A stretch of 64,000 nt of DNA from Longimicrobiales bacterium. GTDB lineage: Bacteria; Gemmatimonadota; Gemmatimonadetes; Longimicrobiales; Gaopeijiaceae. The position numbers were made by a program, and so were the translations under genes. The notes under the pieces were generated by a model. It did no database searches. It saw nothing but the letters and a program-made list of their open reading frames with translations, and was not told where the DNA came from. Location of the stretch: NCBI GenBank assembly GCA_965238005.1, contig OZ250165.1, positions 544,001 through 608,000 on the forward strand, in the 5' to 3' direction. The first letter of the stretch is position 1, and the number at the start of each line of letters is the position of its first letter. Of the stretch, positions 1 through 64,000 are shown one piece after another.

Positions 1-75
1 CAAGAAGAGGATCGTGGCGACGCCCAGGACCAGCGGGATCGCCCCGAGGAGCCTCCGCGCCAGGTATCGGGTCAC
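1..75 (-). CDS. ABC peptide/nickel transporter permease (DppB/OppB family), N-terminus only; runs off the window start
   Basis: Reverse strand from GTG at 75 reads MTRYLARRLLGAIPLVLGVATILFL, the typical DppB/OppB N-terminus; lies downstream of a family 5 solute-binding gene. Confidence 0.8.
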   Translation of the reverse strand, partial: MTRYLARRLLGAIPLVLGVATILFL

Positions 76-140
76 GCAACGCGCTCCAGGGTCACCGCGA
101 CCTCCGCCGAGGGGGCACTAGGGAGCCGCTGCACGAGTCC

Positions 141-981
141 CTAGCGCCTGCGGCCTCTCCGCTGATCGGCAGGGATCCACCAGTCCTTGATGTTCAGCCA
201 GTCGCCCCGAGCGTCCATGATGACCCCCCGAAGCCGCTTGTTCACTCCGTCGAGTCGGTCGGAGACATAGACGAACGTGAAGGGCTGCTCATCTACGATG
301 AGCTCCTGGTACTCCCCCCAAAGAGGCAGAGCCTCCTCCCGATCGAAGATCAACGGCAGCCGGTCCAGATAGCTGTCGATGTCGGATCGGCTCGTCCCCG
401 AGGCGGCGAACGGCCCGTCGATCCCGTCGCTGTGGAACAGGACGGCGTCATCTGCCTTGAAGTCCGGCACCCATCCCATGACCACCCCGTCGAAATCCCG
501 GGTGTCTGCGGCGAAGACCTGGCCGATCAGCGTGGAGAGCTCCACGACGACGGGCTGGGCCTCGACTCCGATCTCGGCGAGCTGCGCTTGCATGATCTCG
601 ACGACACCCTTCCGCAGATCGTTTCCGTCGTTGTACTTGATCGCGATGGAGAGGCGGATGCCCTGGGCGTTCTCCCGGACGCCATCTCCGTCTCCGTCGA
701 TCCACCCGGCCTCGTCCAGGAGGGCCCGCGCAGCATCCGGATCGTAGGCCATCGCCTCCGCCCCGATAGACTCGTCGTACGCCCAATGGATGGTAGGTAG
801 GGGCCCGTTGGCCACGCGGGCATAGCCGTGGAAGAGAGCATCTACGATCTCCTGGCGGTTGGTTCCCCTCGTGAGAGCCTGCCGAACCCGCTTGTCGGAG
901 AGTTGGGGCCGGCGGGCGTTCCACCACACGGACACGAAGAGCGGCCGCGGTTATCAATAATGACCACCTCGACTGTCTCAT
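141..981 (-). pseudogene. ABC transporter family 5 substrate-binding protein, internally deleted and frameshifted
   Basis: ORF 141..935 is only the C-terminal half of an SBP_bac_5 protein (DKRVRQAL, YDPDAARALLDEAGW). ATG at 981 with a GGAGGG RBS encodes a signal-peptide start MRQSRWSLLITAAAL that joins out of frame near 940. Confidence 0.7.
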
Positions 982-1035
982 TTCAGCCCTCCACCGCTCC
1001 GGCGCCACATACGTCCCCCGGAAGCATCGAGACCG

Positions 1036-1857
1036 CTACATGCGCCACGTCCACCCCGCCGAAGCATAGTGCGTCTCCAGGACCCCGGCCTCCACTCGCT
1101 CGATGTCCGTGAGCGCCGCCCCATGCCACTTTCCGCTCAGTACCTCGCTCAGCCCTGCTATGACCGTCCCTACAAGAACGTCCCAGGAAGGCACCCCGTC
1201 CAGGATTTCCTCAAGCGAAATCGGAGCGGAGGGCTCTTCGACCTCTCCTCGTAGGCCCGCCAGCCGCTCCTGCCCCGGGGCCAACAATAGGGAGCCGTGC
1301 TGGAGGATGGCGCTCCCCACGCGGGCCTGCGCGCTTCCAACGAGTTTCCTGCCCGCCACCGTCACCTCTCCCTCTGAAGGCCGCCGGAAGCACGGGCCGG
1401 CGGCGGGTGGGAGCGCGCGCCCGGACGCCGGCGCCATCGCCGCAGGTACCCCCAGAGCGTCCAGGGCCCTCACGAGCCCCTGGTTCACCATCCGATATAC
1501 GGCCCGCAGGCTCATGCCTCCAGTGACGGGAAGCACGAGGGCATACGTGAGCTCCTGGTCGTGTAGGACCGCACGTCCCCCTGTCGGACGGCGCACGAAG
1601 TCGATGCTAGCTCGCCGGGCGATCTCGAGGTCGTACGGTCCACGAGCGGGCTCGTTCCGGCCAAACGAGACGGTGGGTGTGGCCCATCGATAGAGCCGAA
1701 GCACGCCCTCCCCCTGGCCGAGACAGCGGGCCAAGGCATGGTCCACAGCCATGTTCACCGCCCCCGAAGCCGGCCCGTCCTCCAGGACACGCCAGCGGAG
1801 CGCACCCGTGTCGGGCGCGCCTCTCCGGCGGCGGACGGCTTGGGCAGTTGATGCCAC
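1036..1857 (-). CDS. Lipoate-protein ligase / octanoyltransferase (LplA/LipM family)
   Basis: NMAVD, RRPTGGRAVLHD and RKLVGSAQ...LQHGS motifs; near gcvP/gcvH. Confidence 0.85.
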   Translation of the reverse strand: MASTAQAVRRRRGAPDTGALRWRVLEDGPASGAVNMAVDHALARCLGQGEGVLRLYRWATPTVSFGRNEPARGPYDLEIARRASIDFVRRPTGGRAVLHDQELTYALVLPVTGGMSLRAVYRMVNQGLVRALDALGVPAAMAPASGRALPPAAGPCFRRPSEGEVTVAGRKLVGSAQARVGSAILQHGSLLLAPGQERLAGLRGEVEEPSAPISLEEILDGVPSWDVLVGTVIAGLSEVLSGKWHGAALTDIERVEAGVLETHYASAGWTWRM

Positions 1858-1864
1858 GGCTCGA

Positions 1865-1885
1865 CTAGAAGCCTGTTGAAGAAGT
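1865..1885. repeat. Solitary terminal repeat of MITE family 2
   Basis: CTAGAAGCCTGTTGAAGAAGT closely matches the terminal inverted repeat CTAGAAGGCTGTTGAAGAGGT of the element at 46425..46640. Confidence 0.55.
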
Positions 1886-1916
1886 GGGGCGAGCCGCCCT
1901 CGGAGCGGAACGGCGC

Positions 1917-2606
1917 TCAGAACTCGTACGAGCCCCGGCCCGGCTCGACGACCTCGACGGTGGCCCGGTCCCCGACCAGCGTGCGGAAGTCCTCAGCGTT
2001 TTGGTCGATGTAGGGCCAGGTGTCGTAGTGGATTGGGATCACCACCGACGGACCGATGAACTCGATGGCCGTCACGGCATCCTCCGGCCCCATGGTGAAG
2101 TTGTCGCCGATGGGAAGGAGCGCCACGTCCACCTTCCCCTTCAGAAGCTGCATGTCCATGGTCAGGGCCGTGTCTCCGGCATGGTAGAGCCGCTTGCCCG
2201 GGCCCAGGTCGAAGAGCAGGCCCGCGGGGTTGGTCGTGAAGCCCTCGGCCCCCTCGCCATGTATCATCCCCCCGTGGTGGGCGATCGTCATCTTCACGCG
2301 GCCGAAGGGGAAGTCCCAACCGCCACCGATGTGCAAAGGGTGGGCATTCTCGATGCCCTGGCTCTGCACGTAGGCCACGAGCTCGAAGCTCCCCACCAGC
2401 GTCGCGCCCGTCGATCTGGCGATTGCGATGGCATCCGCGAAATGGTCCTGATGACCGTGAGTGCAGAAGATGAAGTCGGCCTCGACATCGGCGGCTTGGA
2501 TCTCCGTCCAGGGGTTGCCGTCGAAGAACGGGTCGATGACGACGCGGGTGCCGTCATCGGTGGTAAGCGTGAAGGTCGAGTGACCGTGATAGTCAAGTTT
2601 CGCCAT
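1917..2606 (-). CDS. Metal-dependent hydrolase, metallo-beta-lactamase fold (UPF0173/YtkL-like)
   Basis: GHS, IDPF, THGHQDH, YHAGDT, FTMGPEDA and IPIHY motifs; start placed at ATG 2606 after GGAGG. Confidence 0.85.
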   Translation of the reverse strand: MAKLDYHGHSTFTLTTDDGTRVVIDPFFDGNPWTEIQAADVEADFIFCTHGHQDHFADAIAIARSTGATLVGSFELVAYVQSQGIENAHPLHIGGGWDFPFGRVKMTIAHHGGMIHGEGAEGFTTNPAGLLFDLGPGKRLYHAGDTALTMDMQLLKGKVDVALLPIGDNFTMGPEDAVTAIEFIGPSVVIPIHYDTWPYIDQNAEDFRTLVGDRATVEVVEPGRGSYEF

Positions 2607-2636
2607 CTTCGGATCCTCCACTGTCGTTGAGAGCCC

Positions 2637-5549
2637 TCAGCTTGTTCCGACGGCCACCTCAGCATAAGCCTCGATGGGGGGACAGGCACAGACCAGGTGT
2701 CTGTCACCGTGAGCGTTGTTCAGCCTCCGGACAGGGGGCCAGAACTTGTACTCTCTGGTCCAGGGAGCCGGATACGCGGCCTTCTCTCGCGAATAGGGAT
2801 GCTCCCACTCCGACGCGGTGACCATGGCGGCGGTATGCGGGGCGTTCTTGAGCACGTTGTCTTCCGGATCCGCCACGCCGGACTCCACTTCCTCGATCTC
2901 GGCCCGGATGGAGACGAGGGCATCACAAAGCCGGTCCAGCTCGACCTTGGACTCGCTCTCGGTGGGCTCGACCATGATCGTGCCCGCCACGGGGAAGGAC
3001 ATGGTGGGCGCGTGGAAGCCGTAGTCCATCAAGCGCTTCGCAACGTCCTCGTCCGAGATCCCAGCGCTCTTTTTGAGCGGACGTAGATCGAGAATGAACT
3101 CGTGGGCGACGCGTCCCTGCTCCCCACGGTACAGGACGTCGAAATGATCCTGCAGCAGGTTCGCCATGTAATTGGCGTTCAGGATGGCCACCTCCGTGGC
3201 CATGCGAACGCCCTTCCTACCCAGGAGTGCGATGTACGCCCAGGAAATCACCAGAATGCTACCGCTTCCCCAGGGAGCACCCGCGACCGGCAGGATCGCC
3301 TCGGGCCCACCCGTCTCGATGACGGGATGTCTCGGAAGGAACGGCGCCAGCTCGGAGGTCACGCAGATGGGCCCGGCGCCCGGTCCGCCTCCCCCGTGTG
3401 GTATGGCGAACGTCTTGTGGAGATTGATGTGGCAAACGTCGGCGCCGTAGTCACCGGGCCGGCATAAGCCGACCTGGGCATTCAGGTTCGCCCCGTCCAG
3501 ATAGACGCGTCCGCCCCGCTCGTGCACGATATCGCACATCCTCCGGATCTCCGACTCGAAGACGCCGTGGGTGGACGGATACGTGATCATGATGGCAGCC
3601 AGATCCTCCGCGTGCGCATCGGCCTTCGCCGTCAGGTCGTCTAGATCGATGTTCCCCATCTCATCGCACTGCACCACGACGACCCTCATCGCGGCCATGA
3701 CCGCGCTCGCCGGGTTCGTTCCGTGGGCCGACGAGGGTATGAGGCACACGTCGCGGTGCCCCTCCCCACGGCTCTCGTGCAGCGCACGGATGACGAGGAG
3801 CCCGGTGTACTCCCCCTGGGCCCCCGAGTTGGGCTGCAGCGAAGTAGCAGCGAAGCCGGAGATCTCGGCCAGCCAGGTCTCCAGATCCGAAAGAAGCTCC
3901 TGGTAGCCCTCGGCCTGGTCCATGGGGGCGAAGGGGTGGAGCCCGCCGAACGCTCTCCACGTGACCGGGAGCATCTCGGTGGTGGCGTTCAGCTTCATGG
4001 TGCACGACCCCAGAGAGATCATGCTCGTGTTCAGCGAGAGGTCCCGGCTCTCCAGCCGGTGAATGTACCGGAGCATCTCGGTCTCGGAGTGGTAGCTTTG
4101 GAAGACCGGGTGCTCCAGAAACTGCGATGTCCTCACGAGAGCCTCGGGAAGGGCGGGGGTCGCGTCCTGCGCCACCTTCCTCGCGTTCAGCTTCACGCCG
4201 CCTCCTCGTGGCCCTCCGTCGCTGAAGACGTTGAAGAGGTCGTCAATGTCCTCCGGCTGTGTCGTTTCGTCGACCGCGATGCCCACAGTCCCGTCGCCAT
4301 GGTCGCGGAGGTTCATCTCTAGCTCGCGAGCACGACGGAGGACGTCCTCCCCCGAGACGCCCGAGGGCACCACATGAAGCGTGTCGAAGAAGTGCTCGTG
4401 CACGACCGTATGGCCGAGCTCGCGAAGGCCGTGCGCCAAGGTGGCGGCCAGGTGATGGATGCGGCTGGCGATCCGTCGCAGCCCTTCGGGACCGTGATAC
4501 ACGGAGTACATGCCCGCCATGATGGCCAAGAGCACCTGAGCCGTGCAGATGTTCGACGTCGCCTTGTCACGACGGATGTGTTGCTCGCGCGTCTGGAGGG
4601 CCATCCGTAGGGCCGGGTTTTCGTCCGCGTCCACGGAGACGCCGATGATGCGGCCCGGCATCCTTCGCTTGAACCTGTCCTTGGCCGCCAGGTAGGCGGC
4701 GTGAGGGCCGCCATAGCCCATGGGCACTCCGAAACGCTGCGTGTTGCCGACTGCGATGTCGGCCCCGAGTTCGCCCGGAGGAGTGAGTAGCGTGAGAGCC
4801 ATAAGATCGGCGGCTACGACGATCCTGGCTCCATGCTCGTGGAAGGAGTCGCAGAAAGACCGGTAGTCGTGCACCGCCCCGTCGGTGGCCGGATACTGGA
4901 CCAGACCACCGAAGAGCCGGTCCCCGAAGGACTCCAGATCGTAGTTGTCGTGAGCCCCGACCACGACCTCGATACCCAACGGCGCCGCCCGGCCCTTCAC
5001 GACGTCGATGGTCTGCGGATGACAGACCTCGGAGACGAAGAAGCGTGTTCGCTTCTCGTCTCGGGTGTCGCCGAAGAGCATGGTCATGGCCTCGGCGGCC
5101 GCCGTGCTCTCATCGAGGAGGGACGCGTTCGCGATCTCCAGGCCGGTGAGGTCTATCACCATGGTCTGGTAGTTCAGCAGCGCCTCGAGGCGCCCCTGGG
5201 AGATCTCGGCCTGATAGGGCGTGTACTGTGTGTACCAGCCGGGGTTCTCGAGGATGTTCCTCAGAATCACGCCTGGTACGACCGTGTCGTGGTATCCCAT
5301 CCCGATGTAGGACCGGAAGACCCGGTTCTGGGAGCCGATCTCCTCGAGCCGGTGGAGAAGCCGATGCTCGGGAGAGGCGTCGGGGAGCTCGAGGTCGCCT
5401 TCCAGGCGAATGGAGTCGGGGACTGTCTGATCGACCAGCTCGCTGAGGGAGTTCACCCCCAGAGACGCCAGCATCGACTCGATCTCATGATCACGAGGGC
5501 CGATATGCCGGCTGGCGAATCGACCCTCCGTATCTATCTCTAGGGACAT
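2637..5549 (-). CDS. gcvP: Glycine dehydrogenase (glycine cleavage P protein)
   Basis: 970 aa; [58 protein letters not shown]. Confidence 0.98.
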
Positions 5550-5611
5550 GTTCTTCCTCGGAAGTGTCGGGCCGCGAATGACGTCTCCCCGGTGGGACTA
5601 GAGATCAGCTC

Positions 5612-6001
5612 CTACTCGCCGACCAAAGCCTGGTAGTCGGCCGCGTCCAGGAGATCCCCCAAGGCGCTCTCATCAGTGACGCGCAGGAGGATCATCCAAC
5701 CGGCCCCGTACGGATCGCTGTTCACCAGCGAGGGGTCGTCATCCAGGGCCTGATTCACGGTGACCACCTCGCCGGCCAGGGGGCAGTAGAGGTCACTCAC
5801 GGCCTTCACAGCCTCGATGGTGCCGAAGGTAGCCACCTTGTCGAAGCTCGCCCCGACCTCCGGCAGCTCGATGAACACGACGTCCCCCAGCTCCCCCTGG
5901 GCGTAGTCGGTGATACCGACCTGATAGACACCGTCCTCATCCGTGGCCTTGAGGTACTCGTGCTCCTCCGTATATGTCAGTCCCTCGGGGATTTCGGACA
6001 T
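5612..6001 (-). CDS. gcvH: Glycine cleavage H protein
   Basis: GITDYAQGELGDVVFIELP, IEAVKAVSD (lipoyl-Lys), NSDPYGAGW. Confidence 0.97.
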   Translation of the reverse strand: MSEIPEGLTYTEEHEYLKATDEDGVYQVGITDYAQGELGDVVFIELPEVGASFDKVATFGTIEAVKAVSDLYCPLAGEVVTVNQALDDDPSLVNSDPYGAGWMILLRVTDESALGDLLDAADYQALVGE

Positions 6002-6033
6002 CGCTCCTCCATGGTCGAGTGTCTAGCGCGGTC

Positions 6034-6061
6034 ACAATAGAGAATTCTCGAGAAGCGTCAA
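6034..6061 (-). promoter_or_regulatory. Sigma70-like promoter for gcvH-gcvP
   Basis: Reverse strand TTGACG-N16-TATTGT about 30 nt upstream of gcvH. Confidence 0.45.
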
Positions 6062-6196
6062 GGTCAAAACGGTGGCCACGGACGGTCCGTAGATCCGGCG
6101 CCTCGCCTTTTCACGCCCGACCCGTACGGATAACTTTCGTGGACTTCGGTAGCCGACGCAAAAGCACTGACACAGCCCGCTGGAAAGATAGCAGAC

Positions 6197-7366
6197 ATGC
6201 CCACCACGCTAGCCGGTGAAGCCCGCCCGGCCGTCACGACCTTGTCCGAAGAGGAGGAGATGTTCCGGGAGGCGGTCCGGGATTTCGCCCAGTCCGAAGT
6301 AGCCCCCCTCGTGTCAAAGATGGACGAGGCCCAGGAGATTGATCCTTCACTCCTCCCCATGCTGTTCGAGCTGGGCCTCATGGGAATCGAGGTGCCCGAG
6401 GAGTTCGGTGGAGCGGATTCCACCTTTTTCACCTCCATTCTGGTGGTGGAGGAGCTCTCCAGAATCGACCCATCCGTCGGAACCCTGGTCGACGTACAGA
6501 ACACGCTCGTGATCAACGGGCTCAAGCGCTGGGGTAGCGACGAGCTCAATGCTCGCTACTTCCCCCTTCTGGCGACCGAGATGATCGGAGCCTATGCCCT
6601 CTCCGAGGCCGGAAGTGGGTCCGACGCCTTTGCCCTCACTTGCCGGGCCACACAGGACGGCGACGATTGGCTCCTCACGGGCCAGAAGCTATGGATCACG
6701 AACGGGAACGAGGCCGGCACCTATATCGTCTTCGCCACCGTCGACCCCGAGGCCGGCTACAAGGGCATCACAGCCTTCATGGTGGATCGCGACATGGAGG
6801 GCCTTACGGTCGGTAAGAAGGAGGACAAGCTCGGCATCCGTGCCTCCTCCACGACCGAGATCGTCCTCGACAACGTCCGGGTGCCCGGCAACAACGTCCT
6901 GGGCGATGTGGGCAGGGGATACAAGGTGGCCATCGAGACCCTCAACGAGGGCCGCATCGGCATCGGCGCCCAGATGGTGGGAACGGCCCAAGGAGCCCTG
7001 GACAACACGCTGCGGTACGTCAAGGAGCGGGAGCAGTTCGGCCAGTCTATCGGCAAGTTCCAGGGCGTGCAGTTCCAGCTGGCAGAGGTGGCGACCGAAC
7101 TTGAGGCTTCGCGTCTGCTGGTCTACAATGCCGCCCGTCTCAAGGACGCGGGTGAGGACTTCGTCGTGCCTGCGGCAATGTCGAAGCTACATTCCTCCAG
7201 GATGGCCCAGCGCGTGACGTCCCTGTGCATCGACCTTCACGGAGGATACGGGTTCACCCGTGAGTACCCGGTGGAGAAGTTCTATCGGGACGCCAAGATC
7301 GGCACGATCTACGAGGGGACGACCAACATGCAGCTCCAGACCATCGCCAAGGGGCTGCTCCAATGA
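6197..7366 (+). CDS. Acyl-CoA dehydrogenase (short/branched-chain-like)
   Basis: ALSEAGSGSDA, GQKLWITNG, EDKLGIRAS, GGYGFTREYPVEKFYRDAKIGTIYEGT. Confidence 0.95.
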   Translation: MPTTLAGEARPAVTTLSEEEEMFREAVRDFAQSEVAPLVSKMDEAQEIDPSLLPMLFELGLMGIEVPEEFGGADSTFFTSILVVEELSRIDPSVGTLVDVQNTLVINGLKRWGSDELNARYFPLLATEMIGAYALSEAGSGSDAFALTCRATQDGDDWLLTGQKLWITNGNEAGTYIVFATVDPEAGYKGITAFMVDRDMEGLTVGKKEDKLGIRASSTTEIVLDNVRVPGNNVLGDVGRGYKVAIETLNEGRIGIGAQMVGTAQGALDNTLRYVKEREQFGQSIGKFQGVQFQLAEVATELEASRLLVYNAARLKDAGEDFVVPAAMSKLHSSRMAQRVTSLCIDLHGGYGFTREYPVEKFYRDAKIGTIYEGTTNMQLQTIAKGLLQ

Positions 7367-7557
7367 TGGGCCTCGGTGTCTGGGAGTTGGTCCTCATCTT
7401 CCTGGTGGTGATGTTCTTCTTCGGCGCCAAGCGCATCCCCGTGATCGGGCGTGGCCTGGGAGAGGGGATCAGGAACTTCAAGGGGGCCTTTCGCGAGGGC
7501 GAGGATACGCCCGACGACCGCTCCCTGGAGGAGCCCAGGGACGACGACGGCCCGTAG
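7363..7557 (+). CDS. tatA: Twin-arginine translocase subunit TatA/E
   Basis: N-terminal TM helix followed by FGAKRIP...GRGLGEGIRNFK. Confidence 0.9.
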   Translation: MMGLGVWELVLIFLVVMFFFGAKRIPVIGRGLGEGIRNFKGAFREGEDTPDDRSLEEPRDDDGP

Positions 7558-7566
7558 GCGATCCAT

Positions 7567-8334
7567 GTGATGGCGGTGTCACCCCTCGACAACATCGTCG
7601 TCGTGTTGGACGAGCCCAAGGACGTCGTCAACATAGCCGGCGTCATTCGCGTGATGATGAACATGGGCTTGTCGCGGCTCCGCCTGGTGGACCCCGAAGA
7701 GTACGACATCCGCCGCATCACCGGCATCGCCCACCGGAGCGATGAACTGGTGGAGTCAGCCGATGTGTTCCCGACCCTCCGCGATGCCCTGGCCGACACG
7801 GTGTTCACCGTGGGGACCACCGCCCGCCCACGCACCGCCCAGCGTAACTACCTCCGGCCAAGGGTAGTGGCGCTCACCATCGTAGAGAGGGCCGCCGAAG
7901 GCCCCGTGGCGTTGGTCTTCGGCCGGGAGGATCGCGGGCTAACGAACGAGGGCCTGGACCTCTGCCACGCCATCGCCGTCGTACCCACGGCGGCCGAGTA
8001 CTCCAGCCTCAACCTGGCCCAGGCCTGCCTGGTACTCTGCTACGAGATCTACCTGGCAGCCACCGACGAGGCTCCCCTTCCGGGATACAAGCGGGATGCG
8101 GGTCCGGCCACCCACGCGGACCTGGAACAGATGTATACGGCTCTGGAGCAGGGGTTCTACCGGATCGACTTCTTCAAGGGAGACCGGCACCCCGGGGGGG
8201 TGCTCCGGACGCTTCGGACCCTCCTCTCGCGGGCAGATCCCGACCTCCGAGAGGTGCGTCTCGTGAGAGCCATCGGCTACGAGATACAGCGTTACTTCGA
8301 CAGGGCCGAAACCCCTGATGATCCAACCAGCTAG
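7567..8334 (+). CDS. SPOUT tRNA/rRNA methyltransferase (TrmJ/LasT family)
   Basis: VVLDEPKDVVNIAGVIRVMMNMG, FGREDRGLTNE, SSLNLAQA. Confidence 0.88.
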   Translation: MMAVSPLDNIVVVLDEPKDVVNIAGVIRVMMNMGLSRLRLVDPEEYDIRRITGIAHRSDELVESADVFPTLRDALADTVFTVGTTARPRTAQRNYLRPRVVALTIVERAAEGPVALVFGREDRGLTNEGLDLCHAIAVVPTAAEYSSLNLAQACLVLCYEIYLAATDEAPLPGYKRDAGPATHADLEQMYTALEQGFYRIDFFKGDRHPGGVLRTLRTLLSRADPDLREVRLVRAIGYEIQRYFDRAETPDDPTS

Positions 8335-8345
8335 CCATTTTTTTG

Positions 8346-8374
8346 TTGTACCTCAGGGCTGCGACTCATATGTT
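8346..8374 (+). promoter_or_regulatory. Sigma70-like promoter
   Basis: TTGTAC-N17-TATGTT in an AT-rich patch upstream of the GGDEF gene. Confidence 0.45.
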
Positions 8375-8386
8375 GAGATTAATTGA

Positions 8387-9916
8387 ATGTGCCGCGATCC
8401 CATCGCGGCCTTAAATGGACTCTGCATGCACTCTGCCGAGACGAGTATTCGTGCGCCTCTGGCCGACCGTTATCGCGTTCTGCTCGATATCGGCCGTACC
8501 CTGACCGGCACCCTGAGTCCCGAAGAGCTTTTTCGGGCCATCTACAGGGAGACGGCAAGAGTCGTGGAGGCGGCCGGATTCTACATCTCCCTGTACGACG
8601 CGGAGGCGGATCTCGCCACGGTCGTCTTCTATGCCGACCGAGGCGAGGAGAGCCAGTGTGACATCACCTACAAGGGCTCGCACAGCGAGGTGATCCGTAC
8701 CGGAAAGTCGACCACCGTCAAAGACCGGCTGAGCGCCAAGTCCGTCATGCTTCTGGGCGAAGAGGAGACCGAGATCACGCGGTCCGCCATCTCTGCTCCC
8801 CTCATCTACAAGGGCGAGGTCCGGGGTGCTCTCAGCACCCAGAGCTATCGTCCCAACGCGTATGGGTCAGAGGACCTGGAGCTCCTGGAGGGGATCGCCG
8901 ATCTGGCGGCGGTGGCCATCGAGAACGCCCGTCACGTGGCCGAGCTGGACCAGCGCTCCCGCGAGGCGGAGAAGCTCGAGGAGATCGGGCGGGCCCTCAC
9001 CAGCTCTCTCGACTTCGAAGAGGTCCTGGACCGGGTCTCCTCGGCTGGCATGGACCTCCTGGACGTCGATGGGGCCGGCGTTTGGACCTTCGAGCACACG
9101 CTCGCGACCGTGAGAGCCTCGGTAGGCCCCATCCAGGTTCCCGTGGGCGCCACCTGGGATCTCGAAGGCCCGCTGTACGAGACCCTGGTGAATAAGGGGA
9201 AGCCGTTCGTGATCGACGATCTGGCAGCAAGCCCCCTCGTTCCGGAGCACATGAGGGAGTTCCTGGAGGGCGGGAGCGGAGTAGCCGTTCCTTTGACGAT
9301 CGGAGAGCGTGTCGCCGGCATCCTGGCAGCCGGGTCGAAGCAGACCAGGGGCTTCTCCCAGGACGATATCGGACTGCTCACCCGTCTGGCTGGCCAGGCA
9401 TCCGTCGCCCTGGACAACGCCGAGCTTCACGCGAGCATCCAGGCCCTCTCCCTCACGGACGTGTTGACGGGTCTCCCCAACCGGAGGCACCTCCAGCTCC
9501 ACCTGGAGCGAGAAGTGGCCGCCGCGCGAAGGGGCCGGCGTCTCGTCCTGGTGATCTTCGACCTGGACGAGTTCAAGCACTACAACGACACCCTGGGTCA
9601 CGTGGTGGGTGATCAGATCCTCAAGGCGTTCGGACGCCTCCTGGCGGACGAGAACCGGGCCATGAACCTCGTGGCCCGATACGGCGGCGACGAGTTCGTG
9701 TCGGTCCTCTCCGAGAGCGACGAAGAGGGCGCCCAGGGTTATCTCGCACGGGTGCAGCAGCGGATCCGAGCGGACCGCGTTCTGGCGCCGCATGGCGTGA
9801 CCGTGAGCGCCGGCATGGCCCACTTCGAGACGAACCAGATGCTCGGGGTCGAGGAGCTCATTCAGGCCGCCGACCGGCACATGTACGAGAACAAGGACCG
9901 CCCGAGGCGTACCTGA
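8387..9916 (+). CDS. GAF-GAF-GGDEF diguanylate cyclase (start may be ATG 8426)
   Basis: Two GAF-like domains, TDVLTGLPNRR, DLDEFKHYND, intact ARYGGDEF. Confidence 0.9.
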   Translation: MCRDPIAALNGLCMHSAETSIRAPLADRYRVLLDIGRTLTGTLSPEELFRAIYRETARVVEAAGFYISLYDAEADLATVVFYADRGEESQCDITYKGSHSEVIRTGKSTTVKDRLSAKSVMLLGEEETEITRSAISAPLIYKGEVRGALSTQSYRPNAYGSEDLELLEGIADLAAVAIENARHVAELDQRSREAEKLEEIGRALTSSLDFEEVLDRVSSAGMDLLDVDGAGVWTFEHTLATVRASVGPIQVPVGATWDLEGPLYETLVNKGKPFVIDDLAASPLVPEHMREFLEGGSGVAVPLTIGERVAGILAAGSKQTRGFSQDDIGLLTRLAGQASVALDNAELHASIQALSLTDVLTGLPNRRHLQLHLEREVAAARRGRRLVLVIFDLDEFKHYNDTLGHVVGDQILKAFGRLLADENRAMNLVARYGGDEFVSVLSESDEEGAQGYLARVQQRIRADRVLAPHGVTVSAGMAHFETNQMLGVEELIQAADRHMYENKDRPRRT

Positions 9917-9948
9917 GCCCGGTCGGGATGACAACCGCCTCTACGCGG

Positions 9949-9981
9949 AAGGCCCGGTTCCCTCCAAGGGGACCGGGCCTT
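9949..9981. terminator. Hairpin, probable bidirectional terminator between convergent genes
   Basis: AAGGCCCGGTTCCC / GGGGACCGGGCCTT inverted repeat between the GGDEF gene and actF. Confidence 0.6.
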
Positions 9982-10022
9982 GGTCTTCCAGTCTGAGCTG
10001 GCTCGCGTTGCGATGCCCCGCG

Positions 10023-11327
10023 TCAACCCACCGATGCGCCCTCCCCCAGGACCTCGACCTCGAGGGTCTCCGGATCCACCATGGGCTGCCAGACCTGGAT
10101 CACCGGGAAGGTCGAGAGGAACCACCGCACTGCGTAGAGGAAGAGCCCGAGGAACATGAGCGCGATCAGGAATTCGGTCGCTCCGATGGGAGGCGTGTCG
10201 TGGTCCCGGATGGACGGCGCCACCATGAGATGCTTCTCGAGCCAGAGACCCCCCAAGATGACGAAGGTGACGGCCCGCAAGAACGCCGGATTCATCTTGG
10301 GCTTCCGCCCCATGAGAAACGCGAAGGGCACGACGAAGCACATCACGACTACCATGGCCGACAGCCGTCCCCAGGGCTCCTCGGCCCGGTGGATGATCCA
10401 GGCCTGCTCCCATGGAAGCTTCCCGTACCAGATCACGAGGTACTGGGCGAAGAACAGATAGGCCCAGAAGACGGAGAAGGCGAAGGTCAGCTTACCGAGG
10501 TCGTGGAGCTGCTGCCGCCCCATGGCCTTGTCGAACCGTTGGTCCCGCTTGAGCAGCGTGACCAAGCAGGCGGTCGCCGCCATGCCGCTCCAGAACGCCC
10601 CCATGAAGAACCACGGGCCCATCATGGTGGAGAACCAGTGCGGCTCGAGGGACATGACCCAGTCGTACGCGAGGATGCTCATCACCACGACGTAGAGAAT
10701 CACGAAGGCCGGACCCAGCTTGGTCATGCGCCGATAGGAGTGGACCTCCTCGGCCTCCTGGCCCCTCCAGCCCTGCGTGAGACGCTCCCGCCAAGCCGCT
10801 CGGCCCGGATCGGAGTCACCGTTGTCCTTGGCCAGTCCCATGTCGGGGCGGAGCGCCATGTAGGCGAAGTACAGGGAAGCCCCGAAGAGGACCACCACCC
10901 CCACCACGTTCCGCGTCACCAGGAACGGCATGTTGAGGTATGCCGCCTTCTTCTGGAGGATGGGATCGTGGGCCATCTCCGCAATCCAGGGGAAGAACGA
11001 CTCCTCGAGCCCAAGCATCGGCAGGAGCATGACGAATGAGATGGGAAGGAACGCCACGAAGGAAAGGCTCACCCGCCGGACCGACCAGTTCCACCTCGAC
11101 TTGGTGATCCAGGTGGCCACGGTGAGGAGCATCGCCCCCATGGCCACGTTCGTGAAGAAGAGCCAGTTGGAGACGTAGGACTGCCAGGCCCGGTCCGGGT
11201 CGTTGCCCAGGGCGAAGATGAAGCCCGCCAACCCCACCACGAACATGCCCACGAAGAGCATGTTCGCGTTCTTGGAGCGAGGCAGATAGCGGACCGGAAT
11301 CTCGGAGGGGACGTGGATGTGGCTCAT
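10023..11327 (-). CDS. actF: Alternative complex III subunit F (membrane)
   Basis: Polytopic membrane protein with YDWVMSLEPHWFST, LHDLGKLTFAF and QYLVIWYG; last gene of the act operon. Confidence 0.9.
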   Translation of the reverse strand: MSHIHVPSEIPVRYLPRSKNANMLFVGMFVVGLAGFIFALGNDPDRAWQSYVSNWLFFTNVAMGAMLLTVATWITKSRWNWSVRRVSLSFVAFLPISFVMLLPMLGLEESFFPWIAEMAHDPILQKKAAYLNMPFLVTRNVVGVVVLFGASLYFAYMALRPDMGLAKDNGDSDPGRAAWRERLTQGWRGQEAEEVHSYRRMTKLGPAFVILYVVVMSILAYDWVMSLEPHWFSTMMGPWFFMGAFWSGMAATACLVTLLKRDQRFDKAMGRQQLHDLGKLTFAFSVFWAYLFFAQYLVIWYGKLPWEQAWIIHRAEEPWGRLSAMVVVMCFVVPFAFLMGRKPKMNPAFLRAVTFVILGGLWLEKHLMVAPSIRDHDTPPIGATEFLIALMFLGLFLYAVRWFLSTFPVIQVWQPMVDPETLEVEVLGEGASVG

Positions 11328-11330
11328 GGC

Positions 11331-11951
11331 CTAGTCCTCCGCCCCGGCCACGGCCGGCTCGTTTCCGGCCTGACGCTGCAGCACACGAACGTAGTTCACG
11401 ATGTTCCAGCGATCGAAGTGGCTGATCTGGTGTCCATACGGCGGCATGAGGCCACGGCCCACGCGCATTATCCCATAGATGTACCCGTCGCTGTAGCCCG
11501 CCACTACGGGTCCGGACAGGTTGTACGCCACCAGGAGCGGGTACTTCTCGATGATGTTGGCCTGGGCGCCGATACCGGCTGCACCGTGGCACACGGCGCA
11601 GAAGCGATTGAACAACACCTCACCACGGGCCACCGAGGCCTCGTCGGGCGCGACCGGATTGGGCAGCGCCTGCACCACGGGCTGGAACAGGTCCGCCTGG
11701 GTGAAGGGCGGCGCGTTGAAGCCCCTCACGGGCTGGCCGGTATTCAGCTGGCCCGGCCCGGGAGTGATGTTGCCGGCCGCGAAGGGCACGCTGTTCGGCG
11801 GAGGAGCGAGCGTGTTCTCGTAGGGGTCGAAGGATCTGGAGTCCCGCATGTGGCGACCGAAGATGCTCGCCATGACGTTGTCGAGAGGGGTACAGGCGGT
11901 CGTCGCCGCTAGCAGAGCCAGAACCACGCTGAGGCGCGCTTTACGAAGCAT
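11331..11951 (-). CDS. actE: Alternative complex III subunit E (monoheme c lipoprotein)
   Basis: Lipobox-like ATTAC, a single CAVCH, GRGLMP axial Met. Confidence 0.88.
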   Translation of the reverse strand: MLRKARLSVVLALLAATTACTPLDNVMASIFGRHMRDSRSFDPYENTLAPPPNSVPFAAGNITPGPGQLNTGQPVRGFNAPPFTQADLFQPVVQALPNPVAPDEASVARGEVLFNRFCAVCHGAAGIGAQANIIEKYPLLVAYNLSGPVVAGYSDGYIYGIMRVGRGLMPPYGHQISHFDRWNIVNYVRVLQRQAGNEPAVAGAED

Positions 11952-12471
11952 GGGCCACCCCCGCGGGATCTTCCCGCACTTCGACCGGATCCTGCCCTTG
12001 TAAGATGCCGCGCGCCTCGTCCAGTCGGTCCGGAGGGGCGGTCACGTAGACACCGAAGCGACCGGCGCTGAACTCCGGATCGTAGACCACCATGGGCTTC
12101 ACAAAAGGAAGGCGGGCGTTGATGAAGAGGCCGATCACCGTGGCCAGAACTCCGAACAGCACCGCCATCTCGAATGCGATGATAATGTACGCCGGTATGG
12201 AGAGGATCGGCTTGCCACCCGTGACGAGTGGCCAATCCATGGAGGTGAACGACGTCAGGGCGAAGCCTCCCGCCGCGCCGCAGAGTCCTCCGGCGAGCGT
12301 CCAGACACGCACGGGGCTCTGGTCGTAACCGAGAGCCTCCTCGATGTGAAGGTCGGGATAGGGCATGTAGGCGGTGATCTTCTTGAGCCCCGACGCTCTC
12401 AGCTTCTCGATGGCGTTCACCGCCGAGTCGACGTACTCGTAAGAGGCCACAAGGCCGGTCGTGGCGCTCAT
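11941..12471 (-). CDS. actD: Alternative complex III subunit D (DUF3341)
   Basis: DWPLVTGGKP...PAYIIIAFE, two TM helices, position after actC. Confidence 0.9.
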   Translation of the reverse strand: MSATTGLVASYEYVDSAVNAIEKLRASGLKKITAYMPYPDLHIEEALGYDQSPVRVWTLAGGLCGAAGGFALTSFTSMDWPLVTGGKPILSIPAYIIIAFEMAVLFGVLATVIGLFINARLPFVKPMVVYDPEFSAGRFGVYVTAPPDRLDEARGILQGQDPVEVREDPAGVAHAS

Positions 12472-13859
12472 GGCTCACCCCCTTCCCCACCAGCGTGGGC
12501 CAGTGCGGCACTACGCATGGGCGTGGGCAGCACCTCCTTCAGCTCGGCGATGGCCACCGGCGGTAGCAACCGCGTGAAGAGGAGGAACCAGAAGCCGAAC
12601 CAGGCGAAGCTCCCCAACCCGATCCCCATCTCGACGAGCGAGGGTCTATAGACGCCCCACGCGAAGGGCTCGTACCCGTGGTGGAGCCCCGTGACGATGA
12701 TCACGTAGCGCTCGAACCACATTCCGATGTTGATGAAGATCGAGATGACGAACAGGGCGGGGATCGAGTACCTCACGCGCTTGAACCAGAGCATGACGGG
12801 CACCATCCCGTTGCACACCAACATGATCCAGGCGGCCCACCAGTAGTGACCGAAGAATCTGGCCCAAGAGGAGGCGCGCTCCACTTCCTCACCGCTGTAC
12901 CACGCCATGAAGAACTCGGCGAGGTAGGCGTAGAGCACGATCATCGACGTGAACAGGCAGAGCTTCGCCATGGCGTCGTAGTGCTTGGTCGTGAGGTACG
13001 CCTCGAGGCCGAAGACCTTCCTCAGGGGAACCGTGAGGGTGATCACCAAGGCGACGCCCGAGAAGATGGCGCCGGCGACGAAGTAGGGAGCGAAGATGGT
13101 GGTGTGCCACCCCGGCACGATCGCCACGGCGAAGTCCCAGGAAACCACGGAGTGGACGGAGAGGACCAGGGGCGTGGCCAGGGCGGCCAGAAAGATGTAT
13201 GCCTTGCCGAAGTGGTGCCATTCACGGTCCGTGCCGCGCCACCCCAGAGATATGACCTGGTAGAGCTTCTTCCTCACGCCCGTCGCCGCATCCCGGGCGG
13301 CGGCCAGGTCGGGTATCGTCCCCAGGTAGAAGAAGATCGCCGAGACCGTGAAGTACGTGGTCACGGCGAAGACGTCCCAGACCAGGGGCGAGCGGAAGTT
13401 GGGCCACAGGAAGCGGCTGTTCGGATACGGAATCATCCAATATCCATGCCAGACGCGTCCCATGTGGATGAGTGGGAACAGCCCCGCGGTCATGACAGCG
13501 AACACGGTCATGGCCTCGGCAGTACGGTAGATGGACTGACGCCACGGCGCCCGGAAGAGGAAGAGGATGGCCGAGATCAGCGTGCCCGAGTGGGCGATGC
13601 CGACCCAGAACACGAAGGAGGTGATGTAGACACCCCAGCCCACCGGACTGGTGAGTCCACTGACTCCGACCCCCTTCCACAGCTGGATGCCCCAGGACCC
13701 GAAGAAGACCCCGAGTCCGGCGACGGCCACGCCGAAGAGTAGCCACCAGCCCAGTCCTGGCCGCTCCAGCGCCCTCAGGACATCCCGGTTGACCTCGTCG
13801 AGGCGATGGACGTCCGGATGGGGTAGGGCGCCCCTCGCCTGTTCGGTCGCCGTGGTCAT
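12468..13859 (-). CDS. actC: Alternative complex III subunit C (NrfD/PsrC family quinol-binding subunit)
   Basis: FVFWVGIAHSGTLISAIL, SPLVWDVFAVTTY, ATPLVLSVHSVVSWDF, GWHTTIF. Confidence 0.95.
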   Translation of the reverse strand: MTTATEQARGALPHPDVHRLDEVNRDVLRALERPGLGWWLLFGVAVAGLGVFFGSWGIQLWKGVGVSGLTSPVGWGVYITSFVFWVGIAHSGTLISAILFLFRAPWRQSIYRTAEAMTVFAVMTAGLFPLIHMGRVWHGYWMIPYPNSRFLWPNFRSPLVWDVFAVTTYFTVSAIFFYLGTIPDLAAARDAATGVRKKLYQVISLGWRGTDREWHHFGKAYIFLAALATPLVLSVHSVVSWDFAVAIVPGWHTTIFAPYFVAGAIFSGVALVITLTVPLRKVFGLEAYLTTKHYDAMAKLCLFTSMIVLYAYLAEFFMAWYSGEEVERASSWARFFGHYWWAAWIMLVCNGMVPVMLWFKRVRYSIPALFVISIFINIGMWFERYVIIVTGLHHGYEPFAWGVYRPSLVEMGIGLGSFAWFGFWFLLFTRLLPPVAIAELKEVLPTPMRSAALAHAGGEGGEP

Positions 13860-16800
13860 CAGTGCTCTCCCGATTCCACGTCGTGGAACGTCACCTTCTT
13901 CAAGTAGCTCACCGCCGGTTGGGTGTTGAGCATCTCGTCCAGCACTCGATAGACCCTCTCGCTCTGGACCGACTGGGCCACCCGGGAGCGGGGATCACGG
14001 ATGTTGCCGAAGACGATGGCCTCGGCCGGACAGCTCTGTTGACAGGCCGGGATGATATCGCCGTCCCGCAGCGTGCTTCCCTCGACGGCCACCCGGTTCT
14101 GCACATTGCGGATACGATGGATGCAGAAGGAGCACTTCTCCATGATGCCGTTCTCGCGCACCGTCACATCCGGGTTGAACGCCCAGTTGAGAGGCTCCGG
14201 AGCGTGTCCCAGGCCTTCCCGCACCGGCTCTTCGTTCGTATACGTGTACCAGTTGAACACCCGGACCTTATAGGGGCAGTTGTTCAGGCAGTAGCGTGTT
14301 CCGACGCAGCGGTTGTAGACCTGCGCGTTGATCCCGTCCGGCGTGTGGTACGTGGCGAAGACGGGGCAGACGGGCTCGCACGGCGCGTTGCCGCAGTGCT
14401 GGCAGATCATGGGCAGGAAGCGCACGTCCAACGGCCCGGCGTGGCTCGCGTCCACGGCCTCGTAGTAGCGCTCCAGGCGGATCCACCCCATGTCGCGGCC
14501 CATGGTCACCTGATTCTCTCCGACCCATGCCACGTTGTTTTCGGACTGACACGCCGTCACGCATGCGCTACACCCCGTGCACTTGTCGAGGTCGATGGTC
14601 ATGGCCCATCGAGGCTCCTCCGGATCTCCGTACTCGCCGTGCCGGGCTCCCTCCAGAGGGAAGTCCTCGGGACGGCCCTCGGTCTCGACCGGAACGAAGC
14701 CACCGACCCCCTGCAGCTCCTTCAGCGGACCGTGCGCGTCCTCTTCCTCGGCCTGCTCGGCCTCGCCCACCAGCGCGCTCAGAGCCACCGCCGGAGTGAT
14801 GGGACGATTGCTCTGCGAGTCCGAGCCCGCGATGGAGGCCAAGGGCCTGCGCCGGCCGGTGGGCGTCACCGTGACCTTGGTGGCGAAGTGAACCAGACCG
14901 CCCGACAGCGCTTCGGCTTCGGTCGGCAGCAGATCGAGGGGATTCACGCCGTTTCCGTCGCTGAAGCGCCCGGCACCGTCGTGGCCCCCTCCCATGGGTA
15001 CGGCCACCACGTTCTCCCGGATGCCCGGGTAGGTCCAAACCGGCACTTCCACGGAGCCGTGGTCCGTGGAGAGGATAACCAGGTCACCGTTCTTGAGCCC
15101 CATGGACTCGGCGCGGTTCGGGTGCATCTCCACCCAGGAGTGCCAGGTGATCTTGCTGACGGGATCGGGCAGCTCGTGCAGCCACGGCCGGTTGGAGTTC
15201 AGGGCTCCATCCCCGAAGCGCGACGACGGATACACCATCAGGTGCAGATCGCCCCGGCCGTCGAAGTCCGGCGGATCGAAGACCAGCGCGCGATCTGGCT
15301 GCCGGAGCGTTTGAGACACGCCAGCAAGGCCGGATCCGATATTCACCACCCCGGACTTAAGCGCCTCGCGCCAGAATGCGTCGGAGTCGGTGGCTCCCGC
15401 CGAAGCGGCGACGGCCTGCCAACGCGTGCGCAGCCGGTCATAGAGGGTGGCCGAGCCGAGGTCCTGCCCCATGCGTGCCGCGACCGAGAGGAGCACGTCC
15501 CCCGTCTGCTTGGAGTCGAAGTGGGGCACAGGCTGCATGGCCGGCTGCTGCAGCGCCCAGAGGCCTGGCCGGATGGCCGAATCGCCCCAGGACTCCAGGA
15601 AGTGCCGGTCCGGGAGGATCAGGTCGGCAAGGGCCGCCGTCTCGTCGGGAGCCGACGCGAAGGACACCTTGAAGGGCACGCTCTCGAAAGCCTGTCGGAA
15701 GCCCGACGACGCCGGCAGCGAGTAGATCGGATTGCTGTCGTGGACCAGCAACGTCCCTATGGCTCCCTGGCCGATCAGCTGCATGACCCGCTGCACCCCC
15801 GGATAGCCGAAGGCGGGAGCGTTGAGTTGGGGCGTGTTGTAGTGCACCGTCCTGCCCACGTTGCCGGCTACGGCATTGAGAACGGTCACGGCCAGGTTGG
15901 CGGCCGTGGCGTTCCGGTGTTGTCCTGCGACACCCGGGCCCAGAGCCAGGCTAGGCTCCGCCTCGGAAAACCGGAGGGCCAGCTCGCGGATGCTCTCGGC
16001 CGAGATACCGGTGGCGTCCGCGACGTTCTCGGGGGTGTAGGCGTTGACGATGTCTCTATATGGGCCGGCTCCGGCGCCGGCGCCGGAGATGACGTTCGCC
16101 ATGGCGAGCGCCACGAGTGCCTCGCTTCCCGGCTGGATAGGAAGCCACTCGTCGGCGTTCTGGCCGGTCAGAGAGAGTCTGGAGCCGATGAAGACGAAGC
16201 GCCCCTTCCTGCCCCGCTCATCCACCCCGCTCATGCGAGCGAAGCCCCGCGCGTCACGCACGGGCGAGAGCCAGCTCTCGAGGAAGTCGGCACCGAACGA
16301 GACCAGGAGGCGAGCCTCTTCGATATCGTACCAGGGCACCACGTTAGCCCCGAATGCGATCCGACCGGCCTCGCGGAGTGGCGCCTCGGCCAGCGTGTCG
16401 TAGCGGACGACTCCGCCACCCGTGGCTCCGGCGAACTCCTCGAAGAGCGTCATCAACGAGGGTCCGGCGAATCCCGTAAGCAGGAGATGCTGTCCCTCTG
16501 ACGAAATACGGTCCGCCAGCATCTGCTCCGCCTCGTCCCACGAGATGGGCTGGAGCTGGCCGTTCTGTCGAACCATGGGCCCAGTGAAGCGGTCGGGATT
16601 GTAGAGCCCCTGGATGCTCGAGTGTCCTCTGGAGCAGAGGGCCCCGCCCGAGACAGGATGGTCGGGATTCCCCTCGACCTTCACGACGCGGCCTTCCATG
16701 GTGCGGACCCAAATTCCGCATCCCGCCTCACATTCGCCGCACACCGACGTGTACCACGTGGCGACGCCGGGGGTGATCTCTTCGGGGGGAACCACGTACG

Positions 16801-16906
16801 GAATCAGGCGCTCGACGCTCTCTGTCGAGCAGCCCACCACGCTGGCACCTGCTCCGCTGACACCCAGAACCTTCAGGAACTCGCGTCTCTTCAGTCCGTC
16901 GCTCAT
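13859..16906 (-). CDS. actB: Alternative complex III subunit B (molybdopterin-oxidoreductase-like domain fused to Fe-S domain)
   Basis: Tat signal KRREFLK, KVEGNPDHP, C-terminal CTGCSACVTACQSEN, CQHCGNAPCEPVCP, CVGTRYCLNNCP, EKCSFC. Confidence 0.93.
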   Translation of the reverse strand: MSDGLKRREFLKVLGVSGAGASVVGCSTESVERLIPYVVPPEEITPGVATWYTSVCGECEAGCGIWVRTMEGRVVKVEGNPDHPVSGGALCSRGHSSIQGLYNPDRFTGPMVRQNGQLQPISWDEAEQMLADRISSEGQHLLLTGFAGPSLMTLFEEFAGATGGGVVRYDTLAEAPLREAGRIAFGANVVPWYDIEEARLLVSFGADFLESWLSPVRDARGFARMSGVDERGRKGRFVFIGSRLSLTGQNADEWLPIQPGSEALVALAMANVISGAGAGAGPYRDIVNAYTPENVADATGISAESIRELALRFSEAEPSLALGPGVAGQHRNATAANLAVTVLNAVAGNVGRTVHYNTPQLNAPAFGYPGVQRVMQLIGQGAIGTLLVHDSNPIYSLPASSGFRQAFESVPFKVSFASAPDETAALADLILPDRHFLESWGDSAIRPGLWALQQPAMQPVPHFDSKQTGDVLLSVAARMGQDLGSATLYDRLRTRWQAVAASAGATDSDAFWREALKSGVVNIGSGLAGVSQTLRQPDRALVFDPPDFDGRGDLHLMVYPSSRFGDGALNSNRPWLHELPDPVSKITWHSWVEMHPNRAESMGLKNGDLVILSTDHGSVEVPVWTYPGIRENVVAVPMGGGHDGAGRFSDGNGVNPLDLLPTEAEALSGGLVHFATKVTVTPTGRRRPLASIAGSDSQSNRPITPAVALSALVGEAEQAEEEDAHGPLKELQGVGGFVPVETEGRPEDFPLEGARHGEYGDPEEPRWAMTIDLDKCTGCSACVTACQSENNVAWVGENQVTMGRDMGWIRLERYYEAVDASHAGPLDVRFLPMICQHCGNAPCEPVCPVFATYHTPDGINAQVYNRCVGTRYCLNNCPYKVRVFNWYTYTNEEPVREGLGHAPEPLNWAFNPDVTVRENGIMEKCSFCIHRIRNVQNRVAVEGSTLRDGDIIPACQQSCPAEAIVFGNIRDPRSRVAQSVQSERVYRVLDEMLNTQPAVSYLKKVTFHDVESGEH

Positions 16907-16922
16907 TGAATTGGTCCTGGAA

Positions 16923-17474
16923 TCAGTAGTGGCAGACCGCGCAGTCCCTGGAGACGTCGCGCTCGACGTGACAGGTTACGCACCAGCCCATGGCAAGAGG
17001 CTGGTTCACCTCCTCCAGCACGCCCATCTCCTGAACCTCCCCGTGGCAGGTGGCGCAATCGACGCCAGCCGCGACATGCCTCATGTGCGGGAAGTGGACG
17101 TGGTCGGCGACCTTGTAGATCCGCACCCACGGAATCGGCTCCTGATCGGTCCAGTAGTCGCGAACCTTCTGGATCTCAGCCTGCTGCCGCTCATCGGTTC
17201 CACCGATGATCTGATGGCAACCGATGCAGGTTCTGACTGGGGGGATCCCGGCGTCCACCGATCGCTCTGCCGAAAAGTGACAATACTGGCAGTCGATCCG
17301 GTCCACTCCGGCGTGAATGTTATGAGGAAAAGCGATTGGTTGGATGAAGGCGGTAGCCGCCCCGCCCGGCGTTTCCGATTCCTGTGCCGCACTGCTGTCC
17401 TGGGTCTGAGCGAAGGCCAGAGAGCCCAAGGTGGCGAGCACGACGATCGATGCAACTATCCATCCCTTCGTCAT
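16923..17474 (-). CDS. actA: Alternative complex III subunit A (pentaheme cytochrome c)
   Basis: Five CxxCH motifs (CQYCH, CIGCH, CATCH, CVTCH, CAVCH), QPIAFPH, MGWC; start placed at ATG 17474. Confidence 0.92.
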   Translation of the reverse strand: MTKGWIVASIVVLATLGSLAFAQTQDSSAAQESETPGGAATAFIQPIAFPHNIHAGVDRIDCQYCHFSAERSVDAGIPPVRTCIGCHQIIGGTDERQQAEIQKVRDYWTDQEPIPWVRIYKVADHVHFPHMRHVAAGVDCATCHGEVQEMGVLEEVNQPLAMGWCVTCHVERDVSRDCAVCHY

Positions 17475-17534
17475 AAGTCCTGCCGCCCGGATGGGGGTGG
17501 GTGGGAGCAAGAGTCGTCTGTCTGAAACGGCAGG

Positions 17535-17563
17535 AAGCTACCAGAGCCTCAGGGTCATGTCAA
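17535..17563 (-). promoter_or_regulatory. Sigma70-like promoter of the act operon
   Basis: Reverse strand TTGACA-N17-TAGCTT with a TGn extension. Confidence 0.55.
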
Positions 17564-17660
17564 CGCTCCGCTAGCGGCCAAAAAGAACCTTTTTCTGTGC
17601 GTGAGTGTTATACTTTTCCCCCCCAGAAGAGGCCCTGGAGAACCCGGATGGGAGTGGGAT

Positions 17661-18635
17661 TTGGCCGACACGACAGCCATCATCGACACACTACCTACCG
17701 TCGACTTGATCGAGCGTCTGATCCATGAGGTGGAGCAGGTCTTTCACGGCAAGGAAGAGGTCGTGCGACTCGCCGTGTCGGCCCTCCTGGCCCGCGGACA
17801 CATCCTCTTCGAGGACGTCCCCGGTGTGGGTAAGACGACGCTGGCCCACGCACTCGCGACAGCCGTCGGTCTCTCGTTCCGCCGGATCCAGTTCACGAGC
17901 GACCTGCTGCCGTCCGACGTCCTGGGTGTGTCGATCTACAATCCGCGCACATCGGAGTTCGAGACGAGGCCCGGACCCATCTTCACGAACCTGGTTCTGG
18001 CCGACGAGATCAACCGTGCGCCGCCTCGAACCCAGAGCGGGCTCCTACAGGCCATGGAGGAAGGCGAGGTGAGCTTGGACGACACGACGTTCCAGCTCCC
18101 GCAGCCCTTCATGGTGATGGCCACCCAGAACCCTCTCGAGCATCATGGGACTTATCCCCTCCCCGAGAGCCAGGTCGATCGCTTCCTCATGCGCATCACC
18201 ATCGGCTACCCGGGAGAGGCGGCGGAGCGTCGCATTCTCCAGGAGTCCACGGAAGAGGGCGTCTGGGAGCAGCGCATCAGGACGGTTCTCACGTCGGCCG
18301 AGGTTCTAACGCTTCAGAACCAAGTCGCCGAGGTCCGGACCGAGGACTCCCTCATGGGCTACCTGATGGAGATCGTTCGACGCACCCGGATCGAGCCACG
18401 TCTCCGCATGGGGGTCAGCCCGCGAGGAGCCATCGGCCTGTTCAGGGCTTCAAGGGCCTACGCTCTTCTGAGTGGCCGGGACTTCCTGGTGCCGAGTGAC
18501 ATTCAGCATCTTGCAGGCCCATGCCTGGCCCATCGGATCCTTCCCATCGGAGCCACGGCGGCCACTCACGAGGCCCACGAGGAGGCCGGAGCGATCGTCG
18601 ACGAGATCCTCGAGGACGTAGCGGTCCCGGTGTAG
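17661..18635 (+). CDS. MoxR family AAA+ ATPase (start uncertain; ORF opens at 17601)
   Basis: EDVPGVGKT, RIQFTSDLLPSD, LADEINRA, MATQNP, YPLPESQVDRF. Confidence 0.93.
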   Translation: MADTTAIIDTLPTVDLIERLIHEVEQVFHGKEEVVRLAVSALLARGHILFEDVPGVGKTTLAHALATAVGLSFRRIQFTSDLLPSDVLGVSIYNPRTSEFETRPGPIFTNLVLADEINRAPPRTQSGLLQAMEEGEVSLDDTTFQLPQPFMVMATQNPLEHHGTYPLPESQVDRFLMRITIGYPGEAAERRILQESTEEGVWEQRIRTVLTSAEVLTLQNQVAEVRTEDSLMGYLMEIVRRTRIEPRLRMGVSPRGAIGLFRASRAYALLSGRDFLVPSDIQHLAGPCLAHRILPIGATAATHEAHEEAGAIVDEILEDVAVPV

Positions 18636-18654
18636 CCCCGCGGAGCGCCGACGG

Positions 18655-19788
18655 ATGAACTTCCTCGAGCCTTTGGCCGCTCTCCCCACGATCTTGCGAG
18701 ACACCTGGCGACGCCTGCGCGCGTGGCGTCGCATCCGCTTCACCACTGGAGGAGCAGTCTTCACGGCGGGGGCCTTCGCCATCGGATTCGCGGCGGTCAA
18801 CACCGGAAACAACCTGCTCTATCTCCTGCTGGGAGCCATGCTTGGCTTCATCGCTCTCTCGGGTTGGCTCTCGGAGCAGGCCCTGCGGGGCCTGGAGGTG
18901 AGGAGATGGACTCCCCGGGGGGTGACGGTGGGGAAGACGGCTCGCATCACGTACCACGTGACGAATGGTAAACTCCGGCTTCCCACTCTGGCCGTCTATC
19001 TGATCGAGGAGGGCCTGCCCGGAGCCGCGTGCATCGCCCGACTCGATGCCGGTGAATCGATCACGGTCCGGTCTGAGAACCACTTCGTCCGACGAGGAAT
19101 CTACCCGCTCAAAGCACTCACCCTGTCGACCGCGTTTCCCTTCGGCCTCTTCACCAAGGAGCGTGACATCGCGCTTCCCGGGGAGCTCGTGATCTGGCCC
19201 AGGGCGGACCGCCCCGTGCCCCTTCCGGCGCCCCCCGGAGCAAGCAGCCGGCCTCGTTACTCGGACGTGAGCGGTGTGACGCTCGGGGCCCGAGGCGAAT
19301 ACCGGGGTCTCCGGGAGTACCGGCCCGGCGACGACCCGCGCGACATCCACTGGCGATCCACGGCAAGGACCGGGAAGCCGGTGGTGCGGGAGTACGATCA
19401 GGACGCCGCCGAAACGATCTGGATCTGCCTCGACACCCGAGATGAGCCGGGGCATCGGGCCGAGGGAGCGCTGGAGACCACCGCGTCACTGCTGGCTCGG
19501 GCCTTTCAAGAGGGTAGGCGGTTCGCCCTGGCCACCCCGACGGGCTACGTGGATGCCGGCACGGGGTCGGGGCAGCTCGAGCGCGTGTTGGACGTGCTCG
19601 CGAGAGTGGACTTCCAGCGATCCGGTCCCCGTCTGGCTCCTCCCACCGATCCTGCCCGCTGCGTTCTCGTGTCCATCTCCGGAGCCGGGCGCTCCTCGTA
19701 CGGAGCTTACGTGCCTCCCGGCAAGTGGTCAGACGACGCCTCGGGGCCTTCGTCCCCGGCCGCTGAGCCGGAAAGGCGTGCCGGATGA
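18655..19788 (+). CDS. DUF58 domain protein
   Basis: NTGNNLLYL and [20 protein letters not shown]; canonical position after MoxR. Confidence 0.88.
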
Positions 19789-21833
19789 GGCTTCAGCTGC
19801 TCCACCGTCGTCTGGTGGTCGGCATGGGCCTCGTGGCCCTCCTCGCTTTTGCCGGTGGCGCTGGCTTCGAGCCCACCAGCGCGGTCCTCGCGGCCATCGC
19901 CCTCATCCTCGCCTTCGTATGGCAGCCCGATCATGAGCTCTCGCTCAGGCTGGAGCAGTTCTGGCTACCCCTGGCCGGGATCTTGGTCGTTCGCTCCCTC
20001 TATCACGTCTTCCTCGTCGGCGACGACGTGGTGATCCCGGTGGTGGACCTTCTCTTGCTCCTTCTCAGTGCGGAGGCCTTGAGATCGCTCGATGCACCGA
20101 ACGACGCACGCCTGTACGCGCTCACCTTCGCGCTCCTCCTGGCATCGACCGCATACCGCCCCGGGGTGCTCTTCGCCCTGGCCTTCGTGAGCTATATCAC
20201 CCTCGCAACCGTGGCCCTCATGGTCGGGCACCTGCATCGACAGGCCGACGCGAGGGGAGGGCGTGAGCTCGTGCTGGAGCGGAAGTTCTTGATGGGCATG
20301 GCGGGCCTTTCCGGGGTCACGCTCATGATGAGCGGGGTCGTCTTCGTCGCGTTTCCCAGGTTCTCGCGGGGCTGGGCGTCCCGTGGTGACGTTCTGGCCA
20401 CCTCCATCGCCGGCTTCGCCGACCAGGTCTCCCTCGGAAGCCACGGCTCCCGGATCTACCCCAACCCCGCCATCGTCTTGCGGGTGGAATTTCCGGACGG
20501 TCGGCCTGCCAACGTGGGAGGGCTCCACTGGAGAGGGCGCTCCTACGACCGCTTCGACGGTGTCCGCTGGAGTCGCACCGCGTCACTGCCTCCATCAATC
20601 GGCATGGAGCGCTGGTACGAGGCGTGGAGCCCGGACCGGGTCCGCCAGAAGATCTATGCAGCTCCGCTGGACGTTCGTGTCCTTTTCGCTCTCCATCCCC
20701 TCCTGGGAGTGCGCTCCGACAATCCGCGCATCCAGCCACTCTTCGACAACGCCGGGGACCATATCTACTGGGGCTCAGGGAGCCCCTCGTACGAGGCGGT
20801 CTCGGTGGACGGACGGCCCGAGGCCGAGGCCTTGCGCGCCGCCAGATCGGGGTTCGCCCCTGCTCGGACCCACTTCACTCAGCTGCCCCACGTCTCGCAT
20901 CGGACCCGAGACCTGGCGCGTTCCCTGACACAGGGGCTCGACAACAACTACGACCGTGCCGTCGCGATAGAGGAGTTCTTCCACAACGAGTTCGGATACA
21001 CCCTCGACCTGCCCCCCTCGGCACGGCAGGCCACGCTCGAGTACTTCCTCTTCGATCGGCGGGAGGGCCACTGTGAGTACTTCTCGACGGCTATGGTCGT
21101 CTTGTTGCGCACCCTGGGGATCCACGCCCGAGAGGTAAACGGCTTCCTCGGTGGTCGGTGGAACGACTTCGGGCAGTACCTGGCCGTGACCCAGAACGAG
21201 GCTCACTCATGGGTGGAGGTGTGGTTTCCCGGATACGGATGGGCTCCCTTCGACCCCACGCCCGCCGGCGCGGGGTCGTCGGACGCGCTGACCTCTTGGC
21301 TCTGGCCGGGCCGGTTCCTCTTGGACGGGCTCCAGCACCGTTGGAACAAGTGGATCCTCGACTACGACCAGGAGTCCCAGTCGGGCCTGCTCCGCCGCGT
21401 CTCCGAGCTCTTCCGCCGGGATGAGCCTGGCGGCCAGGCCATCGACGGCCGCCCCTCGAGAGACCCCGCAGCCATATTCTGGGGGATCCTCATGGCTCTC
21501 GCCCTCGCGTTCGGCGTCTACTGGATGCACCGGAGTTCGTCCGATGCCGGACCGGAGACGCGCCTCTACCTCAAGTTGCGCGACAGCTGCCAGAGAGCAG
21601 GGCTCGTTTCGGGCGACGGTTTGGCACCTCTCACACTGGTCGACGAGCTCGCTCGTCGGAGGCACCCCGCGTATCGACCGGCTCACAGCCTCGTTACCAC
21701 CTATCTCCGGTCCCGGTTCGGTGGCCAGACACTGCACGGTTCCGACCAGGAGGAGATGAGGACCGCATTGACCGCCGTGCGTCGGGCCCTTCGGAGTGAA
21801 TCGGTGCTGACGCCTCCCTCTGCCGTCTCGTAG
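19785..21833 (+). CDS. Membrane transglutaminase-like protein (TgpA type, DUF3488 + transglutaminase core)
   Basis: N-terminal TM helices; catalytic triad motifs GHCEYFS, AHSWVEV, FDPTP. Confidence 0.88.
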   Translation: MRLQLLHRRLVVGMGLVALLAFAGGAGFEPTSAVLAAIALILAFVWQPDHELSLRLEQFWLPLAGILVVRSLYHVFLVGDDVVIPVVDLLLLLLSAEALRSLDAPNDARLYALTFALLLASTAYRPGVLFALAFVSYITLATVALMVGHLHRQADARGGRELVLERKFLMGMAGLSGVTLMMSGVVFVAFPRFSRGWASRGDVLATSIAGFADQVSLGSHGSRIYPNPAIVLRVEFPDGRPANVGGLHWRGRSYDRFDGVRWSRTASLPPSIGMERWYEAWSPDRVRQKIYAAPLDVRVLFALHPLLGVRSDNPRIQPLFDNAGDHIYWGSGSPSYEAVSVDGRPEAEALRAARSGFAPARTHFTQLPHVSHRTRDLARSLTQGLDNNYDRAVAIEEFFHNEFGYTLDLPPSARQATLEYFLFDRREGHCEYFSTAMVVLLRTLGIHAREVNGFLGGRWNDFGQYLAVTQNEAHSWVEVWFPGYGWAPFDPTPAGAGSSDALTSWLWPGRFLLDGLQHRWNKWILDYDQESQSGLLRRVSELFRRDEPGGQAIDGRPSRDPAAIFWGILMALALAFGVYWMHRSSSDAGPETRLYLKLRDSCQRAGLVSGDGLAPLTLVDELARRRHPAYRPAHSLVTTYLRSRFGGQTLHGSDQEEMRTALTAVRRALRSESVLTPPSAVS

Positions 21834-21866
21834 CGAAGCGGTAGGGGTGATGCTAATTTTCGTATC

Positions 21867-22172
21867 ATGACGACCCCGACCGACGCTCCGAGGCCACCAC
21901 CCCCTTCCAACGGACAGCACCTGGCGACCATCAGCCACGATGGCCGTTTCTGGGAGGTCTACCTGGAGTTCAGCGACGACCCACGACGGCCCTCGAGCTA
22001 CCGCGGCCTTCTGTGTTTTTCGCTGGCCGACAACGAGGGCGAGGAAGCCGCCCGGTGCACGACCACGATCATCATCGAGGACTCGTTCGAAGAGGCGGTC
22101 CGAAAGGCCCGGGCGTTCGAGGACCATCAGCTTCAGGGGCTCCTACGGTCCCTGCTCCCCGAGGAGGAGTGA
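21867..22172 (+). CDS. Hypothetical protein
   Basis: 101-aa ORF with protein-like composition, co-oriented and filling the intergenic gap. Confidence 0.65.
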   Translation: MTTPTDAPRPPPPSNGQHLATISHDGRFWEVYLEFSDDPRRPSSYRGLLCFSLADNEGEEAARCTTTIIIEDSFEEAVRKARAFEDHQLQGLLRSLLPEEE

Positions 22173-22348
22173 ACCGGCCGGAGGCATAGGACGCATAGGC
22201 CATAGATGCGGCTTTCGGCCGGTTTCCTCCCCCCCACGGGCGGGTGGCTACGCTTTTCACCGCTCCTCGGCCGATTGGGAAGAGCGGTTGCCGCCACCCC
22301 CAAACTCTATAGATTTTGCCTGCTATCGACTGACCATGAGGAGGCCGG

Positions 22349-22540
22349 ATGGCCATCTATCGTACGCTCTTATACGCGGACATGACCATCGGAGTCGGGG
22401 GACGGATCACGATCCCTCAGGATCTCCGGGACACCCTGAGACTGGCCGCGGGAGACGCCTTGACCGTTCGAGTGGAAGAGACGTCGGACGGCCAACGGCA
22501 GATGGTGATCTGGCGCACAGAAGAGCAGCCCGAAGAGTAG
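22349..22540 (+). CDS. AbrB/MazE/SpoVT-type DNA-binding protein
   Basis: GRITIPQDLRDTLRLAAGD pattern; GAGGAGG RBS. Confidence 0.8.
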   Translation: MAIYRTLLYADMTIGVGGRITIPQDLRDTLRLAAGDALTVRVEETSDGQRQMVIWRTEEQPEE

Positions 22541-22574
22541 CAGGCTTCGACCCCCTCTTTCCCCTCCGGAGTCC

Positions 22575-23090
22575 ATGTCGGTCCGCATCATTGTCGAGCA
22601 GGGCGACATCTCCGCGTTCGACGGTGACGCCGTCGTAAATGCGGCCAACAACCACCTCGTGCTGGGCGCTGGCGTCGCCGGCGCCATCCGCCGCCGTGGC
22701 GGCCCCTCCATTCAAGCCGAATGCGATCGCTACGTCCAGGAGCACGGCCCTATTGACGTGGGTGACGCCGTCCTCACCGGGTGCGGCGATCTGCCCGCCT
22801 CTCACGTGGTTCACGCAGCCGCCATGGGGGACGAAGCCGCGTCCGCCCACACGATCCGGTCGGCTACGCGCCGCTCCATGGAGCTGGCCGACGAGCGTGG
22901 AATCCGGAGCATTGCGTTCCCCATCCTCGGCACCGGAGTCGCGGGCTTCGACTTCGGCGAGGCAGCCGGGATCATGGTGGACGAGATCCGTCGTGCCGCC
23001 GAAGGGCGCCGTCACCCCGAGACCGTGGTGCTCTTCGGATATCTGGACCAGCAGGCCGACATCCTGAGGAGGTTGCTGGAGGCGAGGTGA
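22575..23090 (+). CDS. Macro domain protein (ADP-ribose binding/hydrolase)
   Basis: GDI, AVVNAAN...GAGVAGAI, AFPILGTGVAGF. Confidence 0.92.
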   Translation: MSVRIIVEQGDISAFDGDAVVNAANNHLVLGAGVAGAIRRRGGPSIQAECDRYVQEHGPIDVGDAVLTGCGDLPASHVVHAAAMGDEAASAHTIRSATRRSMELADERGIRSIAFPILGTGVAGFDFGEAAGIMVDEIRRAAEGRRHPETVVLFGYLDQQADILRRLLEAR

Positions 23091-23096
23091 GAGAGA

Positions 23097-24497
23097 TCAC
23101 TCGTCTTCGAGGTCGATCCACCTGATCAGCCCATCGAAGACCGACGCCCCATCGTGATGCCACCAGGGCGGAGGCCAGGGCGCACCCTCGAACGAGGTGA
23201 CGCGGGTCACACCGACGCGGCCGAGGGCCGTCGCGAAAGCCCCTCGCCGAGCTCCGGCCCCTGCGATGGCAACGGTCTGGAGGTGACGCCGGAGGTCGTA
23301 GAGTAGCTCGGGGACGTCGGCCAAGTCCGAGACCGGCTTCACATAGACAACCCGATTCTGACATGAGAGGGTGAAGGTGGGGCTCTCCTGGTAGATCACG
23401 GTCCAGGATCCCCGGTCCCCATGGTACACACGCACGCCGCTCCCCGATGCCTCTTCGAGCTCGGCCGCCCCACGTAGCTGGTGAAGCGACGATGCCTCGT
23501 CCGGAGTCAGACGCCCACCGGGAAGCTCCAGCTCGGCCTTGGCCATCGCCTCGGCGAGGGTTCCCGCCCAAGCGCCGGGGTCCGTGGCTCCTCCACACTC
23601 CACGTACAGGACGTGAGGCGACACGCATCCTCGCTGGTCGAACATCGACACTGCGGCGGCCGCATCCGCGGCCACGCGTGAGGCTCCGTCGGAGCTCAGC
23701 GCGTCTCGTCCCACGACCCCCACGCTCACGCGGTGGTGGTACGGCACGAAGCGGGACGTGACCGGCGTGCGAGCCCTCAGCGCCGCCACCGACTCGCTGC
23801 TCCCGTAGGCCACGACCACTTCGGCACTCTCCAGCGCCAACTCCTCTGCCGGGCTGTCCCCTCCCGGCCAATATACCACGGCCACTCCACGAGCCAGCTC
23901 TGGGTCCTCCTCCGCCAGAACCCGAGCGAAGAGAACCGGGAGGGCGACGTCTCCCTTGCTGGGCTTCAAGAGGACCGCCGATTTGACCAGGAGCGCACGG
24001 ATCATCGAAGAGACGCTCACCCCGGGGACGGTTCCGGCACCCACATGAAAGCTGAGGGCGGGTCCGATGGCGTGAACCGTCCGCCCCGAGTCGAACCGTT
24101 GAAAGCCGTCGAGGGCCTCGGGAGCCCCCAACTCTCGCACCAACAGCTCCGTCAAGCGGTCGCCCGTCCAATCCCGAGCCATGCCGGTCAGCACCACTGC
24201 GGCCATCTCCGCCGAGATGCCCGCAGTGGGGACGAGCCACTCCAGGGCCTCGAGGCGCACCGGGTCTTCCGGATCAAGAAATCGCTCAGCGGCCCGGCCG
24301 ATGCTTTGGGCCAGCTCGCGCACGGGTCGGTCCCTCAGCGCTCTCCCGGCGTCCCGGAGCGCCTCGAGCAGCCGGTTCCACTCGGACGGTTCGAGCGTTG
24401 GATACCGGACCTCGATCCCCGGATCCACTTCGATTTTCTCCCACGTGACGCCGGGGGCGAATCCCACCGGGAAGCAGGATGCGTCGAGGGTTGCCAT
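23097..24497 (-). CDS. LuxC-like acyl-CoA reductase
   Basis: FHVGAGTVPG, LLKPS, YWPGG, VVAYGS, FDQRGCVSP (catalytic Cys position). Confidence 0.8.
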   Translation of the reverse strand: MATLDASCFPVGFAPGVTWEKIEVDPGIEVRYPTLEPSEWNRLLEALRDAGRALRDRPVRELAQSIGRAAERFLDPEDPVRLEALEWLVPTAGISAEMAAVVLTGMARDWTGDRLTELLVRELGAPEALDGFQRFDSGRTVHAIGPALSFHVGAGTVPGVSVSSMIRALLVKSAVLLKPSKGDVALPVLFARVLAEEDPELARGVAVVYWPGGDSPAEELALESAEVVVAYGSSESVAALRARTPVTSRFVPYHHRVSVGVVGRDALSSDGASRVAADAAAAVSMFDQRGCVSPHVLYVECGGATDPGAWAGTLAEAMAKAELELPGGRLTPDEASSLHQLRGAAELEEASGSGVRVYHGDRGSWTVIYQESPTFTLSCQNRVVYVKPVSDLADVPELLYDLRRHLQTVAIAGAGARRGAFATALGRVGVTRVTSFEGAPWPPPWWHHDGASVFDGLIRWIDLEDE

Positions 24498-24499
24498 GC

Positions 24500-25615
24500 C
24501 TACCGTAATCCAGAGAGAAGCTCGTCCATGGCCAAGGAGCAGCCCCGGGGCTCGGCGCCCTCCGCGCGGCCAACGACGCGGAGGCCTCCCTCCGCGTCGA
24601 CGGAGCCCACGTCCTCAGTCAGGACGGCCATGACGGACCCGGCGTTGGCCAGATCGTAGTGGCACAGCAGTCCCTCTTCGCCGGGAGCGAGGGACTCGAG
24701 GGTGGTCGGGTCCAGCACGCGAGTGCGCATCCAGGGCGGCGCAACATGCCGCCGACCTTCGAGGGACTCCGGCGGAGCAGACAACGCGGGCTCGTAGAAC
24801 TGTGAGAGCAGCTCCGTCATCCCGTATTCGTTCACAATGCGGTGCATCGGCACACCGTGGGCCGTCGAGAGCGCCTCATAGAGCTCGGGCCTCGACAGGG
24901 TGCGTGAACACCCCTTGAAGCCACCCGTTTCGAGTACGCAGGAGCCCGGAGGAAGCTCGAACCGATGCTCTGCATGGGCCAAGGCATCGAGCCAGTGAAC
25001 GAAGGCGAACGCAGTCCCGGCCAGCAGCACGGGCTGCTCCTCCGCCGTGGCCTCGGTGAGTGCCCGGCGCAGCCCTTCCACGTCCAGCCCCTCCTCCGGC
25101 CGCATGAAGAAGCCGCCGTCTCCGACCGAGAGCACCTCCAGAGCCTCTCCCAGCATGAAGCTCAAGGAGGAGTCCGGCGCTCTTTCCGGTGACGGCACCA
25201 ACGCGAGAAGGCGCAGTCTCACGCCGTCCGGGTACAGATGAGCCTCGAGATTCGGGATGAGTGAAGCCCTGTAGAGCCCCAAGTCCAGGACGTGGTGCTC
25301 TCCGCGGTCCTGGGGGCCATGTGTGGTTCCGCTGGTCCGAAAGACGCGTTGAACGCGCGAGGGATCGCCGGAGATCAGCGGAACGACTTTGAACGCCGAT
25401 GTAGGAACCGGCGGAATCGTCTCCCAGTCCCCCAAGGTGGACGGAGTGACCCCTCTCTTCCGGCAGTAGCTCGAGTAGATGGGGTTCGTTCCGAGCTGGT
25501 GCTCGAGGACCCTGCGGGCGAACTCGCCGAAGGACTGATCCGTCCAGGGCTCGAGAACCCCGCCCTGAAAGGCCGCCTTCAGGTCATCCGACAGCCTCTC
25601 GAAGCCGTCGCCCAC
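24500..25615 (-). CDS. LuxE-like acyl-protein synthetase
   Basis: FRTSGTT, ETGGFKG, NEYGMTELLSQ, LTEDVG, C-terminal RGCS. Confidence 0.8.
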   Translation of the reverse strand: MGDGFERLSDDLKAAFQGGVLEPWTDQSFGEFARRVLEHQLGTNPIYSSYCRKRGVTPSTLGDWETIPPVPTSAFKVVPLISGDPSRVQRVFRTSGTTHGPQDRGEHHVLDLGLYRASLIPNLEAHLYPDGVRLRLLALVPSPERAPDSSLSFMLGEALEVLSVGDGGFFMRPEEGLDVEGLRRALTEATAEEQPVLLAGTAFAFVHWLDALAHAEHRFELPPGSCVLETGGFKGCSRTLSRPELYEALSTAHGVPMHRIVNEYGMTELLSQFYEPALSAPPESLEGRRHVAPPWMRTRVLDPTTLESLAPGEEGLLCHYDLANAGSVMAVLTEDVGSVDAEGGLRVVGRAEGAEPRGCSLAMDELLSGLR

Positions 25616-25638
25616 GGCTAGCCGGTCCTGGTCATGGG

Positions 25639-27384
25639 CTACCCGGTCGCCCCCCTACCGCGGATCGCACGCCCCGCCTGAATCCCGGTCTGCTCACCCT
25701 CCCTCAGGGTCACCTGTCCGTTCACGACCACGAGCGGAATGCCGACAGGATACTGGTGAGGTGCCTCGAAGGTGGCACCGTCGGTGACCGTCGTGGGGTC
25801 GAACGCCACGAGATCGGCATAGGCGCCGGTCCGGATGATGCCCCGGTCCTCGAGGCCGAGCTTGGCGGCGGGCAGCGCTGTGACCTTGTGCACGGCGAGC
25901 TCCAGCGAGAGAGCCCCCTCGTCTCGCACATAGTGCCCCATGAGACGGGGGAAGGAGCCGTAGGCCCGGGGGTGGGGTGAGCCGCCCGACAGGGCCCCGT
26001 AGGGGGCGTAGCTGCCGCCGTCGGAGCACACCATGCCGAGGGGATGGGCCAGAATCTTCGTGGTGTTCTCCTCCGACATCCCGAAGCCGATCATGCCCAC
26101 TTCGTTGTCCTCCTCGATGATGAGGCGAACGGCCAGAGCGAACGGCTCCTCAGAGCGCTCCTGCGCCAGCTCGCCCAGGCGCCGCCCCCGGGCGTAGGCG
26201 TTCGCCGCGGTGCGCGTCGAGGTGATCTGGACGGCGTCCCAGGAACCCAGGAGCGCGACCTTGTCACGGGCAAAGCGCTCGATGGCGGGGAGCTCGCCCG
26301 GATCGCGGAGGCGCCGCAGGAAGGCGGCGCTGCCCCCGGACCGCGCCCAGTTCGGGAAGAGGTTGGAGAGCCCAGTGCTGTACGCCACGTAGGGATAGCG
26401 GTCGAAGTGCACGTCGACGCCGGCCTCTCGGGCCTCCTCGATGACTCGCAGAGCAGCCTCGGCCTTCCAGTAGTTCCGCCGGCCCTGAGCCTTCAGGTGG
26501 GAGATCTGAACGGGCACCCCCGCCACCAGACCCACGTGGATCGCCTCTTCTATGGCCGCGAACAAGCGGTCGTCCTCGTTCCGCATGTGCGACGTGTACG
26601 GGTAGCCGGTCCCCTCCAGGGCTCGGGCCAGCTCGACGAGCTCCGAGGTGGCGGCGAACGAGCCCGGTGTGTACTCGAGTCCCGAGGAGAGGCCCACGGC
26701 TCCCTGTTCGAGAGCCGCCCGCACGAGCCCTCTCATGCGGTTCAGCTCGGCTTCGGTGGCCGGCCGGTGCTCCGAGCCCACCACCAACCCTCGAACGGTG
26801 CCGTGCCCCACCATGGTGGCCAGGTTCACGGTCGCCGGGGTCCGGTCGAGGCGATCCAGAAAGCCCCCGAGATCCCGGAAGTCGATTTCGACGCCGTAGC
26901 TCTCCCGGTACCGCGCCTTCGTGGCCTGGAACCCGGCCTCGGACCACGGGCCCACCGAGCTTCCGTCCTGGCCCACGACCTCGAGGGTGATTCCCTGGCG
27001 GATCCGGCTCTCGGCCTTCGGATTGACCAGGAGGGCGAGGTCGGCGTGGGAGTGGATGTCGATGAAGCCCGGCGCCAGGGCCATGCCTGCCAGATCGATC
27101 TCTTCGGCTCCGGCTTCGGCGATCCGTCCGACGGCCGTGATGCGGTCCGCGGTGACCGCTACGTCTGCCTCGACTCCCGGACCACCGGTCCCGTCGTACA
27201 CCGTGGCGCGGCGGAGGACCAGGTCCGGAGGGCTGCCACCGGGACCCGCGGGGACGGCTCCCAGGTCGTCACGCCTCACATTGGTCGTTCCCAGCGCCCC
27301 GACTGCACCCAGTGCCTCGACGGCCCCGAGAGTACCGGCCGCGCCCAACGCGCCGCCCACCCGCAGAAACGCCCGGCGCCTCAT
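25639..27384 (-). CDS. Tat-exported N-acyl-D-amino-acid deacylase (amidohydrolase family)
   Basis: MRRRAFL signal; PGFIDIHSH, GLSSGLEY, SHMRNE, PHPRAYGSFPR. Confidence 0.88.
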   Translation of the reverse strand: MRRRAFLRVGGALGAAGTLGAVEALGAVGALGTTNVRRDDLGAVPAGPGGSPPDLVLRRATVYDGTGGPGVEADVAVTADRITAVGRIAEAGAEEIDLAGMALAPGFIDIHSHADLALLVNPKAESRIRQGITLEVVGQDGSSVGPWSEAGFQATKARYRESYGVEIDFRDLGGFLDRLDRTPATVNLATMVGHGTVRGLVVGSEHRPATEAELNRMRGLVRAALEQGAVGLSSGLEYTPGSFAATSELVELARALEGTGYPYTSHMRNEDDRLFAAIEEAIHVGLVAGVPVQISHLKAQGRRNYWKAEAALRVIEEAREAGVDVHFDRYPYVAYSTGLSNLFPNWARSGGSAAFLRRLRDPGELPAIERFARDKVALLGSWDAVQITSTRTAANAYARGRRLGELAQERSEEPFALAVRLIIEEDNEVGMIGFGMSEENTTKILAHPLGMVCSDGGSYAPYGALSGGSPHPRAYGSFPRLMGHYVRDEGALSLELAVHKVTALPAAKLGLEDRGIIRTGAYADLVAFDPTTVTDGATFEAPHQYPVGIPLVVVNGQVTLREGEQTGIQAGRAIRGRGATG

Positions 27385-27647
27385 GACATCGACCCTCGAC
27401 GGACACGGCCGGGCTCCAAGCCGCCGAACGACAGGATCTTCTCCTGCAGGCGTGCGGCCTCGCGGTCAAGGAAGTCCTCGATTTCCATCAGGTTGTTCAT
27501 CGCATCCTCATATTCGGTCTCCGGAAAGTCCTCTCCCTCGGCGTGGGAGAGAGCTCCCCGAAGGGCCTCCACTTCGCGTCGACTCTTCTCCACTGCACGA
27601 CGCAGTCGATTCAGCGCCTTGCGGGCCTGGCTCTCGGGTGTGCTCAT
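27381..27647 (-). CDS. Hypothetical helical protein (88 aa)
   Basis: MSTPESQARKALNRL...; stop codon overlaps the start of the deacylase gene (ATGA). Confidence 0.65.
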   Translation of the reverse strand: MSTPESQARKALNRLRRAVEKSRREVEALRGALSHAEGEDFPETEYEDAMNNLMEIEDFLDREAARLQEKILSFGGLEPGRVRRGSMS

Positions 27648-27811
27648 CTGAGGGAGGGAACCAAATTTCGGGACCGGATTAGGTGCATGGGCTGACGTGC
27701 GTGGGGCACTCGAACAAAGGGCGTATGGTGAAAATGCCCGCTCGGCGCCCTTGGGAACAGAGGCCGGCCTCGGTAGGTTGGACGCTCCCAACCAACATCG
27801 CGTGAGAGGAA

Positions 27812-28795
27812 ATGAGCGAGCATATAGACCTGGTCGTGGTAGGCGCCGGGCCCTGCGGCATCGCCGTCGGAGCAGCAGCAGCCACTGGCGGCCTCGAGGC
27901 CACACTCTACGAAAAGGGGTGCGTCACCAGCTCGCTGGTGGATTACCCCTACTACATGACGTTCTTCAGCACGGCGGAGAAGCTGGAGATCGCCGGCGTG
28001 CCCTTCACCATCGCCGAGATGAAGCCGACGCGACGGGAGGCGTTGGTCTACTACCGCCGTGTCGTGAAGTATTGCGATCTGGACGTTCGCCAGTACGAGG
28101 AGGTCACCTCCATCGAGGGCACCCGAGGCGACTTCACGGTGAGCACCTGCTCGCGTGCAGGCGTCGAGAGCTCGATCCGCGCCCGGGCCGTCGTCGTCGC
28201 CACAGGGGGATTCGACGAGCCCAACTACCTGGGCGTGCCCGGTGAGGACCTCCCCAAGGTCAAGCACTACTACCAGGAGCCCTACCCGTTCTACGACCAG
28301 GACGTCTTGGTGGTGGGGGCAGGCAACTCATCGGTCGAGTCGGCCCTGGAGACGTACCGCGCCGGCGCGAGGGTCACGATCGTCCACTTTCTCGACCAGA
28401 TCGACCGCGGCGTGAAGCCCTGGATCACGCCCGACATCCAGAACCGCTTGAAGAACGGTGAGATCACGGTCTACTGGGAGCACCGGGTCGCGGAGATCCG
28501 CCCCGCCTCGGTGGTGATGCGCAAGGAGGGCTCCGGTGAGACCGTGGAGATCCCCAACGATTGGGTGCTCGCCATGACAGGCTGGCGTCCGAATCGGGAG
28601 TTCCTGGCCGCCCTAGGTGTGACCATCGACGGGGAGACGGGCATTCCGACCCATGATCCCGAGACGATGGAGACCGACGTTCCCGGGATCTACGTGGCCG
28701 GAGTCCTGGCCGCCGGCTACAACGCCAACAAGATCTTCATTGAGAACGGGAAGCTGCACGGGCCCAAGATCGTTCAGTCGCTCACTGAATCCTGA
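27812..28795 (+). CDS. YpdA-family FAD-dependent (putative bacillithiol) disulfide reductase
   Basis: GAGPCG, YPYYMTFFST, KPTRREALVYY, VKPWITPDIQNR, IFIENGKLH. Confidence 0.85.
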   Translation: MSEHIDLVVVGAGPCGIAVGAAAATGGLEATLYEKGCVTSSLVDYPYYMTFFSTAEKLEIAGVPFTIAEMKPTRREALVYYRRVVKYCDLDVRQYEEVTSIEGTRGDFTVSTCSRAGVESSIRARAVVVATGGFDEPNYLGVPGEDLPKVKHYYQEPYPFYDQDVLVVGAGNSSVESALETYRAGARVTIVHFLDQIDRGVKPWITPDIQNRLKNGEITVYWEHRVAEIRPASVVMRKEGSGETVEIPNDWVLAMTGWRPNREFLAALGVTIDGETGIPTHDPETMETDVPGIYVAGVLAAGYNANKIFIENGKLHGPKIVQSLTES

Positions 28796-28870
28796 CGAGG
28801 CATCTCGACCCCGCTCGGGGCAGTCCAGTCACCTCACCCTCCCGCTCACCATGTCCTCGCTCCGGGGAGC

Positions 28871-29341
28871 TCAAAAAAGCACGCCCGCCCTCACCACGGC
28901 CTGACGCAGCTCCCCATCCAGAAACTCGTAACGCCCCTCGCCGAAGAGCCGAAAACCCACTAGTGCCAGATCCAGCCCCACACCGGCGAAGGCGCCACTG
29001 GAGTCCATGTCCAAACCGGCGGGATTCTCAAGATCCCTGGAGGCCAATCCGCCGACCACGTAGGGGCGCGCCACGGGGAAGAGGAAGGGTCTCAGAGCCA
29101 CTCCCAGCGACCAGCCCTTCAGCTTGCAGTCGTCACAGTCGGGAAGAAACCAGGTGCCCGACCCATAGACGTCCACGGGAAGGATGGGAATGTCGAGGCC
29201 GAGCTGGGCTCCCACCCCGGCCGTGCCATCGAAAGCGTCCTGTGCCCACGCGCCGAACAACCCGCCGAAAATCTGCGCCCTCCCCTCGCGCGGCACGGAA
29301 AGGGCCCCGACGAGGACCAACCCAACGATCAAGTGCCTCAC
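28871..29341 (-). CDS. Small outer-membrane beta-barrel protein
   Basis: Signal peptide, alternating beta-strand pattern, RPYVVGG, C-terminal Phe. Confidence 0.7.
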   Translation of the reverse strand: MRHLIVGLVLVGALSVPREGRAQIFGGLFGAWAQDAFDGTAGVGAQLGLDIPILPVDVYGSGTWFLPDCDDCKLKGWSLGVALRPFLFPVARPYVVGGLASRDLENPAGLDMDSSGAFAGVGLDLALVGFRLFGEGRYEFLDGELRQAVVRAGVLF

Positions 29342-29464
29342 GGCATGCTCCCCGTAGGACCACGTAATTACCGATCATTCATCCCCAATGTACCCGCTCG
29401 GGCCCTCGGCGACCCCCATTCCGTTGCTCGGCGACGGCCCCGCGCGACGCGGAGCCGCGATGGA

Positions 29465-29735
29465 CTAGTGTGGTGTCCGAGAAGTTCGCGAGCCACCGAG
29501 AGTGCCGCGGCACCGGATCAGGGGTAGCCGCGCCACTAGGTGTGGGTCAGGCGCGACGACGACGAATAGCACCGCGGCCGAAGGCCGTGGTCCGAGGAGG
29601 AGGAACGCCGCAGGGCCGGATGCATCGGTGCTCGAGCCGAGCGACCTTCATGCTCGCCGTGAGCGCCGAGTTGACCGCGAGACGATCGAGCGCAGCGAGA
29701 TCAATGGCCGAGACACTTCTGGGACACCACACTGG
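29465..29735. mobile_element. MITE-like element, family 1 (divergent long copy)
   Basis: Terminal inverted repeats CTAGTGTGGTGTCCGAGAAGT / ACTTCTGGGACACCACACTGG; shares AAGTTCGCGAGCCACC, CGGATGCA and TGGCCGAGACACTT blocks with other copies. Confidence 0.75.
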
Positions 29736-29852
29736 CACGGCGGATCCGATAGATTGTCACCAAGGGTGCGTCGGACCATTCCCCACGCAGCTCGTGCGAA
29801 CCGAGTCGGGAGCCCTGCAAACAGACGTCCACGCCAGAGCAAGGATGGGGCA

Positions 29853-30104
29853 TTGGGCATCTTCGAATTGATGCTTGGCGTCGTCATTATCGTGACCGCC
29901 GGGAAAGTGGTGGAACGCCGCATGTCCCGACCGCGGCGTGGAGAATCGCTCCAGGTCGGTACGGAGGAGCTCCACCGAATTCGGGAGACGATCGGCGACC
30001 TGAGCGGGCGCCTCGAGCGCCTGGAGGAGGAGCGGGACTTCTACAAGGATCTCCTGGAACCGAGAGGTCGTCGCGAGCTCCCGCCCGCGAACCCGAAGGA
30101 TTAG
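29853..30104 (+). CDS. Small membrane-anchored coiled-coil protein (start 29853 TTG or 29871 ATG)
   Basis: N-terminal hydrophobic helix, then LSGRLERLEEERDFYKDLL. Confidence 0.65.
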   Translation: MGIFELMLGVVIIVTAGKVVERRMSRPRRGESLQVGTEELHRIRETIGDLSGRLERLEEERDFYKDLLEPRGRRELPPANPKD

Positions 30105-30168
30105 TGTCCCGTTACCAAAGTGTCTCGGCCAGTCGAGGGCGCGGTGCATCCGTGAACCGGAACACTAG
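30101..30168. mobile_element. MITE family 1, short internally deleted copy (reverse orientation)
   Basis: TTAGTGTCCCGTTACC...CCGGAACACTAG; reverse complement closely matches the copy at 41678..41744. Confidence 0.75.
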
Positions 30169-30349
30169 GACCGCTCGAGATTCGGACCGCCAATCTCTAT
30201 CGGCCGCCTCAGCGAGACCCCACGAAGGGCCGCTTAACGACCCCGGAGCTCGGGCCATCTAAGCAGACAGAGGTCGGACCAAGGTCTCTCCAAGAGCCTT
30301 GCGCACGCCCGACCGAGAACGCGATGAATCCAGTTGGAGGATATGAGCA

Positions 30350-31006
30350 ATGAGGGGACTTTCAGCAGCAGTGACGGTTCTTACGCTGTTACTCGCGGTT
30401 CCCCTCCAGGGTCAAGCTGGCCCGGGGGGCCAGCGAGGCATGCGGGGCCAGGGGCCGATGATGGGCGGTTTCCAGCCGATGGGAATGGGCCCGGCAGACT
30501 GGCTCATATGGCTCAGGGAGGAGTTGAACCTGGCGGATGAGCAGGTGGAGAGCCTCAAGAGCACCGAGGAAGCGGCACACGACGGCGCCCGGCTCCAGAT
30601 GCGCGGTATGCGGGATCAGGTTCGCGACGGCGAGATCACCCAGGGACAGTTCCTGGATCTGATGACGGCACAGCGGAACGCCATGATGCAGCAGCAGAAC
30701 GCCTATCGAGAGCAGATAGACGCGATCCTGACCGACGAGCAGAAGAATCAGCTGCAGTCGCTGCGGGGAGGGGGCGCTGCGGACCGAAGGATGAGGCGCG
30801 GTCGAGGCTCCGGCCAGGGCCGCAGCTTCAGGCGGGGTCCCAGAGGTCGCGCGGATTTCGGACGACGGGGCATGGGGCCGGCTGCCGGATTCGGCGTGCG
30901 AGGCTTCGGACCCGGCTTCGACGGGCCGGGCATGAGGGGCTTTGATCGGAGCCAGATGCCCAGGCGCGGGTACGCCTGGGGCTTCGACCGCAGGATTTTC
31001 CGCTGA
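30350..31006 (+). CDS. Spy/CpxP-like periplasmic protein (LTxxQ motifs) with Gly/Arg-rich tail
   Basis: Signal peptide, ELNLADEQ and ILTDEQKNQ motifs. Confidence 0.7.
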   Translation: MRGLSAAVTVLTLLLAVPLQGQAGPGGQRGMRGQGPMMGGFQPMGMGPADWLIWLREELNLADEQVESLKSTEEAAHDGARLQMRGMRDQVRDGEITQGQFLDLMTAQRNAMMQQQNAYREQIDAILTDEQKNQLQSLRGGGAADRRMRRGRGSGQGRSFRRGPRGRADFGRRGMGPAAGFGVRGFGPGFDGPGMRGFDRSQMPRRGYAWGFDRRIFR

Positions 31007-31047
31007 CCGGAAGCCGAGCGCGGATTTGGACCCGTTGCCCGATAGGC

Positions 31048-31085
31048 AAACGAGGGGGGCCACCGCAAGGCGACCCCCCTCGTTT
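31048..31085. terminator. Bidirectional intrinsic terminator
   Basis: AAACGAGGGGGG / CCCCCCTCGTTT stem between convergent genes. Confidence 0.7.
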
Positions 31086-31106
31086 CCGTTCTGGTAAGGC
31101 TCGCCG

Positions 31107-31655
31107 CTAGAGGCCGCCGGCCGGGTTGTCGGCGTCGAGCCTGCGGATGATCTCTAGAGTGATGTCCATCGACGAGTCCACGAACACCAATCCACTCTGG
31201 ATGGAGTTGAAGATGAGGGTGTAGCCCTCTTCCTGCCCCAGGGTCTCGATGATCTGCCCAATGCGCAGCGTGATCTCTCCCGTCAGCTCGTCCTGCCGGT
31301 TGCCCAGCTCCTGCTGAACATCCTCTTGGAGGCGGTTCAACTGGAGCATCCGGTCTTCGAGCTGCCGCTGGAGCTGGGCCGCCTGCGGGCTGTTGGGATC
31401 CGCTGCGAGTCCCTGCTGGCGTAGGTTGTTGATCTCATCCTGTTGGGATTGTAGCTCGCCCACACGCTGGTCCCGGAGCTGACTGAACAGCGCGAGGGCC
31501 TGTTGACCTGCCTGCGACTCGGCCATGATACGGTCGGCGTTGAAAACACCGAATTTGGTGGCGGCTGACTCCTGGGCGGATAGCGATCCACCACCGGCCA
31601 CCAGAGCCACGGCGGTGACACCGACGGTCAGAAGTCTTTGCCCGCGGCGCAACAT
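31107..31655 (-). CDS. skp: OmpH/Skp periplasmic chaperone
   Basis: Signal peptide, KFGVFNADRIM, coiled-coil body, EEGYTLIF...MDITLEIIRRL; AAGGAG RBS. Confidence 0.85.
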   Translation of the reverse strand: MLRRGQRLLTVGVTAVALVAGGGSLSAQESAATKFGVFNADRIMAESQAGQQALALFSQLRDQRVGELQSQQDEINNLRQQGLAADPNSPQAAQLQRQLEDRMLQLNRLQEDVQQELGNRQDELTGEITLRIGQIIETLGQEEGYTLIFNSIQSGLVFVDSSMDITLEIIRRLDADNPAGGL

Positions 31656-31746
31656 GAACAACTCCTTCTTTGCGAAGATCATTTTGAAAACACTGGTCTA
31701 GAGCACGAAACAATAGCGGCGCTGGCAGCTCGGATCTATCCGTAAC

Positions 31747-31911
31747 GGCCAGGCCGACGGCAACGTGAGGCGCTTCCCGGGTATCCCCCCCCAGCTCGCC
31801 CAAGGGCCTCTCTTACACCACAGGACGGGTGAGTTGCCCCAGGATCACTCAGCCAGGGGCCTTCATCGCGCCCCCCCGAGTGGCAATCACCGTTCGGCCG
31901 GTGGCATGGCC
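31747..31911 (-). ncRNA. Candidate structured RNA (unassigned)
   Basis: Nested long-range stems that close with G-U pairs only on the minus strand. Confidence 0.3.
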
Positions 31912-31964
31912 GAGAAGGAACGGTATTCTTGAACGACACAGAGAGACGCGGCCGGCGGCCGAGA

Positions 31965-32378
31965 ATGTCAGGAGATCAACGTGTGACGACTGTCCTCTTC
32001 GTGTGTACGGAAAACTCGAACAGGAGTCAGATGGCGGAGGCGTTCGCTCGAATCCACGGCCAGGGGACCCTCCAGGCCTACTCGGCCGGCTCCCGACCCT
32101 CCGGCAAGGTGAGCCTGCGCGCCGTGCGGGCTATGCGCGAGGTGGGGTACGACCTCTCCATCCATCGATCCAAGTCGGTCTCGGAGGTCCCTTCGGGTCC
32201 CTACGACTTCGTGATCACGATGGGATGCGGCGACGACTGCCCCTACATACCCGCAGCCGAGCGGGACGACTGGGACCTAGCCGACCCTCGAGACATGTCG
32301 CCGGGCGAGTTCAACGCGGTACGGGACGAGATCGAAGCCCGGGTCGAGAAGCTGTTGGAGAGAGTGACACCACACTAG
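31965..32378 (+). CDS. arsC: Arsenate reductase, LMW-PTP fold (thioredoxin type)
   Basis: VLFVCTENSNRSQMAE, SAGS, ITMGCGDDCP, DWDLADP. Confidence 0.82.
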   Translation: MSGDQRVTTVLFVCTENSNRSQMAEAFARIHGQGTLQAYSAGSRPSGKVSLRAVRAMREVGYDLSIHRSKSVSEVPSGPYDFVITMGCGDDCPYIPAAERDDWDLADPRDMSPGEFNAVRDEIEARVEKLLERVTPH

Positions 32379-32381
32379 GCG

Positions 32382-33500
32382 CTAAGGAACGGCCCATCCC
32401 GGTGCCAGCTCACGCACGGAGGCACCGGGACCGTCGGCCGATCCGACGGCGACGATCCCTCCCGGGGGCACCTCCCGGCGAACGTAGCCGAGAGCGATTC
32501 CCCCTCCGTAGCGGGGCGAGTCCACGGCGCTCGTCACATGTCCCACCACGGCTCCCTCGTGGAAGAGCTCGGCATCGGTTCCGGGCGCGGGCCCGTCACC
32601 CAAGTACAATCCTCGAAGGGTCTTGTTCGTGTGGCCGCGGTCACGAATCCGGATGATCACCTCCTGTCCCGTGTAGCATCCCTTGGAGTGGTCCACTGCC
32701 CGGTCGACGATGCCGACCTCCGAGAGGATCTTGGATTCGTCCATGTCCTGGCCGAAGACAGGTCGCCCGGCCTCTACCCGAAGGGTGTCCCACACGCCGG
32801 CCCCCACGGGCCTGACCCCTCGGTACAGGAGTTGATTCCACAGCTCCCGAGACCGCTCCTTCGACGTGAAGAGGTCCCACGCCGGAGTGTCGACATCCGA
32901 AGTTTTGAGCATGCGCTCCCCTCCCTCCCCACTCACCAGATACTCATACTCTCCCAAGCTCTCCAGGGCGTCCGCCCCGCCATCCGAGGCGAGCAGCACC
33001 TCCCCCAGCACGGCGGCCGCCTCCGGTCCCAGCACCGAGAGAAGTGCCGCATCGTCGGATACGTCCTCGACAGCCGCGAGGCGGGGTGGGACGTAGCGTC
33101 GCAGGTTCGCCAGCAGCGGATCCAAAGCGGAAGCCGGCACATCCAACCAAAGGCTCTCCTCCTCCGGGCTCGGCCCCCACATGGCTCTTAGATCGGCGAC
33201 GACTCTTCCCTTGGGAGTTAGGACCGCCGAGTACTCCGCCATCCCCTTCACGGCACCTCCGGGCGACCCCGCCGGCGCACGGGGCATCCGGCCGGTGAGA
33301 ACGCCACTCAGGGTGTCGACGGGCGCCCGTCCCGTCACCAGGAGGCGAGATCTATGACTACGATCCCGCACGGCGACCCCGCTGACGGCCGAGGTATACT
33401 CCTCGGCCGGATCGCCATAATGTCGCGCGACCTCGACCCCTCGTACTCGGCCGAATAGGGCGCCCGCGTGCTCGTGATCCCCTCGCGAAGGCCCGCTCAT
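32382..33500 (-). CDS. Folate-binding YgfZ/GcvT-family protein
   Basis: LTPKGR, LRVEAG and the YgfZ signature KGCYTGQE. Confidence 0.85.
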   Translation of the reverse strand: MSGPSRGDHEHAGALFGRVRGVEVARHYGDPAEEYTSAVSGVAVRDRSHRSRLLVTGRAPVDTLSGVLTGRMPRAPAGSPGGAVKGMAEYSAVLTPKGRVVADLRAMWGPSPEEESLWLDVPASALDPLLANLRRYVPPRLAAVEDVSDDAALLSVLGPEAAAVLGEVLLASDGGADALESLGEYEYLVSGEGGERMLKTSDVDTPAWDLFTSKERSRELWNQLLYRGVRPVGAGVWDTLRVEAGRPVFGQDMDESKILSEVGIVDRAVDHSKGCYTGQEVIIRIRDRGHTNKTLRGLYLGDGPAPGTDAELFHEGAVVGHVTSAVDSPRYGGGIALGYVRREVPPGGIVAVGSADGPGASVRELAPGWAVP

Positions 33501-33507
33501 CGATCGC

Positions 33508-34365
33508 TCACTCCTCGAGCTCGGGCGGTCCAGCGTCGCCCTCTCGCTCGAGCCGTCGCACCAGCGACCGGATGCGCGGCGCGTCGGCGGCCTGCGGAGC
33601 GAACTCCAGGTGCCGCTGGAGCTGCTCCTTCGCCTCGCTCGAACGGCCGAGCTTGACGAGCAGCATGCCGCGGTCGCGCCGCTCGCCGGGGGAGTCCGGG
33701 CGCAACAGCAACAGGCGCTCCACCACCGCCAGAGCTCGTTCGTCGTCGCGGACGTTCACGTACAAGCCCTTGAGGTTTACCAGGAGGCGGTGGATCATGT
33801 CCCGCTTCGTGGCAGATCGAAGGAACGCGTCCTGCATCCGGACCATCCCTCCGTACACCTGGTCCAGAAGCTCCTGAGCCTCGTCCTCGAAACGGATCCG
33901 TCCGTTGTCGAAGGGATCGATGAGGAGGTTCTGCGACGCGCCCCGATATCGGATGAGGAAGTGCCCCGGGAAGTTCACGCCCTCGAGGGGTAGCTCCAGA
34001 CGCCAACCCACCTCCAGGAGGGTGATCCCGAGGGTCAGCGGAATGCCGAGCCGGCGATCCAGAACATCGTTGAGAAAAGAGTTTCGAGGATCGTGGTAGG
34101 CTTCCTTGTTGCCGCGAAAGCCCTCGCGTTCGTACAGGGTGTGAATCAGCTCCCGCAGGACCACCGGACCCGCCGTCTCGTCGTCGAGGCGGTCCTTGGC
34201 GGCTTCCGCCAGGGCATCGAGGCGCATCACGTATCGCTCGACGGGGAGCTGTGGATACTCCTCCTGGGCGATCAGGAGGACCGCTCGGCCGAGCTCGAGG
34301 TCGCGCTCCGACTTCTGGACGGCCTCGTTGAGCAGGCCACGTGCAGATCGGGCTGGGGCACGCAT
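33508..34365 (-). CDS. SirB1-family protein (transglutaminase-like + TPR)
   Basis: YHDPRNSFLNDVLDRRLGIPLTL, GVNFPGHFL, ERRDRG. Confidence 0.88.
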   Translation of the reverse strand: MRAPARSARGLLNEAVQKSERDLELGRAVLLIAQEEYPQLPVERYVMRLDALAEAAKDRLDDETAGPVVLRELIHTLYEREGFRGNKEAYHDPRNSFLNDVLDRRLGIPLTLGITLLEVGWRLELPLEGVNFPGHFLIRYRGASQNLLIDPFDNGRIRFEDEAQELLDQVYGGMVRMQDAFLRSATKRDMIHRLLVNLKGLYVNVRDDERALAVVERLLLLRPDSPGERRDRGMLLVKLGRSSEAKEQLQRHLEFAPQAADAPRIRSLVRRLEREGDAGPPELEE

Positions 34366-34484
34366 ACACGAATCTACCGTGTTTCCCCTCCAAGCGCCCT
34401 CGTTTACATTGGGCGCACCTTCGATCCGCGGATCGTCCGACGAGACCCTACATCCGGCACGGTGGATGCTAGATGGTGAGGCAG

Positions 34485-35543
34485 ATGTCTGAAGAGCCCA
34501 GGGATGAAAGGCCCAGGATCCGGCTGACCCAGCTGGCTCACGGAGCCGGTTGAGCCAGTAAGCTCGGCATGTCCGAGCTGGCGCAGGTCCTGCGTCACCT
34601 GGTCCCCATCGAGAGCGCTCAAGCGCTGGTGGACAGCTCCACCAGCGACGACGCCGCCGTGTACTCCCTCGGCGACGGTCGTGCCCTTGTGGTCACCGTG
34701 GACTTCTTCACCCCCTTGGTCGACGACCCGTACGACTTCGGGAGGATCGCCGCGGCCAACGCCCTGTCGGACATCTATGCCATGGGGGGGCGACCCCTCT
34801 TCGCGCTGAATCTGCTCGCGTTCCCCCGAGAGCTCCTGGGGGAGGGGGTCGTGGACGAGATCATCCGCGGAGGATCGGACATCGCTCGCGAAGCCGGGAT
34901 CCCCATCATGGGAGGCCACTCCGTGGACGACCCGGAGCCGAAGTACGGCATGGTGGTCGTGGGCGAGGCGCAGGAGGACGCCGTAGTGACGAACGCCGAG
35001 GCCCAGGCCGGTGAGGTCCTGGTGCTCACGAAGGCCATCGGTACCGGGATCGTCGCCACCGCCATCAAGGCCGAGGCGGCTCCACCAGCGGCGGTGAGCG
35101 CCGCCATCGCCAGCATGAGCACCCTCAATCGGGGTGCTGCCGAGGCGATGGTGCGGGCCGGCATCAGAGCCGCGACCGACGTTTCGGGCTACGGCCTCCT
35201 GGGGCACCTGGCCAACCTGCTCACCCAATCCGCTGCCGCCGCTGAAGTCGAGGGCGCCTCGGTTCCCGTCCTTCCGGGAGTCGAAGAGCTCATCGCCCAG
35301 GGGCACGTCCCGGGCGGCACACGGCGGAACCTGCAGGATCTGGGGGATAGCGTCGACTTCGGCGGTAGCGACGAGACCCGGCGCCTCACCCTGGCCGATG
35401 CCCAGACCTCGGGAGGCATGCTGATCTCGGTGCCGGAGGACCGCGTCCAGGAGCTTCTGGACGACCTGCAAGAAGAGGCCCCCGCCGCCACTGTCATCGG
35501 CCGTGTCACTGCAGGGGCTCCGGGGACCATTAAGATCCTCTGA
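34485..35543 (+). CDS. selD: Selenide, water dikinase, selenocysteine-containing (in-frame TGA at 34551-34553)
   Basis: MSEEPRDERPRIRLTQLAHGAG-U-ASKLG continues in frame into DDAAVY, TVDFFTPLVDDPYDFGRIAAANALSDIYAMGG, DAQTSGG. Confidence 0.95.
34554..34583 (+). promoter_or_regulatory. Putative bacterial SECIS hairpin
   Basis: AGCTCGG-CATGT-CCGAGCT stem-loop immediately 3' of the Sec TGA. Confidence 0.6.
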
Positions 35544-35610
35544 GCCGGCCTCGGGGCCCGCGGCCGCCGGAGCGGCGACCTTCGTAGGCCGGACGTCTGC
35601 AGCGCCCTAA

Positions 35611-35660
35611 GGCGCCCCAGCCCTCTTAGTGGCTCGCGAACTTTGGCAACGGAACACTAG
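35611..35660 (-). mobile_element. MITE family 1, single-end fragment supplying the lon stop codon
   Basis: Reverse strand CTAGTGTTCCGTTGCCAAAGTTCGCGAGCCACTAAGAGGG matches the left ends at 43430 and 47942. Confidence 0.75.
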
Positions 35661-38206
35661 GTAGTGGCCTTCGCCCTTGCGCGCCGCTTGGTCTTGCCCG
35701 GCTTCTTCGCCGGAGGAGAATCGTCGTCCGTGAAAGCGATGCCGATCACCTGGTCGAGATCCTCCACCAGGTGGATGGTAAGCTTTTCCCTCACCTCGGG
35801 CTGGAGATCCTCGAGGTCGGCCTCGTTGTCGCAGGGCAGGATGATCTCGTTGATCCCCGCACGGATGGCGCCCAGCAGCTTCTCCTTGACCCCTCCGATG
35901 GGGAGAACGCGTCCGGTCAGGGTGAGCTCACCGGTCATGGCCACGTCTCTCCGTATCTTCCGGCCCGAGAGCGCCGACACCAGGGCGCTGGCCATGGTGA
36001 TCCCGGCGGACGGCCCGTCCTTGGGAACCGCGCCGGCCGGAACATGGATATGGAGCTCACGGCCCTTCAGAGCATTCTCGGGGATTCCCAGCCGGTCGTG
36101 GTTGCTCTTGGCGTAGCTCCAGGCGGCCCGGCCCGACTCCTTCATCACGTCGCCTAGCTGGCCGGTGAGAACCAGGCCGCCCTCGCCGGCCATGACGCTG
36201 GCCTCCACGAACATGATGTCGCCCCCCATGGGGGTGTAGAACATGCCAGTGGCCACACCCATTGTGTCGGCGGTGGCCATCTGCTCGGGGTGCACGCGCG
36301 GTCGTCCAATCAGGTCGCGGATCACATCCCGGGTAACACGCAGGCTGTCCACCTCACCGGCAGCGATCTTACGAGCGACCTTGCGCCCGAGCTTGCCCAG
36401 CTCCCTCTCGAGCTGCCGCACACCCGCTTCACGCGTGTACTCCTGGATGATCACTAGAATCGACTTGTCGTCCAGGATCAGCTCGCCGTCCCTGAGGCCG
36501 TTCTCCCGCTCCTGGCGTGGGAGCAGATAACGCTTCGCGATCTCGAGCTTCTCGGCCTCGGTGTAACCGGAGAAGTCCACCTTCTCCATGCGATCATAGA
36601 GAGGAGCCGGAATCCGGTCCGAATAGTTCGCCGTGGCGATGAAGAGCACCTCGGAGAGATCGAAGGAGATCCCCAGGTAGTGATCCGTGAAGCTCGAGTT
36701 CTGGGCCGGATCCAGAACCTCGAGGAGCGCGGCGCTGGGGTCTCCCTGGAAAGACACGCCGAGCTTGTCCACCTCGTCGAGGAGGAAAACAGGGTTCTTC
36801 GACTTCGCCTGTCGCATGCCCTGGATGATCCGCCCGGGCATGGCACCGACATACGTGCGCCTATGCCCTCGGATGTCCGCCTCGTCCCTGGCGCCGCCCA
36901 GAGATATGCGCACGTACTCGCGTCCCAGCGAGCGAGCGATGGACTGGGCGATGCTGGTCTTGCCGACCCCGGGGGGGCCCACGAACAGGAGGATGGGCCC
37001 GCGGCCACCCACCGGCCCATTGTCTGCGTGGGCGGTGCCCTCCTCGGCCTCTTCTGGCTCCGCCGCACCATTGGATCCCTCGACGACCTCGACGTCCGCC
37101 TCGGCTTCGGTCTCCTCGTCTTCAGTGTCTTCAGTCTCCTCGTCTTCGGCCTCCTCGGCGGCGTCCTCTCCGATGCGCTCCAGCTGGAGCTTGCGGACAG
37201 CCAGGAACTCCAGGACGCGATCCTTCACATCCTCTAGGCCGTAGTGGTCGTCGTCGAGGATCTCCTGGGACAGTGCCAGGTCGATCTTGTCCTCCGACCG
37301 GATGTTCCAGGGAAGCTCCGTCACCCACTCCAGAAAGGTCCGGATGACCTGGTACTCCGCGGACTGGGGGCTCGTGCGCTCCAACCTCTTGAGCTCGCGC
37401 TCCACCTCGGTCTGCTGCTCCTCGCTCAGCTCGAGCGCCTCCACCCGCTCCCGGAGGTCCTCCACGTCGTCCCGCTCGTCCTCGTCACCGAGCTCGCGCT
37501 GGATCTGCTTGAGCTGCTCCCTCAGCAGCATCTCGCGCTGCCGCTCACCCAGCTCTTCCTGGACCCTCGCCTGGATCTCCTCTTGGGCGTCGAGGCGAGC
37601 GAGCTCGCGCTCCACGGCCACAAGGGCGGCCCGCATGCGTTCCTCGTCGTCCAGCGTCTCGAGGAGAGCCTGTTTATCCTCGGTGGGGAGCTCGAGATAA
37701 AACGCCACCAGGTCCGCGAAGGCGCCCGGCTCATCCACCCCTTGGATCAGCTGGTTGAGCGCCTCCGCCGGTACCCCCCGCCGGGTCCCGAGCTCTGCGG
37801 CGCGCTCCCGCAGCTCCCGGTTGAGGGCCTGGAAGGCCGGATCTTCCGTGTCGGTATTGGCCTGCCGGTCCATCTCCAGCAGGACCGCCCGTAGCATCTC
37901 CTCACCGTCGGACTGATAGGAGAGGGCCTGCGCTCGGCCCTCACCCTGCACAAGGAGCTGGACGCCGCCTCGGACTCTGTGGGTCTGGATGATCCGCACC
38001 ACCGTCCCGACGGTGTAGAGCACCTCGGGGACGGGGTCGTCCACGTTCTCTCGCTGAGCCACCGCGAAAAGTCGCCGGTCTCCGTCGAGGGCATCCTGTA
38101 CGGCTTCCACCGTACCGGGGCGTCCGGCTGATATCGGGACGGCTACTCCGGGATAGACGACCGTGTCGCGTAGCGCCAGGACCGGAAGTGTGTATCGGTC
38201 ACCCAT
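35657..38206 (-). CDS. lon: ATP-dependent Lon protease
   Basis: LON N-domain, GPPGVGKTS, DIRGHRRTYVGAMPG, PKDGPSAG, IGGVKEK. Confidence 0.97.
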   Translation of the reverse strand: MGDRYTLPVLALRDTVVYPGVAVPISAGRPGTVEAVQDALDGDRRLFAVAQRENVDDPVPEVLYTVGTVVRIIQTHRVRGGVQLLVQGEGRAQALSYQSDGEEMLRAVLLEMDRQANTDTEDPAFQALNRELRERAAELGTRRGVPAEALNQLIQGVDEPGAFADLVAFYLELPTEDKQALLETLDDEERMRAALVAVERELARLDAQEEIQARVQEELGERQREMLLREQLKQIQRELGDEDERDDVEDLRERVEALELSEEQQTEVERELKRLERTSPQSAEYQVIRTFLEWVTELPWNIRSEDKIDLALSQEILDDDHYGLEDVKDRVLEFLAVRKLQLERIGEDAAEEAEDEETEDTEDEETEAEADVEVVEGSNGAAEPEEAEEGTAHADNGPVGGRGPILLFVGPPGVGKTSIAQSIARSLGREYVRISLGGARDEADIRGHRRTYVGAMPGRIIQGMRQAKSKNPVFLLDEVDKLGVSFQGDPSAALLEVLDPAQNSSFTDHYLGISFDLSEVLFIATANYSDRIPAPLYDRMEKVDFSGYTEAEKLEIAKRYLLPRQERENGLRDGELILDDKSILVIIQEYTREAGVRQLERELGKLGRKVARKIAAGEVDSLRVTRDVIRDLIGRPRVHPEQMATADTMGVATGMFYTPMGGDIMFVEASVMAGEGGLVLTGQLGDVMKESGRAAWSYAKSNHDRLGIPENALKGRELHIHVPAGAVPKDGPSAGITMASALVSALSGRKIRRDVAMTGELTLTGRVLPIGGVKEKLLGAIRAGINEIILPCDNEADLEDLQPEVREKLTIHLVEDLDQVIGIAFTDDDSPPAKKPGKTKRRARAKATT

Positions 38207-38349
38207 GATTCCTCACTTCGAACGCCCTCGGACTCCTCGAACAAGCCCGAGGCCGTGAGATCGCACGTAAGTAAATGTCGCCCCGACCCCTCTCCGGGGC
38301 CACTTCCGGGAAGGCGCGGAGCCAAGTTACCTTCAGAATTGACCCCCCT

Positions 38350-38365
38350 TGCACGAATCCTGCCA
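38350..38365 (-). promoter_or_regulatory. Possible sigma54 (-24/-12) promoter for lon
   Basis: Reverse strand TGGCAG-GATTC-GTGCA (GG-N10-GC); TGCC/GGCA-type boxes at 38385-38430. Confidence 0.35.
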
Positions 38366-38491
38366 GTCCCTGAGCGCGAAAACATGCCGGAGTTGCAGTC
38401 CCCCTGTCATAATGTCTGCCTTTTTTGGCACGACCACAGCGCTTAGGTTTTCCGCACCCCCCTGGTCACGCTTCTCTCCCCGGGTCCGGCA

Positions 38492-39112
38492 ATGCTCGAA
38501 GGCATCACCTGGTTCAGGCAATCGTCGGTTCGGATTCGCCGGGGCGGGATCGAGCTGCACATCGATCCCTGGGGAGTATCGGAACAGAGCGTCGCGGACT
38601 ACATCCTTCTCACCCATCCCCACTACGACAACTTCTCCGAAGACGACATCGCCCGGGTCCGTGGGCCCGGCACCATCGTCATCGCTCCTGCCTCCATGCG
38701 AAAGCAGCTCGCCGACGTGGACCACCTCATTCGGCCGGGCGACATGGTCCATCTGGACAGCATCGAGATCCTGGCCGTTCCGGCGTACAACCGAGTGAAG
38801 AAGTTCCACCCCTCCGAGAACGCCTGGCTGGGATACGTATTCACCCTGGACGGCATTACGTACTATCACTCCGGTGATACGGATTTCCTCGACGCCATGA
38901 ACCAGATCCGGTGCGACGTGGCCTTCCTCCCCTGTGGGGGCCACTATACGATGGGTCCCGAAGACGCGGCCCGGGCCGCCGAGGCGTGCAAGGCGGAGCT
39001 CGTGGTTCCCGTGCACTGGGGAGGTCCCGTCGGAACCCGAGAAGACGCGGATCGCCTGAAGGAGCTCTTCGACGGAGAAGTAGCGATCCTCGAGCCGGGC
39101 ATGCCAAGCTGA
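38492..39112 (+). CDS. Metallo-beta-lactamase-fold hydrolase
   Basis: IDPW, THPHYDN, VPAYN, YHSGDTD, YTMGPEDA, VPVHW. Confidence 0.85.
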   Translation: MLEGITWFRQSSVRIRRGGIELHIDPWGVSEQSVADYILLTHPHYDNFSEDDIARVRGPGTIVIAPASMRKQLADVDHLIRPGDMVHLDSIEILAVPAYNRVKKFHPSENAWLGYVFTLDGITYYHSGDTDFLDAMNQIRCDVAFLPCGGHYTMGPEDAARAAEACKAELVVPVHWGGPVGTREDADRLKELFDGEVAILEPGMPS

Positions 39113-39158
39113 GATATCGGATTCCGCGGCCCAGCGTCATGATCATGGAGGGAACCAC

Positions 39159-40826
39159 ATGGCCCGTGCCGGACCCATTCTCAACATGGGGCTCAGCGCA
39201 GTCCTGGTCGTGGCAAGCTCTGCGAGCGCACAGGTGACACCGACCAGCCTGGCGGGCCGATCCACGGTCTACGCCCCGACAGAGGCCGTGGCCACCAGTC
39301 AGCGACTCGCCAGCAGCGCCGGGCTGGAGATGCTCCAGAAGGGTGGGAACGCCGTCGACGCGGCAGTGGCGGCCGCGGCCGTCCTCAACGTGACCGAGCC
39401 CCATATGACCGGGATCGGCGGGGACATGTTCGCCATCCTGTGGTCGGCCAGAGATCAGGAGCTCGTGGGCCTGGACGCCAGCGGAAGGTCCGGCTCGCTG
39501 CTGACCCACGAGGCTCTCCGTGCCCGAGGGTACGAAGAGATGCCCGTTGACGGGCCGGAGGCGGTGACCGTTCCGGGGGCCTTATCGGGGTGGGTCGCGC
39601 TCCTGGAGCGCTACGGCACCAAGTCCCTGGCCGAGGTGCTGGCGCCGGCGATTCGGATCGCCGAGGAGGGCTACCCGGTAACCCCCATCATCGCCGGCCA
39701 GTGGCGTGGCCAGGAGGACAAGCTCGCCCGGGACGAGGGAGCCAAGGCCACCTTCCTGTATGACGGCGAGCGAGGACCGCAAGCCGGTGAGTGGTTCCGC
39801 AATCCCGGCCTCGCGAACAGCTTCCGCATGCTCGCCGAGCAGGGCCCGGGCGTCTTCTACGGAGGAGAGTTGGGGCGCACCGTCGTCGATGGCCTGGCAG
39901 AGCTCGGTGGTTACCTGACCCTGGACGATCTCCGTGAGCACCAGGCTGTCTGGATCGATCCCATCTCGATCGACTTCCGAGGGTACACGATCTGGGAGCT
40001 TCCCCCAGCGGGTCAGGGAGTCGCGGTCCTCCAGATGATGAAGATGATGGAGCCCTTGGACCTCGAGGGTATGGGCCACAACTCCGCCGCCTACCTCCAC
40101 CACCTCATCGAGGCCAAGAAGGTCGCCTTCGCGGATCTGCAGCGGTACGTGGCGGACCGGGACTACATGGACGTGTCGGTGGAGCGGCTCCTCGACGAGG
40201 ATTACCTGGCCGCGCGCAGGGCCCTCATCGATCCCAACGAAGCGGTGGAGAGGGCGCAGCCCGGTCCCGCGATCACGGACACCGAGACCATCTACCTGTC
40301 GGCCGGCGACTCCGACGGGAACATGATCTCGTTCATCAACAGCGTCTTCGACTCCTTCGGCTCGGGGATCGTCGTCCCCGGCACCGGCTTCGTCCTCCAG
40401 AACCGGGGTGGCGGCTTCACTCTGGAGGACGGGCACCCCAACCAGGCTGGCCCCGGCAAGCGGCCCTTCCACACGTTGATTCCCGGCTTCGTCACCAAGG
40501 AGGGCGCTCCCTGGATGACCTTCGGCCTCATGGGGGGATCGATGCAGCCCCAGGGTCACACCCAGATGCTGCTCAACATCCTCGTGTTCGGGATGGACCT
40601 TCAGGATGCCATCGACGCCACACGCTTCCGCCATCGGTCGGGATACCAGGTCGCCATCGAGAGCCCGATCGGCGAAGAGGTCCGAGCCGGACTCACGGCG
40701 CTGGGTCACGAGCTCACGGTTGAGGGACCCTCGAGCTTCGGCGGAGCCCAGGCCATCATCAGGCTCGACAAGGGCTGGGCCGCCGGCTCCGACCCGAGAA
40801 AGGACGGGATGGCCGTCGGTCGCTGA
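39159..40826 (+). CDS. ggt: Gamma-glutamyltransferase
   Basis: GGNAVDAAVAAAAVL, TGIGGD, nucleophile region TETIYL, LQNRG, KRPFHTLIP, SDPRKDG. Confidence 0.93.
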   Translation: MARAGPILNMGLSAVLVVASSASAQVTPTSLAGRSTVYAPTEAVATSQRLASSAGLEMLQKGGNAVDAAVAAAAVLNVTEPHMTGIGGDMFAILWSARDQELVGLDASGRSGSLLTHEALRARGYEEMPVDGPEAVTVPGALSGWVALLERYGTKSLAEVLAPAIRIAEEGYPVTPIIAGQWRGQEDKLARDEGAKATFLYDGERGPQAGEWFRNPGLANSFRMLAEQGPGVFYGGELGRTVVDGLAELGGYLTLDDLREHQAVWIDPISIDFRGYTIWELPPAGQGVAVLQMMKMMEPLDLEGMGHNSAAYLHHLIEAKKVAFADLQRYVADRDYMDVSVERLLDEDYLAARRALIDPNEAVERAQPGPAITDTETIYLSAGDSDGNMISFINSVFDSFGSGIVVPGTGFVLQNRGGGFTLEDGHPNQAGPGKRPFHTLIPGFVTKEGAPWMTFGLMGGSMQPQGHTQMLLNILVFGMDLQDAIDATRFRHRSGYQVAIESPIGEEVRAGLTALGHELTVEGPSSFGGAQAIIRLDKGWAAGSDPRKDGMAVGR

Positions 40827-41681
40827 ATGGACGACTCTGATTTCGTTGTTCCGGAGAACCAACTACCGAGGGGGATCGCCGAGAAGATCGACGATCCCCC
40901 TTTGAGCCCCGCTCCGGCCCGTCCAGCGGCCACGGTGGTTCTCATGCGGGACGCGGCCGAGGGCGTCGAAGTCCTGCTCCTGAAGCGTGTCCACAGCGCG
41001 GGCTTCGTGCCGGGGGCGTACGTTTTCCCCGGCGGACGGGTCGACGCGGAGGACGCGGACGCCGTCGTCATGAGCCGGACGGCAAGGCTCACCATGGAAG
41101 GGGCGGCGGAGCGGATGAGACTCCGCGACGCGAGCCCACCGGCCGCCGCCTACTACCTGGCTGCTCTCAGGGAGGCGTTCGAGGAGACCGGCATTCTGGT
41201 AGGCCGTAGTGCCAGCGGCGACCGGTTGCCCACCGCCGCGGCCTCCTCGAGCGTTCGCGAGGTCCGGGACCGCCTCCTGGATGAGGCATGCTCCTTCGCG
41301 CAGGCTCTGGAGGATCTCGATGCGCTCATCGACGACGCGGTCATGGAATACATCGGCCACTGGATCACTCCGATAGCCGAGCCCCGGCGCTACGACGCAC
41401 GTTTCTTCGCTGCGGCGGTGGCGCCCGGGTCGGAGCCCGCCATCCACACCGCCGAGATGCTGGAAGCGATCTGGATCACCCCTGCGGGGGCGCTGGACCG
41501 GACCAGAGAGGGCTTGCTTCCCATGGTGTTCCCCACCATCAAGACGCTGGAGTCGCTGACGGATTTCGGCACCACCTCCGAGGTCCTGGAAGAGTTCCGC
41601 GGGCGCTCCATACCGAGCGTACTGCCGCGTCTGATCCGTACCCGTGACGGAATTGGTCTGAGGATCCCGGGGACCATCTAG
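40827..41681 (+). CDS. NUDIX hydrolase (NUDT19-like)
   Basis: RPAATVVL, VFPGGRVD, REAFEETG, HWITP...RRYDARFF. Confidence 0.85.
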   Translation: MDDSDFVVPENQLPRGIAEKIDDPPLSPAPARPAATVVLMRDAAEGVEVLLLKRVHSAGFVPGAYVFPGGRVDAEDADAVVMSRTARLTMEGAAERMRLRDASPPAAAYYLAALREAFEETGILVGRSASGDRLPTAAASSSVREVRDRLLDEACSFAQALEDLDALIDDAVMEYIGHWITPIAEPRRYDARFFAAAVAPGSEPAIHTAEMLEAIWITPAGALDRTREGLLPMVFPTIKTLESLTDFGTTSEVLEEFRGRSIPSVLPRLIRTRDGIGLRIPGTI

Positions 41682-41744
41682 TGTTCCGTTGCACGGATGC
41701 ACCTGCCCTCGACTGGCCGGGACACTTTGGCAGCGGGACACTGG
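41678..41744. mobile_element. MITE family 1, short internally deleted copy supplying the NUDIX stop codon
   Basis: CTAGTGTTCCGTTGC...GCAGCGGGACACTGG terminal inverted repeats. Confidence 0.75.
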
Positions 41745-41777
41745 GACCCGAGCGACAAGTCGTGGACTCCACCGACG

Positions 41778-43284
41778 CTACATGCGCCTGTAGGCCGGAC
41801 CACTCCCCCCCCTCACGAGCGGTCCATCGGGGACCAAGCACGTCGGTGGCCTTGCAGTCGACGCAGTTGGGGGCGTTGACCCGAAGCTCGTCGCCGTCCC
41901 GCTCGTAGACGCCCGCAGGGCACATGTGCACGTACATCTCGGCTGCTTCTGGGCTCACCTCGCGACCGACGATCAGATGGCTCGGGATGTCGTCGCGGGT
42001 CTGGTTCCCCGCCTTGTAGACCGCGTCGACCTTGCTGAAGGTGAGCTTCCCGTCCGGCTGTACTCCCGGACCCCCGTTGCCGAGGACGCGAGCCTCGCCG
42101 ACGTTTTCGGAGACCGTGATCTTGCCACCCAGGAGCGCACCGCCGGAGACGGTCATGAGGCCGGCTCGCACCGAGCCACCGAAGAAGCCCTTCTTGAAGG
42201 CGAGGCGGATGTTCCGTGTCCTCCGGAGATCCTTCATGATGTAGCTGGCGTCGATGGAGTCGGTGTAGGAGTGCAGCCCGTTCTCCGACACGTCCCCCTC
42301 TCTGAGCGCCTTGAAGATGGCCCGGGCGGCGAGCATGCCCGAGTCCATGGCGTAGTGGATCCCCTTCAGTGACGGGACATCGACGTACCCTGCGGAGTCG
42401 CCGACGATACAGACGCCCGCACCGTGTCGCTGGGACGGCACCGCATAGCATCCGCCTTCGGGAATGGTCTTCGCCCCCCACTCCACCATCTCCCCACCCT
42501 CCAGGTAGGGCTTGAAGAGCGGGTGCAGCTTCATACGCTGAAAGACCTCGTGGACATCGAAGCGCGCATCCCGGTAGTCGAGACCGACCACTAACCCCAG
42601 CGAGACCATCAGGGGCCCCCTTGTGCCCTCCGCGAGAACGGTGACCCGCGCGGTCAGGTCCATGGGAGGCATGTAATCGCTACCCCCGGGCTGTCCGTCC
42701 CGATCTAGTCCCGAGGCCGTCGTGCGCACACCGATGACCTGGTCGCCCTCCACGAGCAGTCCGCCCACGGCGAAGCCGGCAAAGACGTTCACCCCCAACC
42801 CTTCGGCCTTCTCGCCGAGCCAGCGGACGATCTCACAGATCGACGCCACCTGGTTCCCGTAGTTCTTCATCGTGGGGGGTGTGGGTATCCGCACGGACCT
42901 GCTCTCCGTGAGGAAATAGACCGACTCCTTGGTGACCGGTCCCCTCAGGGGGAGCTCGCTCATGTCGAGCTCGGGAAAGAGCTCCCGAAAGGCACGCGGG
43001 TTCACCACCGCTCCCGAAAGGGAATGCTCTCCCAGCCGGCCGGCCTTCTCCAGCACTCCGATCTCGACATCGCCGATCCCCCCGCCTTCGTTCTTGTCCC
43101 TCTCCACGAGACGGGCCAGCTCGATGGCCCCGGCGAGCCCCGCGGGCCCCCCATCGACGAATATGACGTCCATGGGGACAGCCTCGGAGTCGGGCGCTTC
43201 CCGTAGGATCAGCTGATCCACGGGTAGAGGAGGTTGGTACTTCGCCGGCCGCACCGGCCCCGTGAGCTGGCTCCGATCGGACAT
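41778..43284 (-). pseudogene. ETF:quinone oxidoreductase, degenerate
   Basis: LEKAG...HSLSGAV, AKTIPEGG, KGIHYAM and CPAGVYE...NCVDCK motifs. The first Gly of GxGxxG is Asp (VDGGPAG), there is an apparent in-frame deletion at about 42610, and a G8 run at 41805-41812 frameshifts the natural end EGGSGPAYRRM*. Confidence 0.75.
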
Positions 43285-43429
43285 GCTGGCTCCTTCCATC
43301 GGTCTGACCGCCCGGGTTCGGACGGCCATCGTCATCTCGGGATCCGTTGAATCGACCCCGGTGTATCCAACCGCTCACGTCGGAGCACCAACCCGCCATC
43401 GCAGTGGCACCGGCAGTACGATTCAGGCG

Positions 43430-43597
43430 TTAGTGTTCCGTTGCCGAAGTTCGCGAGTCACCAAGAGGGTCGGGGCGCCGTGGGATCAAGGCGGGACGAC
43501 GCGGCGTAGCACAAGCTACGGTAAGGAGTCCCAACGCCGAGCCCACGGATGCACTGTGCCCTCGACTGGCCGAGACACTTCGGCAACGGGACACTAT
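43430..43597. mobile_element. MITE family 1, full-length copy (168 bp)
   Basis: 20-nt terminal inverted repeats TAGTGTTCCGTTGCCGAAGT / ACTTCGGCAACGGGACACTA; central CGTAGC-ACAA-GCTACG hairpin; no coding capacity. Confidence 0.8.
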
Positions 43598-43676
43598 GTT
43601 AGCGATTCCGACTCGACGCCGCATCGGACGTACGGGTCCTCCGTCTCACAACGCCACCCACGGACGAGAACCTGGC

Positions 43677-45146
43677 ATGACATCGAGCCGACCCCGCACC
43701 GTCGGAGAGCTGAAAGCGGCGGGCTACGAGCCCCGGAGCGTGAAGGACGAGCTACGACGCAACCTGATCGCGAAGCTCAAGGCCAGAGAGCCGCTCTTCC
43801 CGGGCATCGTCGGCTTCGACGACAGTGTGATCCCCCAGATCGTGAACGCGATCCTGGCCCGGCACGACTTCATCCTCCTCGGTCTCCGTGGCCAGGCGAA
43901 GAGCCGCATCCTCAGGCAGCTCGTTGACCTCCTGGATCCCGACATGCCGATCCTGGAGGGCAGCGAGATCAACGACGATCCGCTCCGGCCCATCTCCAAG
44001 CACGCGCGCATCCTGCTCGAGACCGAGGGGGACGGCGCTCCGGTGGCGTGGGTCACCCGTGACTACCGTTTCGTGGAGAAGCTCGCCACCCCCGACGTGA
44101 CTATCGCAGACATCGTAGGAGACGTGGATCCCATCAAGGCCGCGCGCGGCGGTCACATCCTGGCCGACGAGCTGACCATCCACTATGGGCTCCTCCCCAG
44201 AGCCAATCGGGGAATCTTCGCGCTCAACGAGCTACCGGATCTGGCAGGAAAGATCCAGGTGGGGCTCTTCAACATCCTCCAGGAGGGTGACGTGCAGGTG
44301 AAGGGCTATCCCGTTCGCCTGCCCCTGGACGTCTTCCTGGTGTTCACCGCCAACCCGGAGGACTACACGGCCCGGGGAAAGATCATCACGCCCCTGAAGG
44401 ACCGCATCGGTGCCGAGATCCAGACCCACTATCCCCTCGAAGTGTCGGTGGGCATGGACATCACGAATCAGGAAGCCTGGCTGGATCGGAGCTGCGTCGA
44501 GATCGAGGTTCCAGACTTCGTCGCCGAGGTCGTGGAGCGGATCGCCTTCCTCGGGCGGAAGGACAAGCGCATCGACCAGCGCTCCGGCGTGAGCCAGCGC
44601 ATGCCCATCGCCGTGCTGGAGAGCGTTGTCTCCTCAGCCGAGCAGAGGGCGCTCACGCTGAAGGAGGAGAGGGCCGTGCCACGTCTCGGCGACATCTACG
44701 GATCCCTCCCGGCTATCACCGGAAAGCTGGAGCTCGAGTACGAGGGTGAGCTGCACGGCTCGGACCGCATCGCCCGAGAGCTCATCAGCGCGGCGGCCAA
44801 CGAGGTCTTCCAGGCCAGGGCCGGCGGGGCGGACGTCGAGGAGATCGTCGAGTACTTCGAGATGGGAGGCGCGCTACAAGTGGGCGCCGACAGCTCGGCG
44901 GAGGCATGTGTTGAGGGATTCGAGCTGGTGCCCAGCCTCCTCCAGCTCGTGGAGCACGTCGGACTGGCGCCGAAGTCCTGCTCCGACGGATGCCGGGCCG
45001 GGGCCTGTGAGCTCGTCCTCGAGGCTCTGGTGGCAGAGAGGCGGATCAGCCGCTCCATGAGCGGCGGCTACGTGCGGGCTCGCCACGAACCTTCTCCCGG
45101 AAAGGGCTATAAGGGCTTCGATCCCTTTGGGGGCATCAGCGCGTAG
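43677..45146 (+). CDS. Magnesium-chelatase-subunit-I-like AAA+ ATPase
   Basis: LGLRGQAKS, EKLATPD, NELPDL, FTANPEDYTARGKIITPLKDR. Confidence 0.85.
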   Translation: MTSSRPRTVGELKAAGYEPRSVKDELRRNLIAKLKAREPLFPGIVGFDDSVIPQIVNAILARHDFILLGLRGQAKSRILRQLVDLLDPDMPILEGSEINDDPLRPISKHARILLETEGDGAPVAWVTRDYRFVEKLATPDVTIADIVGDVDPIKAARGGHILADELTIHYGLLPRANRGIFALNELPDLAGKIQVGLFNILQEGDVQVKGYPVRLPLDVFLVFTANPEDYTARGKIITPLKDRIGAEIQTHYPLEVSVGMDITNQEAWLDRSCVEIEVPDFVAEVVERIAFLGRKDKRIDQRSGVSQRMPIAVLESVVSSAEQRALTLKEERAVPRLGDIYGSLPAITGKLELEYEGELHGSDRIARELISAAANEVFQARAGGADVEEIVEYFEMGGALQVGADSSAEACVEGFELVPSLLQLVEHVGLAPKSCSDGCRAGACELVLEALVAERRISRSMSGGYVRARHEPSPGKGYKGFDPFGGISA

Positions 45147-46278
45147 CGCTGGACTCCGCGCACAGCCCGGCCAACTCCCCAAGGGCCAGCCCGAGGACTT
45201 TCCTCTGCGCCACCGATATCGGCAGCGTCGCTAAATGATGGGGCTTGGCCCAGCGCCACGGGCGATCGGCGGCCACGGTCTCACCACCCGGACTCTCATG
45301 GACGTCACCCGCCGGGCCTCCGGATGTGTCGCACACTAGCACGGGTCGGTACACGGCTTTCAGATGGCTGAAGACATGTCTCACGTGTTGGAGAGGCCTC
45401 CACTGCGGCCCCGGCGGCGGCAGCTCGACACTCCAGGTGTCCGCCACCGTTCGGCAGGCCTCCTCCAGGTCGTCGGGGATCTCGAGCTCCACCGATGGGA
45501 ATTCCCAGAGCCCACCCAGGAGTCCGTCCGACGGCCGCCTCGTCAGAAGAAGCTCCGCTGCACCGCTCGCGGCCACCAGCACCGCGAACGACGCTTCTCG
45601 AACGCGGGGCCGCTGCTTCGCCAGGGGTCTCACCTCCTGCGTCCCCAATGCCCGGGCCCGGCAGTGCTCCGCGATGGGGCACTCCTGACACAGTGGCGAC
45701 CTGGGAAGACAGATAGTGGCGCCCAGCTCCATTATCGCCTGATTCCAGTTGCCCGGTCGGCGCCCGTCGAGGATCTCCTCAGCCCTCTCTCGAAGCTCGG
45801 CGGGCGAGGGCTTGGCCAGATCGAAGAGGCGGGAGATCACACGCCGGGCGTTGCCGTCCACCGCCGGCCTCGCCTCGCCGTAGGCGATGCTGGCGATGGC
45901 GCCGGCGCTGTACTCACCGATGCCCGGAAGCTCCCGCAAGCCACAGGCGTTGTCCGGAAGCACACCGTTCAGGTGCTCCCTCACGATGAGCGCAGAGCGA
46001 TGAAGGTTACGAGCTCGGGAGTAGTATCCCAGGCCTTCCCAGGCCTTCAGCACAGCCTCCTCATCCGCGTCCGCCAGCTTCGTCACGGACGGGAAGAGGT
46101 CCATCCAGCGCAGGTAGTACGGAGCGGCGGTCTCCACGCGCGTCTGCTGCAGCATGATCTCCGAGACCCACACCCGATACGGATCCCGGCTCTTCCTCCA
46201 CGGCAGCTCCCGCCGATGAGCGTCGAAGTGCTCCAGCAGCTGACGGCGCATGGATGCGAGGTCGGGCATCGTGCTCAT
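45136..46278 (-). CDS. mutY: A/G-specific adenine glycosylase
   Basis: VWVSEIMLQQTRV, WEGLGYYSRARNL, LPGIGEYSA, VDGN, CLPRSPLCQECPIAEHC, GLWEFP. Confidence 0.95.
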   Translation of the reverse strand: MSTMPDLASMRRQLLEHFDAHRRELPWRKSRDPYRVWVSEIMLQQTRVETAAPYYLRWMDLFPSVTKLADADEEAVLKAWEGLGYYSRARNLHRSALIVREHLNGVLPDNACGLRELPGIGEYSAGAIASIAYGEARPAVDGNARRVISRLFDLAKPSPAELRERAEEILDGRRPGNWNQAIMELGATICLPRSPLCQECPIAEHCRARALGTQEVRPLAKQRPRVREASFAVLVAASGAAELLLTRRPSDGLLGGLWEFPSVELEIPDDLEEACRTVADTWSVELPPPGPQWRPLQHVRHVFSHLKAVYRPVLVCDTSGGPAGDVHESPGGETVAADRPWRWAKPHHLATLPISVAQRKVLGLALGELAGLCAESSATR

Positions 46279-46424
46279 GGCGGGTAACGTAAGCAGGCTC
46301 CCATGAGCCAGCCACGGTGGTGAGCCGAACCCCGCGGCGTATTGGGCAGGTCGTGGCCGGCCCAGTGAGGCCCATTGGCCACCCGATCATCCCTACACTA
46401 CTCTTCATGGAGGGTAGGAGGTCT

Positions 46425-46640
46425 CTGGAAGGCTGTTGAAGAGGTACAGTGGGTCGCGCACAGGGTGCTTGCGCGCGTTCAGACAAGGAACGACGACGAG
46501 TCGTAGCCGAGCTACGGCGAGGAGGAGAGACGTAGGATCAACCGCGCAACCACCCTGTGCCCAACAGAATAGTTGATATGAAACACGTGTTCGTGGGTTG
46601 CGGTGGCACGGCCCGCTGTACCTCTTCAACAGCCTTCTAG
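46425..46640. mobile_element. MITE-like element, family 2 (216 bp)
   Basis: About 32-nt terminal inverted repeats CT(G/A)GAAGGCTGTTGAAGAGGTACAG(T/C)GGG; nested inner inverted repeat GCACAGGGTG..TTGCGCG. Confidence 0.8.
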
Positions 46641-46652
46641 CCGTCGGTGACT

Positions 46653-47945
46653 ATGCGTTTCACGACCTACACCAAGTATCGGGGCCGCTGGCTCGACGCC
46701 CTGAACCTCGAGAACCTCATGGAGTTCCTGTCGGACTTCTTGATGAGCGGGGGGTTCGCGGGTGGACCCAACTACCATCCCTATTGGGGATGGTCCGGGC
46801 TCGAGGACACCGATTCCATGGAGTCGCTCAAGAACGCGCTTCTGAAGGCGCTCATGGAGAGTGGCCAGCTCACGCCCGAGATGATCAACGAGCTCCGGGG
46901 TGATGGCGCGGGCGACGAGGCCGTTCAGCAGCAGATCGCGGATCTTCTCGACGACCTCATCCAGCGCATGGTGGACGAGGGATACATTACGCTGGAGAAC
47001 GGGGCCCCGACCATGCCGGGAACGGTGCAGGACGTCACCGGAATGGGGGAGGTCGACGAGGCGCGGGAGGCGGCCCAGCACGTGCAGTTCAACCTCACGC
47101 AAAAGGGGATGGACTTCCTGGGATACCGAGCGCTAAGGAATCTCCTCTCGGCGCTGGGTCAGTCCAGTCTCGGTTCTCACGAGACGCCTCACCTCGCCAC
47201 GGGCGTGGAGGCGGACGCTGCGAGCAAGCCCTACGAGTTCGGCGACACCCTCAACCTCGACGTGCCGGCCACACTGAAGAACGCCATCGAGCGGGAGGGA
47301 ATCAGGGTGCCGCTCGAGCTGGATTACAAGGACCTCATGGTGCACCAGGCCGAGTATCGGTCGTCGTGCGCCACGGTGCTCATGCTGGATATTTCCCACT
47401 CAATGATCCTCTACGGCGAGGATCGCTTCACGCCGGCCAAGCGGGTGGCGCTGGCCCTCTCACACCTCATTCGTACGCAGTTCCCGGGTGACTCCTTGAG
47501 CGTGGTCACCTTCGGAGACGTGGCTGAGGAGATTCCCCTGAGCCAGCTGGCCAAGGCCCAGGTGGGCCCATTCCACACCAATACGGCAGGAGGGCTGCTG
47601 CTGGCTCGGAACATCTTGAAGGCGCAGAAGAAGGACATGCGCCAGATCATCATGATCACCGACGGGAAGCCCAGCGCCATCACAATGCCCGACGGGCAAA
47701 TCTACAAGAACTCCGGCGGAATGGACCAGAATATCCTGCGGGAGACGTTCCGCGAGGTCTCGGCGTGCCGCCGGGCCGGGATCCTGATCAACACGTTCAT
47801 GCTGGCCCAGGACCCGTACCTCGTGCAGTTCATCCAGAAGGTGTCCGAGATCGCCCGGGGGAAGGCATACTTCACTTCGACCCAGACCCTCGGGCAGTAC
47901 ATCATGATGGACTTCATGCGGCGGAAGCGGCGGAATATCGCCTAG
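46653..47945 (+). CDS. von Willebrand factor A domain protein (partner of the chelatase-like ATPase)
   Basis: KPYEFGDTLNLD, MIDAS motif DISHSM, HTNT, ITDGKP. Confidence 0.85.
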   Translation: MRFTTYTKYRGRWLDALNLENLMEFLSDFLMSGGFAGGPNYHPYWGWSGLEDTDSMESLKNALLKALMESGQLTPEMINELRGDGAGDEAVQQQIADLLDDLIQRMVDEGYITLENGAPTMPGTVQDVTGMGEVDEAREAAQHVQFNLTQKGMDFLGYRALRNLLSALGQSSLGSHETPHLATGVEADAASKPYEFGDTLNLDVPATLKNAIEREGIRVPLELDYKDLMVHQAEYRSSCATVLMLDISHSMILYGEDRFTPAKRVALALSHLIRTQFPGDSLSVVTFGDVAEEIPLSQLAKAQVGPFHTNTAGGLLLARNILKAQKKDMRQIIMITDGKPSAITMPDGQIYKNSGGMDQNILRETFREVSACRRAGILINTFMLAQDPYLVQFIQKVSEIARGKAYFTSTQTLGQYIMMDFMRRKRRNIA

Positions 47946-48015
47946 TGTTCCGTTGCCGAAGTTCGCGAGCCACCAAGAGGGTCGGAGCGCCGTGGGATCA
48001 AGGCGGGACGACGCG
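47942..48015 (+). mobile_element. MITE family 1, left-half fragment supplying the VWA stop codon
   Basis: Near-identical to the first ~75 bp of the copy at 43430. Confidence 0.8.
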
Positions 48016-48032
48016 GGTCTAGGAGCTGGCCC

Positions 48033-48911
48033 GTGTCCAAGTTGGTCGGACTCCCTTACCACCAGGTCGACGCCTTCACGGACACGCCCTATCAAGGAAA
48101 CCCCGCCGCCGTCTGCCTCGTCGAACGGCCTTTGAGCCCTCACGCCATGCAGGCGGTGGCCTCGGAGATGAACCTCTCCGAGACCGCCTTCGTCGAGGCT
48201 CCCGATGACTCCGGCGTACGTCGACTCCGCTGGTTCACTCCGACGACGGAGGTTCCCCTCTGCGGCCACGCCACCCTTGCCAGCGGACACGTCCTCCAGT
48301 CGTTGGGCCACACCCCTCCCTACCGCTTCAGCTCCGCAAGTGGTCCTGTGATCGTCCACGTCGACCCGGACAGGGCCCTACGCCTCGACTTTCCGTCGGA
48401 CGAGTGCACGGTGGTCGAGCCCCGCGACGACGTGCTGGCGGCGCTTGGACTCACGGAGGCGGTGACGTGTCTGTCGGGCTCCCTCAACTACATCGTCCGG
48501 GTCGCGAGCCGGGACGTCGTCGTCGGGCTAGCACCGAACTTCTCGGCGCTGGGCGGAATCGACCTGGGTGAGGATGTGATCGTGTTGTCCGTCACGGCCC
48601 CGGGCGAGGCGGCCGGTGGCGCCGGAGAAGCAGGTGCTAGAGCGGCTGCGGTCACCGACGAGGTAGATGTGGCATCACGCGTCTTCGCACCGTGGGCCGG
48701 TGTCGATGAGGATCCCGTGACCGGGGTAGCCCACACGGCGCTGGGACCCTACTGGTCCGCAGTGCTCGGAAGAGCCGAGTTCACGGCCCGACAGGGCGGC
48801 CGCCGCCGTGGACGGCTGCGAGTGCGGGTTGCGGGTGAGCGGGTCCATCTCATCGGACACGCCGTGACGGTGGCGGAGGGCACCCTGGTGCTGCCGCCCG
48901 GAGAGGCCTGA
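48033..48911 (+). CDS. PhzF-family isomerase/epimerase
   Basis: VDAFT..GNPAAV, EMNLSETAF, EVPLCGHATL, EDPVTG. Confidence 0.9.
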   Translation: MSKLVGLPYHQVDAFTDTPYQGNPAAVCLVERPLSPHAMQAVASEMNLSETAFVEAPDDSGVRRLRWFTPTTEVPLCGHATLASGHVLQSLGHTPPYRFSSASGPVIVHVDPDRALRLDFPSDECTVVEPRDDVLAALGLTEAVTCLSGSLNYIVRVASRDVVVGLAPNFSALGGIDLGEDVIVLSVTAPGEAAGGAGEAGARAAAVTDEVDVASRVFAPWAGVDEDPVTGVAHTALGPYWSAVLGRAEFTARQGGRRRGRLRVRVAGERVHLIGHAVTVAEGTLVLPPGEA

Positions 48912-48936
48912 CCGGCGGCCGGCCGAGCCGAGCCGG

Positions 48937-49682
48937 TCAGAACGTGCCGACCAGTCCGAAAAAGAGCTGACCGTCGTTGTTGGATCGGGCACCGCGGTCG
49001 ACGGCCTCGGTATCGAACGCGTCCACAAAGGAGAGCTGCACGGCGATCCGTTCGTTGAGCTGGAGCGCGAAGCTGTTGCGGGACGTCAGCGTATAGACGG
49101 AGAGGTCCGACGCCTCGGGCTCATACGCGGTGTCGCTCTCGAATCGTAGGCGACCCCCGCCGGCACCCCTGACGAGCTTGAACCGGGCAGACCACTTCGC
49201 CACCACGCCCTCCTCTTCGCCGGCACCTTCACGCGGAATCGTCTTCTCGGCGATCACGGCGAGGCTCAGCTCGGCCTGCGTGTCATCGCCGGATCCGAAC
49301 TGGTACCGCACACCGGCACCGGCGTTGTAACGGAGGTCGATCTTCTTCTCGAAGATCGATTCGATCTTCCCCCGCACGAAGCCGTTCAGGGCGCTGCCCC
49401 GATCGAAGTTCACGTCCAGAGCCGCGTCCCACGCCCGCTTGTTCACGAAGTTGTCACCCTCCGCGGTGCTGGCCTCCCCATACGTGAAGTTGGTCCGGCC
49501 GGCCAGACCGAGACTGCCCCGCTCCAGAGTCCCCGAGAGGGAGGTGGTGAACAGCGCACCTGATGGTTGCCGAAGAAGACATTCGCCCCCAGCTCGGTCT
49601 TGGCCGACCAGCTCTTCTCCTGCCCATGAGCGGGAACGGCGATCAGGATGAGGCCCGTGAGACCGAGGATCACACCTCTCAT
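48937..49682 (-). pseudogene. DUF481-like outer-membrane beta-barrel protein, frameshifted
   Basis: Signal peptide MRGVILGLTG...WSAKTELGANVFFGN in one frame; barrel body (LFTTSL...RYNAGAG...NNDGQLFFGLVGTF) in another; shift near 49555-49570. Confidence 0.65.
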
Positions 49683-49940
49683 GTGCGACTCTCCGTAACG
49701 AAACGTGTCCGCCCATCTCGGACTTGCACCCGTGATCAGCCGCGCACCCGCACCAGGTGTTCTGGAACGGCCACGGACTACCCCGCCACAGTATGGGTGT
49801 TCGCATCCCGAGGCCCGCACGGAGATGAGTGATGCTCACCCGTTGCTCACCCCTTGCCCGCCCCGCTCGCTCCGAACACGTTAACCCCCCTTATCACCCC
49901 GACGAGCAGATCCCTCATCTCATCTTTCGCTGAAGCGGAA

Positions 49941-50186
49941 TTGGGCAACATTTCCGAGCTTTCTCTCGCGGGTCTCACGATCCGGATCGAGCGGGACCTG
50001 TGCGTGGGGTTCGGCGACTGCATCGATGTCGCCCCGGACGTATTCGAGCTCGACGACGAAGGCATCGCCGTGTTCAAGACGGGCGATCCCGCCGTGGACC
50101 GGGAGGTGCTGCTCGACGCCTGCTCGTCCTGCCCGGTCGACGCTCTGACGGCCTTGGACGAGGAGGGAGCGCAGCTCGTCCCGTAG
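49941..50186 (+). CDS. Ferredoxin (probable 3Fe-4S, single cluster); start uncertain
   Basis: CVGFGDC..APDVFELDDEG...CPVDAL. Confidence 0.85.
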   Translation: MGNISELSLAGLTIRIERDLCVGFGDCIDVAPDVFELDDEGIAVFKTGDPAVDREVLLDACSSCPVDALTALDEEGAQLVP

Positions 50187-50196
50187 CCGGTGACTG

Positions 50197-51108
50197 TTGC
50201 CAATCGAGATGCGGAAGATCCGGACGTACCAGGAGGTCACCCACGAGACGGGATCGCAGCTCCTCGAGCAGGTACTCGAGCAGAACCAGCGACTGGCGGA
50301 CCGCCTCTCCCGGGTAGGGTCGGTGGTCGCCGTCGCCAGCGGCAAGGGTGGGGTGGGAAAGAGCGCCGTCACCGCGAACCTGGCCGCCGCCCTGGCCCAA
50401 CGGGGACTGGAGGTCGGGGCGGCGGACGCGGACCTCAACGGCCCCTCCCTGGGCCGGATGCTGGGGGTTTCCGGTGCCCGCTTCGTCGATCGATCAGATG
50501 GTGTGGAGCCGGCCCTGAGCCCCACCGGCGTCCGGGTCATGTCGATGGAGCTGCTCCAGCAGGACGAGGATGCACCGCTTCGCTGGCGCGAGCCGTCCAC
50601 CGGTCGGTTCATATGGCAGAGCGCCATGGAGACCGGCGCTCTCAGGGAGTTTCTGGGCGACGTGGCCTGGGGTGACCTGGACGTTCTGCTGGTGGACGTA
50701 CCGCCCGGAACGGACAAGATTGCGCGGCTCCTCGAGCTGGTCCCGGGCCTCCACCAGATGCTCCTCGTGACGACGCCGTCGGAGGCGGCCCGCTTCGTCG
50801 TGTCGAAGTCGGTGCGGATGGCGCGCGAGGCGGAAGTCTCGACGGTGGCCCTCGTGGCGAATATGACGGAGCACGCCTGCTCGTCGTGCGGTCACACGTC
50901 TCAGCTGTTCGGCGGGGACGGGGCACGACGCCTCGCCGAGGAGTCAGGCGTGCCGCTCTGGGCCGACATTCCGTTCGACGCACGCCTTGGGGCCTCCACC
51001 GACCTGGGTTCGCCTCTGGTGCTGGAAGATCCGGAGGCGGCCTCCAGCCGCGCCCTCCTCGCCCTAGCGGACAGGGTCGCCGCCAAGATGGAGGAGAGCG
51101 CCCGATGA
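50197..51108 (+). CDS. Mrp/ApbC/NBP35-family Fe-S carrier ATPase
   Basis: ASGKGGVGKS, DADLNGPS, VDVPPGT, NMTEHACSSC. Confidence 0.9.
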   Translation: MPIEMRKIRTYQEVTHETGSQLLEQVLEQNQRLADRLSRVGSVVAVASGKGGVGKSAVTANLAAALAQRGLEVGAADADLNGPSLGRMLGVSGARFVDRSDGVEPALSPTGVRVMSMELLQQDEDAPLRWREPSTGRFIWQSAMETGALREFLGDVAWGDLDVLLVDVPPGTDKIARLLELVPGLHQMLLVTTPSEAARFVVSKSVRMAREAEVSTVALVANMTEHACSSCGHTSQLFGGDGARRLAEESGVPLWADIPFDARLGASTDLGSPLVLEDPEAASSRALLALADRVAAKMEESAR

Positions 51109-51575
51109 AGTTCCTTTGCATCGAGTGTGACAACGTCATGGACTTCGCCGAGCGGCAGCTTCCTGGTGACGGCACCCTGGCCGCAGTGTTCTCCTGCGGC
51201 TCGTGCGGGAGGGAGGTGGCCATGCTCACGAACCCCATGGAGACCCAGCTCGTGTCCAGCCTGGGGATAAAGATCGGTGGGCGAGAGGTGCCCGCTCAAC
51301 CCCTCGAGATGGTTCGCAGCTCTCTGGAGGGGGGGAGAGAGGAGGCCTTCGCTATATCGGAGGACATCCCCAGACAACCGGCCGGGCAAGCCTCCCAGGC
51401 CGGTTCGGTCCTCTGGAGTCCCGAGGCGACCGAGCGGATGCAGAAGGTCCCCAGCTTCGTGCGGGGGATGGTGAAGCGGATCTACGTCGACTGGGCCAAG
51501 GAGCACGCGGTAGCCGAGATAACGCCCGAGGTCATGGACCGGGCTCGGACGGAGTTGGGCCTGGAGGGCATGTAG
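51105..51575 (+). CDS. Zn-ribbon (CxxC...CxxC) + PCP_red-like domain protein
   Basis: CIECD, CGSCG; C-terminal WSPEATERMQKVPSFVRGMVKR...ITPEVMDRAR; overlaps the Mrp stop (ATGA). Confidence 0.75.
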   Translation: MKFLCIECDNVMDFAERQLPGDGTLAAVFSCGSCGREVAMLTNPMETQLVSSLGIKIGGREVPAQPLEMVRSSLEGGREEAFAISEDIPRQPAGQASQAGSVLWSPEATERMQKVPSFVRGMVKRIYVDWAKEHAVAEITPEVMDRARTELGLEGM

Positions 51576-51751
51576 GCTGGGGGCCTCGGCGGGATCGGTC
51601 GACACCGGGCCTCCTCTTGCCGGCGTTGGTTCTCTTCGGCGGACTGCTCGTCACGGGGGGTCTGGGACGATATTGGACCGTGCGTGCAGGGGCCTGATGC
51701 CGTGATTAACATGGGGATTTCCCACACGGTATCAGTGCCCCCTCGCATTTA

Positions 51752-51781
51752 TTGACAGGTCTCAGAAAGGCCGGGTATACT
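51752..51781 (+). promoter_or_regulatory. Near-consensus sigma70 promoter
   Basis: TTGACA-N18-TATACT, about 280 nt upstream of the USP gene. Confidence 0.6.
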
Positions 51782-51837
51782 GGCCCCCGGTAGGATCCCT
51801 GACATCCTCGAGACTGAGAAGCACGTCACCATACATC

Positions 51838-52035
51838 GGGTCGCGGGGGGTCTGCCGGCCCCTTTATGACCCTGGTTGCAACGCGAATCGTTGCCCGAGC
51901 GCCAGACATCTAGCTGGATCAGTACAGCCTAGATCGATGATCGATCTTCCCATTCCGAAGCTGAGGAGTGGGGACGCTCCGGTAAGTCTCCGGAGGATGG
52001 AGAGCTTTGTGCTGCTGGCGGGAGGATGCGCTCGG
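51838..52035 (+). ncRNA. Candidate structured 5' leader RNA
   Basis: Several hairpins plus an enclosing CCGAGCGC/GCGCTCGG stem between the promoter and the RBS. Confidence 0.3.
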
Positions 52036-52060
52036 CTAGAGGGCTATGCCCGAGGTATTT

Positions 52061-54202
52061 ATGTACCGTGAAGTCTTCGTACCAGTAGACAACTCCCAAC
52101 ATTCCTATTGGGCCGTGGACCGGGCCATCGAGGTCTGTTCCCACTTCGACGGACGGATCACCGGGAACCACGTCTATGCGGCCCGCCTGCACGACGTTCG
52201 CTTTCGGCAGCTGGAAACCGGCCTCCCGGCCCAGTTCCAGACCGCCCAGGAGATCAAGCGACAGAGGAAGATCCATGACAAGCTGATCGAGAAGGGCCTC
52301 CAGCTCATCTCAGATTCTTTCCTCGACCAGACGGCGAAGGCGTGCGACTCCGCAGGCGTCCTCCTTACCAGGCAGCTCCTCGAAGGAATCAATTACGAGG
52401 AGGTAATCCGTGAAGCCAACGGTGGCAGCGGACGACTGCCAAGTCTCATCGGCTTCGACCCGAACATCGCCGACAAGTACGACGGGGGCGCGACGGTTCG
52501 GAGCGATGTGAAGATAGGCGAGGACGGCCGAATCGTGGCCGAAGATGAAGAGCAGGATGAGAAGCTTGCCGGCTCGAGTGGTCGCCAATACGACCTGTTG
52601 GTCATCGGAGCCCACGGCATCGGCAAACAGCCGTACTCCCAGTTGGGCGGGATGGTCTCTCGGGTAATCCGCGAGGTCGAGAAGGACACCCTCCTCATCA
52701 GAGACGAGAGGCCGCTGCAGAACGGCAATTGGATCGTCTGCGTCGACGGTTCGTCGTACTCCTACAAGGCCATGCGCCTGGCGCTCGAGATGGCCCGGGA
52801 GTTCGGTGCGAAGCTCCACGTCTGCTCCGCCTTCGACGTCGAGTACCACCACGCCGTCTTCGGCAACATCAAGGACATCCTCTCGGCGCAGGCCTCGAAG
52901 GTGTTCAAGTTCGAGGAACAGGAGGAGCTCCACAACAACATCATCGACAAGGGCCTCCTGAAGCTCGCCCAGGCCAACCTCAAGCGCGCTCAGGTCATGG
53001 CCGACGAGTTCCCCGACGTGGACGTGGAGACACAAATCCTCGTCGGAAAGCCCTTCCAGTGCATCCTCCAGTGGATCGAAGAGATCGAGCCGAGCCTCCT
53101 GGTCCTGGCACGTCACGGCGGGCACCGTATCGAGGACACCGACATGGGCTCGCAGGCGGACAACCTGTGCAGGCTCGCCCCCGGTAACATCCTTCTCGTT
53201 GGCACTCTGGACGTCCGTCCGGACGACATCCCGTGGATCGAAGAGGACGGCGAAACGGGCCTGGAGTGGTCGCCCGACGCGGAGGTCCGGATCCTGCGCG
53301 TGCCTCCCTTCGCACTCGGCATCGCGCGCAAGGCCGTGGAGGAGTACGTCCTCGACAACTACGGACCCGGGGCCAACGGCACGTATCGGGAAGACCCACT
53401 CACGCCAGCGCGTGGCAGCGCCTCGAACGGTGCCGGGTCGAGCGGCGTGTCCGGGCCGAGCGACGCGGCCGGGACCGACACCCCCACCGAGCCGGGCACC
53501 GCCGTGCCTCCCCTAGGAGCCGACGGCCTCCCCATGGTGACCAGTGCGCGGCTGGACGAGGCCATCCAGAAACTCCTGCCTACGCATATGCAGCTGATCA
53601 TGGGCATCGGCACCGCGGAAGAGCTCGCCCTCGCCGAGGTAAAGGCCGAAGAGGCGATGAAGCGCACGGTGGTAGAGGGTCTGGACGCGGACCCGCTGCC
53701 GGAGGTCGCCATGGTCTCGGCTAAGTGTCCTTACACGGGACACGTCGAGAGCCGCGAGCGAGCGGCCAAGGATCCCATCCAGTGGACCCAGGAGGCCTTC
53801 GAACGACTGAGGCTCGTTCCTCTCATCGCCCGGCCCCTGGCCCGCAACACCGTGGAGCGCTTCGCCCGTGAGCACGACTTCTGGCGTGTGACGACGCTGG
53901 TCATGGACGAGAACAAGCAGGCCATGATCGAGGCGGACGAGTTCGACATGGACACCATGCTGGTCATGTTCCGCGAGCTCCAGACCAAGCAGATCAGGGC
54001 GGAGGCGGAAGGGGTCGACGGCCTCACCCCCGAGATGCGGAGGTTCATCGAGGAAGCCAAGGCCAGCGGCGTGACACGCTGCCCCATCCGCGATGTGGCG
54101 GAAGCGGCGGACCAGTGTCCGGTGGATTTCAAGACCGTCTCGCCCGAGGACGCCAAGGCCGCCATCGAGCAGTTCATGAGCAAAGAGGCCGGCGAAGCGT
54201 GA
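52061..54202 (+). CDS. Double universal-stress-protein domain protein with two PCP_red-like modules and Cys-Pro motifs
   Basis: VFVPVDNSQHS, DLLVIGAHG, IVCVDGSSYS, MGSQADNLCR; WSPDAE...VPPF and WTQEAFERL...VP; KCPY, RCPI, QCPVDF; start at ATG 52061 after GAGG. Confidence 0.8.
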   Translation: MYREVFVPVDNSQHSYWAVDRAIEVCSHFDGRITGNHVYAARLHDVRFRQLETGLPAQFQTAQEIKRQRKIHDKLIEKGLQLISDSFLDQTAKACDSAGVLLTRQLLEGINYEEVIREANGGSGRLPSLIGFDPNIADKYDGGATVRSDVKIGEDGRIVAEDEEQDEKLAGSSGRQYDLLVIGAHGIGKQPYSQLGGMVSRVIREVEKDTLLIRDERPLQNGNWIVCVDGSSYSYKAMRLALEMAREFGAKLHVCSAFDVEYHHAVFGNIKDILSAQASKVFKFEEQEELHNNIIDKGLLKLAQANLKRAQVMADEFPDVDVETQILVGKPFQCILQWIEEIEPSLLVLARHGGHRIEDTDMGSQADNLCRLAPGNILLVGTLDVRPDDIPWIEEDGETGLEWSPDAEVRILRVPPFALGIARKAVEEYVLDNYGPGANGTYREDPLTPARGSASNGAGSSGVSGPSDAAGTDTPTEPGTAVPPLGADGLPMVTSARLDEAIQKLLPTHMQLIMGIGTAEELALAEVKAEEAMKRTVVEGLDADPLPEVAMVSAKCPYTGHVESRERAAKDPIQWTQEAFERLRLVPLIARPLARNTVERFAREHDFWRVTTLVMDENKQAMIEADEFDMDTMLVMFRELQTKQIRAEAEGVDGLTPEMRRFIEEAKASGVTRCPIRDVAEAADQCPVDFKTVSPEDAKAAIEQFMSKEAGEA

Positions 54203-55578
54203 TCCGCGGCCTGGACCGTACGCGCTCCTCGGCGGCGACACTGCCACGGCCGGCCCCGGTCGGTCGGGAAGAGCCTCGGCTCGGAGGCGAGGGGGAGAGC
54301 TACGTCCCCCACATTGTCGCCTGGAACTTGACGAAACGCTGCAACCTCGAGTGCGCGCACTGCTACATCTCCGCCGGATCTTGGCACCTTGCCTCCGAAG
54401 AGCTCTCCACGGAGCAGTGCTTCCGGATCATGGACGAGATCCTCGAGGTCAATCCCAACCCCATGCTGATCCTGACCGGTGGGGAGCCCCTGGTTCGGGA
54501 CGATCTGGAGGCTCTCGCCGAGAGAGCCACGTCCCTTGGCGCGACCGTGGTCGTCGGGACCAACGGCATCGGGCTCACCGACGAGCGCATCGAGTCCTTG
54601 ATGGCGGCGGGAATCAAGGGCGTCGCGGTGAGTATCGACTCGCTTCGGCCCGAATATCACGATCGCTTTCGCCACGGGGGCGGCGCACTGGCCGATACCA
54701 TGGCCGCCGTCGAGCGTTGTGCCCGCCATGAGCTCGATTTCGTCATCCAGACCACGGTGACCACCGGGAACCGTCATGAGATCGCCGAGGTGGCGCGCTG
54801 GTCTGCGGCGGCGGGAGCCGTCTCCTTCAACGTCTACTTCGTGGTTCCCACCGGAAGAGCCGAGCACATGCGCGGGATGTCGCCGTCCGAGAACGACGAC
54901 GTCTTGAAGGAGCTGCTCGAGCTGGAGAGGACCTACCGCGGCCGGATGATGGTCCGCTCCAAGTGTCAGCCACAGCTCATGCGCCATGTGCTGCAGGGGG
55001 ATCCGGATTCGCCCCTGCTCAACTACGAGACCCGGTGCCCATGCGGCGTGCACTACGTGCGCATCACTCCCGAAGGGAAGGTGACTCCCTGCCCATACAT
55101 GCCCGTCGTGGCCGGCGACCTCATGACGGACAGCTTCCAGACGATCTGGAGAACGTCTGAGGTCTTCACAGAGCTCCGATCCGGTAGCCTCTCGGGGCGC
55201 TGCGGCCGGTGCGAGTATCGCGAGGTGTGCGGCGGTTGCCGTGCCCGCGCTTACGCCGACGGCGGCGATTTCATGGGCCCGGACGACTCGTGCGTGTACG
55301 AGCCTACGGGCGAGGCGCCCCTGGTGATTCCGGGGGATCGTGTCTCATACGGTCAGCCCGTCACGTCTGAATTGTCTTGGTCTCCGGAGGCTCGAGCCCG
55401 CCTGGAGCGAGTGCCAAGCTTCGTCCGTGGGGTAGTGACGGCCCGCGTGGAAAAATTTGCCCTCGAGAAGGGATATGCCCGCGTAGATACCGAGGTCATG
55501 GCCGAGGTCCGTAAGAGCCTTCCGGTGGACTTCTCGAAAAAGCTTCCGTTCTTCCTCGGCAGGGGAGGATCAGCGTGA
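54199..55578 (+). CDS. Radical SAM/SPASM enzyme (AhbC/AhbD/NirJ-like) with C-terminal PCP_red-like module
   Basis: AWNLTKRCNLECAHCY, LTGGEPL, VSIDS, SPASM CPCG...PCP...CGRCEYREVCGGCRARA; GTG start overlaps the upstream TGA. Confidence 0.85.
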   Translation: MIRGLDRTRSSAATLPRPAPVGREEPRLGGEGESYVPHIVAWNLTKRCNLECAHCYISAGSWHLASEELSTEQCFRIMDEILEVNPNPMLILTGGEPLVRDDLEALAERATSLGATVVVGTNGIGLTDERIESLMAAGIKGVAVSIDSLRPEYHDRFRHGGGALADTMAAVERCARHELDFVIQTTVTTGNRHEIAEVARWSAAAGAVSFNVYFVVPTGRAEHMRGMSPSENDDVLKELLELERTYRGRMMVRSKCQPQLMRHVLQGDPDSPLLNYETRCPCGVHYVRITPEGKVTPCPYMPVVAGDLMTDSFQTIWRTSEVFTELRSGSLSGRCGRCEYREVCGGCRARAYADGGDFMGPDDSCVYEPTGEAPLVIPGDRVSYGQPVTSELSWSPEARARLERVPSFVRGVVTARVEKFALEKGYARVDTEVMAEVRKSLPVDFSKKLPFFLGRGGSA

Positions 55579-57377
55579 GCCCGACGGCTCGGCGCGGCGG
55601 TATGGCTTTGAAGCTCCTGGGAGCCCTGGGCCTGATGGGCCTGGCCTTCCACATCTTCCCGGACGTCGCCTGGGCCCAGGACGCGGCCGTTGCCCGCGAG
55701 TACGGTGACTTCCCACTGGTCGGGAGTCGGATCGCGATCTGGGTGTCGGCACAGGTGCACCTTCTCTTCGCCGCCTTCGTGCTCGGCGTTCCCATGTTCG
55801 CCGTGGTGGTCGAGGCCATCGGCATCTTCGGGGGCGAGGAGAAGTACGACAAGCTCGCCAAGGAGTTCACCCGGCTCCTCCTTGTGGCCTACTCCGCCAC
55901 GGCCATCTGGGGAGCGATCCTGGTCTTCCTGCTCATCACGCTTTATCCCAAGCTCTGGCTGTACCTGGCGGAGATCTTCGATGCCTCCATGTGGGTGTAC
56001 GTGGGCCTGTTCTTCTTGGAGTCGTTCACGCTCTACCTCTACTACTATGGCTGGGATCGCTGGAAGAAGGGGCGTGCCAAGCTGGTCCACTGGTCTCTGG
56101 GCATCATGCTCAACGTCTGGGGCACCATGGTCATGTTCATCGCCAATTCCTGGCTCACATACATGATGAGTCCCCCCGCCGATGTCGGTCCCGACACGGC
56201 ACCCGCCATGGTCCAGTTCTGGAGCGCCTTCGCGAACGCGACCTGGATGCCCATTAACATCCACAGGTTCATCGCCAACGTGGTCTTCGGGGGAGCCATC
56301 GTGGGGGCGTACTCGGCGTATCGTTTCCTCATGGCCAAGACGGACGAGGAGCGGGCCCACTACGATTGGATGGGCTACGTGGGCAACCTCGTCGCCATCG
56401 GGGCACTCATCGTCTTGCCCTTCGCCGGCTACTACCTGGGCCGGGAGATCTACGAGTTCAACCAGCAGATGGGCATCACCATGATGGGTGGCTTCATGAG
56501 CTGGCTGTGGATCATCCAGGCCTTCCTCATCGGCGTGCTCTTCCTGACTGGCAACTACTACCTGTGGGTGGGTATGGGGCGCATTCCCGGAGCCGAGCGC
56601 TTCACCCCTTACACGAAGTACATGCTGTTCGTCCTGGTCATTGGCGTGATCGTGTGGGCGACGCCCCACACCATGATCGCCAACCGCGAAGAGATCGCGG
56701 CCATGGGAGGTACTCACCACCCCTTCCTGGGCGTCCTGGGCGTCATGAGCGCCAAGAACACAGCGGTGAACATCATGATCCTGACGACGTTCCTTTCGTT
56801 CCTTCTCTACCGGCGGGCGAACATGCGCCCGACGGTCAGCTGGGCGCGAACAGGAACCATGGTGCAGGGCGCGCTGTTCGTGATCTCGGCCGGGATCGTG
56901 ATCTTCTACGGGATCTACGGATACTTCGTCAGCGCCATCGTCAGGATCGGATTCTCGGTCTATCAGGTGCTTGCGGTCCTGTTCACCATCGGGGCCGTGG
57001 TCGGCATCGACCTCTTCCTGAGCCGGGGCGCTGAGTCCCGGGGGGCCATCCGGTGGGGCCAGATGCCCCCCCGGTCGCAGTACGCCCTCTTTGTCCTCGC
57101 CGTCACCTTCACGTGGCTGATGGGTCTCATGGGCTTCGCTCGCAGCGGAATCCGCCAGCACTGGCACGTGTGGGAGGTGATGCGCGACACGAGTGAGTGG
57201 GCGGCTACGCCTGCGTTGGGGTATGCCTCGATAGTCATCTCGGCGTGTGTGCTGATCTTCCTGACGCTGGTGGCCTTCATCTTCTGGCTCGGCGGGCTGG
57301 CCGAGAAACCGGTGGTCTCGAGTGTGGGGGCCGGGGCGCAGTCGGGACCGGAGCTGGCTCCGGTGGCGGGCGACTGA
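55575..57377 (+). CDS. Cytochrome bd oxidase subunit I-like (CydA-like) membrane protein
   Basis: Many TM helices; QVHLLFAAFVLG, FFLESFTLYLYYYGW, NIHRFIAN, ARSGIRQHW (GRQPW-like). Confidence 0.8.
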   Translation: MSPTARRGGMALKLLGALGLMGLAFHIFPDVAWAQDAAVAREYGDFPLVGSRIAIWVSAQVHLLFAAFVLGVPMFAVVVEAIGIFGGEEKYDKLAKEFTRLLLVAYSATAIWGAILVFLLITLYPKLWLYLAEIFDASMWVYVGLFFLESFTLYLYYYGWDRWKKGRAKLVHWSLGIMLNVWGTMVMFIANSWLTYMMSPPADVGPDTAPAMVQFWSAFANATWMPINIHRFIANVVFGGAIVGAYSAYRFLMAKTDEERAHYDWMGYVGNLVAIGALIVLPFAGYYLGREIYEFNQQMGITMMGGFMSWLWIIQAFLIGVLFLTGNYYLWVGMGRIPGAERFTPYTKYMLFVLVIGVIVWATPHTMIANREEIAAMGGTHHPFLGVLGVMSAKNTAVNIMILTTFLSFLLYRRANMRPTVSWARTGTMVQGALFVISAGIVIFYGIYGYFVSAIVRIGFSVYQVLAVLFTIGAVVGIDLFLSRGAESRGAIRWGQMPPRSQYALFVLAVTFTWLMGLMGFARSGIRQHWHVWEVMRDTSEWAATPALGYASIVISACVLIFLTLVAFIFWLGGLAEKPVVSSVGAGAQSGPELAPVAGD

Positions 57378-57438
57378 TGCGCAGAATCGGCACTCGCGGC
57401 TTTAGCCCGACTTCTGACCCAGGAGACTGAGACACGCG

Positions 57439-58236
57439 ATGCTTGCAGAGAATCTGAGGATCCTGTCAGTCGTCATCGGGACGCTGGCCGTCTTCACCCT
57501 CGTTGCGAACTCCATCCCTCAGGTTCAGTCCGAGGTGCCCCAGGAGCTGACCTTCGGAGCCAACGTCACGGAGGCCGAGCTGGTATCGTCGGGAGAAGTC
57601 TTGTACAACGGTGCGGGCGGCTGTGTGGCCTGTCACGGACTCGGGACTCGCGCCCCGAATCTACTCACGGACCAGGGCGGCGTTGGCACCATCGGAGTCC
57701 GTTGCGGCAACCGGGTGAGCGGTCAGGACTGCAAGGCCTACCTGTACGCGTCCATGACCGATCCCAGCGACTACCTCGTGGAGGGCTTTAACCCGATCAT
57801 GCCGGACATGCGGCGATCGCTGTCCAATGCGCAGATCTGGTCCGTGGTGGCCTTCCTCCAGGCCCAGGGTGGCGAGGTGACGGTCACGGGCGCCGACGTG
57901 GCCGACGACGGGGGAGGGTCCGAGTCCACCGCTGCGGCAGCGTCGGCCACGGCGGCTCCGGCGACCGCGTCTCTCGACCCGCTCGAGATCATGCGTGCCA
58001 ACACCTGCCTGGTATGCCACCAGTTCAACGGTGAGGGCGTCCCCATGGGACCGGCCTTCGACGGGATCGGCGGACGTGTGGACGCAGACTATATTCGGCA
58101 ATCGATCCTGGATCCTTCGGCCGGCGCGTCGGAGGGGTTCGAAGTGTTCTTGGGCGTCATGCCCCAGATTTTCGGAGCGCAGCTGACGGCCGCCCAGCTG
58201 GAAGCCGTCGTTCAGTTCTTGGCCAGCCAACGGTAA
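57439..58236 (+). CDS. Membrane-anchored diheme cytochrome c
   Basis: N-terminal TM helix, CVACH and CLVCH, MP axial-ligand motifs. Confidence 0.88.
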   Translation: MLAENLRILSVVIGTLAVFTLVANSIPQVQSEVPQELTFGANVTEAELVSSGEVLYNGAGGCVACHGLGTRAPNLLTDQGGVGTIGVRCGNRVSGQDCKAYLYASMTDPSDYLVEGFNPIMPDMRRSLSNAQIWSVVAFLQAQGGEVTVTGADVADDGGGSESTAAAASATAAPATASLDPLEIMRANTCLVCHQFNGEGVPMGPAFDGIGGRVDADYIRQSILDPSAGASEGFEVFLGVMPQIFGAQLTAAQLEAVVQFLASQR

Positions 58237-58253
58237 GGGGAGGCGGAACACGA

Positions 58254-59051
58254 ATGGGCAAGCACTTCAAGCATCCGTTCGGTCAGGCGGTGGCGGTTCT
58301 GGTGCTGTCGTACGTGTTGCTGGACTACGGCATCGTGTATCTCCCCCCTCTGGTTGGCATCGCCAGCGCGCCGGTCCCGAACTCCGTCGTTCTTCAGTTC
58401 ATGCTGACGGCCGCAGTGGGGGTTCTGCTCTGGGTGAGCGACAACGAGGAGCGTTGGACGGAGTTCAAGGCGCCGATCCACCGGACGATGGTGGATCCGG
58501 AGCGCAAGACGGTGCGAGGCGTCTTCATGGTGGCCATTCCGTTCCTGGTAGCCTTCGGCACGTTCAACCAGGTCCGCCCCTCGGTAGCCGCGCCTCTGAC
58601 CCTCAGGTCCATCCATCCGGCGCCTCCCGGCCAGATCGACTTCCAGGGCGAGACCATGCGGCTCTCCGGGCTCGAGAATCCTCTGAGGACAACCGGTTCT
58701 CTGGAGGATCACTACGAGGAGGGCAAGCGGGTCTACTACCAGAATTGTCTCGCCTGTCACGGCGACGGGCTCAGCGGGCAGGGGCACTACGCAGCAGCGT
58801 TCAACCCGACTCCGGCCAGCTTCGAGGACGTGGGCACTATCGCGCAGCTCACCGAGAGCTTCGTGTTCTGGCGGATCGCCAAGGGCGGCCCGGGGCTTCC
58901 CAACGAGGGCGCGCCCTGGAACTCGGCCATGCCGGCCTGGGAGGACTTCCTCACCGCGGACGAGATCTGGTCCGTGATCATCTTCCTGTACGAACAGGCA
59001 GGGCACGAGCCCCGAACCTGGGAGGAAGCCGAGGAAGGGGAAGAGCAGTGA
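58254..59051 (+). CDS. Membrane-bound monoheme cytochrome c
   Basis: Three hydrophobic segments, CLACHGD, SAMPAW. Confidence 0.85.
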   Translation: MGKHFKHPFGQAVAVLVLSYVLLDYGIVYLPPLVGIASAPVPNSVVLQFMLTAAVGVLLWVSDNEERWTEFKAPIHRTMVDPERKTVRGVFMVAIPFLVAFGTFNQVRPSVAAPLTLRSIHPAPPGQIDFQGETMRLSGLENPLRTTGSLEDHYEEGKRVYYQNCLACHGDGLSGQGHYAAAFNPTPASFEDVGTIAQLTESFVFWRIAKGGPGLPNEGAPWNSAMPAWEDFLTADEIWSVIIFLYEQAGHEPRTWEEAEEGEEQ

Positions 59052-60892
59052 TGCACGCCGTGACCGGGGGCACGGTGAAGAGCCGGTGGGTTGGATCCCT
59101 TCAAATACTAGTGGGTGGGACCCGTCGCGTGTTCTCTTTTTCGCTCGCGGGCGGGGCCCTTCGAGGATTCCCCTCTACGCTCCAGCAATCTGCGATTGAA
59201 CGTCGCTTCGAGGGGAATTCCGCGGCGGGCCCTCGGCAAGGGGTGCTAGAGAACACGGAGGCGGGCCCCCGGACGTGTGGGACAAGGGATCCTCGCATCG
59301 GCCCGGTCTCGCGGCCGACGGTGGCGGCATCTGTGCTCTTCTTGGTGGGCGGCCTGGGGGCGGGAGGCTTGGCGGCTCAGGAGGGGGATGATCTCGGGAA
59401 GGCCACTTACGAGAGGTGGTGTGCGGGGTGCCACGGGGTCGACGGGACGGGTCAGGGCCCGGGCGCCGAGATGATGCTCCCTCGCCCGCGCGACTTCACT
59501 CAGGCCCTCTACCAGATCCGGTCGACGGCCAGCGGGGAGCTCCCGACGGACGAGGACATGCTCAACGTCATCGACCTCGGGATGCCCGGTACGACTATGC
59601 CGGGTTGGGAGGATCTGCTGTCGCGGCAGGAGCGCGATGCCCTGGTTCAATACCTCAAGGGCTTCTCGCGTTTCTTCTCGCCCGACGAAGTCCCCGAGCC
59701 CCTCGACTTCGGCCGCCCCACGCGGGTGTCGGACGAAGTGCTCGCCGAGGGCAGGGCCCAATACGACGCCATCGAGTGCTGGAAGTGTCATGGCGACCAA
59801 GGTCGTGGGGAGGGGCAGTCCTCGCCCACCCTTGGCGACGACAGCGACTTCCCGATCCGAGCGGCCGATCTCACGGAGAACTGGCTGTTCAACGGTGGTG
59901 GCACGGTGGAGGACATCTATCGCCGCCTTCGAACGGGCCTGGACGGGACCCCCATGCCCAACTTCTCGGACCTGATCGACGCCCAGGTCATGACCGACGA
60001 CCAGCTCTGGGCCCTGGCGCATTACGTCCGGAGCTTCTCCCCCGAGGAAGAGCCCGGCATCAACGAGGTCGTGCGGGCCGCACTGCTGGAGGACGTGCCG
60101 CTTCCCACGTCCGTGGACGACCCCTTGTGGGACACGGCCGAGCCGGCCTATATCCCGCTGGCGGGACAGATCATCGTGAAGCCCCGCTGGTTCGACCCTC
60201 GTGTGGACGGCATGTGGGTCCAGGCTCTTCACGACGGCCAGGAGGTCGCCGTGCGGGTCCGCTGGAGCGACCCCAGCCTGAGCCCCGATCCCGACTGGGC
60301 CGACTGGAAGTCGCAGGTTATCTCGTTCATGGGCCCCAAAGAGGGAGACCCACCGGAGTCGGGACCCACACCGGACCAGCTCCTTCTCCAGTTTCCCATG
60401 CAGATGCCGCAGGGGATGGAGCGCCCGTACTTCATGCGGGGCGACAACCGTCGACCGGTCTACCTCTGGCAGTGGCAGAGCGACCGAAGCACGGCCCTCG
60501 AGGGCGAGGCCCGGGGGATCGGCACGGAGAGCTACCCGTCGGACGGACAGGATCTCGCGGTGAGCGCCTCCCACGAGGACGGGCAGTGGCAGGTTATGTT
60601 CACTCGCACCCTGCTCACCGAGGACGAGGGCGATCTGGACTTCGTCACAGGCGAGGCCATTCCGGTGGCGTTCTTCGCCTGGGACGGGGACAACGGAGAA
60701 TCGGGCACGCGTAGCTCCGTGAGCTCGTGGTACTTCTTGTTCCTCCAGGAGCCCACTCCCAACACGGTGTTCGTCGCTCCCGTAGTGGCTATGATGCTCA
60801 CGGCGGGACTGGGGATTCTCGTGGTCGGTAGGGCGCAGAAGCGAGAGCGTGAAGGCGAGATCGTGGAAGAGACCGAATCAACACAAGGCTGA
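59051..60892 (+). CDS. Diheme cytochrome c fused to an ethylbenzene-dehydrogenase-gamma-like (EB_dh) domain, with C-terminal TM anchor
   Basis: CAGCH and CWKCH; PRPRDFT; VQALHDG..VRVRWSD, PYFMRGD, GQWQVMFTRTL, AFFAWDG; ATG overlaps the upstream TGA. Confidence 0.8.
   Translation: MHAVTGGTVKSRWVGSLQILVGGTRRVFSFSLAGGALRGFPSTLQQSAIERRFEGNSAAGPRQGVLENTEAGPRTCGTRDPRIGPVSRPTVAASVLFLVGGLGAGGLAAQEGDDLGKATYERWCAGCHGVDGTGQGPGAEMMLPRPRDFTQALYQIRSTASGELPTDEDMLNVIDLGMPGTTMPGWEDLLSRQERDALVQYLKGFSRFFSPDEVPEPLDFGRPTRVSDEVLAEGRAQYDAIECWKCHGDQGRGEGQSSPTLGDDSDFPIRAADLTENWLFNGGGTVEDIYRRLRTGLDGTPMPNFSDLIDAQVMTDDQLWALAHYVRSFSPEEEPGINEVVRAALLEDVPLPTSVDDPLWDTAEPAYIPLAGQIIVKPRWFDPRVDGMWVQALHDGQEVAVRVRWSDPSLSPDPDWADWKSQVISFMGPKEGDPPESGPTPDQLLLQFPMQMPQGMERPYFMRGDNRRPVYLWQWQSDRSTALEGEARGIGTESYPSDGQDLAVSASHEDGQWQVMFTRTLLTEDEGDLDFVTGEAIPVAFFAWDGDNGESGTRSSVSSWYFLFLQEPTPNTVFVAPVVAMMLTAGLGILVVGRAQKREREGEIVEETESTQG
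59082..59302. repeat. Long imperfect palindrome read in frame within the cytochrome N-terminus
   Basis: Three nested arm pairs: GGATCCCTT/AAGGGATCC, CGTGTTCTCT/AGAGAACACG, ATTCCCCTC/GAGGGGAAT. Confidence 0.7.
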
Positions 60893-60916
60893 ACCATTCA
60901 CAGTATCGGAGGATGT

Positions 60917-61768
60917 ATGTCGGATCGAACTGCACTGCGCTGGGTGATGACCCCCGCGCTTGTGACACTCTTGGCCGTGGGTTGTGGTGGGGGTGACGGC
61001 GGTGGAAGCGGCTCCGGGGACTCCGGTGGCGGAGCCGCGGTGGAGAACCCTGTCGATGCGGCCACCGCGGGCAACATCGCCGGGACCGTCGTCTTCGAGG
61101 GTGACGCTCCCGCGATGGACGCCATCGACATGAGCGACGAGCAGGTGTGCGCGGACAAGCACGCCTCCACGCCCATGGCCGAAGAGGTCGTGGTGAACGA
61201 CGGCTCTCTCGCCAATGTGTTCGTCTACGTGAAGCAGGGGCTGGAGAGCCTCCAGTTCCCGACGCCAGGCCCGGCACTCCTGGACCAGGACGGATGCACG
61301 TACATTCCGCACGTTCTGGGGGTCATGACGGGCCAGGACATCACCATCCGCAACAGCGACGGTCTTCTGCACAACATCAACGCGTCGCCGACGGAGCAGC
61401 GCGGCTTCAACACGAGCCAGCCCATGAACATGGAGAGCACCCGCAGCTTCCGCACGGTCGAGGTCATGGTGCCGGTGCGCTGTGACGTGCACGGGTGGAT
61501 GAACGCATACATCGGGGTTCTCGATCACCCGTATCACTCGGTGTCCGGCTCCGACGGAAGCTTCGACCTGTCCACGCTGCCCCCGGGTGACTATGTCATC
61601 GAGGCGTGGCACGAGCGCTACGGCACCCAGACGCAAAACGTCACCGTGGCTACTGGCGAAACGGCAGAGATCACGTTCACATTCAGCGCTTCCATGGCCA
61701 GCGCCGTGGTGCCGTTGGGTGAGGCTGTCGATCTCCACGACCACGGCGTGGCCGTCGACAGAGACTAG
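60917..61768 (+). CDS. Lipoprotein with cupredoxin-like and carboxypeptidase-regulatory-like domains
   Basis: Lipobox LAVGC, DQDGCTYIPHV, LHNIN, CDVHGWM, AWHERYG. Confidence 0.75.
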   Translation: MSDRTALRWVMTPALVTLLAVGCGGGDGGGSGSGDSGGGAAVENPVDAATAGNIAGTVVFEGDAPAMDAIDMSDEQVCADKHASTPMAEEVVVNDGSLANVFVYVKQGLESLQFPTPGPALLDQDGCTYIPHVLGVMTGQDITIRNSDGLLHNINASPTEQRGFNTSQPMNMESTRSFRTVEVMVPVRCDVHGWMNAYIGVLDHPYHSVSGSDGSFDLSTLPPGDYVIEAWHERYGTQTQNVTVATGETAEITFTFSASMASAVVPLGEAVDLHDHGVAVDRD

Positions 61769-61857
61769 AAGGTGCCGGGTCCGTCGGTCAGCGTCGGCCA
61801 ACGGGCCCGACCCGTCGTGACTGTGAGAGTCAACCTCAAGCTCGGGAGACCAGTGGG

Positions 61858-62541
61858 ATGAACTTTTCCTGGCTCATGCCGGAGACCGTTTCCACCTTCG
61901 GGCCGGCCTTGGACAACCTCTACTACGTGATCCTGTGGATCACGGGAATCGTGTTCTTCATCACGGAGATCACGCTGGTTGTCTTCCTCGTGAAGTACCG
62001 CCACAGGGAAGGTCGCAAGGCGGAGTACATCCACGGGAGCAACAAGGCGGAGGTCGTTTGGACCGTCATACCGTTCATCATCGTCATGGGGCTGGCCATC
62101 TACTCCAAGGGGATCTGGGACGAGATTCGGGATCCGGCGCGCATTCCGCCCGACGCCTACCAGATCGATATTATGGCGAAGCAGTTCGAGTGGAACGCCA
62201 CCTACGCCGGTGCGGACGGCCAGCTCGGCACTTCGGACGACTTCGTATCTCGCAACGCACTGCACATCCCGGTGGATCGGCCGGTGCGGATCAACCTCCG
62301 CGCCGAGGACGTGATCCACTCCTTCTTCCTTCCCCAGTTCCGGGTGAAGCAGGACGCGGTCCCCGGCCACATGACACCGGTCTGGTTCGAGGCGACCCGC
62401 ACGGGTGAGTTCACCCTCGCTTGCGCAGAGTTGTGTGGACTCGGACACTATCGCATGAAGGGGACGGTCACGGTCCATTCGCAGGCCGACTTCCAAGCCT
62501 GGCTTGCCGGCCAGCAAGCCGAGGAGGAGGACGACCGATGA
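61858..62541 (+). CDS. coxB: Cytochrome c oxidase subunit II (CuA)
   Basis: Two TM helices, EVVWTVIP, KQFEW, DVIHSF, CAELCGLGHYRM. Confidence 0.95.
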   Translation: MNFSWLMPETVSTFGPALDNLYYVILWITGIVFFITEITLVVFLVKYRHREGRKAEYIHGSNKAEVVWTVIPFIIVMGLAIYSKGIWDEIRDPARIPPDAYQIDIMAKQFEWNATYAGADGQLGTSDDFVSRNALHIPVDRPVRINLRAEDVIHSFFLPQFRVKQDAVPGHMTPVWFEATRTGEFTLACAELCGLGHYRMKGTVTVHSQADFQAWLAGQQAEEEDDR

Positions 62542-64000
62542 CCACTACCGCTGTAGCCGAGACGCACACCGGCCACGCTGAGGGGCACCACGACCTGGGC
62601 TTCATCAGGACGTACGTGTTCTCCACCGATCACAAGATGATCGCCCGGCAGTTCCTCTTCGCCGCCCTGTTCTTCCTGCTGGTGGGAGGCATCCTGGCCG
62701 GGATGGTCCGCTGGCAGCTCGGGTTCCCCGGTCAACCGATGCCCCTCGGCCGCTTCTTGCCGGACACGATGGCTCCGGGCGGGATCATCCTCCCGGAGTT
62801 CTACAACTCGCTGGTGACGATGCACGCCACCTTCATGGTGTTCTTCGCGCTCATGCCCATGCTTGCGGGTGTCTTCGGCAATCTGCTGATCCCCCTCCAG
62901 ATCGGCGCCGACGACATGGCGTTCCCTCGCCTCAACATGGCGTCCTTCTGGATCGTGCCGGTCGCCGGTGTGGTCATGCTGGCCAGCTTCTTCGTGGAGG
63001 GGGGAGCGGCCGGGGCCGGTTGGACGTCCTACGCGCCCCTGAGCGCATCGGGCGAGTGGACCGGCGTCTACCTGGGACAGCAGCTCTGGCTTGTCAGCCT
63101 CATCATCGTGGGCTTCTCGTCCATCACGGGCGCCATCAACTACGTCTCCACGGTGATCAACATGCGGGCGCCGGGGATGACCTGGTTCCGGATTCCCCTT
63201 GCCACCTGGGCAATCTTCATCACGGCTTGGCTGCTCCTCCTGGCCGTGCCGATCCTGACGGGTGGACTCATCCTGCTGCTGTTCGACCAGACCATCGGGA
63301 CCGCCTTCTTCCGACCCGAGGGGAGCGGCGAGCCGCTATTGTGGCAGCACATCTTCTGGTTCTTCGGCCACCCCGAGGTGTACATCCTGATCCTTCCGGC
63401 TATGGGGTTGGTGTCGGACATAATCTCCTGCAGGTCACGGAAACCGATCTTCGGGTACCACTCCATGGTCCTGGCCCTCGTCTCCATCGCGTTCCTGGGG
63501 TGGATCGTCTGGGGGCACCACATGTTCCAGAGCGGCATGAACCCGCTCCTGGGCATGACGTTCGTGGTCACCACGGTGGTCATCGCCGTGCCGTCGGCCA
63601 TCAAGGTGTTCAATTGGATGGGGACGTTGTGGCGCGGGAACATCCACTTCGACACGCCGCTTCTCCACGCCGTCTCCTTCGTGTCGCTCTTCATCATCGG
63701 CGGCCTGTCGGGAATCTTCATGGCGTCGGCGCCGGTGGACATCTACATCCACGACACGTACTTCATCGTGGCGCATCTCCACTACGTCCTCGTGGGCGGC
63801 ACCCTGTTCGGGATCTTCGCCGGCATCACGTTCTGGTTCCCGAAGCTGTTCGGGCGGATGATGCACGAAGGCCTGGGCAAAGTGCACTGGGTCCTGTCGT
63901 TCATCTTCTACAACTTGACCTTCTTCCCCATGCACAACCTGGGCGTCCAGGGGATGATGCGCCGAATCTACGACCCCAATCAGTACGAGTTCCTGCAGGC
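62538..64000 (+). CDS. coxA: Cytochrome c oxidase subunit I, A1 type (truncated by the window end)
   Basis: Not in the ORF track; ATG 62538 reads STDHKMI, TMHATFMVFF, DDMAFPRLN, WFFGHPEVY, VWGHHMF, YFIVAHLHY. Confidence 0.95.
   Translation, partial: MTTTAVAETHTGHAEGHHDLGFIRTYVFSTDHKMIARQFLFAALFFLLVGGILAGMVRWQLGFPGQPMPLGRFLPDTMAPGGIILPEFYNSLVTMHATFMVFFALMPMLAGVFGNLLIPLQIGADDMAFPRLNMASFWIVPVAGVVMLASFFVEGGAAGAGWTSYAPLSASGEWTGVYLGQQLWLVSLIIVGFSSITGAINYVSTVINMRAPGMTWFRIPLATWAIFITAWLLLLAVPILTGGLILLLFDQTIGTAFFRPEGSGEPLLWQHIFWFFGHPEVYILILPAMGLVSDIISCRSRKPIFGYHSMVLALVSIAFLGWIVWGHHMFQSGMNPLLGMTFVVTTVVIAVPSAIKVFNWMGTLWRGNIHFDTPLLHAVSFVSLFIIGGLSGIFMASAPVDIYIHDTYFIVAHLHYVLVGGTLFGIFAGITFWFPKLFGRMMHEGLGKVHWVLSFIFYNLTFFPMHNLGVQGMMRRIYDPNQYEFLQ

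Follow-up and report, generated by a model that had tools for sequence, protein, structure and literature searches.

A conserved fourteen-gene island of Gemmatimonadota joins an AhbD-like helper set, a bd-like cytochrome module and an A1-type aa3 oxidase

The last part of the 64,000-nucleotide stretch analysed here (the window) carries a run of respiratory genes, and it raises the questions of whether these genes form one inherited unit and what a CydA-like protein does beside an aa3 oxidase. A sequence-only reading had described a run of 12 genes. All 12 were found in place on the + strand, but the string is in fact one of 14 genes, since coxA continues past the window edge and is followed by coxC and coxD. 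Three parts can be distinguished: a helper set (ferredoxin, Mrp Fe-S carrier and three PCP_red proteins, including an AhbD-like radical SAM enzyme), a bd-like module (a CydA-like haem protein of the OR-N type, three membrane-anchored cytochromes that together hold five haems c, and a lipoprotein cupredoxin) and an A1-type aa3 oxidase, CoxBACD. All three are co-inherited as one unit. The overlapping stop and start codons of the same reading are seen at four junctions, each of 4 bases: mrp/Zn-ribbon gene, radical SAM/cydA-like gene, monohaem cytochrome/dihaem-EB_dh gene (where the start is uncertain) and coxB/coxA.

The neighbourhood and co-occurrence check proposed with that reading came out in its favour. 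Gene order and strand are kept in 69 related Gemmatimonadota loci from two orders, at 48-82% protein identity (the per-gene counts below take the loci whose DNA reaches the gene). Among 301 Gemmatimonadota genomes the bd-like gene occurs in 86, of which 83 carry a coxA orthologue. The gene for the USP/PCP_red protein occurs in 88, namely all 86 plus G032 and G091, and orthologues of the radical SAM enzyme were found in the same 86 and otherwise only in G032 and G091. G032 and G091 are fragmentary cases. This distribution upholds the proposal of a dedicated cassette, since the helper genes go with the bd-like module rather than with haem synthesis at large. The core module stands alone at locus L021 and at metagenome locus L083, which holds four core genes together at 47% identity.

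The helper set begins with a small single-cluster ferredoxin (49941..50186, +; PF13370 Fer4_13, E 3.4e-10; 34/34 loci). Its reading frame could begin at TTG 49854; the alignment of orthologues sets in at residue 30, and the start is likely TTG 49941. An Mrp/NBP35/ApbC-type P-loop Fe-S cluster carrier follows (50197..51108, +; PF10609, 234.6 bits; 33/34 loci), which scores 211 bits on NF041136 MrpORP, under the cut-off of 450. The start of the next gene overlaps the mrp stop by 4 bases; it encodes a protein with a Zn-ribbon (CxxC...CxxC) and a C-terminal PCP_red domain (51105..51575, +; PF08369, E 1.3e-11; 43/43 loci) that matches the C-terminus of BchB (PDB 3aek_B, residues 452-520). After a gap come a 718-residue protein with two USP and two PCP_red domains (52046..54202, +; PF00582, E 4e-26; PF08369, E 8.5e-14; 48/48 loci) and a radical SAM/SPASM enzyme of AhbD/NirJ2 type with a C-terminal PCP_red domain (54115..55578, +; 62/63 loci), whose start lies anywhere from 54115 to about 54300. 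AhbD and NirJ2 are the best-scoring families for this enzyme, which has the CxxxCxxC motif and the SPASM cysteines, and its scores (281.4 bits on TIGR04055, 270.5 on TIGR04545) are both under the cut-offs of 500. The genome has a ChdC-type gene, and thus coprohaem is an available intermediate.

The 470-base gap between the Zn-ribbon and USP genes (51576-52045) contains a conserved promoter-like site, TTGACA-18-TATACT (51752..51781, +), a putative sigma-70-like promoter upstream of the USP gene with 11/12 matches. It is the sole such site in 48800-64000, and both hexamers are invariant in 5/5 aligned genomes although their flanks diverge. In relatives an ABC ATPase and a permease occupy this position (ABC_tran and ABC2_membrane at locus L023), and the C-terminus of an ORF ending at 51697 resembles that of the L023 permease, which suggests a remnant of the 3'-end of an ABC-2 permease gene (51590..51697, +).

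The CydA-like protein (55575..57377, +) matches PF01654 with 73 bits over profile positions 2-248 of 418 only. It has 13-14 helices and no CxxCH, and within OR-N it probably belongs to OR-N2. That the quinol site is missing, as the first reading held, is seen in the profile match and in the structure model alike: the model has the CydA fold minus the Q-loop, and its top 10 PDB hits are all CydA. H62, E149 and H230 fall on the E. coli positions His19, Glu107 and His186; H62, H172 and H230 are invariant across 39 sequences, and the position of E. coli Glu99 is occupied by Tyr. In three representatives (P0132, P0122 and P0124) the protein is naturally fused to the downstream cytochrome c.

The expected five CxxCH motifs are distributed 2+1+2 over three cytochromes: a dihaem protein with CVACH, CLVCH and one N-terminal membrane-anchoring helix (57439..58236, +; 58/58 loci), a monohaem protein with CLACH and three N-terminal hydrophobic segments as membrane helices (58254..59051, +; PF13442; 56/56 loci), and a dihaem protein with an NxrC/EbdC-like EB_dh domain and a C-terminal membrane helix (59048..60892, +; PF00034; PF09459, 71.5 bits; 51/51 loci), the true start of which may lie up to about 59300. 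Residues 113-332 of the last match PDB 6h5l_B (E 4e-55), and its EB_dh part matches 2ivf_C and 7b04_C. Haem binding by this domain is doubtful, judging from the alignment: the position of EbdC Met108 is Met in 14/30 sequences and that of Lys201 is not conserved. The lipoprotein (60917..61768, +; lipobox LAVGC; 49/50 loci) combines a cupredoxin (type-1 copper) domain with a C-terminal beta-sandwich. Its cupredoxin character, proposed earlier, is well supported, with H152, C189, H192 and M195 invariant in 31/31 sequences and a model (pLDDT 84.4) that matches pseudoazurin, plastocyanin and amicyanin, the first two being the top matches (E 2.5e-5). Pfam labels the C-terminal half CarboxypepD_reg.

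The oxidase genes follow directly. CoxB (61858..62541, +; TIGR02866, 171.8 bits against a cut-off of 147.7) is a haem-copper oxidase subunit II with a CuA site (H...CAELCGLGHYRM) and no fused cytochrome c. CoxA (62538..64331, +, leaving the window at 64000; PF00115, 491.9 bits; 48/48 loci) is an A1-type subunit I with GHPEV, and at full length it reaches 639.9 bits on TIGR02891, where the cut-off is 670.75. Beyond the window lie coxC (64335-64991) and coxD (65019-65285). A second coxA in the genome has a frameshift and an in-frame stop; neither cbb3 nor canonical bd was found in this genome. The window also encodes a complete ACIII on the minus strand (10023-17510), and the genome has a cytochrome b gene at another place. 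The supposed coupling of the module to aa3 holds as gene linkage only. Against it, coxBAC of the same clade occurs by itself in 3/3 genomes of family f8, where the helper set is lacking, and this genome has a paralogous bd-like module with two cupredoxins and no cox genes.

None of the 86 island genomes carries the cbb3 gene ccoN, which is present in 80/301 genomes overall, with 22.9 co-occurrences expected; at genus level the overlap is again 0, with 10.1 expected. This exclusion is a new result. It could equally reflect the island's own aa3 or lineage ecology, and related genomes are non-independent samples. Canonical CydB is present in 17/86 island genomes, and 69/86 have neither ccoN nor CydB.

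Our preferred reading, held tentatively and at somewhat less than even confidence, is that the module is a cytochrome c/cupredoxin-fed oxygen reductase beside aa3, with haem supplied by the AhbD-like set. Quinol would be oxidised elsewhere, by the ACIII in the window or with the cytochrome b encoded elsewhere in the genome, and the next electron carriers would be the periplasmic haems c, along with the cupredoxin. Two exits would be open to the electrons: CuA of aa3, or a path through the mono- and dihaem subunits that ends at the b haems of the CydA-like protein, where O2 would be reduced. Haem b would arise by an oxygen-independent decarboxylation of coprohaem on the radical SAM enzyme, with the ferredoxin as its electron source and Mrp as its cluster source, and the PCP_red proteins would pass the haem to the module. 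The oxygen reductase part of this reading draws on synteny, co-occurrence, the kept positions of His19, Glu107 and His186, the CydA fold and the fusions, which mark the cytochromes as subunits, as well as on the absence of ccoN from island genomes, of cbb3 and canonical bd from this genome, and on the broken second coxA. Haem supply is suggested because AhbD and NirJ2 are the best families, the ChdC-type gene is present, and coxBAC in f8 does without the helper set. PMC10839748 and bioRxiv 10.1101/2021.01.16.426971 regard OR-N proteins, as far as the available sections go, as putative O2 reductases that oxidise cytochrome c. Against this, the Nitrospira paralogue proposed as terminal oxidase is not bd-like_3/alt_NxrC_2, whose cluster type is also conserved in anaerobic anammox bacteria and for which the authors propose either anchoring of NXR or a part similar to that of alternative complex III (PMC6606698, PMC3578206, in excerpt). 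Glu99 replaced by Tyr, the doubtful EB_dh haem, CydB in 17/86 genomes and the ambiguous cbb3 exclusion were also counted against the oxygen reductase reading.

Two terminal oxidases in one operon would be unusual; more often it is an electron donor that precedes the oxidase genes. The main rival is that the module is no oxidase and feeds electrons to aa3 in the manner of complex III or ACIII, which we consider unlikely though a serious contender. A new site on the CydA-like b-haem protein would serve for electron exchange with the quinone pool, and CuA of CoxB would be reached through the five haems c plus the cupredoxin, possibly within a supercomplex; the module would run reversed in nitrite oxidisers and anammox bacteria. 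The order module, cupredoxin, coxBACD in 48/48 loci reaching coxA is a donor-before-oxidase pattern (PMC12342949 mentions an ACIII with an oxidase after it), and five haems c with a copper centre exceed the needs of a simple entry port. The module is moreover kept in anaerobic anammox bacteria, and the Nitrospira/Nitrospina authors propose an ACIII-like role or reverse electron flow (excerpts of PMC3578206 and PMC6606698). However, the Q-loop and all quinol-binding residues are missing (stated also in the accessible part of PMC3578206), a complete ACIII and a cytochrome b gene are already in the genome, the paralogous module lacks any cox genes, coxBAC stands alone in f8, and it is an oxidase, cbb3, that the island excludes, not complex III.

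For the helper set, the first reading had favoured a special cofactor, taken here as a modified tetrapyrrole built or inserted specifically for the CydA-like protein. We regard this as rather improbable. The radical SAM enzyme is a paralogue of AhbD/NirJ2 rather than an equivalog (270-281 bits), it ends in an additional PCP_red domain, with four further copies on two partner proteins, it is confined to genomes with the module apart from the two fragmentary cases, and ChdC is already present for haem b; but PCP_red may be a mere docking tag, and Murali et al., in the sections available, describe a bd-family enzyme that is active with b haems only (bioRxiv 10.1101/2021.01.16.426971). Given the ChdC-type pathway of the genome, ordinary oxygen-independent synthesis of haem b from coprohaem is no less likely. 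That the three parts are functionally independent operons with no common pathway, adjacent by shared regulation or descent in a hypoxia or stress island with USP proteins, seems very improbable. The conserved promoter-like site divides the string, and both coxBAC and the core module can stand alone; yet order and orientation persist across two orders, several junctions overlap by 4 bases, and radical SAM and USP orthologues hardly occur outside island genomes.

The locus had been called undescribed, which does not stand as worded. For Nitrospira, Nitrospina and anammox bacteria the core module has been published (PMC3578206, PMC6606698, in excerpt); our literature search found no paper on a Gemmatimonadota island joining aa3 and the helper set. 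If the module is a second oxygen-reducing enzyme as predicted, an old open question becomes testable. By the available excerpts, the N. moscoviensis bd-like_3/alt_NxrC_2 cluster (Luecker 2013, PMC3578206; Mundinger 2019, PMC6606698) shares with the island a 14-helix, Q-loop-less CydA-like protein, a pair of cytochromes c (one monohaem, one dihaem), a dihaem-c/EB_dh protein (about 60-67 kDa, C-terminal helix), and cupredoxin-like and zinc-finger proteins. The Nitrospira-type cluster adjoins nitrite oxidoreductase in autotrophs, with no aa3 mentioned in those excerpts, whereas the island, likened to the Nitrospira genes by description, has no adjacent NXR genes, an A1 aa3 after it and the AhbD-like set before it. 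The published core proteins are classed as OR-N by Murali, Gennis and Hemp (bioRxiv 10.1101/2021.01.16.426971), in whose available main text 'Gemmatimonad' has 0 occurrences; common to OR-N and the island protein are the first helices with the His19 ligand, no quinol site, 14 helices, no CxxCH and a single cydA-like gene that shares its operon with alternative electron donors. TO_1 of Ca. Manganitrophus (Yu et al. 2022, PMC9040806) likewise joins a bd-like protein to a periplasmic cytochrome b-type (EB_dh) protein and is proposed to take periplasmic electrons and reduce O2, but in Mn(II) lithotrophy, and the accessible text describes no aa3 or AhbD-like set with it. The radical SAM enzyme resembles AhbD (TIGR04545) and NirJ2 (TIGR04055) in family match and cysteine motifs and differs in its scores and extra PCP_red domain; its gene is tied to the bd-like module instead of ahbABC, in a genome that uses the ChdC-type route. 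Because its catalytic subunit is a CydA relative, against a haem-copper protein in cbb3 (CcoNOP), the module is not a member of the cbb3 family. The likeness is one of working only: both combine a membrane catalytic subunit with monohaem and dihaem membrane-anchored cytochromes c, and the island cytochromes match PF13442, the CcoP-type Pfam family of cbb3.

The sequence-only reading had presented twelve co-oriented genes as a candidate undescribed respiratory system. From 49941 to the window end every real gene does lie on the + strand, stop and start codons overlap by 4 bases at four junctions, and all twelve genes are present, with five CxxCH motifs in total as claimed. The list was not the whole string, since coxA ends at 64331, beyond the window; coxC (PF00510) comes next, then a gene for subunit IV (coxD; TIGR02229, above cut-off). 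In order on the + strand, the island encodes a ferredoxin, an Fe-S carrier of the Mrp/NBP35 type, a Zn-ribbon/PCP_red protein, a 718-aa protein in which USP and PCP_red domains occur twice each, and a radical SAM/SPASM/PCP_red enzyme (together, the helper set); then a CydA-like protein (600 aa), a dihaem cytochrome c anchored in the membrane, a monohaem cytochrome c with three helices, a dihaem c protein with an EB_dh domain and a C-terminal helix, and a lipoprotein (together, the module); and finally CoxB and CoxA. Because the upstream neighbour, a DUF481 gene on the minus strand (48937-49839), is kept in the closest relatives only, we place the island start at the ferredoxin gene. After coxD, a + strand gene at 65530-66492 (L094:3731-4693 in locus coordinates) encodes a 320-aa membrane protein without Pfam or NCBIfam match, and 26 of the 69 loci have a homologue next to the island, which in Longimicrobiales lies on the downstream side and in some Gemmatimonadales precedes mrp. 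The window corresponds to G000:C1:544001-608000; the genome, G000, is a single contig of 4.84 Mb with 65% G+C, and the nearest named relatives of its proteins come from Longimicrobiales and other Gemmatimonadota MAGs.

Conservation was determined in 69 loci around the CydA-like gene, comprising 10 same-order genomes with a full-length match and 59 loci drawn from one genome for each species, every one carrying a Gemmatimonadota label, which span Longimicrobiales, Gemmatimonadales and Ca. Palauibacter. A gene was scored on the same strand and only in loci whose DNA reaches far enough. Under this scoring, conservation was complete for the dihaem cytochrome c (58/58), the monohaem cytochrome c (56/56), the dihaem-c/EB_dh protein (51/51), coxA (48/48), coxC (46/46), USP/PCP_red (48/48), Zn-ribbon/PCP_red (43/43) and ferredoxin (34/34), and each remaining gene was missed once: cupredoxin and coxB in 49/50 loci each, radical SAM in 62/63 and mrp in 33/34. 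The exceptions are L053, which is without the cupredoxin and has divergent coxBAC genes (32-45% identity), L028, which is without the radical SAM gene, and L052, whose mrp falls under the 40% identity line used for scoring. In Gemmatimonadales, the ferredoxin gene follows the Zn-ribbon gene rather than standing ahead of mrp.

Co-occurrence was counted in 301 genomes, one even sample of the phylum. Of these, 86 carry the CydA-like gene and the same 86 the USP/PCP_red gene, which is also present in G032, where the cluster is cut by a contig end, and in G091, where a divergent helper set lies on a 9.6-kb contig truncated at either end. Orthologues of the radical SAM gene at ≥55% identity occupy exactly these genomes, i.e. 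the 86, G032 and G091, and the remaining radical SAM matches in the 301 genomes are ∼33% identical and have no PCP_red part. Orthologues of coxA (E ≤ 1e-170) are likewise present in 86 genomes, 83 of them shared with the CydA-like set. At this threshold three island genomes (G174, G191 and G241) have no coxA match, and the coxA orthologue stands alone in three genomes of family f8, two of which show coxBAC in their DNA with no other island genes upstream. Thus, the genes that had been grouped as one system are syntenic in the 69 loci, those counted in the 301-genome sample co-occur, and the gene string is more than a chance neighbourhood: it is a conserved island across the phylum. Beyond the phylum, putative helper sets are recognizable by domain architecture.

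The CydA-like protein matches PF01654 with 73 bits over profile positions 2-248 of 418 only. Aligned to bd oxidases of solved structure, it places H62, E149 and H230 at Escherichia coli His19, Glu107 and His186 and Tyr142 at Glu99; in 39 CydA-like sequences, down to 42% identity, H62, H172 and H230 never vary, and M391 and H531 hardly do. In the predicted structure (pLDDT 79.3) there are 13-14 long helices, and CydA chains make up all of its top ten PDB matches (E 1e-8 to 2.5e-6). The sequence-only reading had described bd-like proteins as lacking a quinol site, and here there is no Q-loop, given the partial coverage of PF01654 and a model without the long periplasmic loop. The protein has the N-terminal helices of CydA including the haem ligand His19, and the missing Q-loop together with zero CxxCH motifs places it in the OR-N family as opposed to qOR and OR-C; the 13-14 helices of the model and the absent CydB partner agree with the 14 transmembrane helices of OR-N1/N2. 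A search of G000 for CydB (PF02322) gave no match.

One further PF01654 gene exists in G000, a paralogue 50% identical to the island copy. It belongs to a second module at G000:C1:971637-979122 (L021:7638-15123), in which two cupredoxin-type genes and the CydA-like gene accompany the same three cytochromes, with neither the helper set nor cox genes in that interval. An integrase gene lies downstream of it. Every other genome in which such a second copy was seen (G001, G099, G124, G162 and G316) has the island too. In a quick, unfinished, midpoint-rooted tree, paralogue and island copy fall in different clades, from which we take only that the paralogue is not a recent copy. P0141, a representative protein named Nitrospira/Manganitrophaceae, shows 40% identity and belongs to another clade.

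Natural fusions connect the CydA-like protein to its cytochromes. Three 50%-cluster representatives (P0122, P0124 and P0132) carry cytochrome c domains on the same chain as the CydA-like protein; in P0132, residues 642-787 match positions 7-149 of the dihaem cytochrome in the window, anchor helix included (E 1e-15). Such fusions lend Rosetta-stone support to the dihaem cytochrome being a subunit of the CydA-like complex; they are predicted proteins, and read-through gene calls may be their source. In the dihaem-c/EB_dh protein, the dihaem part matches chain B of PDB 6h5l (E 4e-55), and the EB_dh part (PF09459, 71.5 bits) matches the gamma subunit of ethylbenzene dehydrogenase and Kuenenia NxrC. 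At the haem b ligand positions of EbdC, Met108 is Met in 14 of 30 sequences only and Lys201 is replaced by Ser or Arg; with these ligands unconserved, the EB_dh domain may not bind haem b.

The lipoprotein, with the lipobox LAVGC, was correctly called cupredoxin-like. It has no Pfam cupredoxin match, and in its model (pLDDT 84.4) the cupredoxin domain matches pseudoazurin, plastocyanin and amicyanin (Foldseek against the first two, E 2.5e-5, probability 1.0). H152, C189, H192 and M195 are invariant in all 31 orthologues and paralogues, so fold and His, Cys, His and Met ligands are those of a type-1 (blue) copper cupredoxin. CoxB carries a CuA motif, CAELCGLGHYRM, scores above the TIGR02866 cut-off and has no cytochrome c domain. 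CoxA (PF00115 COX1, 491.9 bits) contains GHPEV, which we take to be the A1-type (helix VI glutamate) signature. Both A1-type features, the helix VI glutamate of subunit I and CuA of subunit II, were found, and full-length CoxA falls narrowly short of the CtaD/CoxA NCBIfam equivalog (639.9 bits versus a cut-off of 670.75).

The radical SAM enzyme scores best against NirJ2 (281 bits) and AhbD (TIGR04545, 270.5 bits), under cut-offs of 500, and is hence a relative rather than a member of AhbD/NirJ2. In solved structures of DPOR, the PCP_red domain matches helices at the C-terminus of BchB, and four of the five PCP_red matches in G000 fall within the helper set. Another Zn-ribbon/PCP_red gene, with 58% identity to that of the island, stands alone on the minus strand at G000:C1:1537656-1538117, adjoining a transposase-like gene. 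In G000 there is a ChdC/HemQ-type gene, HemF was not found, and the HemN match is under its cut-off; coprohaem is therefore the likely native intermediate, which would make substrate available to an AhbD-type enzyme. Ferredoxin would be the reductant of the radical SAM enzyme and Mrp its cluster donor. Since the radical SAM gene occurs only with the module and coxBAC can stand without it, the helper set most likely serves the bd-like module.

In close relatives, an ABC ATPase and an ABC-2 permease lie between the Zn-ribbon and USP genes (L023:4342-5960). Of these, nothing but the end of the permease frame (51590-51697) is left in the window, and the transporter is thus dispensable for the island, because G000 has lost it. 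The 470-base gap ahead of the USP gene holds TTGACA-18-TATACT; all 5 aligned genomes share both hexamers unchanged, in spite of diverging flanks. From this promoter-like site a leader of ∼265 bases (51782-52045) runs to the USP start, its first 90 bases being conserved in close relatives; no Rfam match was found in 49000-64000. Metatranscriptome contigs from two runs of one study (X19 and X20; 92-99% identical) cover parts of the string from the USP gene through to coxA and bridge four junctions, and their depth is zero in bins 50828-51841 and present from bin 51842 on. These are contigs of relatives with possible DNA carry-over, and they give a weak hint that relatives express the island genes from a start near the promoter-like site.

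Other respiratory genes of G000 bear on the role of the module. A complete ACIII-like gene set at 10023-17510 on the minus strand, 33 kb upstream of the island and adjoining no oxidase genes, consists of a 195-aa gene, an ActB-like gene (1015 aa), an NrfD/ActC-like gene (463 aa) and genes of 176, 206 and 434 aa. There is also one cytochrome b gene, and the module as a replacement of complex III in G000 was rejected because this gene and ACIII are present. A second, caa3-type oxidase set lies beyond the window end on the minus strand (73963-77965; G000:C1:617963-621965). Its coxA is broken: a frameshift near 76530 separates the N-terminal 71 codons from the rest, and a stop codon interrupts the reading frame at 75397-75399, which points to a pseudogene or else to an error of assembly.

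The cbb3 gene ccoN (E ≤ 1e-40) is present in 80 of the 301 genomes and in 0 of the 86 with the island, where 22.9 would be expected, and canonical CydB is present in 106, 17 of them island genomes against 30.3 expected; hypergeometric figures for these overlaps overstate the case, because related genomes are not independent. The exclusion holds at the genus level (128 genera; island in 43, ccoN in 30, shared 0, expected 10.1) and inside family f4, where island and ccoN are found in 39 and 40 of 125 genomes and shared in none. Neither ccoN nor CydB was detected in 69 of the 86 island genomes, and G000 itself has neither cbb3 nor canonical bd. Based on the exclusion of cbb3, the lack of another high-affinity oxidase and the CcoNOP-like subunit layout, we tentatively favour an O2 reductase that would take electrons from cytochrome c or cupredoxin and work in parallel to aa3, a reading whose chance we put somewhat short of even. 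The gene order, with donor before oxidase, speaks against it, as do the occurrence of the module in anaerobic anammox bacteria and the complex-III-like idea of the original authors; these points argue for an electron feeder to aa3 resembling complex III, which we rate somewhat less probable than the oxidase. In the oxidase and feeder readings alike, the helper set would supply or tailor haem for the module. Taking the oxidase reading much further, the module could be a new class of copper-free, b-haem-only O2 reductase that depends on cytochrome c or cupredoxin, receives its haem from its own O2-independent haem synthase, stands in for cbb3 in Gemmatimonadota, and forms one supercomplex with aa3 in which a five-haem plus copper entry wire is shared; that all of this is true together seems rather improbable.

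Complexes of the bd-like (OR-N) type are on record from the first Nitrospira genomes onward. According to passages of Luecker et al. 2013 (PMC3578206), Kuenenia, Nitrospira and Nitrospina share a conserved gene set in which an alternative NxrC and one mono- and one dihaem cytochrome c are joined by a zinc-finger protein, two proteins resembling cupredoxins and a bd-like protein of 14 helices that lacks a Q-loop. In excerpts of Mundinger et al. 2019 (PMC6606698) the set is named bd-like_3 plus two cytochromes c plus alt_NxrC_2 and counts among the 40 most transcribed genes of Nitrospira moscoviensis, its role being left open there, and a portion of PMC9040806 calls a related set TO_1. Such proteins are classed as the OR-N family in sections of Murali, Gennis and Hemp (bioRxiv 10.1101/2021.01.16.426971); extracts of PMC10839748 and PMC12342949 treat OR-N as a putative, experimentally unconfirmed cytochrome c-oxidising O2 reductase, and the extract of PMC10839748 states that no OR-N enzyme had been assayed. 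The core module, being described in these sources with its O2 reductase role unconfirmed, is thus known but uncharacterised. In full-text literature we found neither a bd-like module in Gemmatimonadota, whose operon contexts the supplement of bioRxiv 10.1101/2021.01.16.426971 may show, nor PCP_red with radical SAM; for AhbD with cytochrome bd nothing was on topic as judged by title, and for CydA/aa3 terminal oxidases of Gemmatimonadota the listed items were surveys only. Hence, 'undescribed' does not hold for the core, going by the passages of PMC3578206 and PMC6606698, and may hold for its setting in Gemmatimonadota as far as the full-text literature goes.

The island is real and phylum-wide, and is a variant of a known, unassayed module type. 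It puts an enigmatic module into heterotrophs beside a standard oxidase, where it is testable, and the outcome would bear on energy conservation in nitrite oxidisers, manganese oxidisers and anammox bacteria. By gene content, the island resembles bd-like_3/alt_NxrC_2 in having a bd-like gene, a monohaem c, a dihaem c and a dihaem-c/EB_dh gene with signal peptide and C-terminal helix, the same four core genes that stand together in locus L083. Unlike the sets of nitrite oxidisers, however, the Gemmatimonadota module stands apart from nitrite oxidoreductase and is tied to aa3 and a private AhbD-like haem set.
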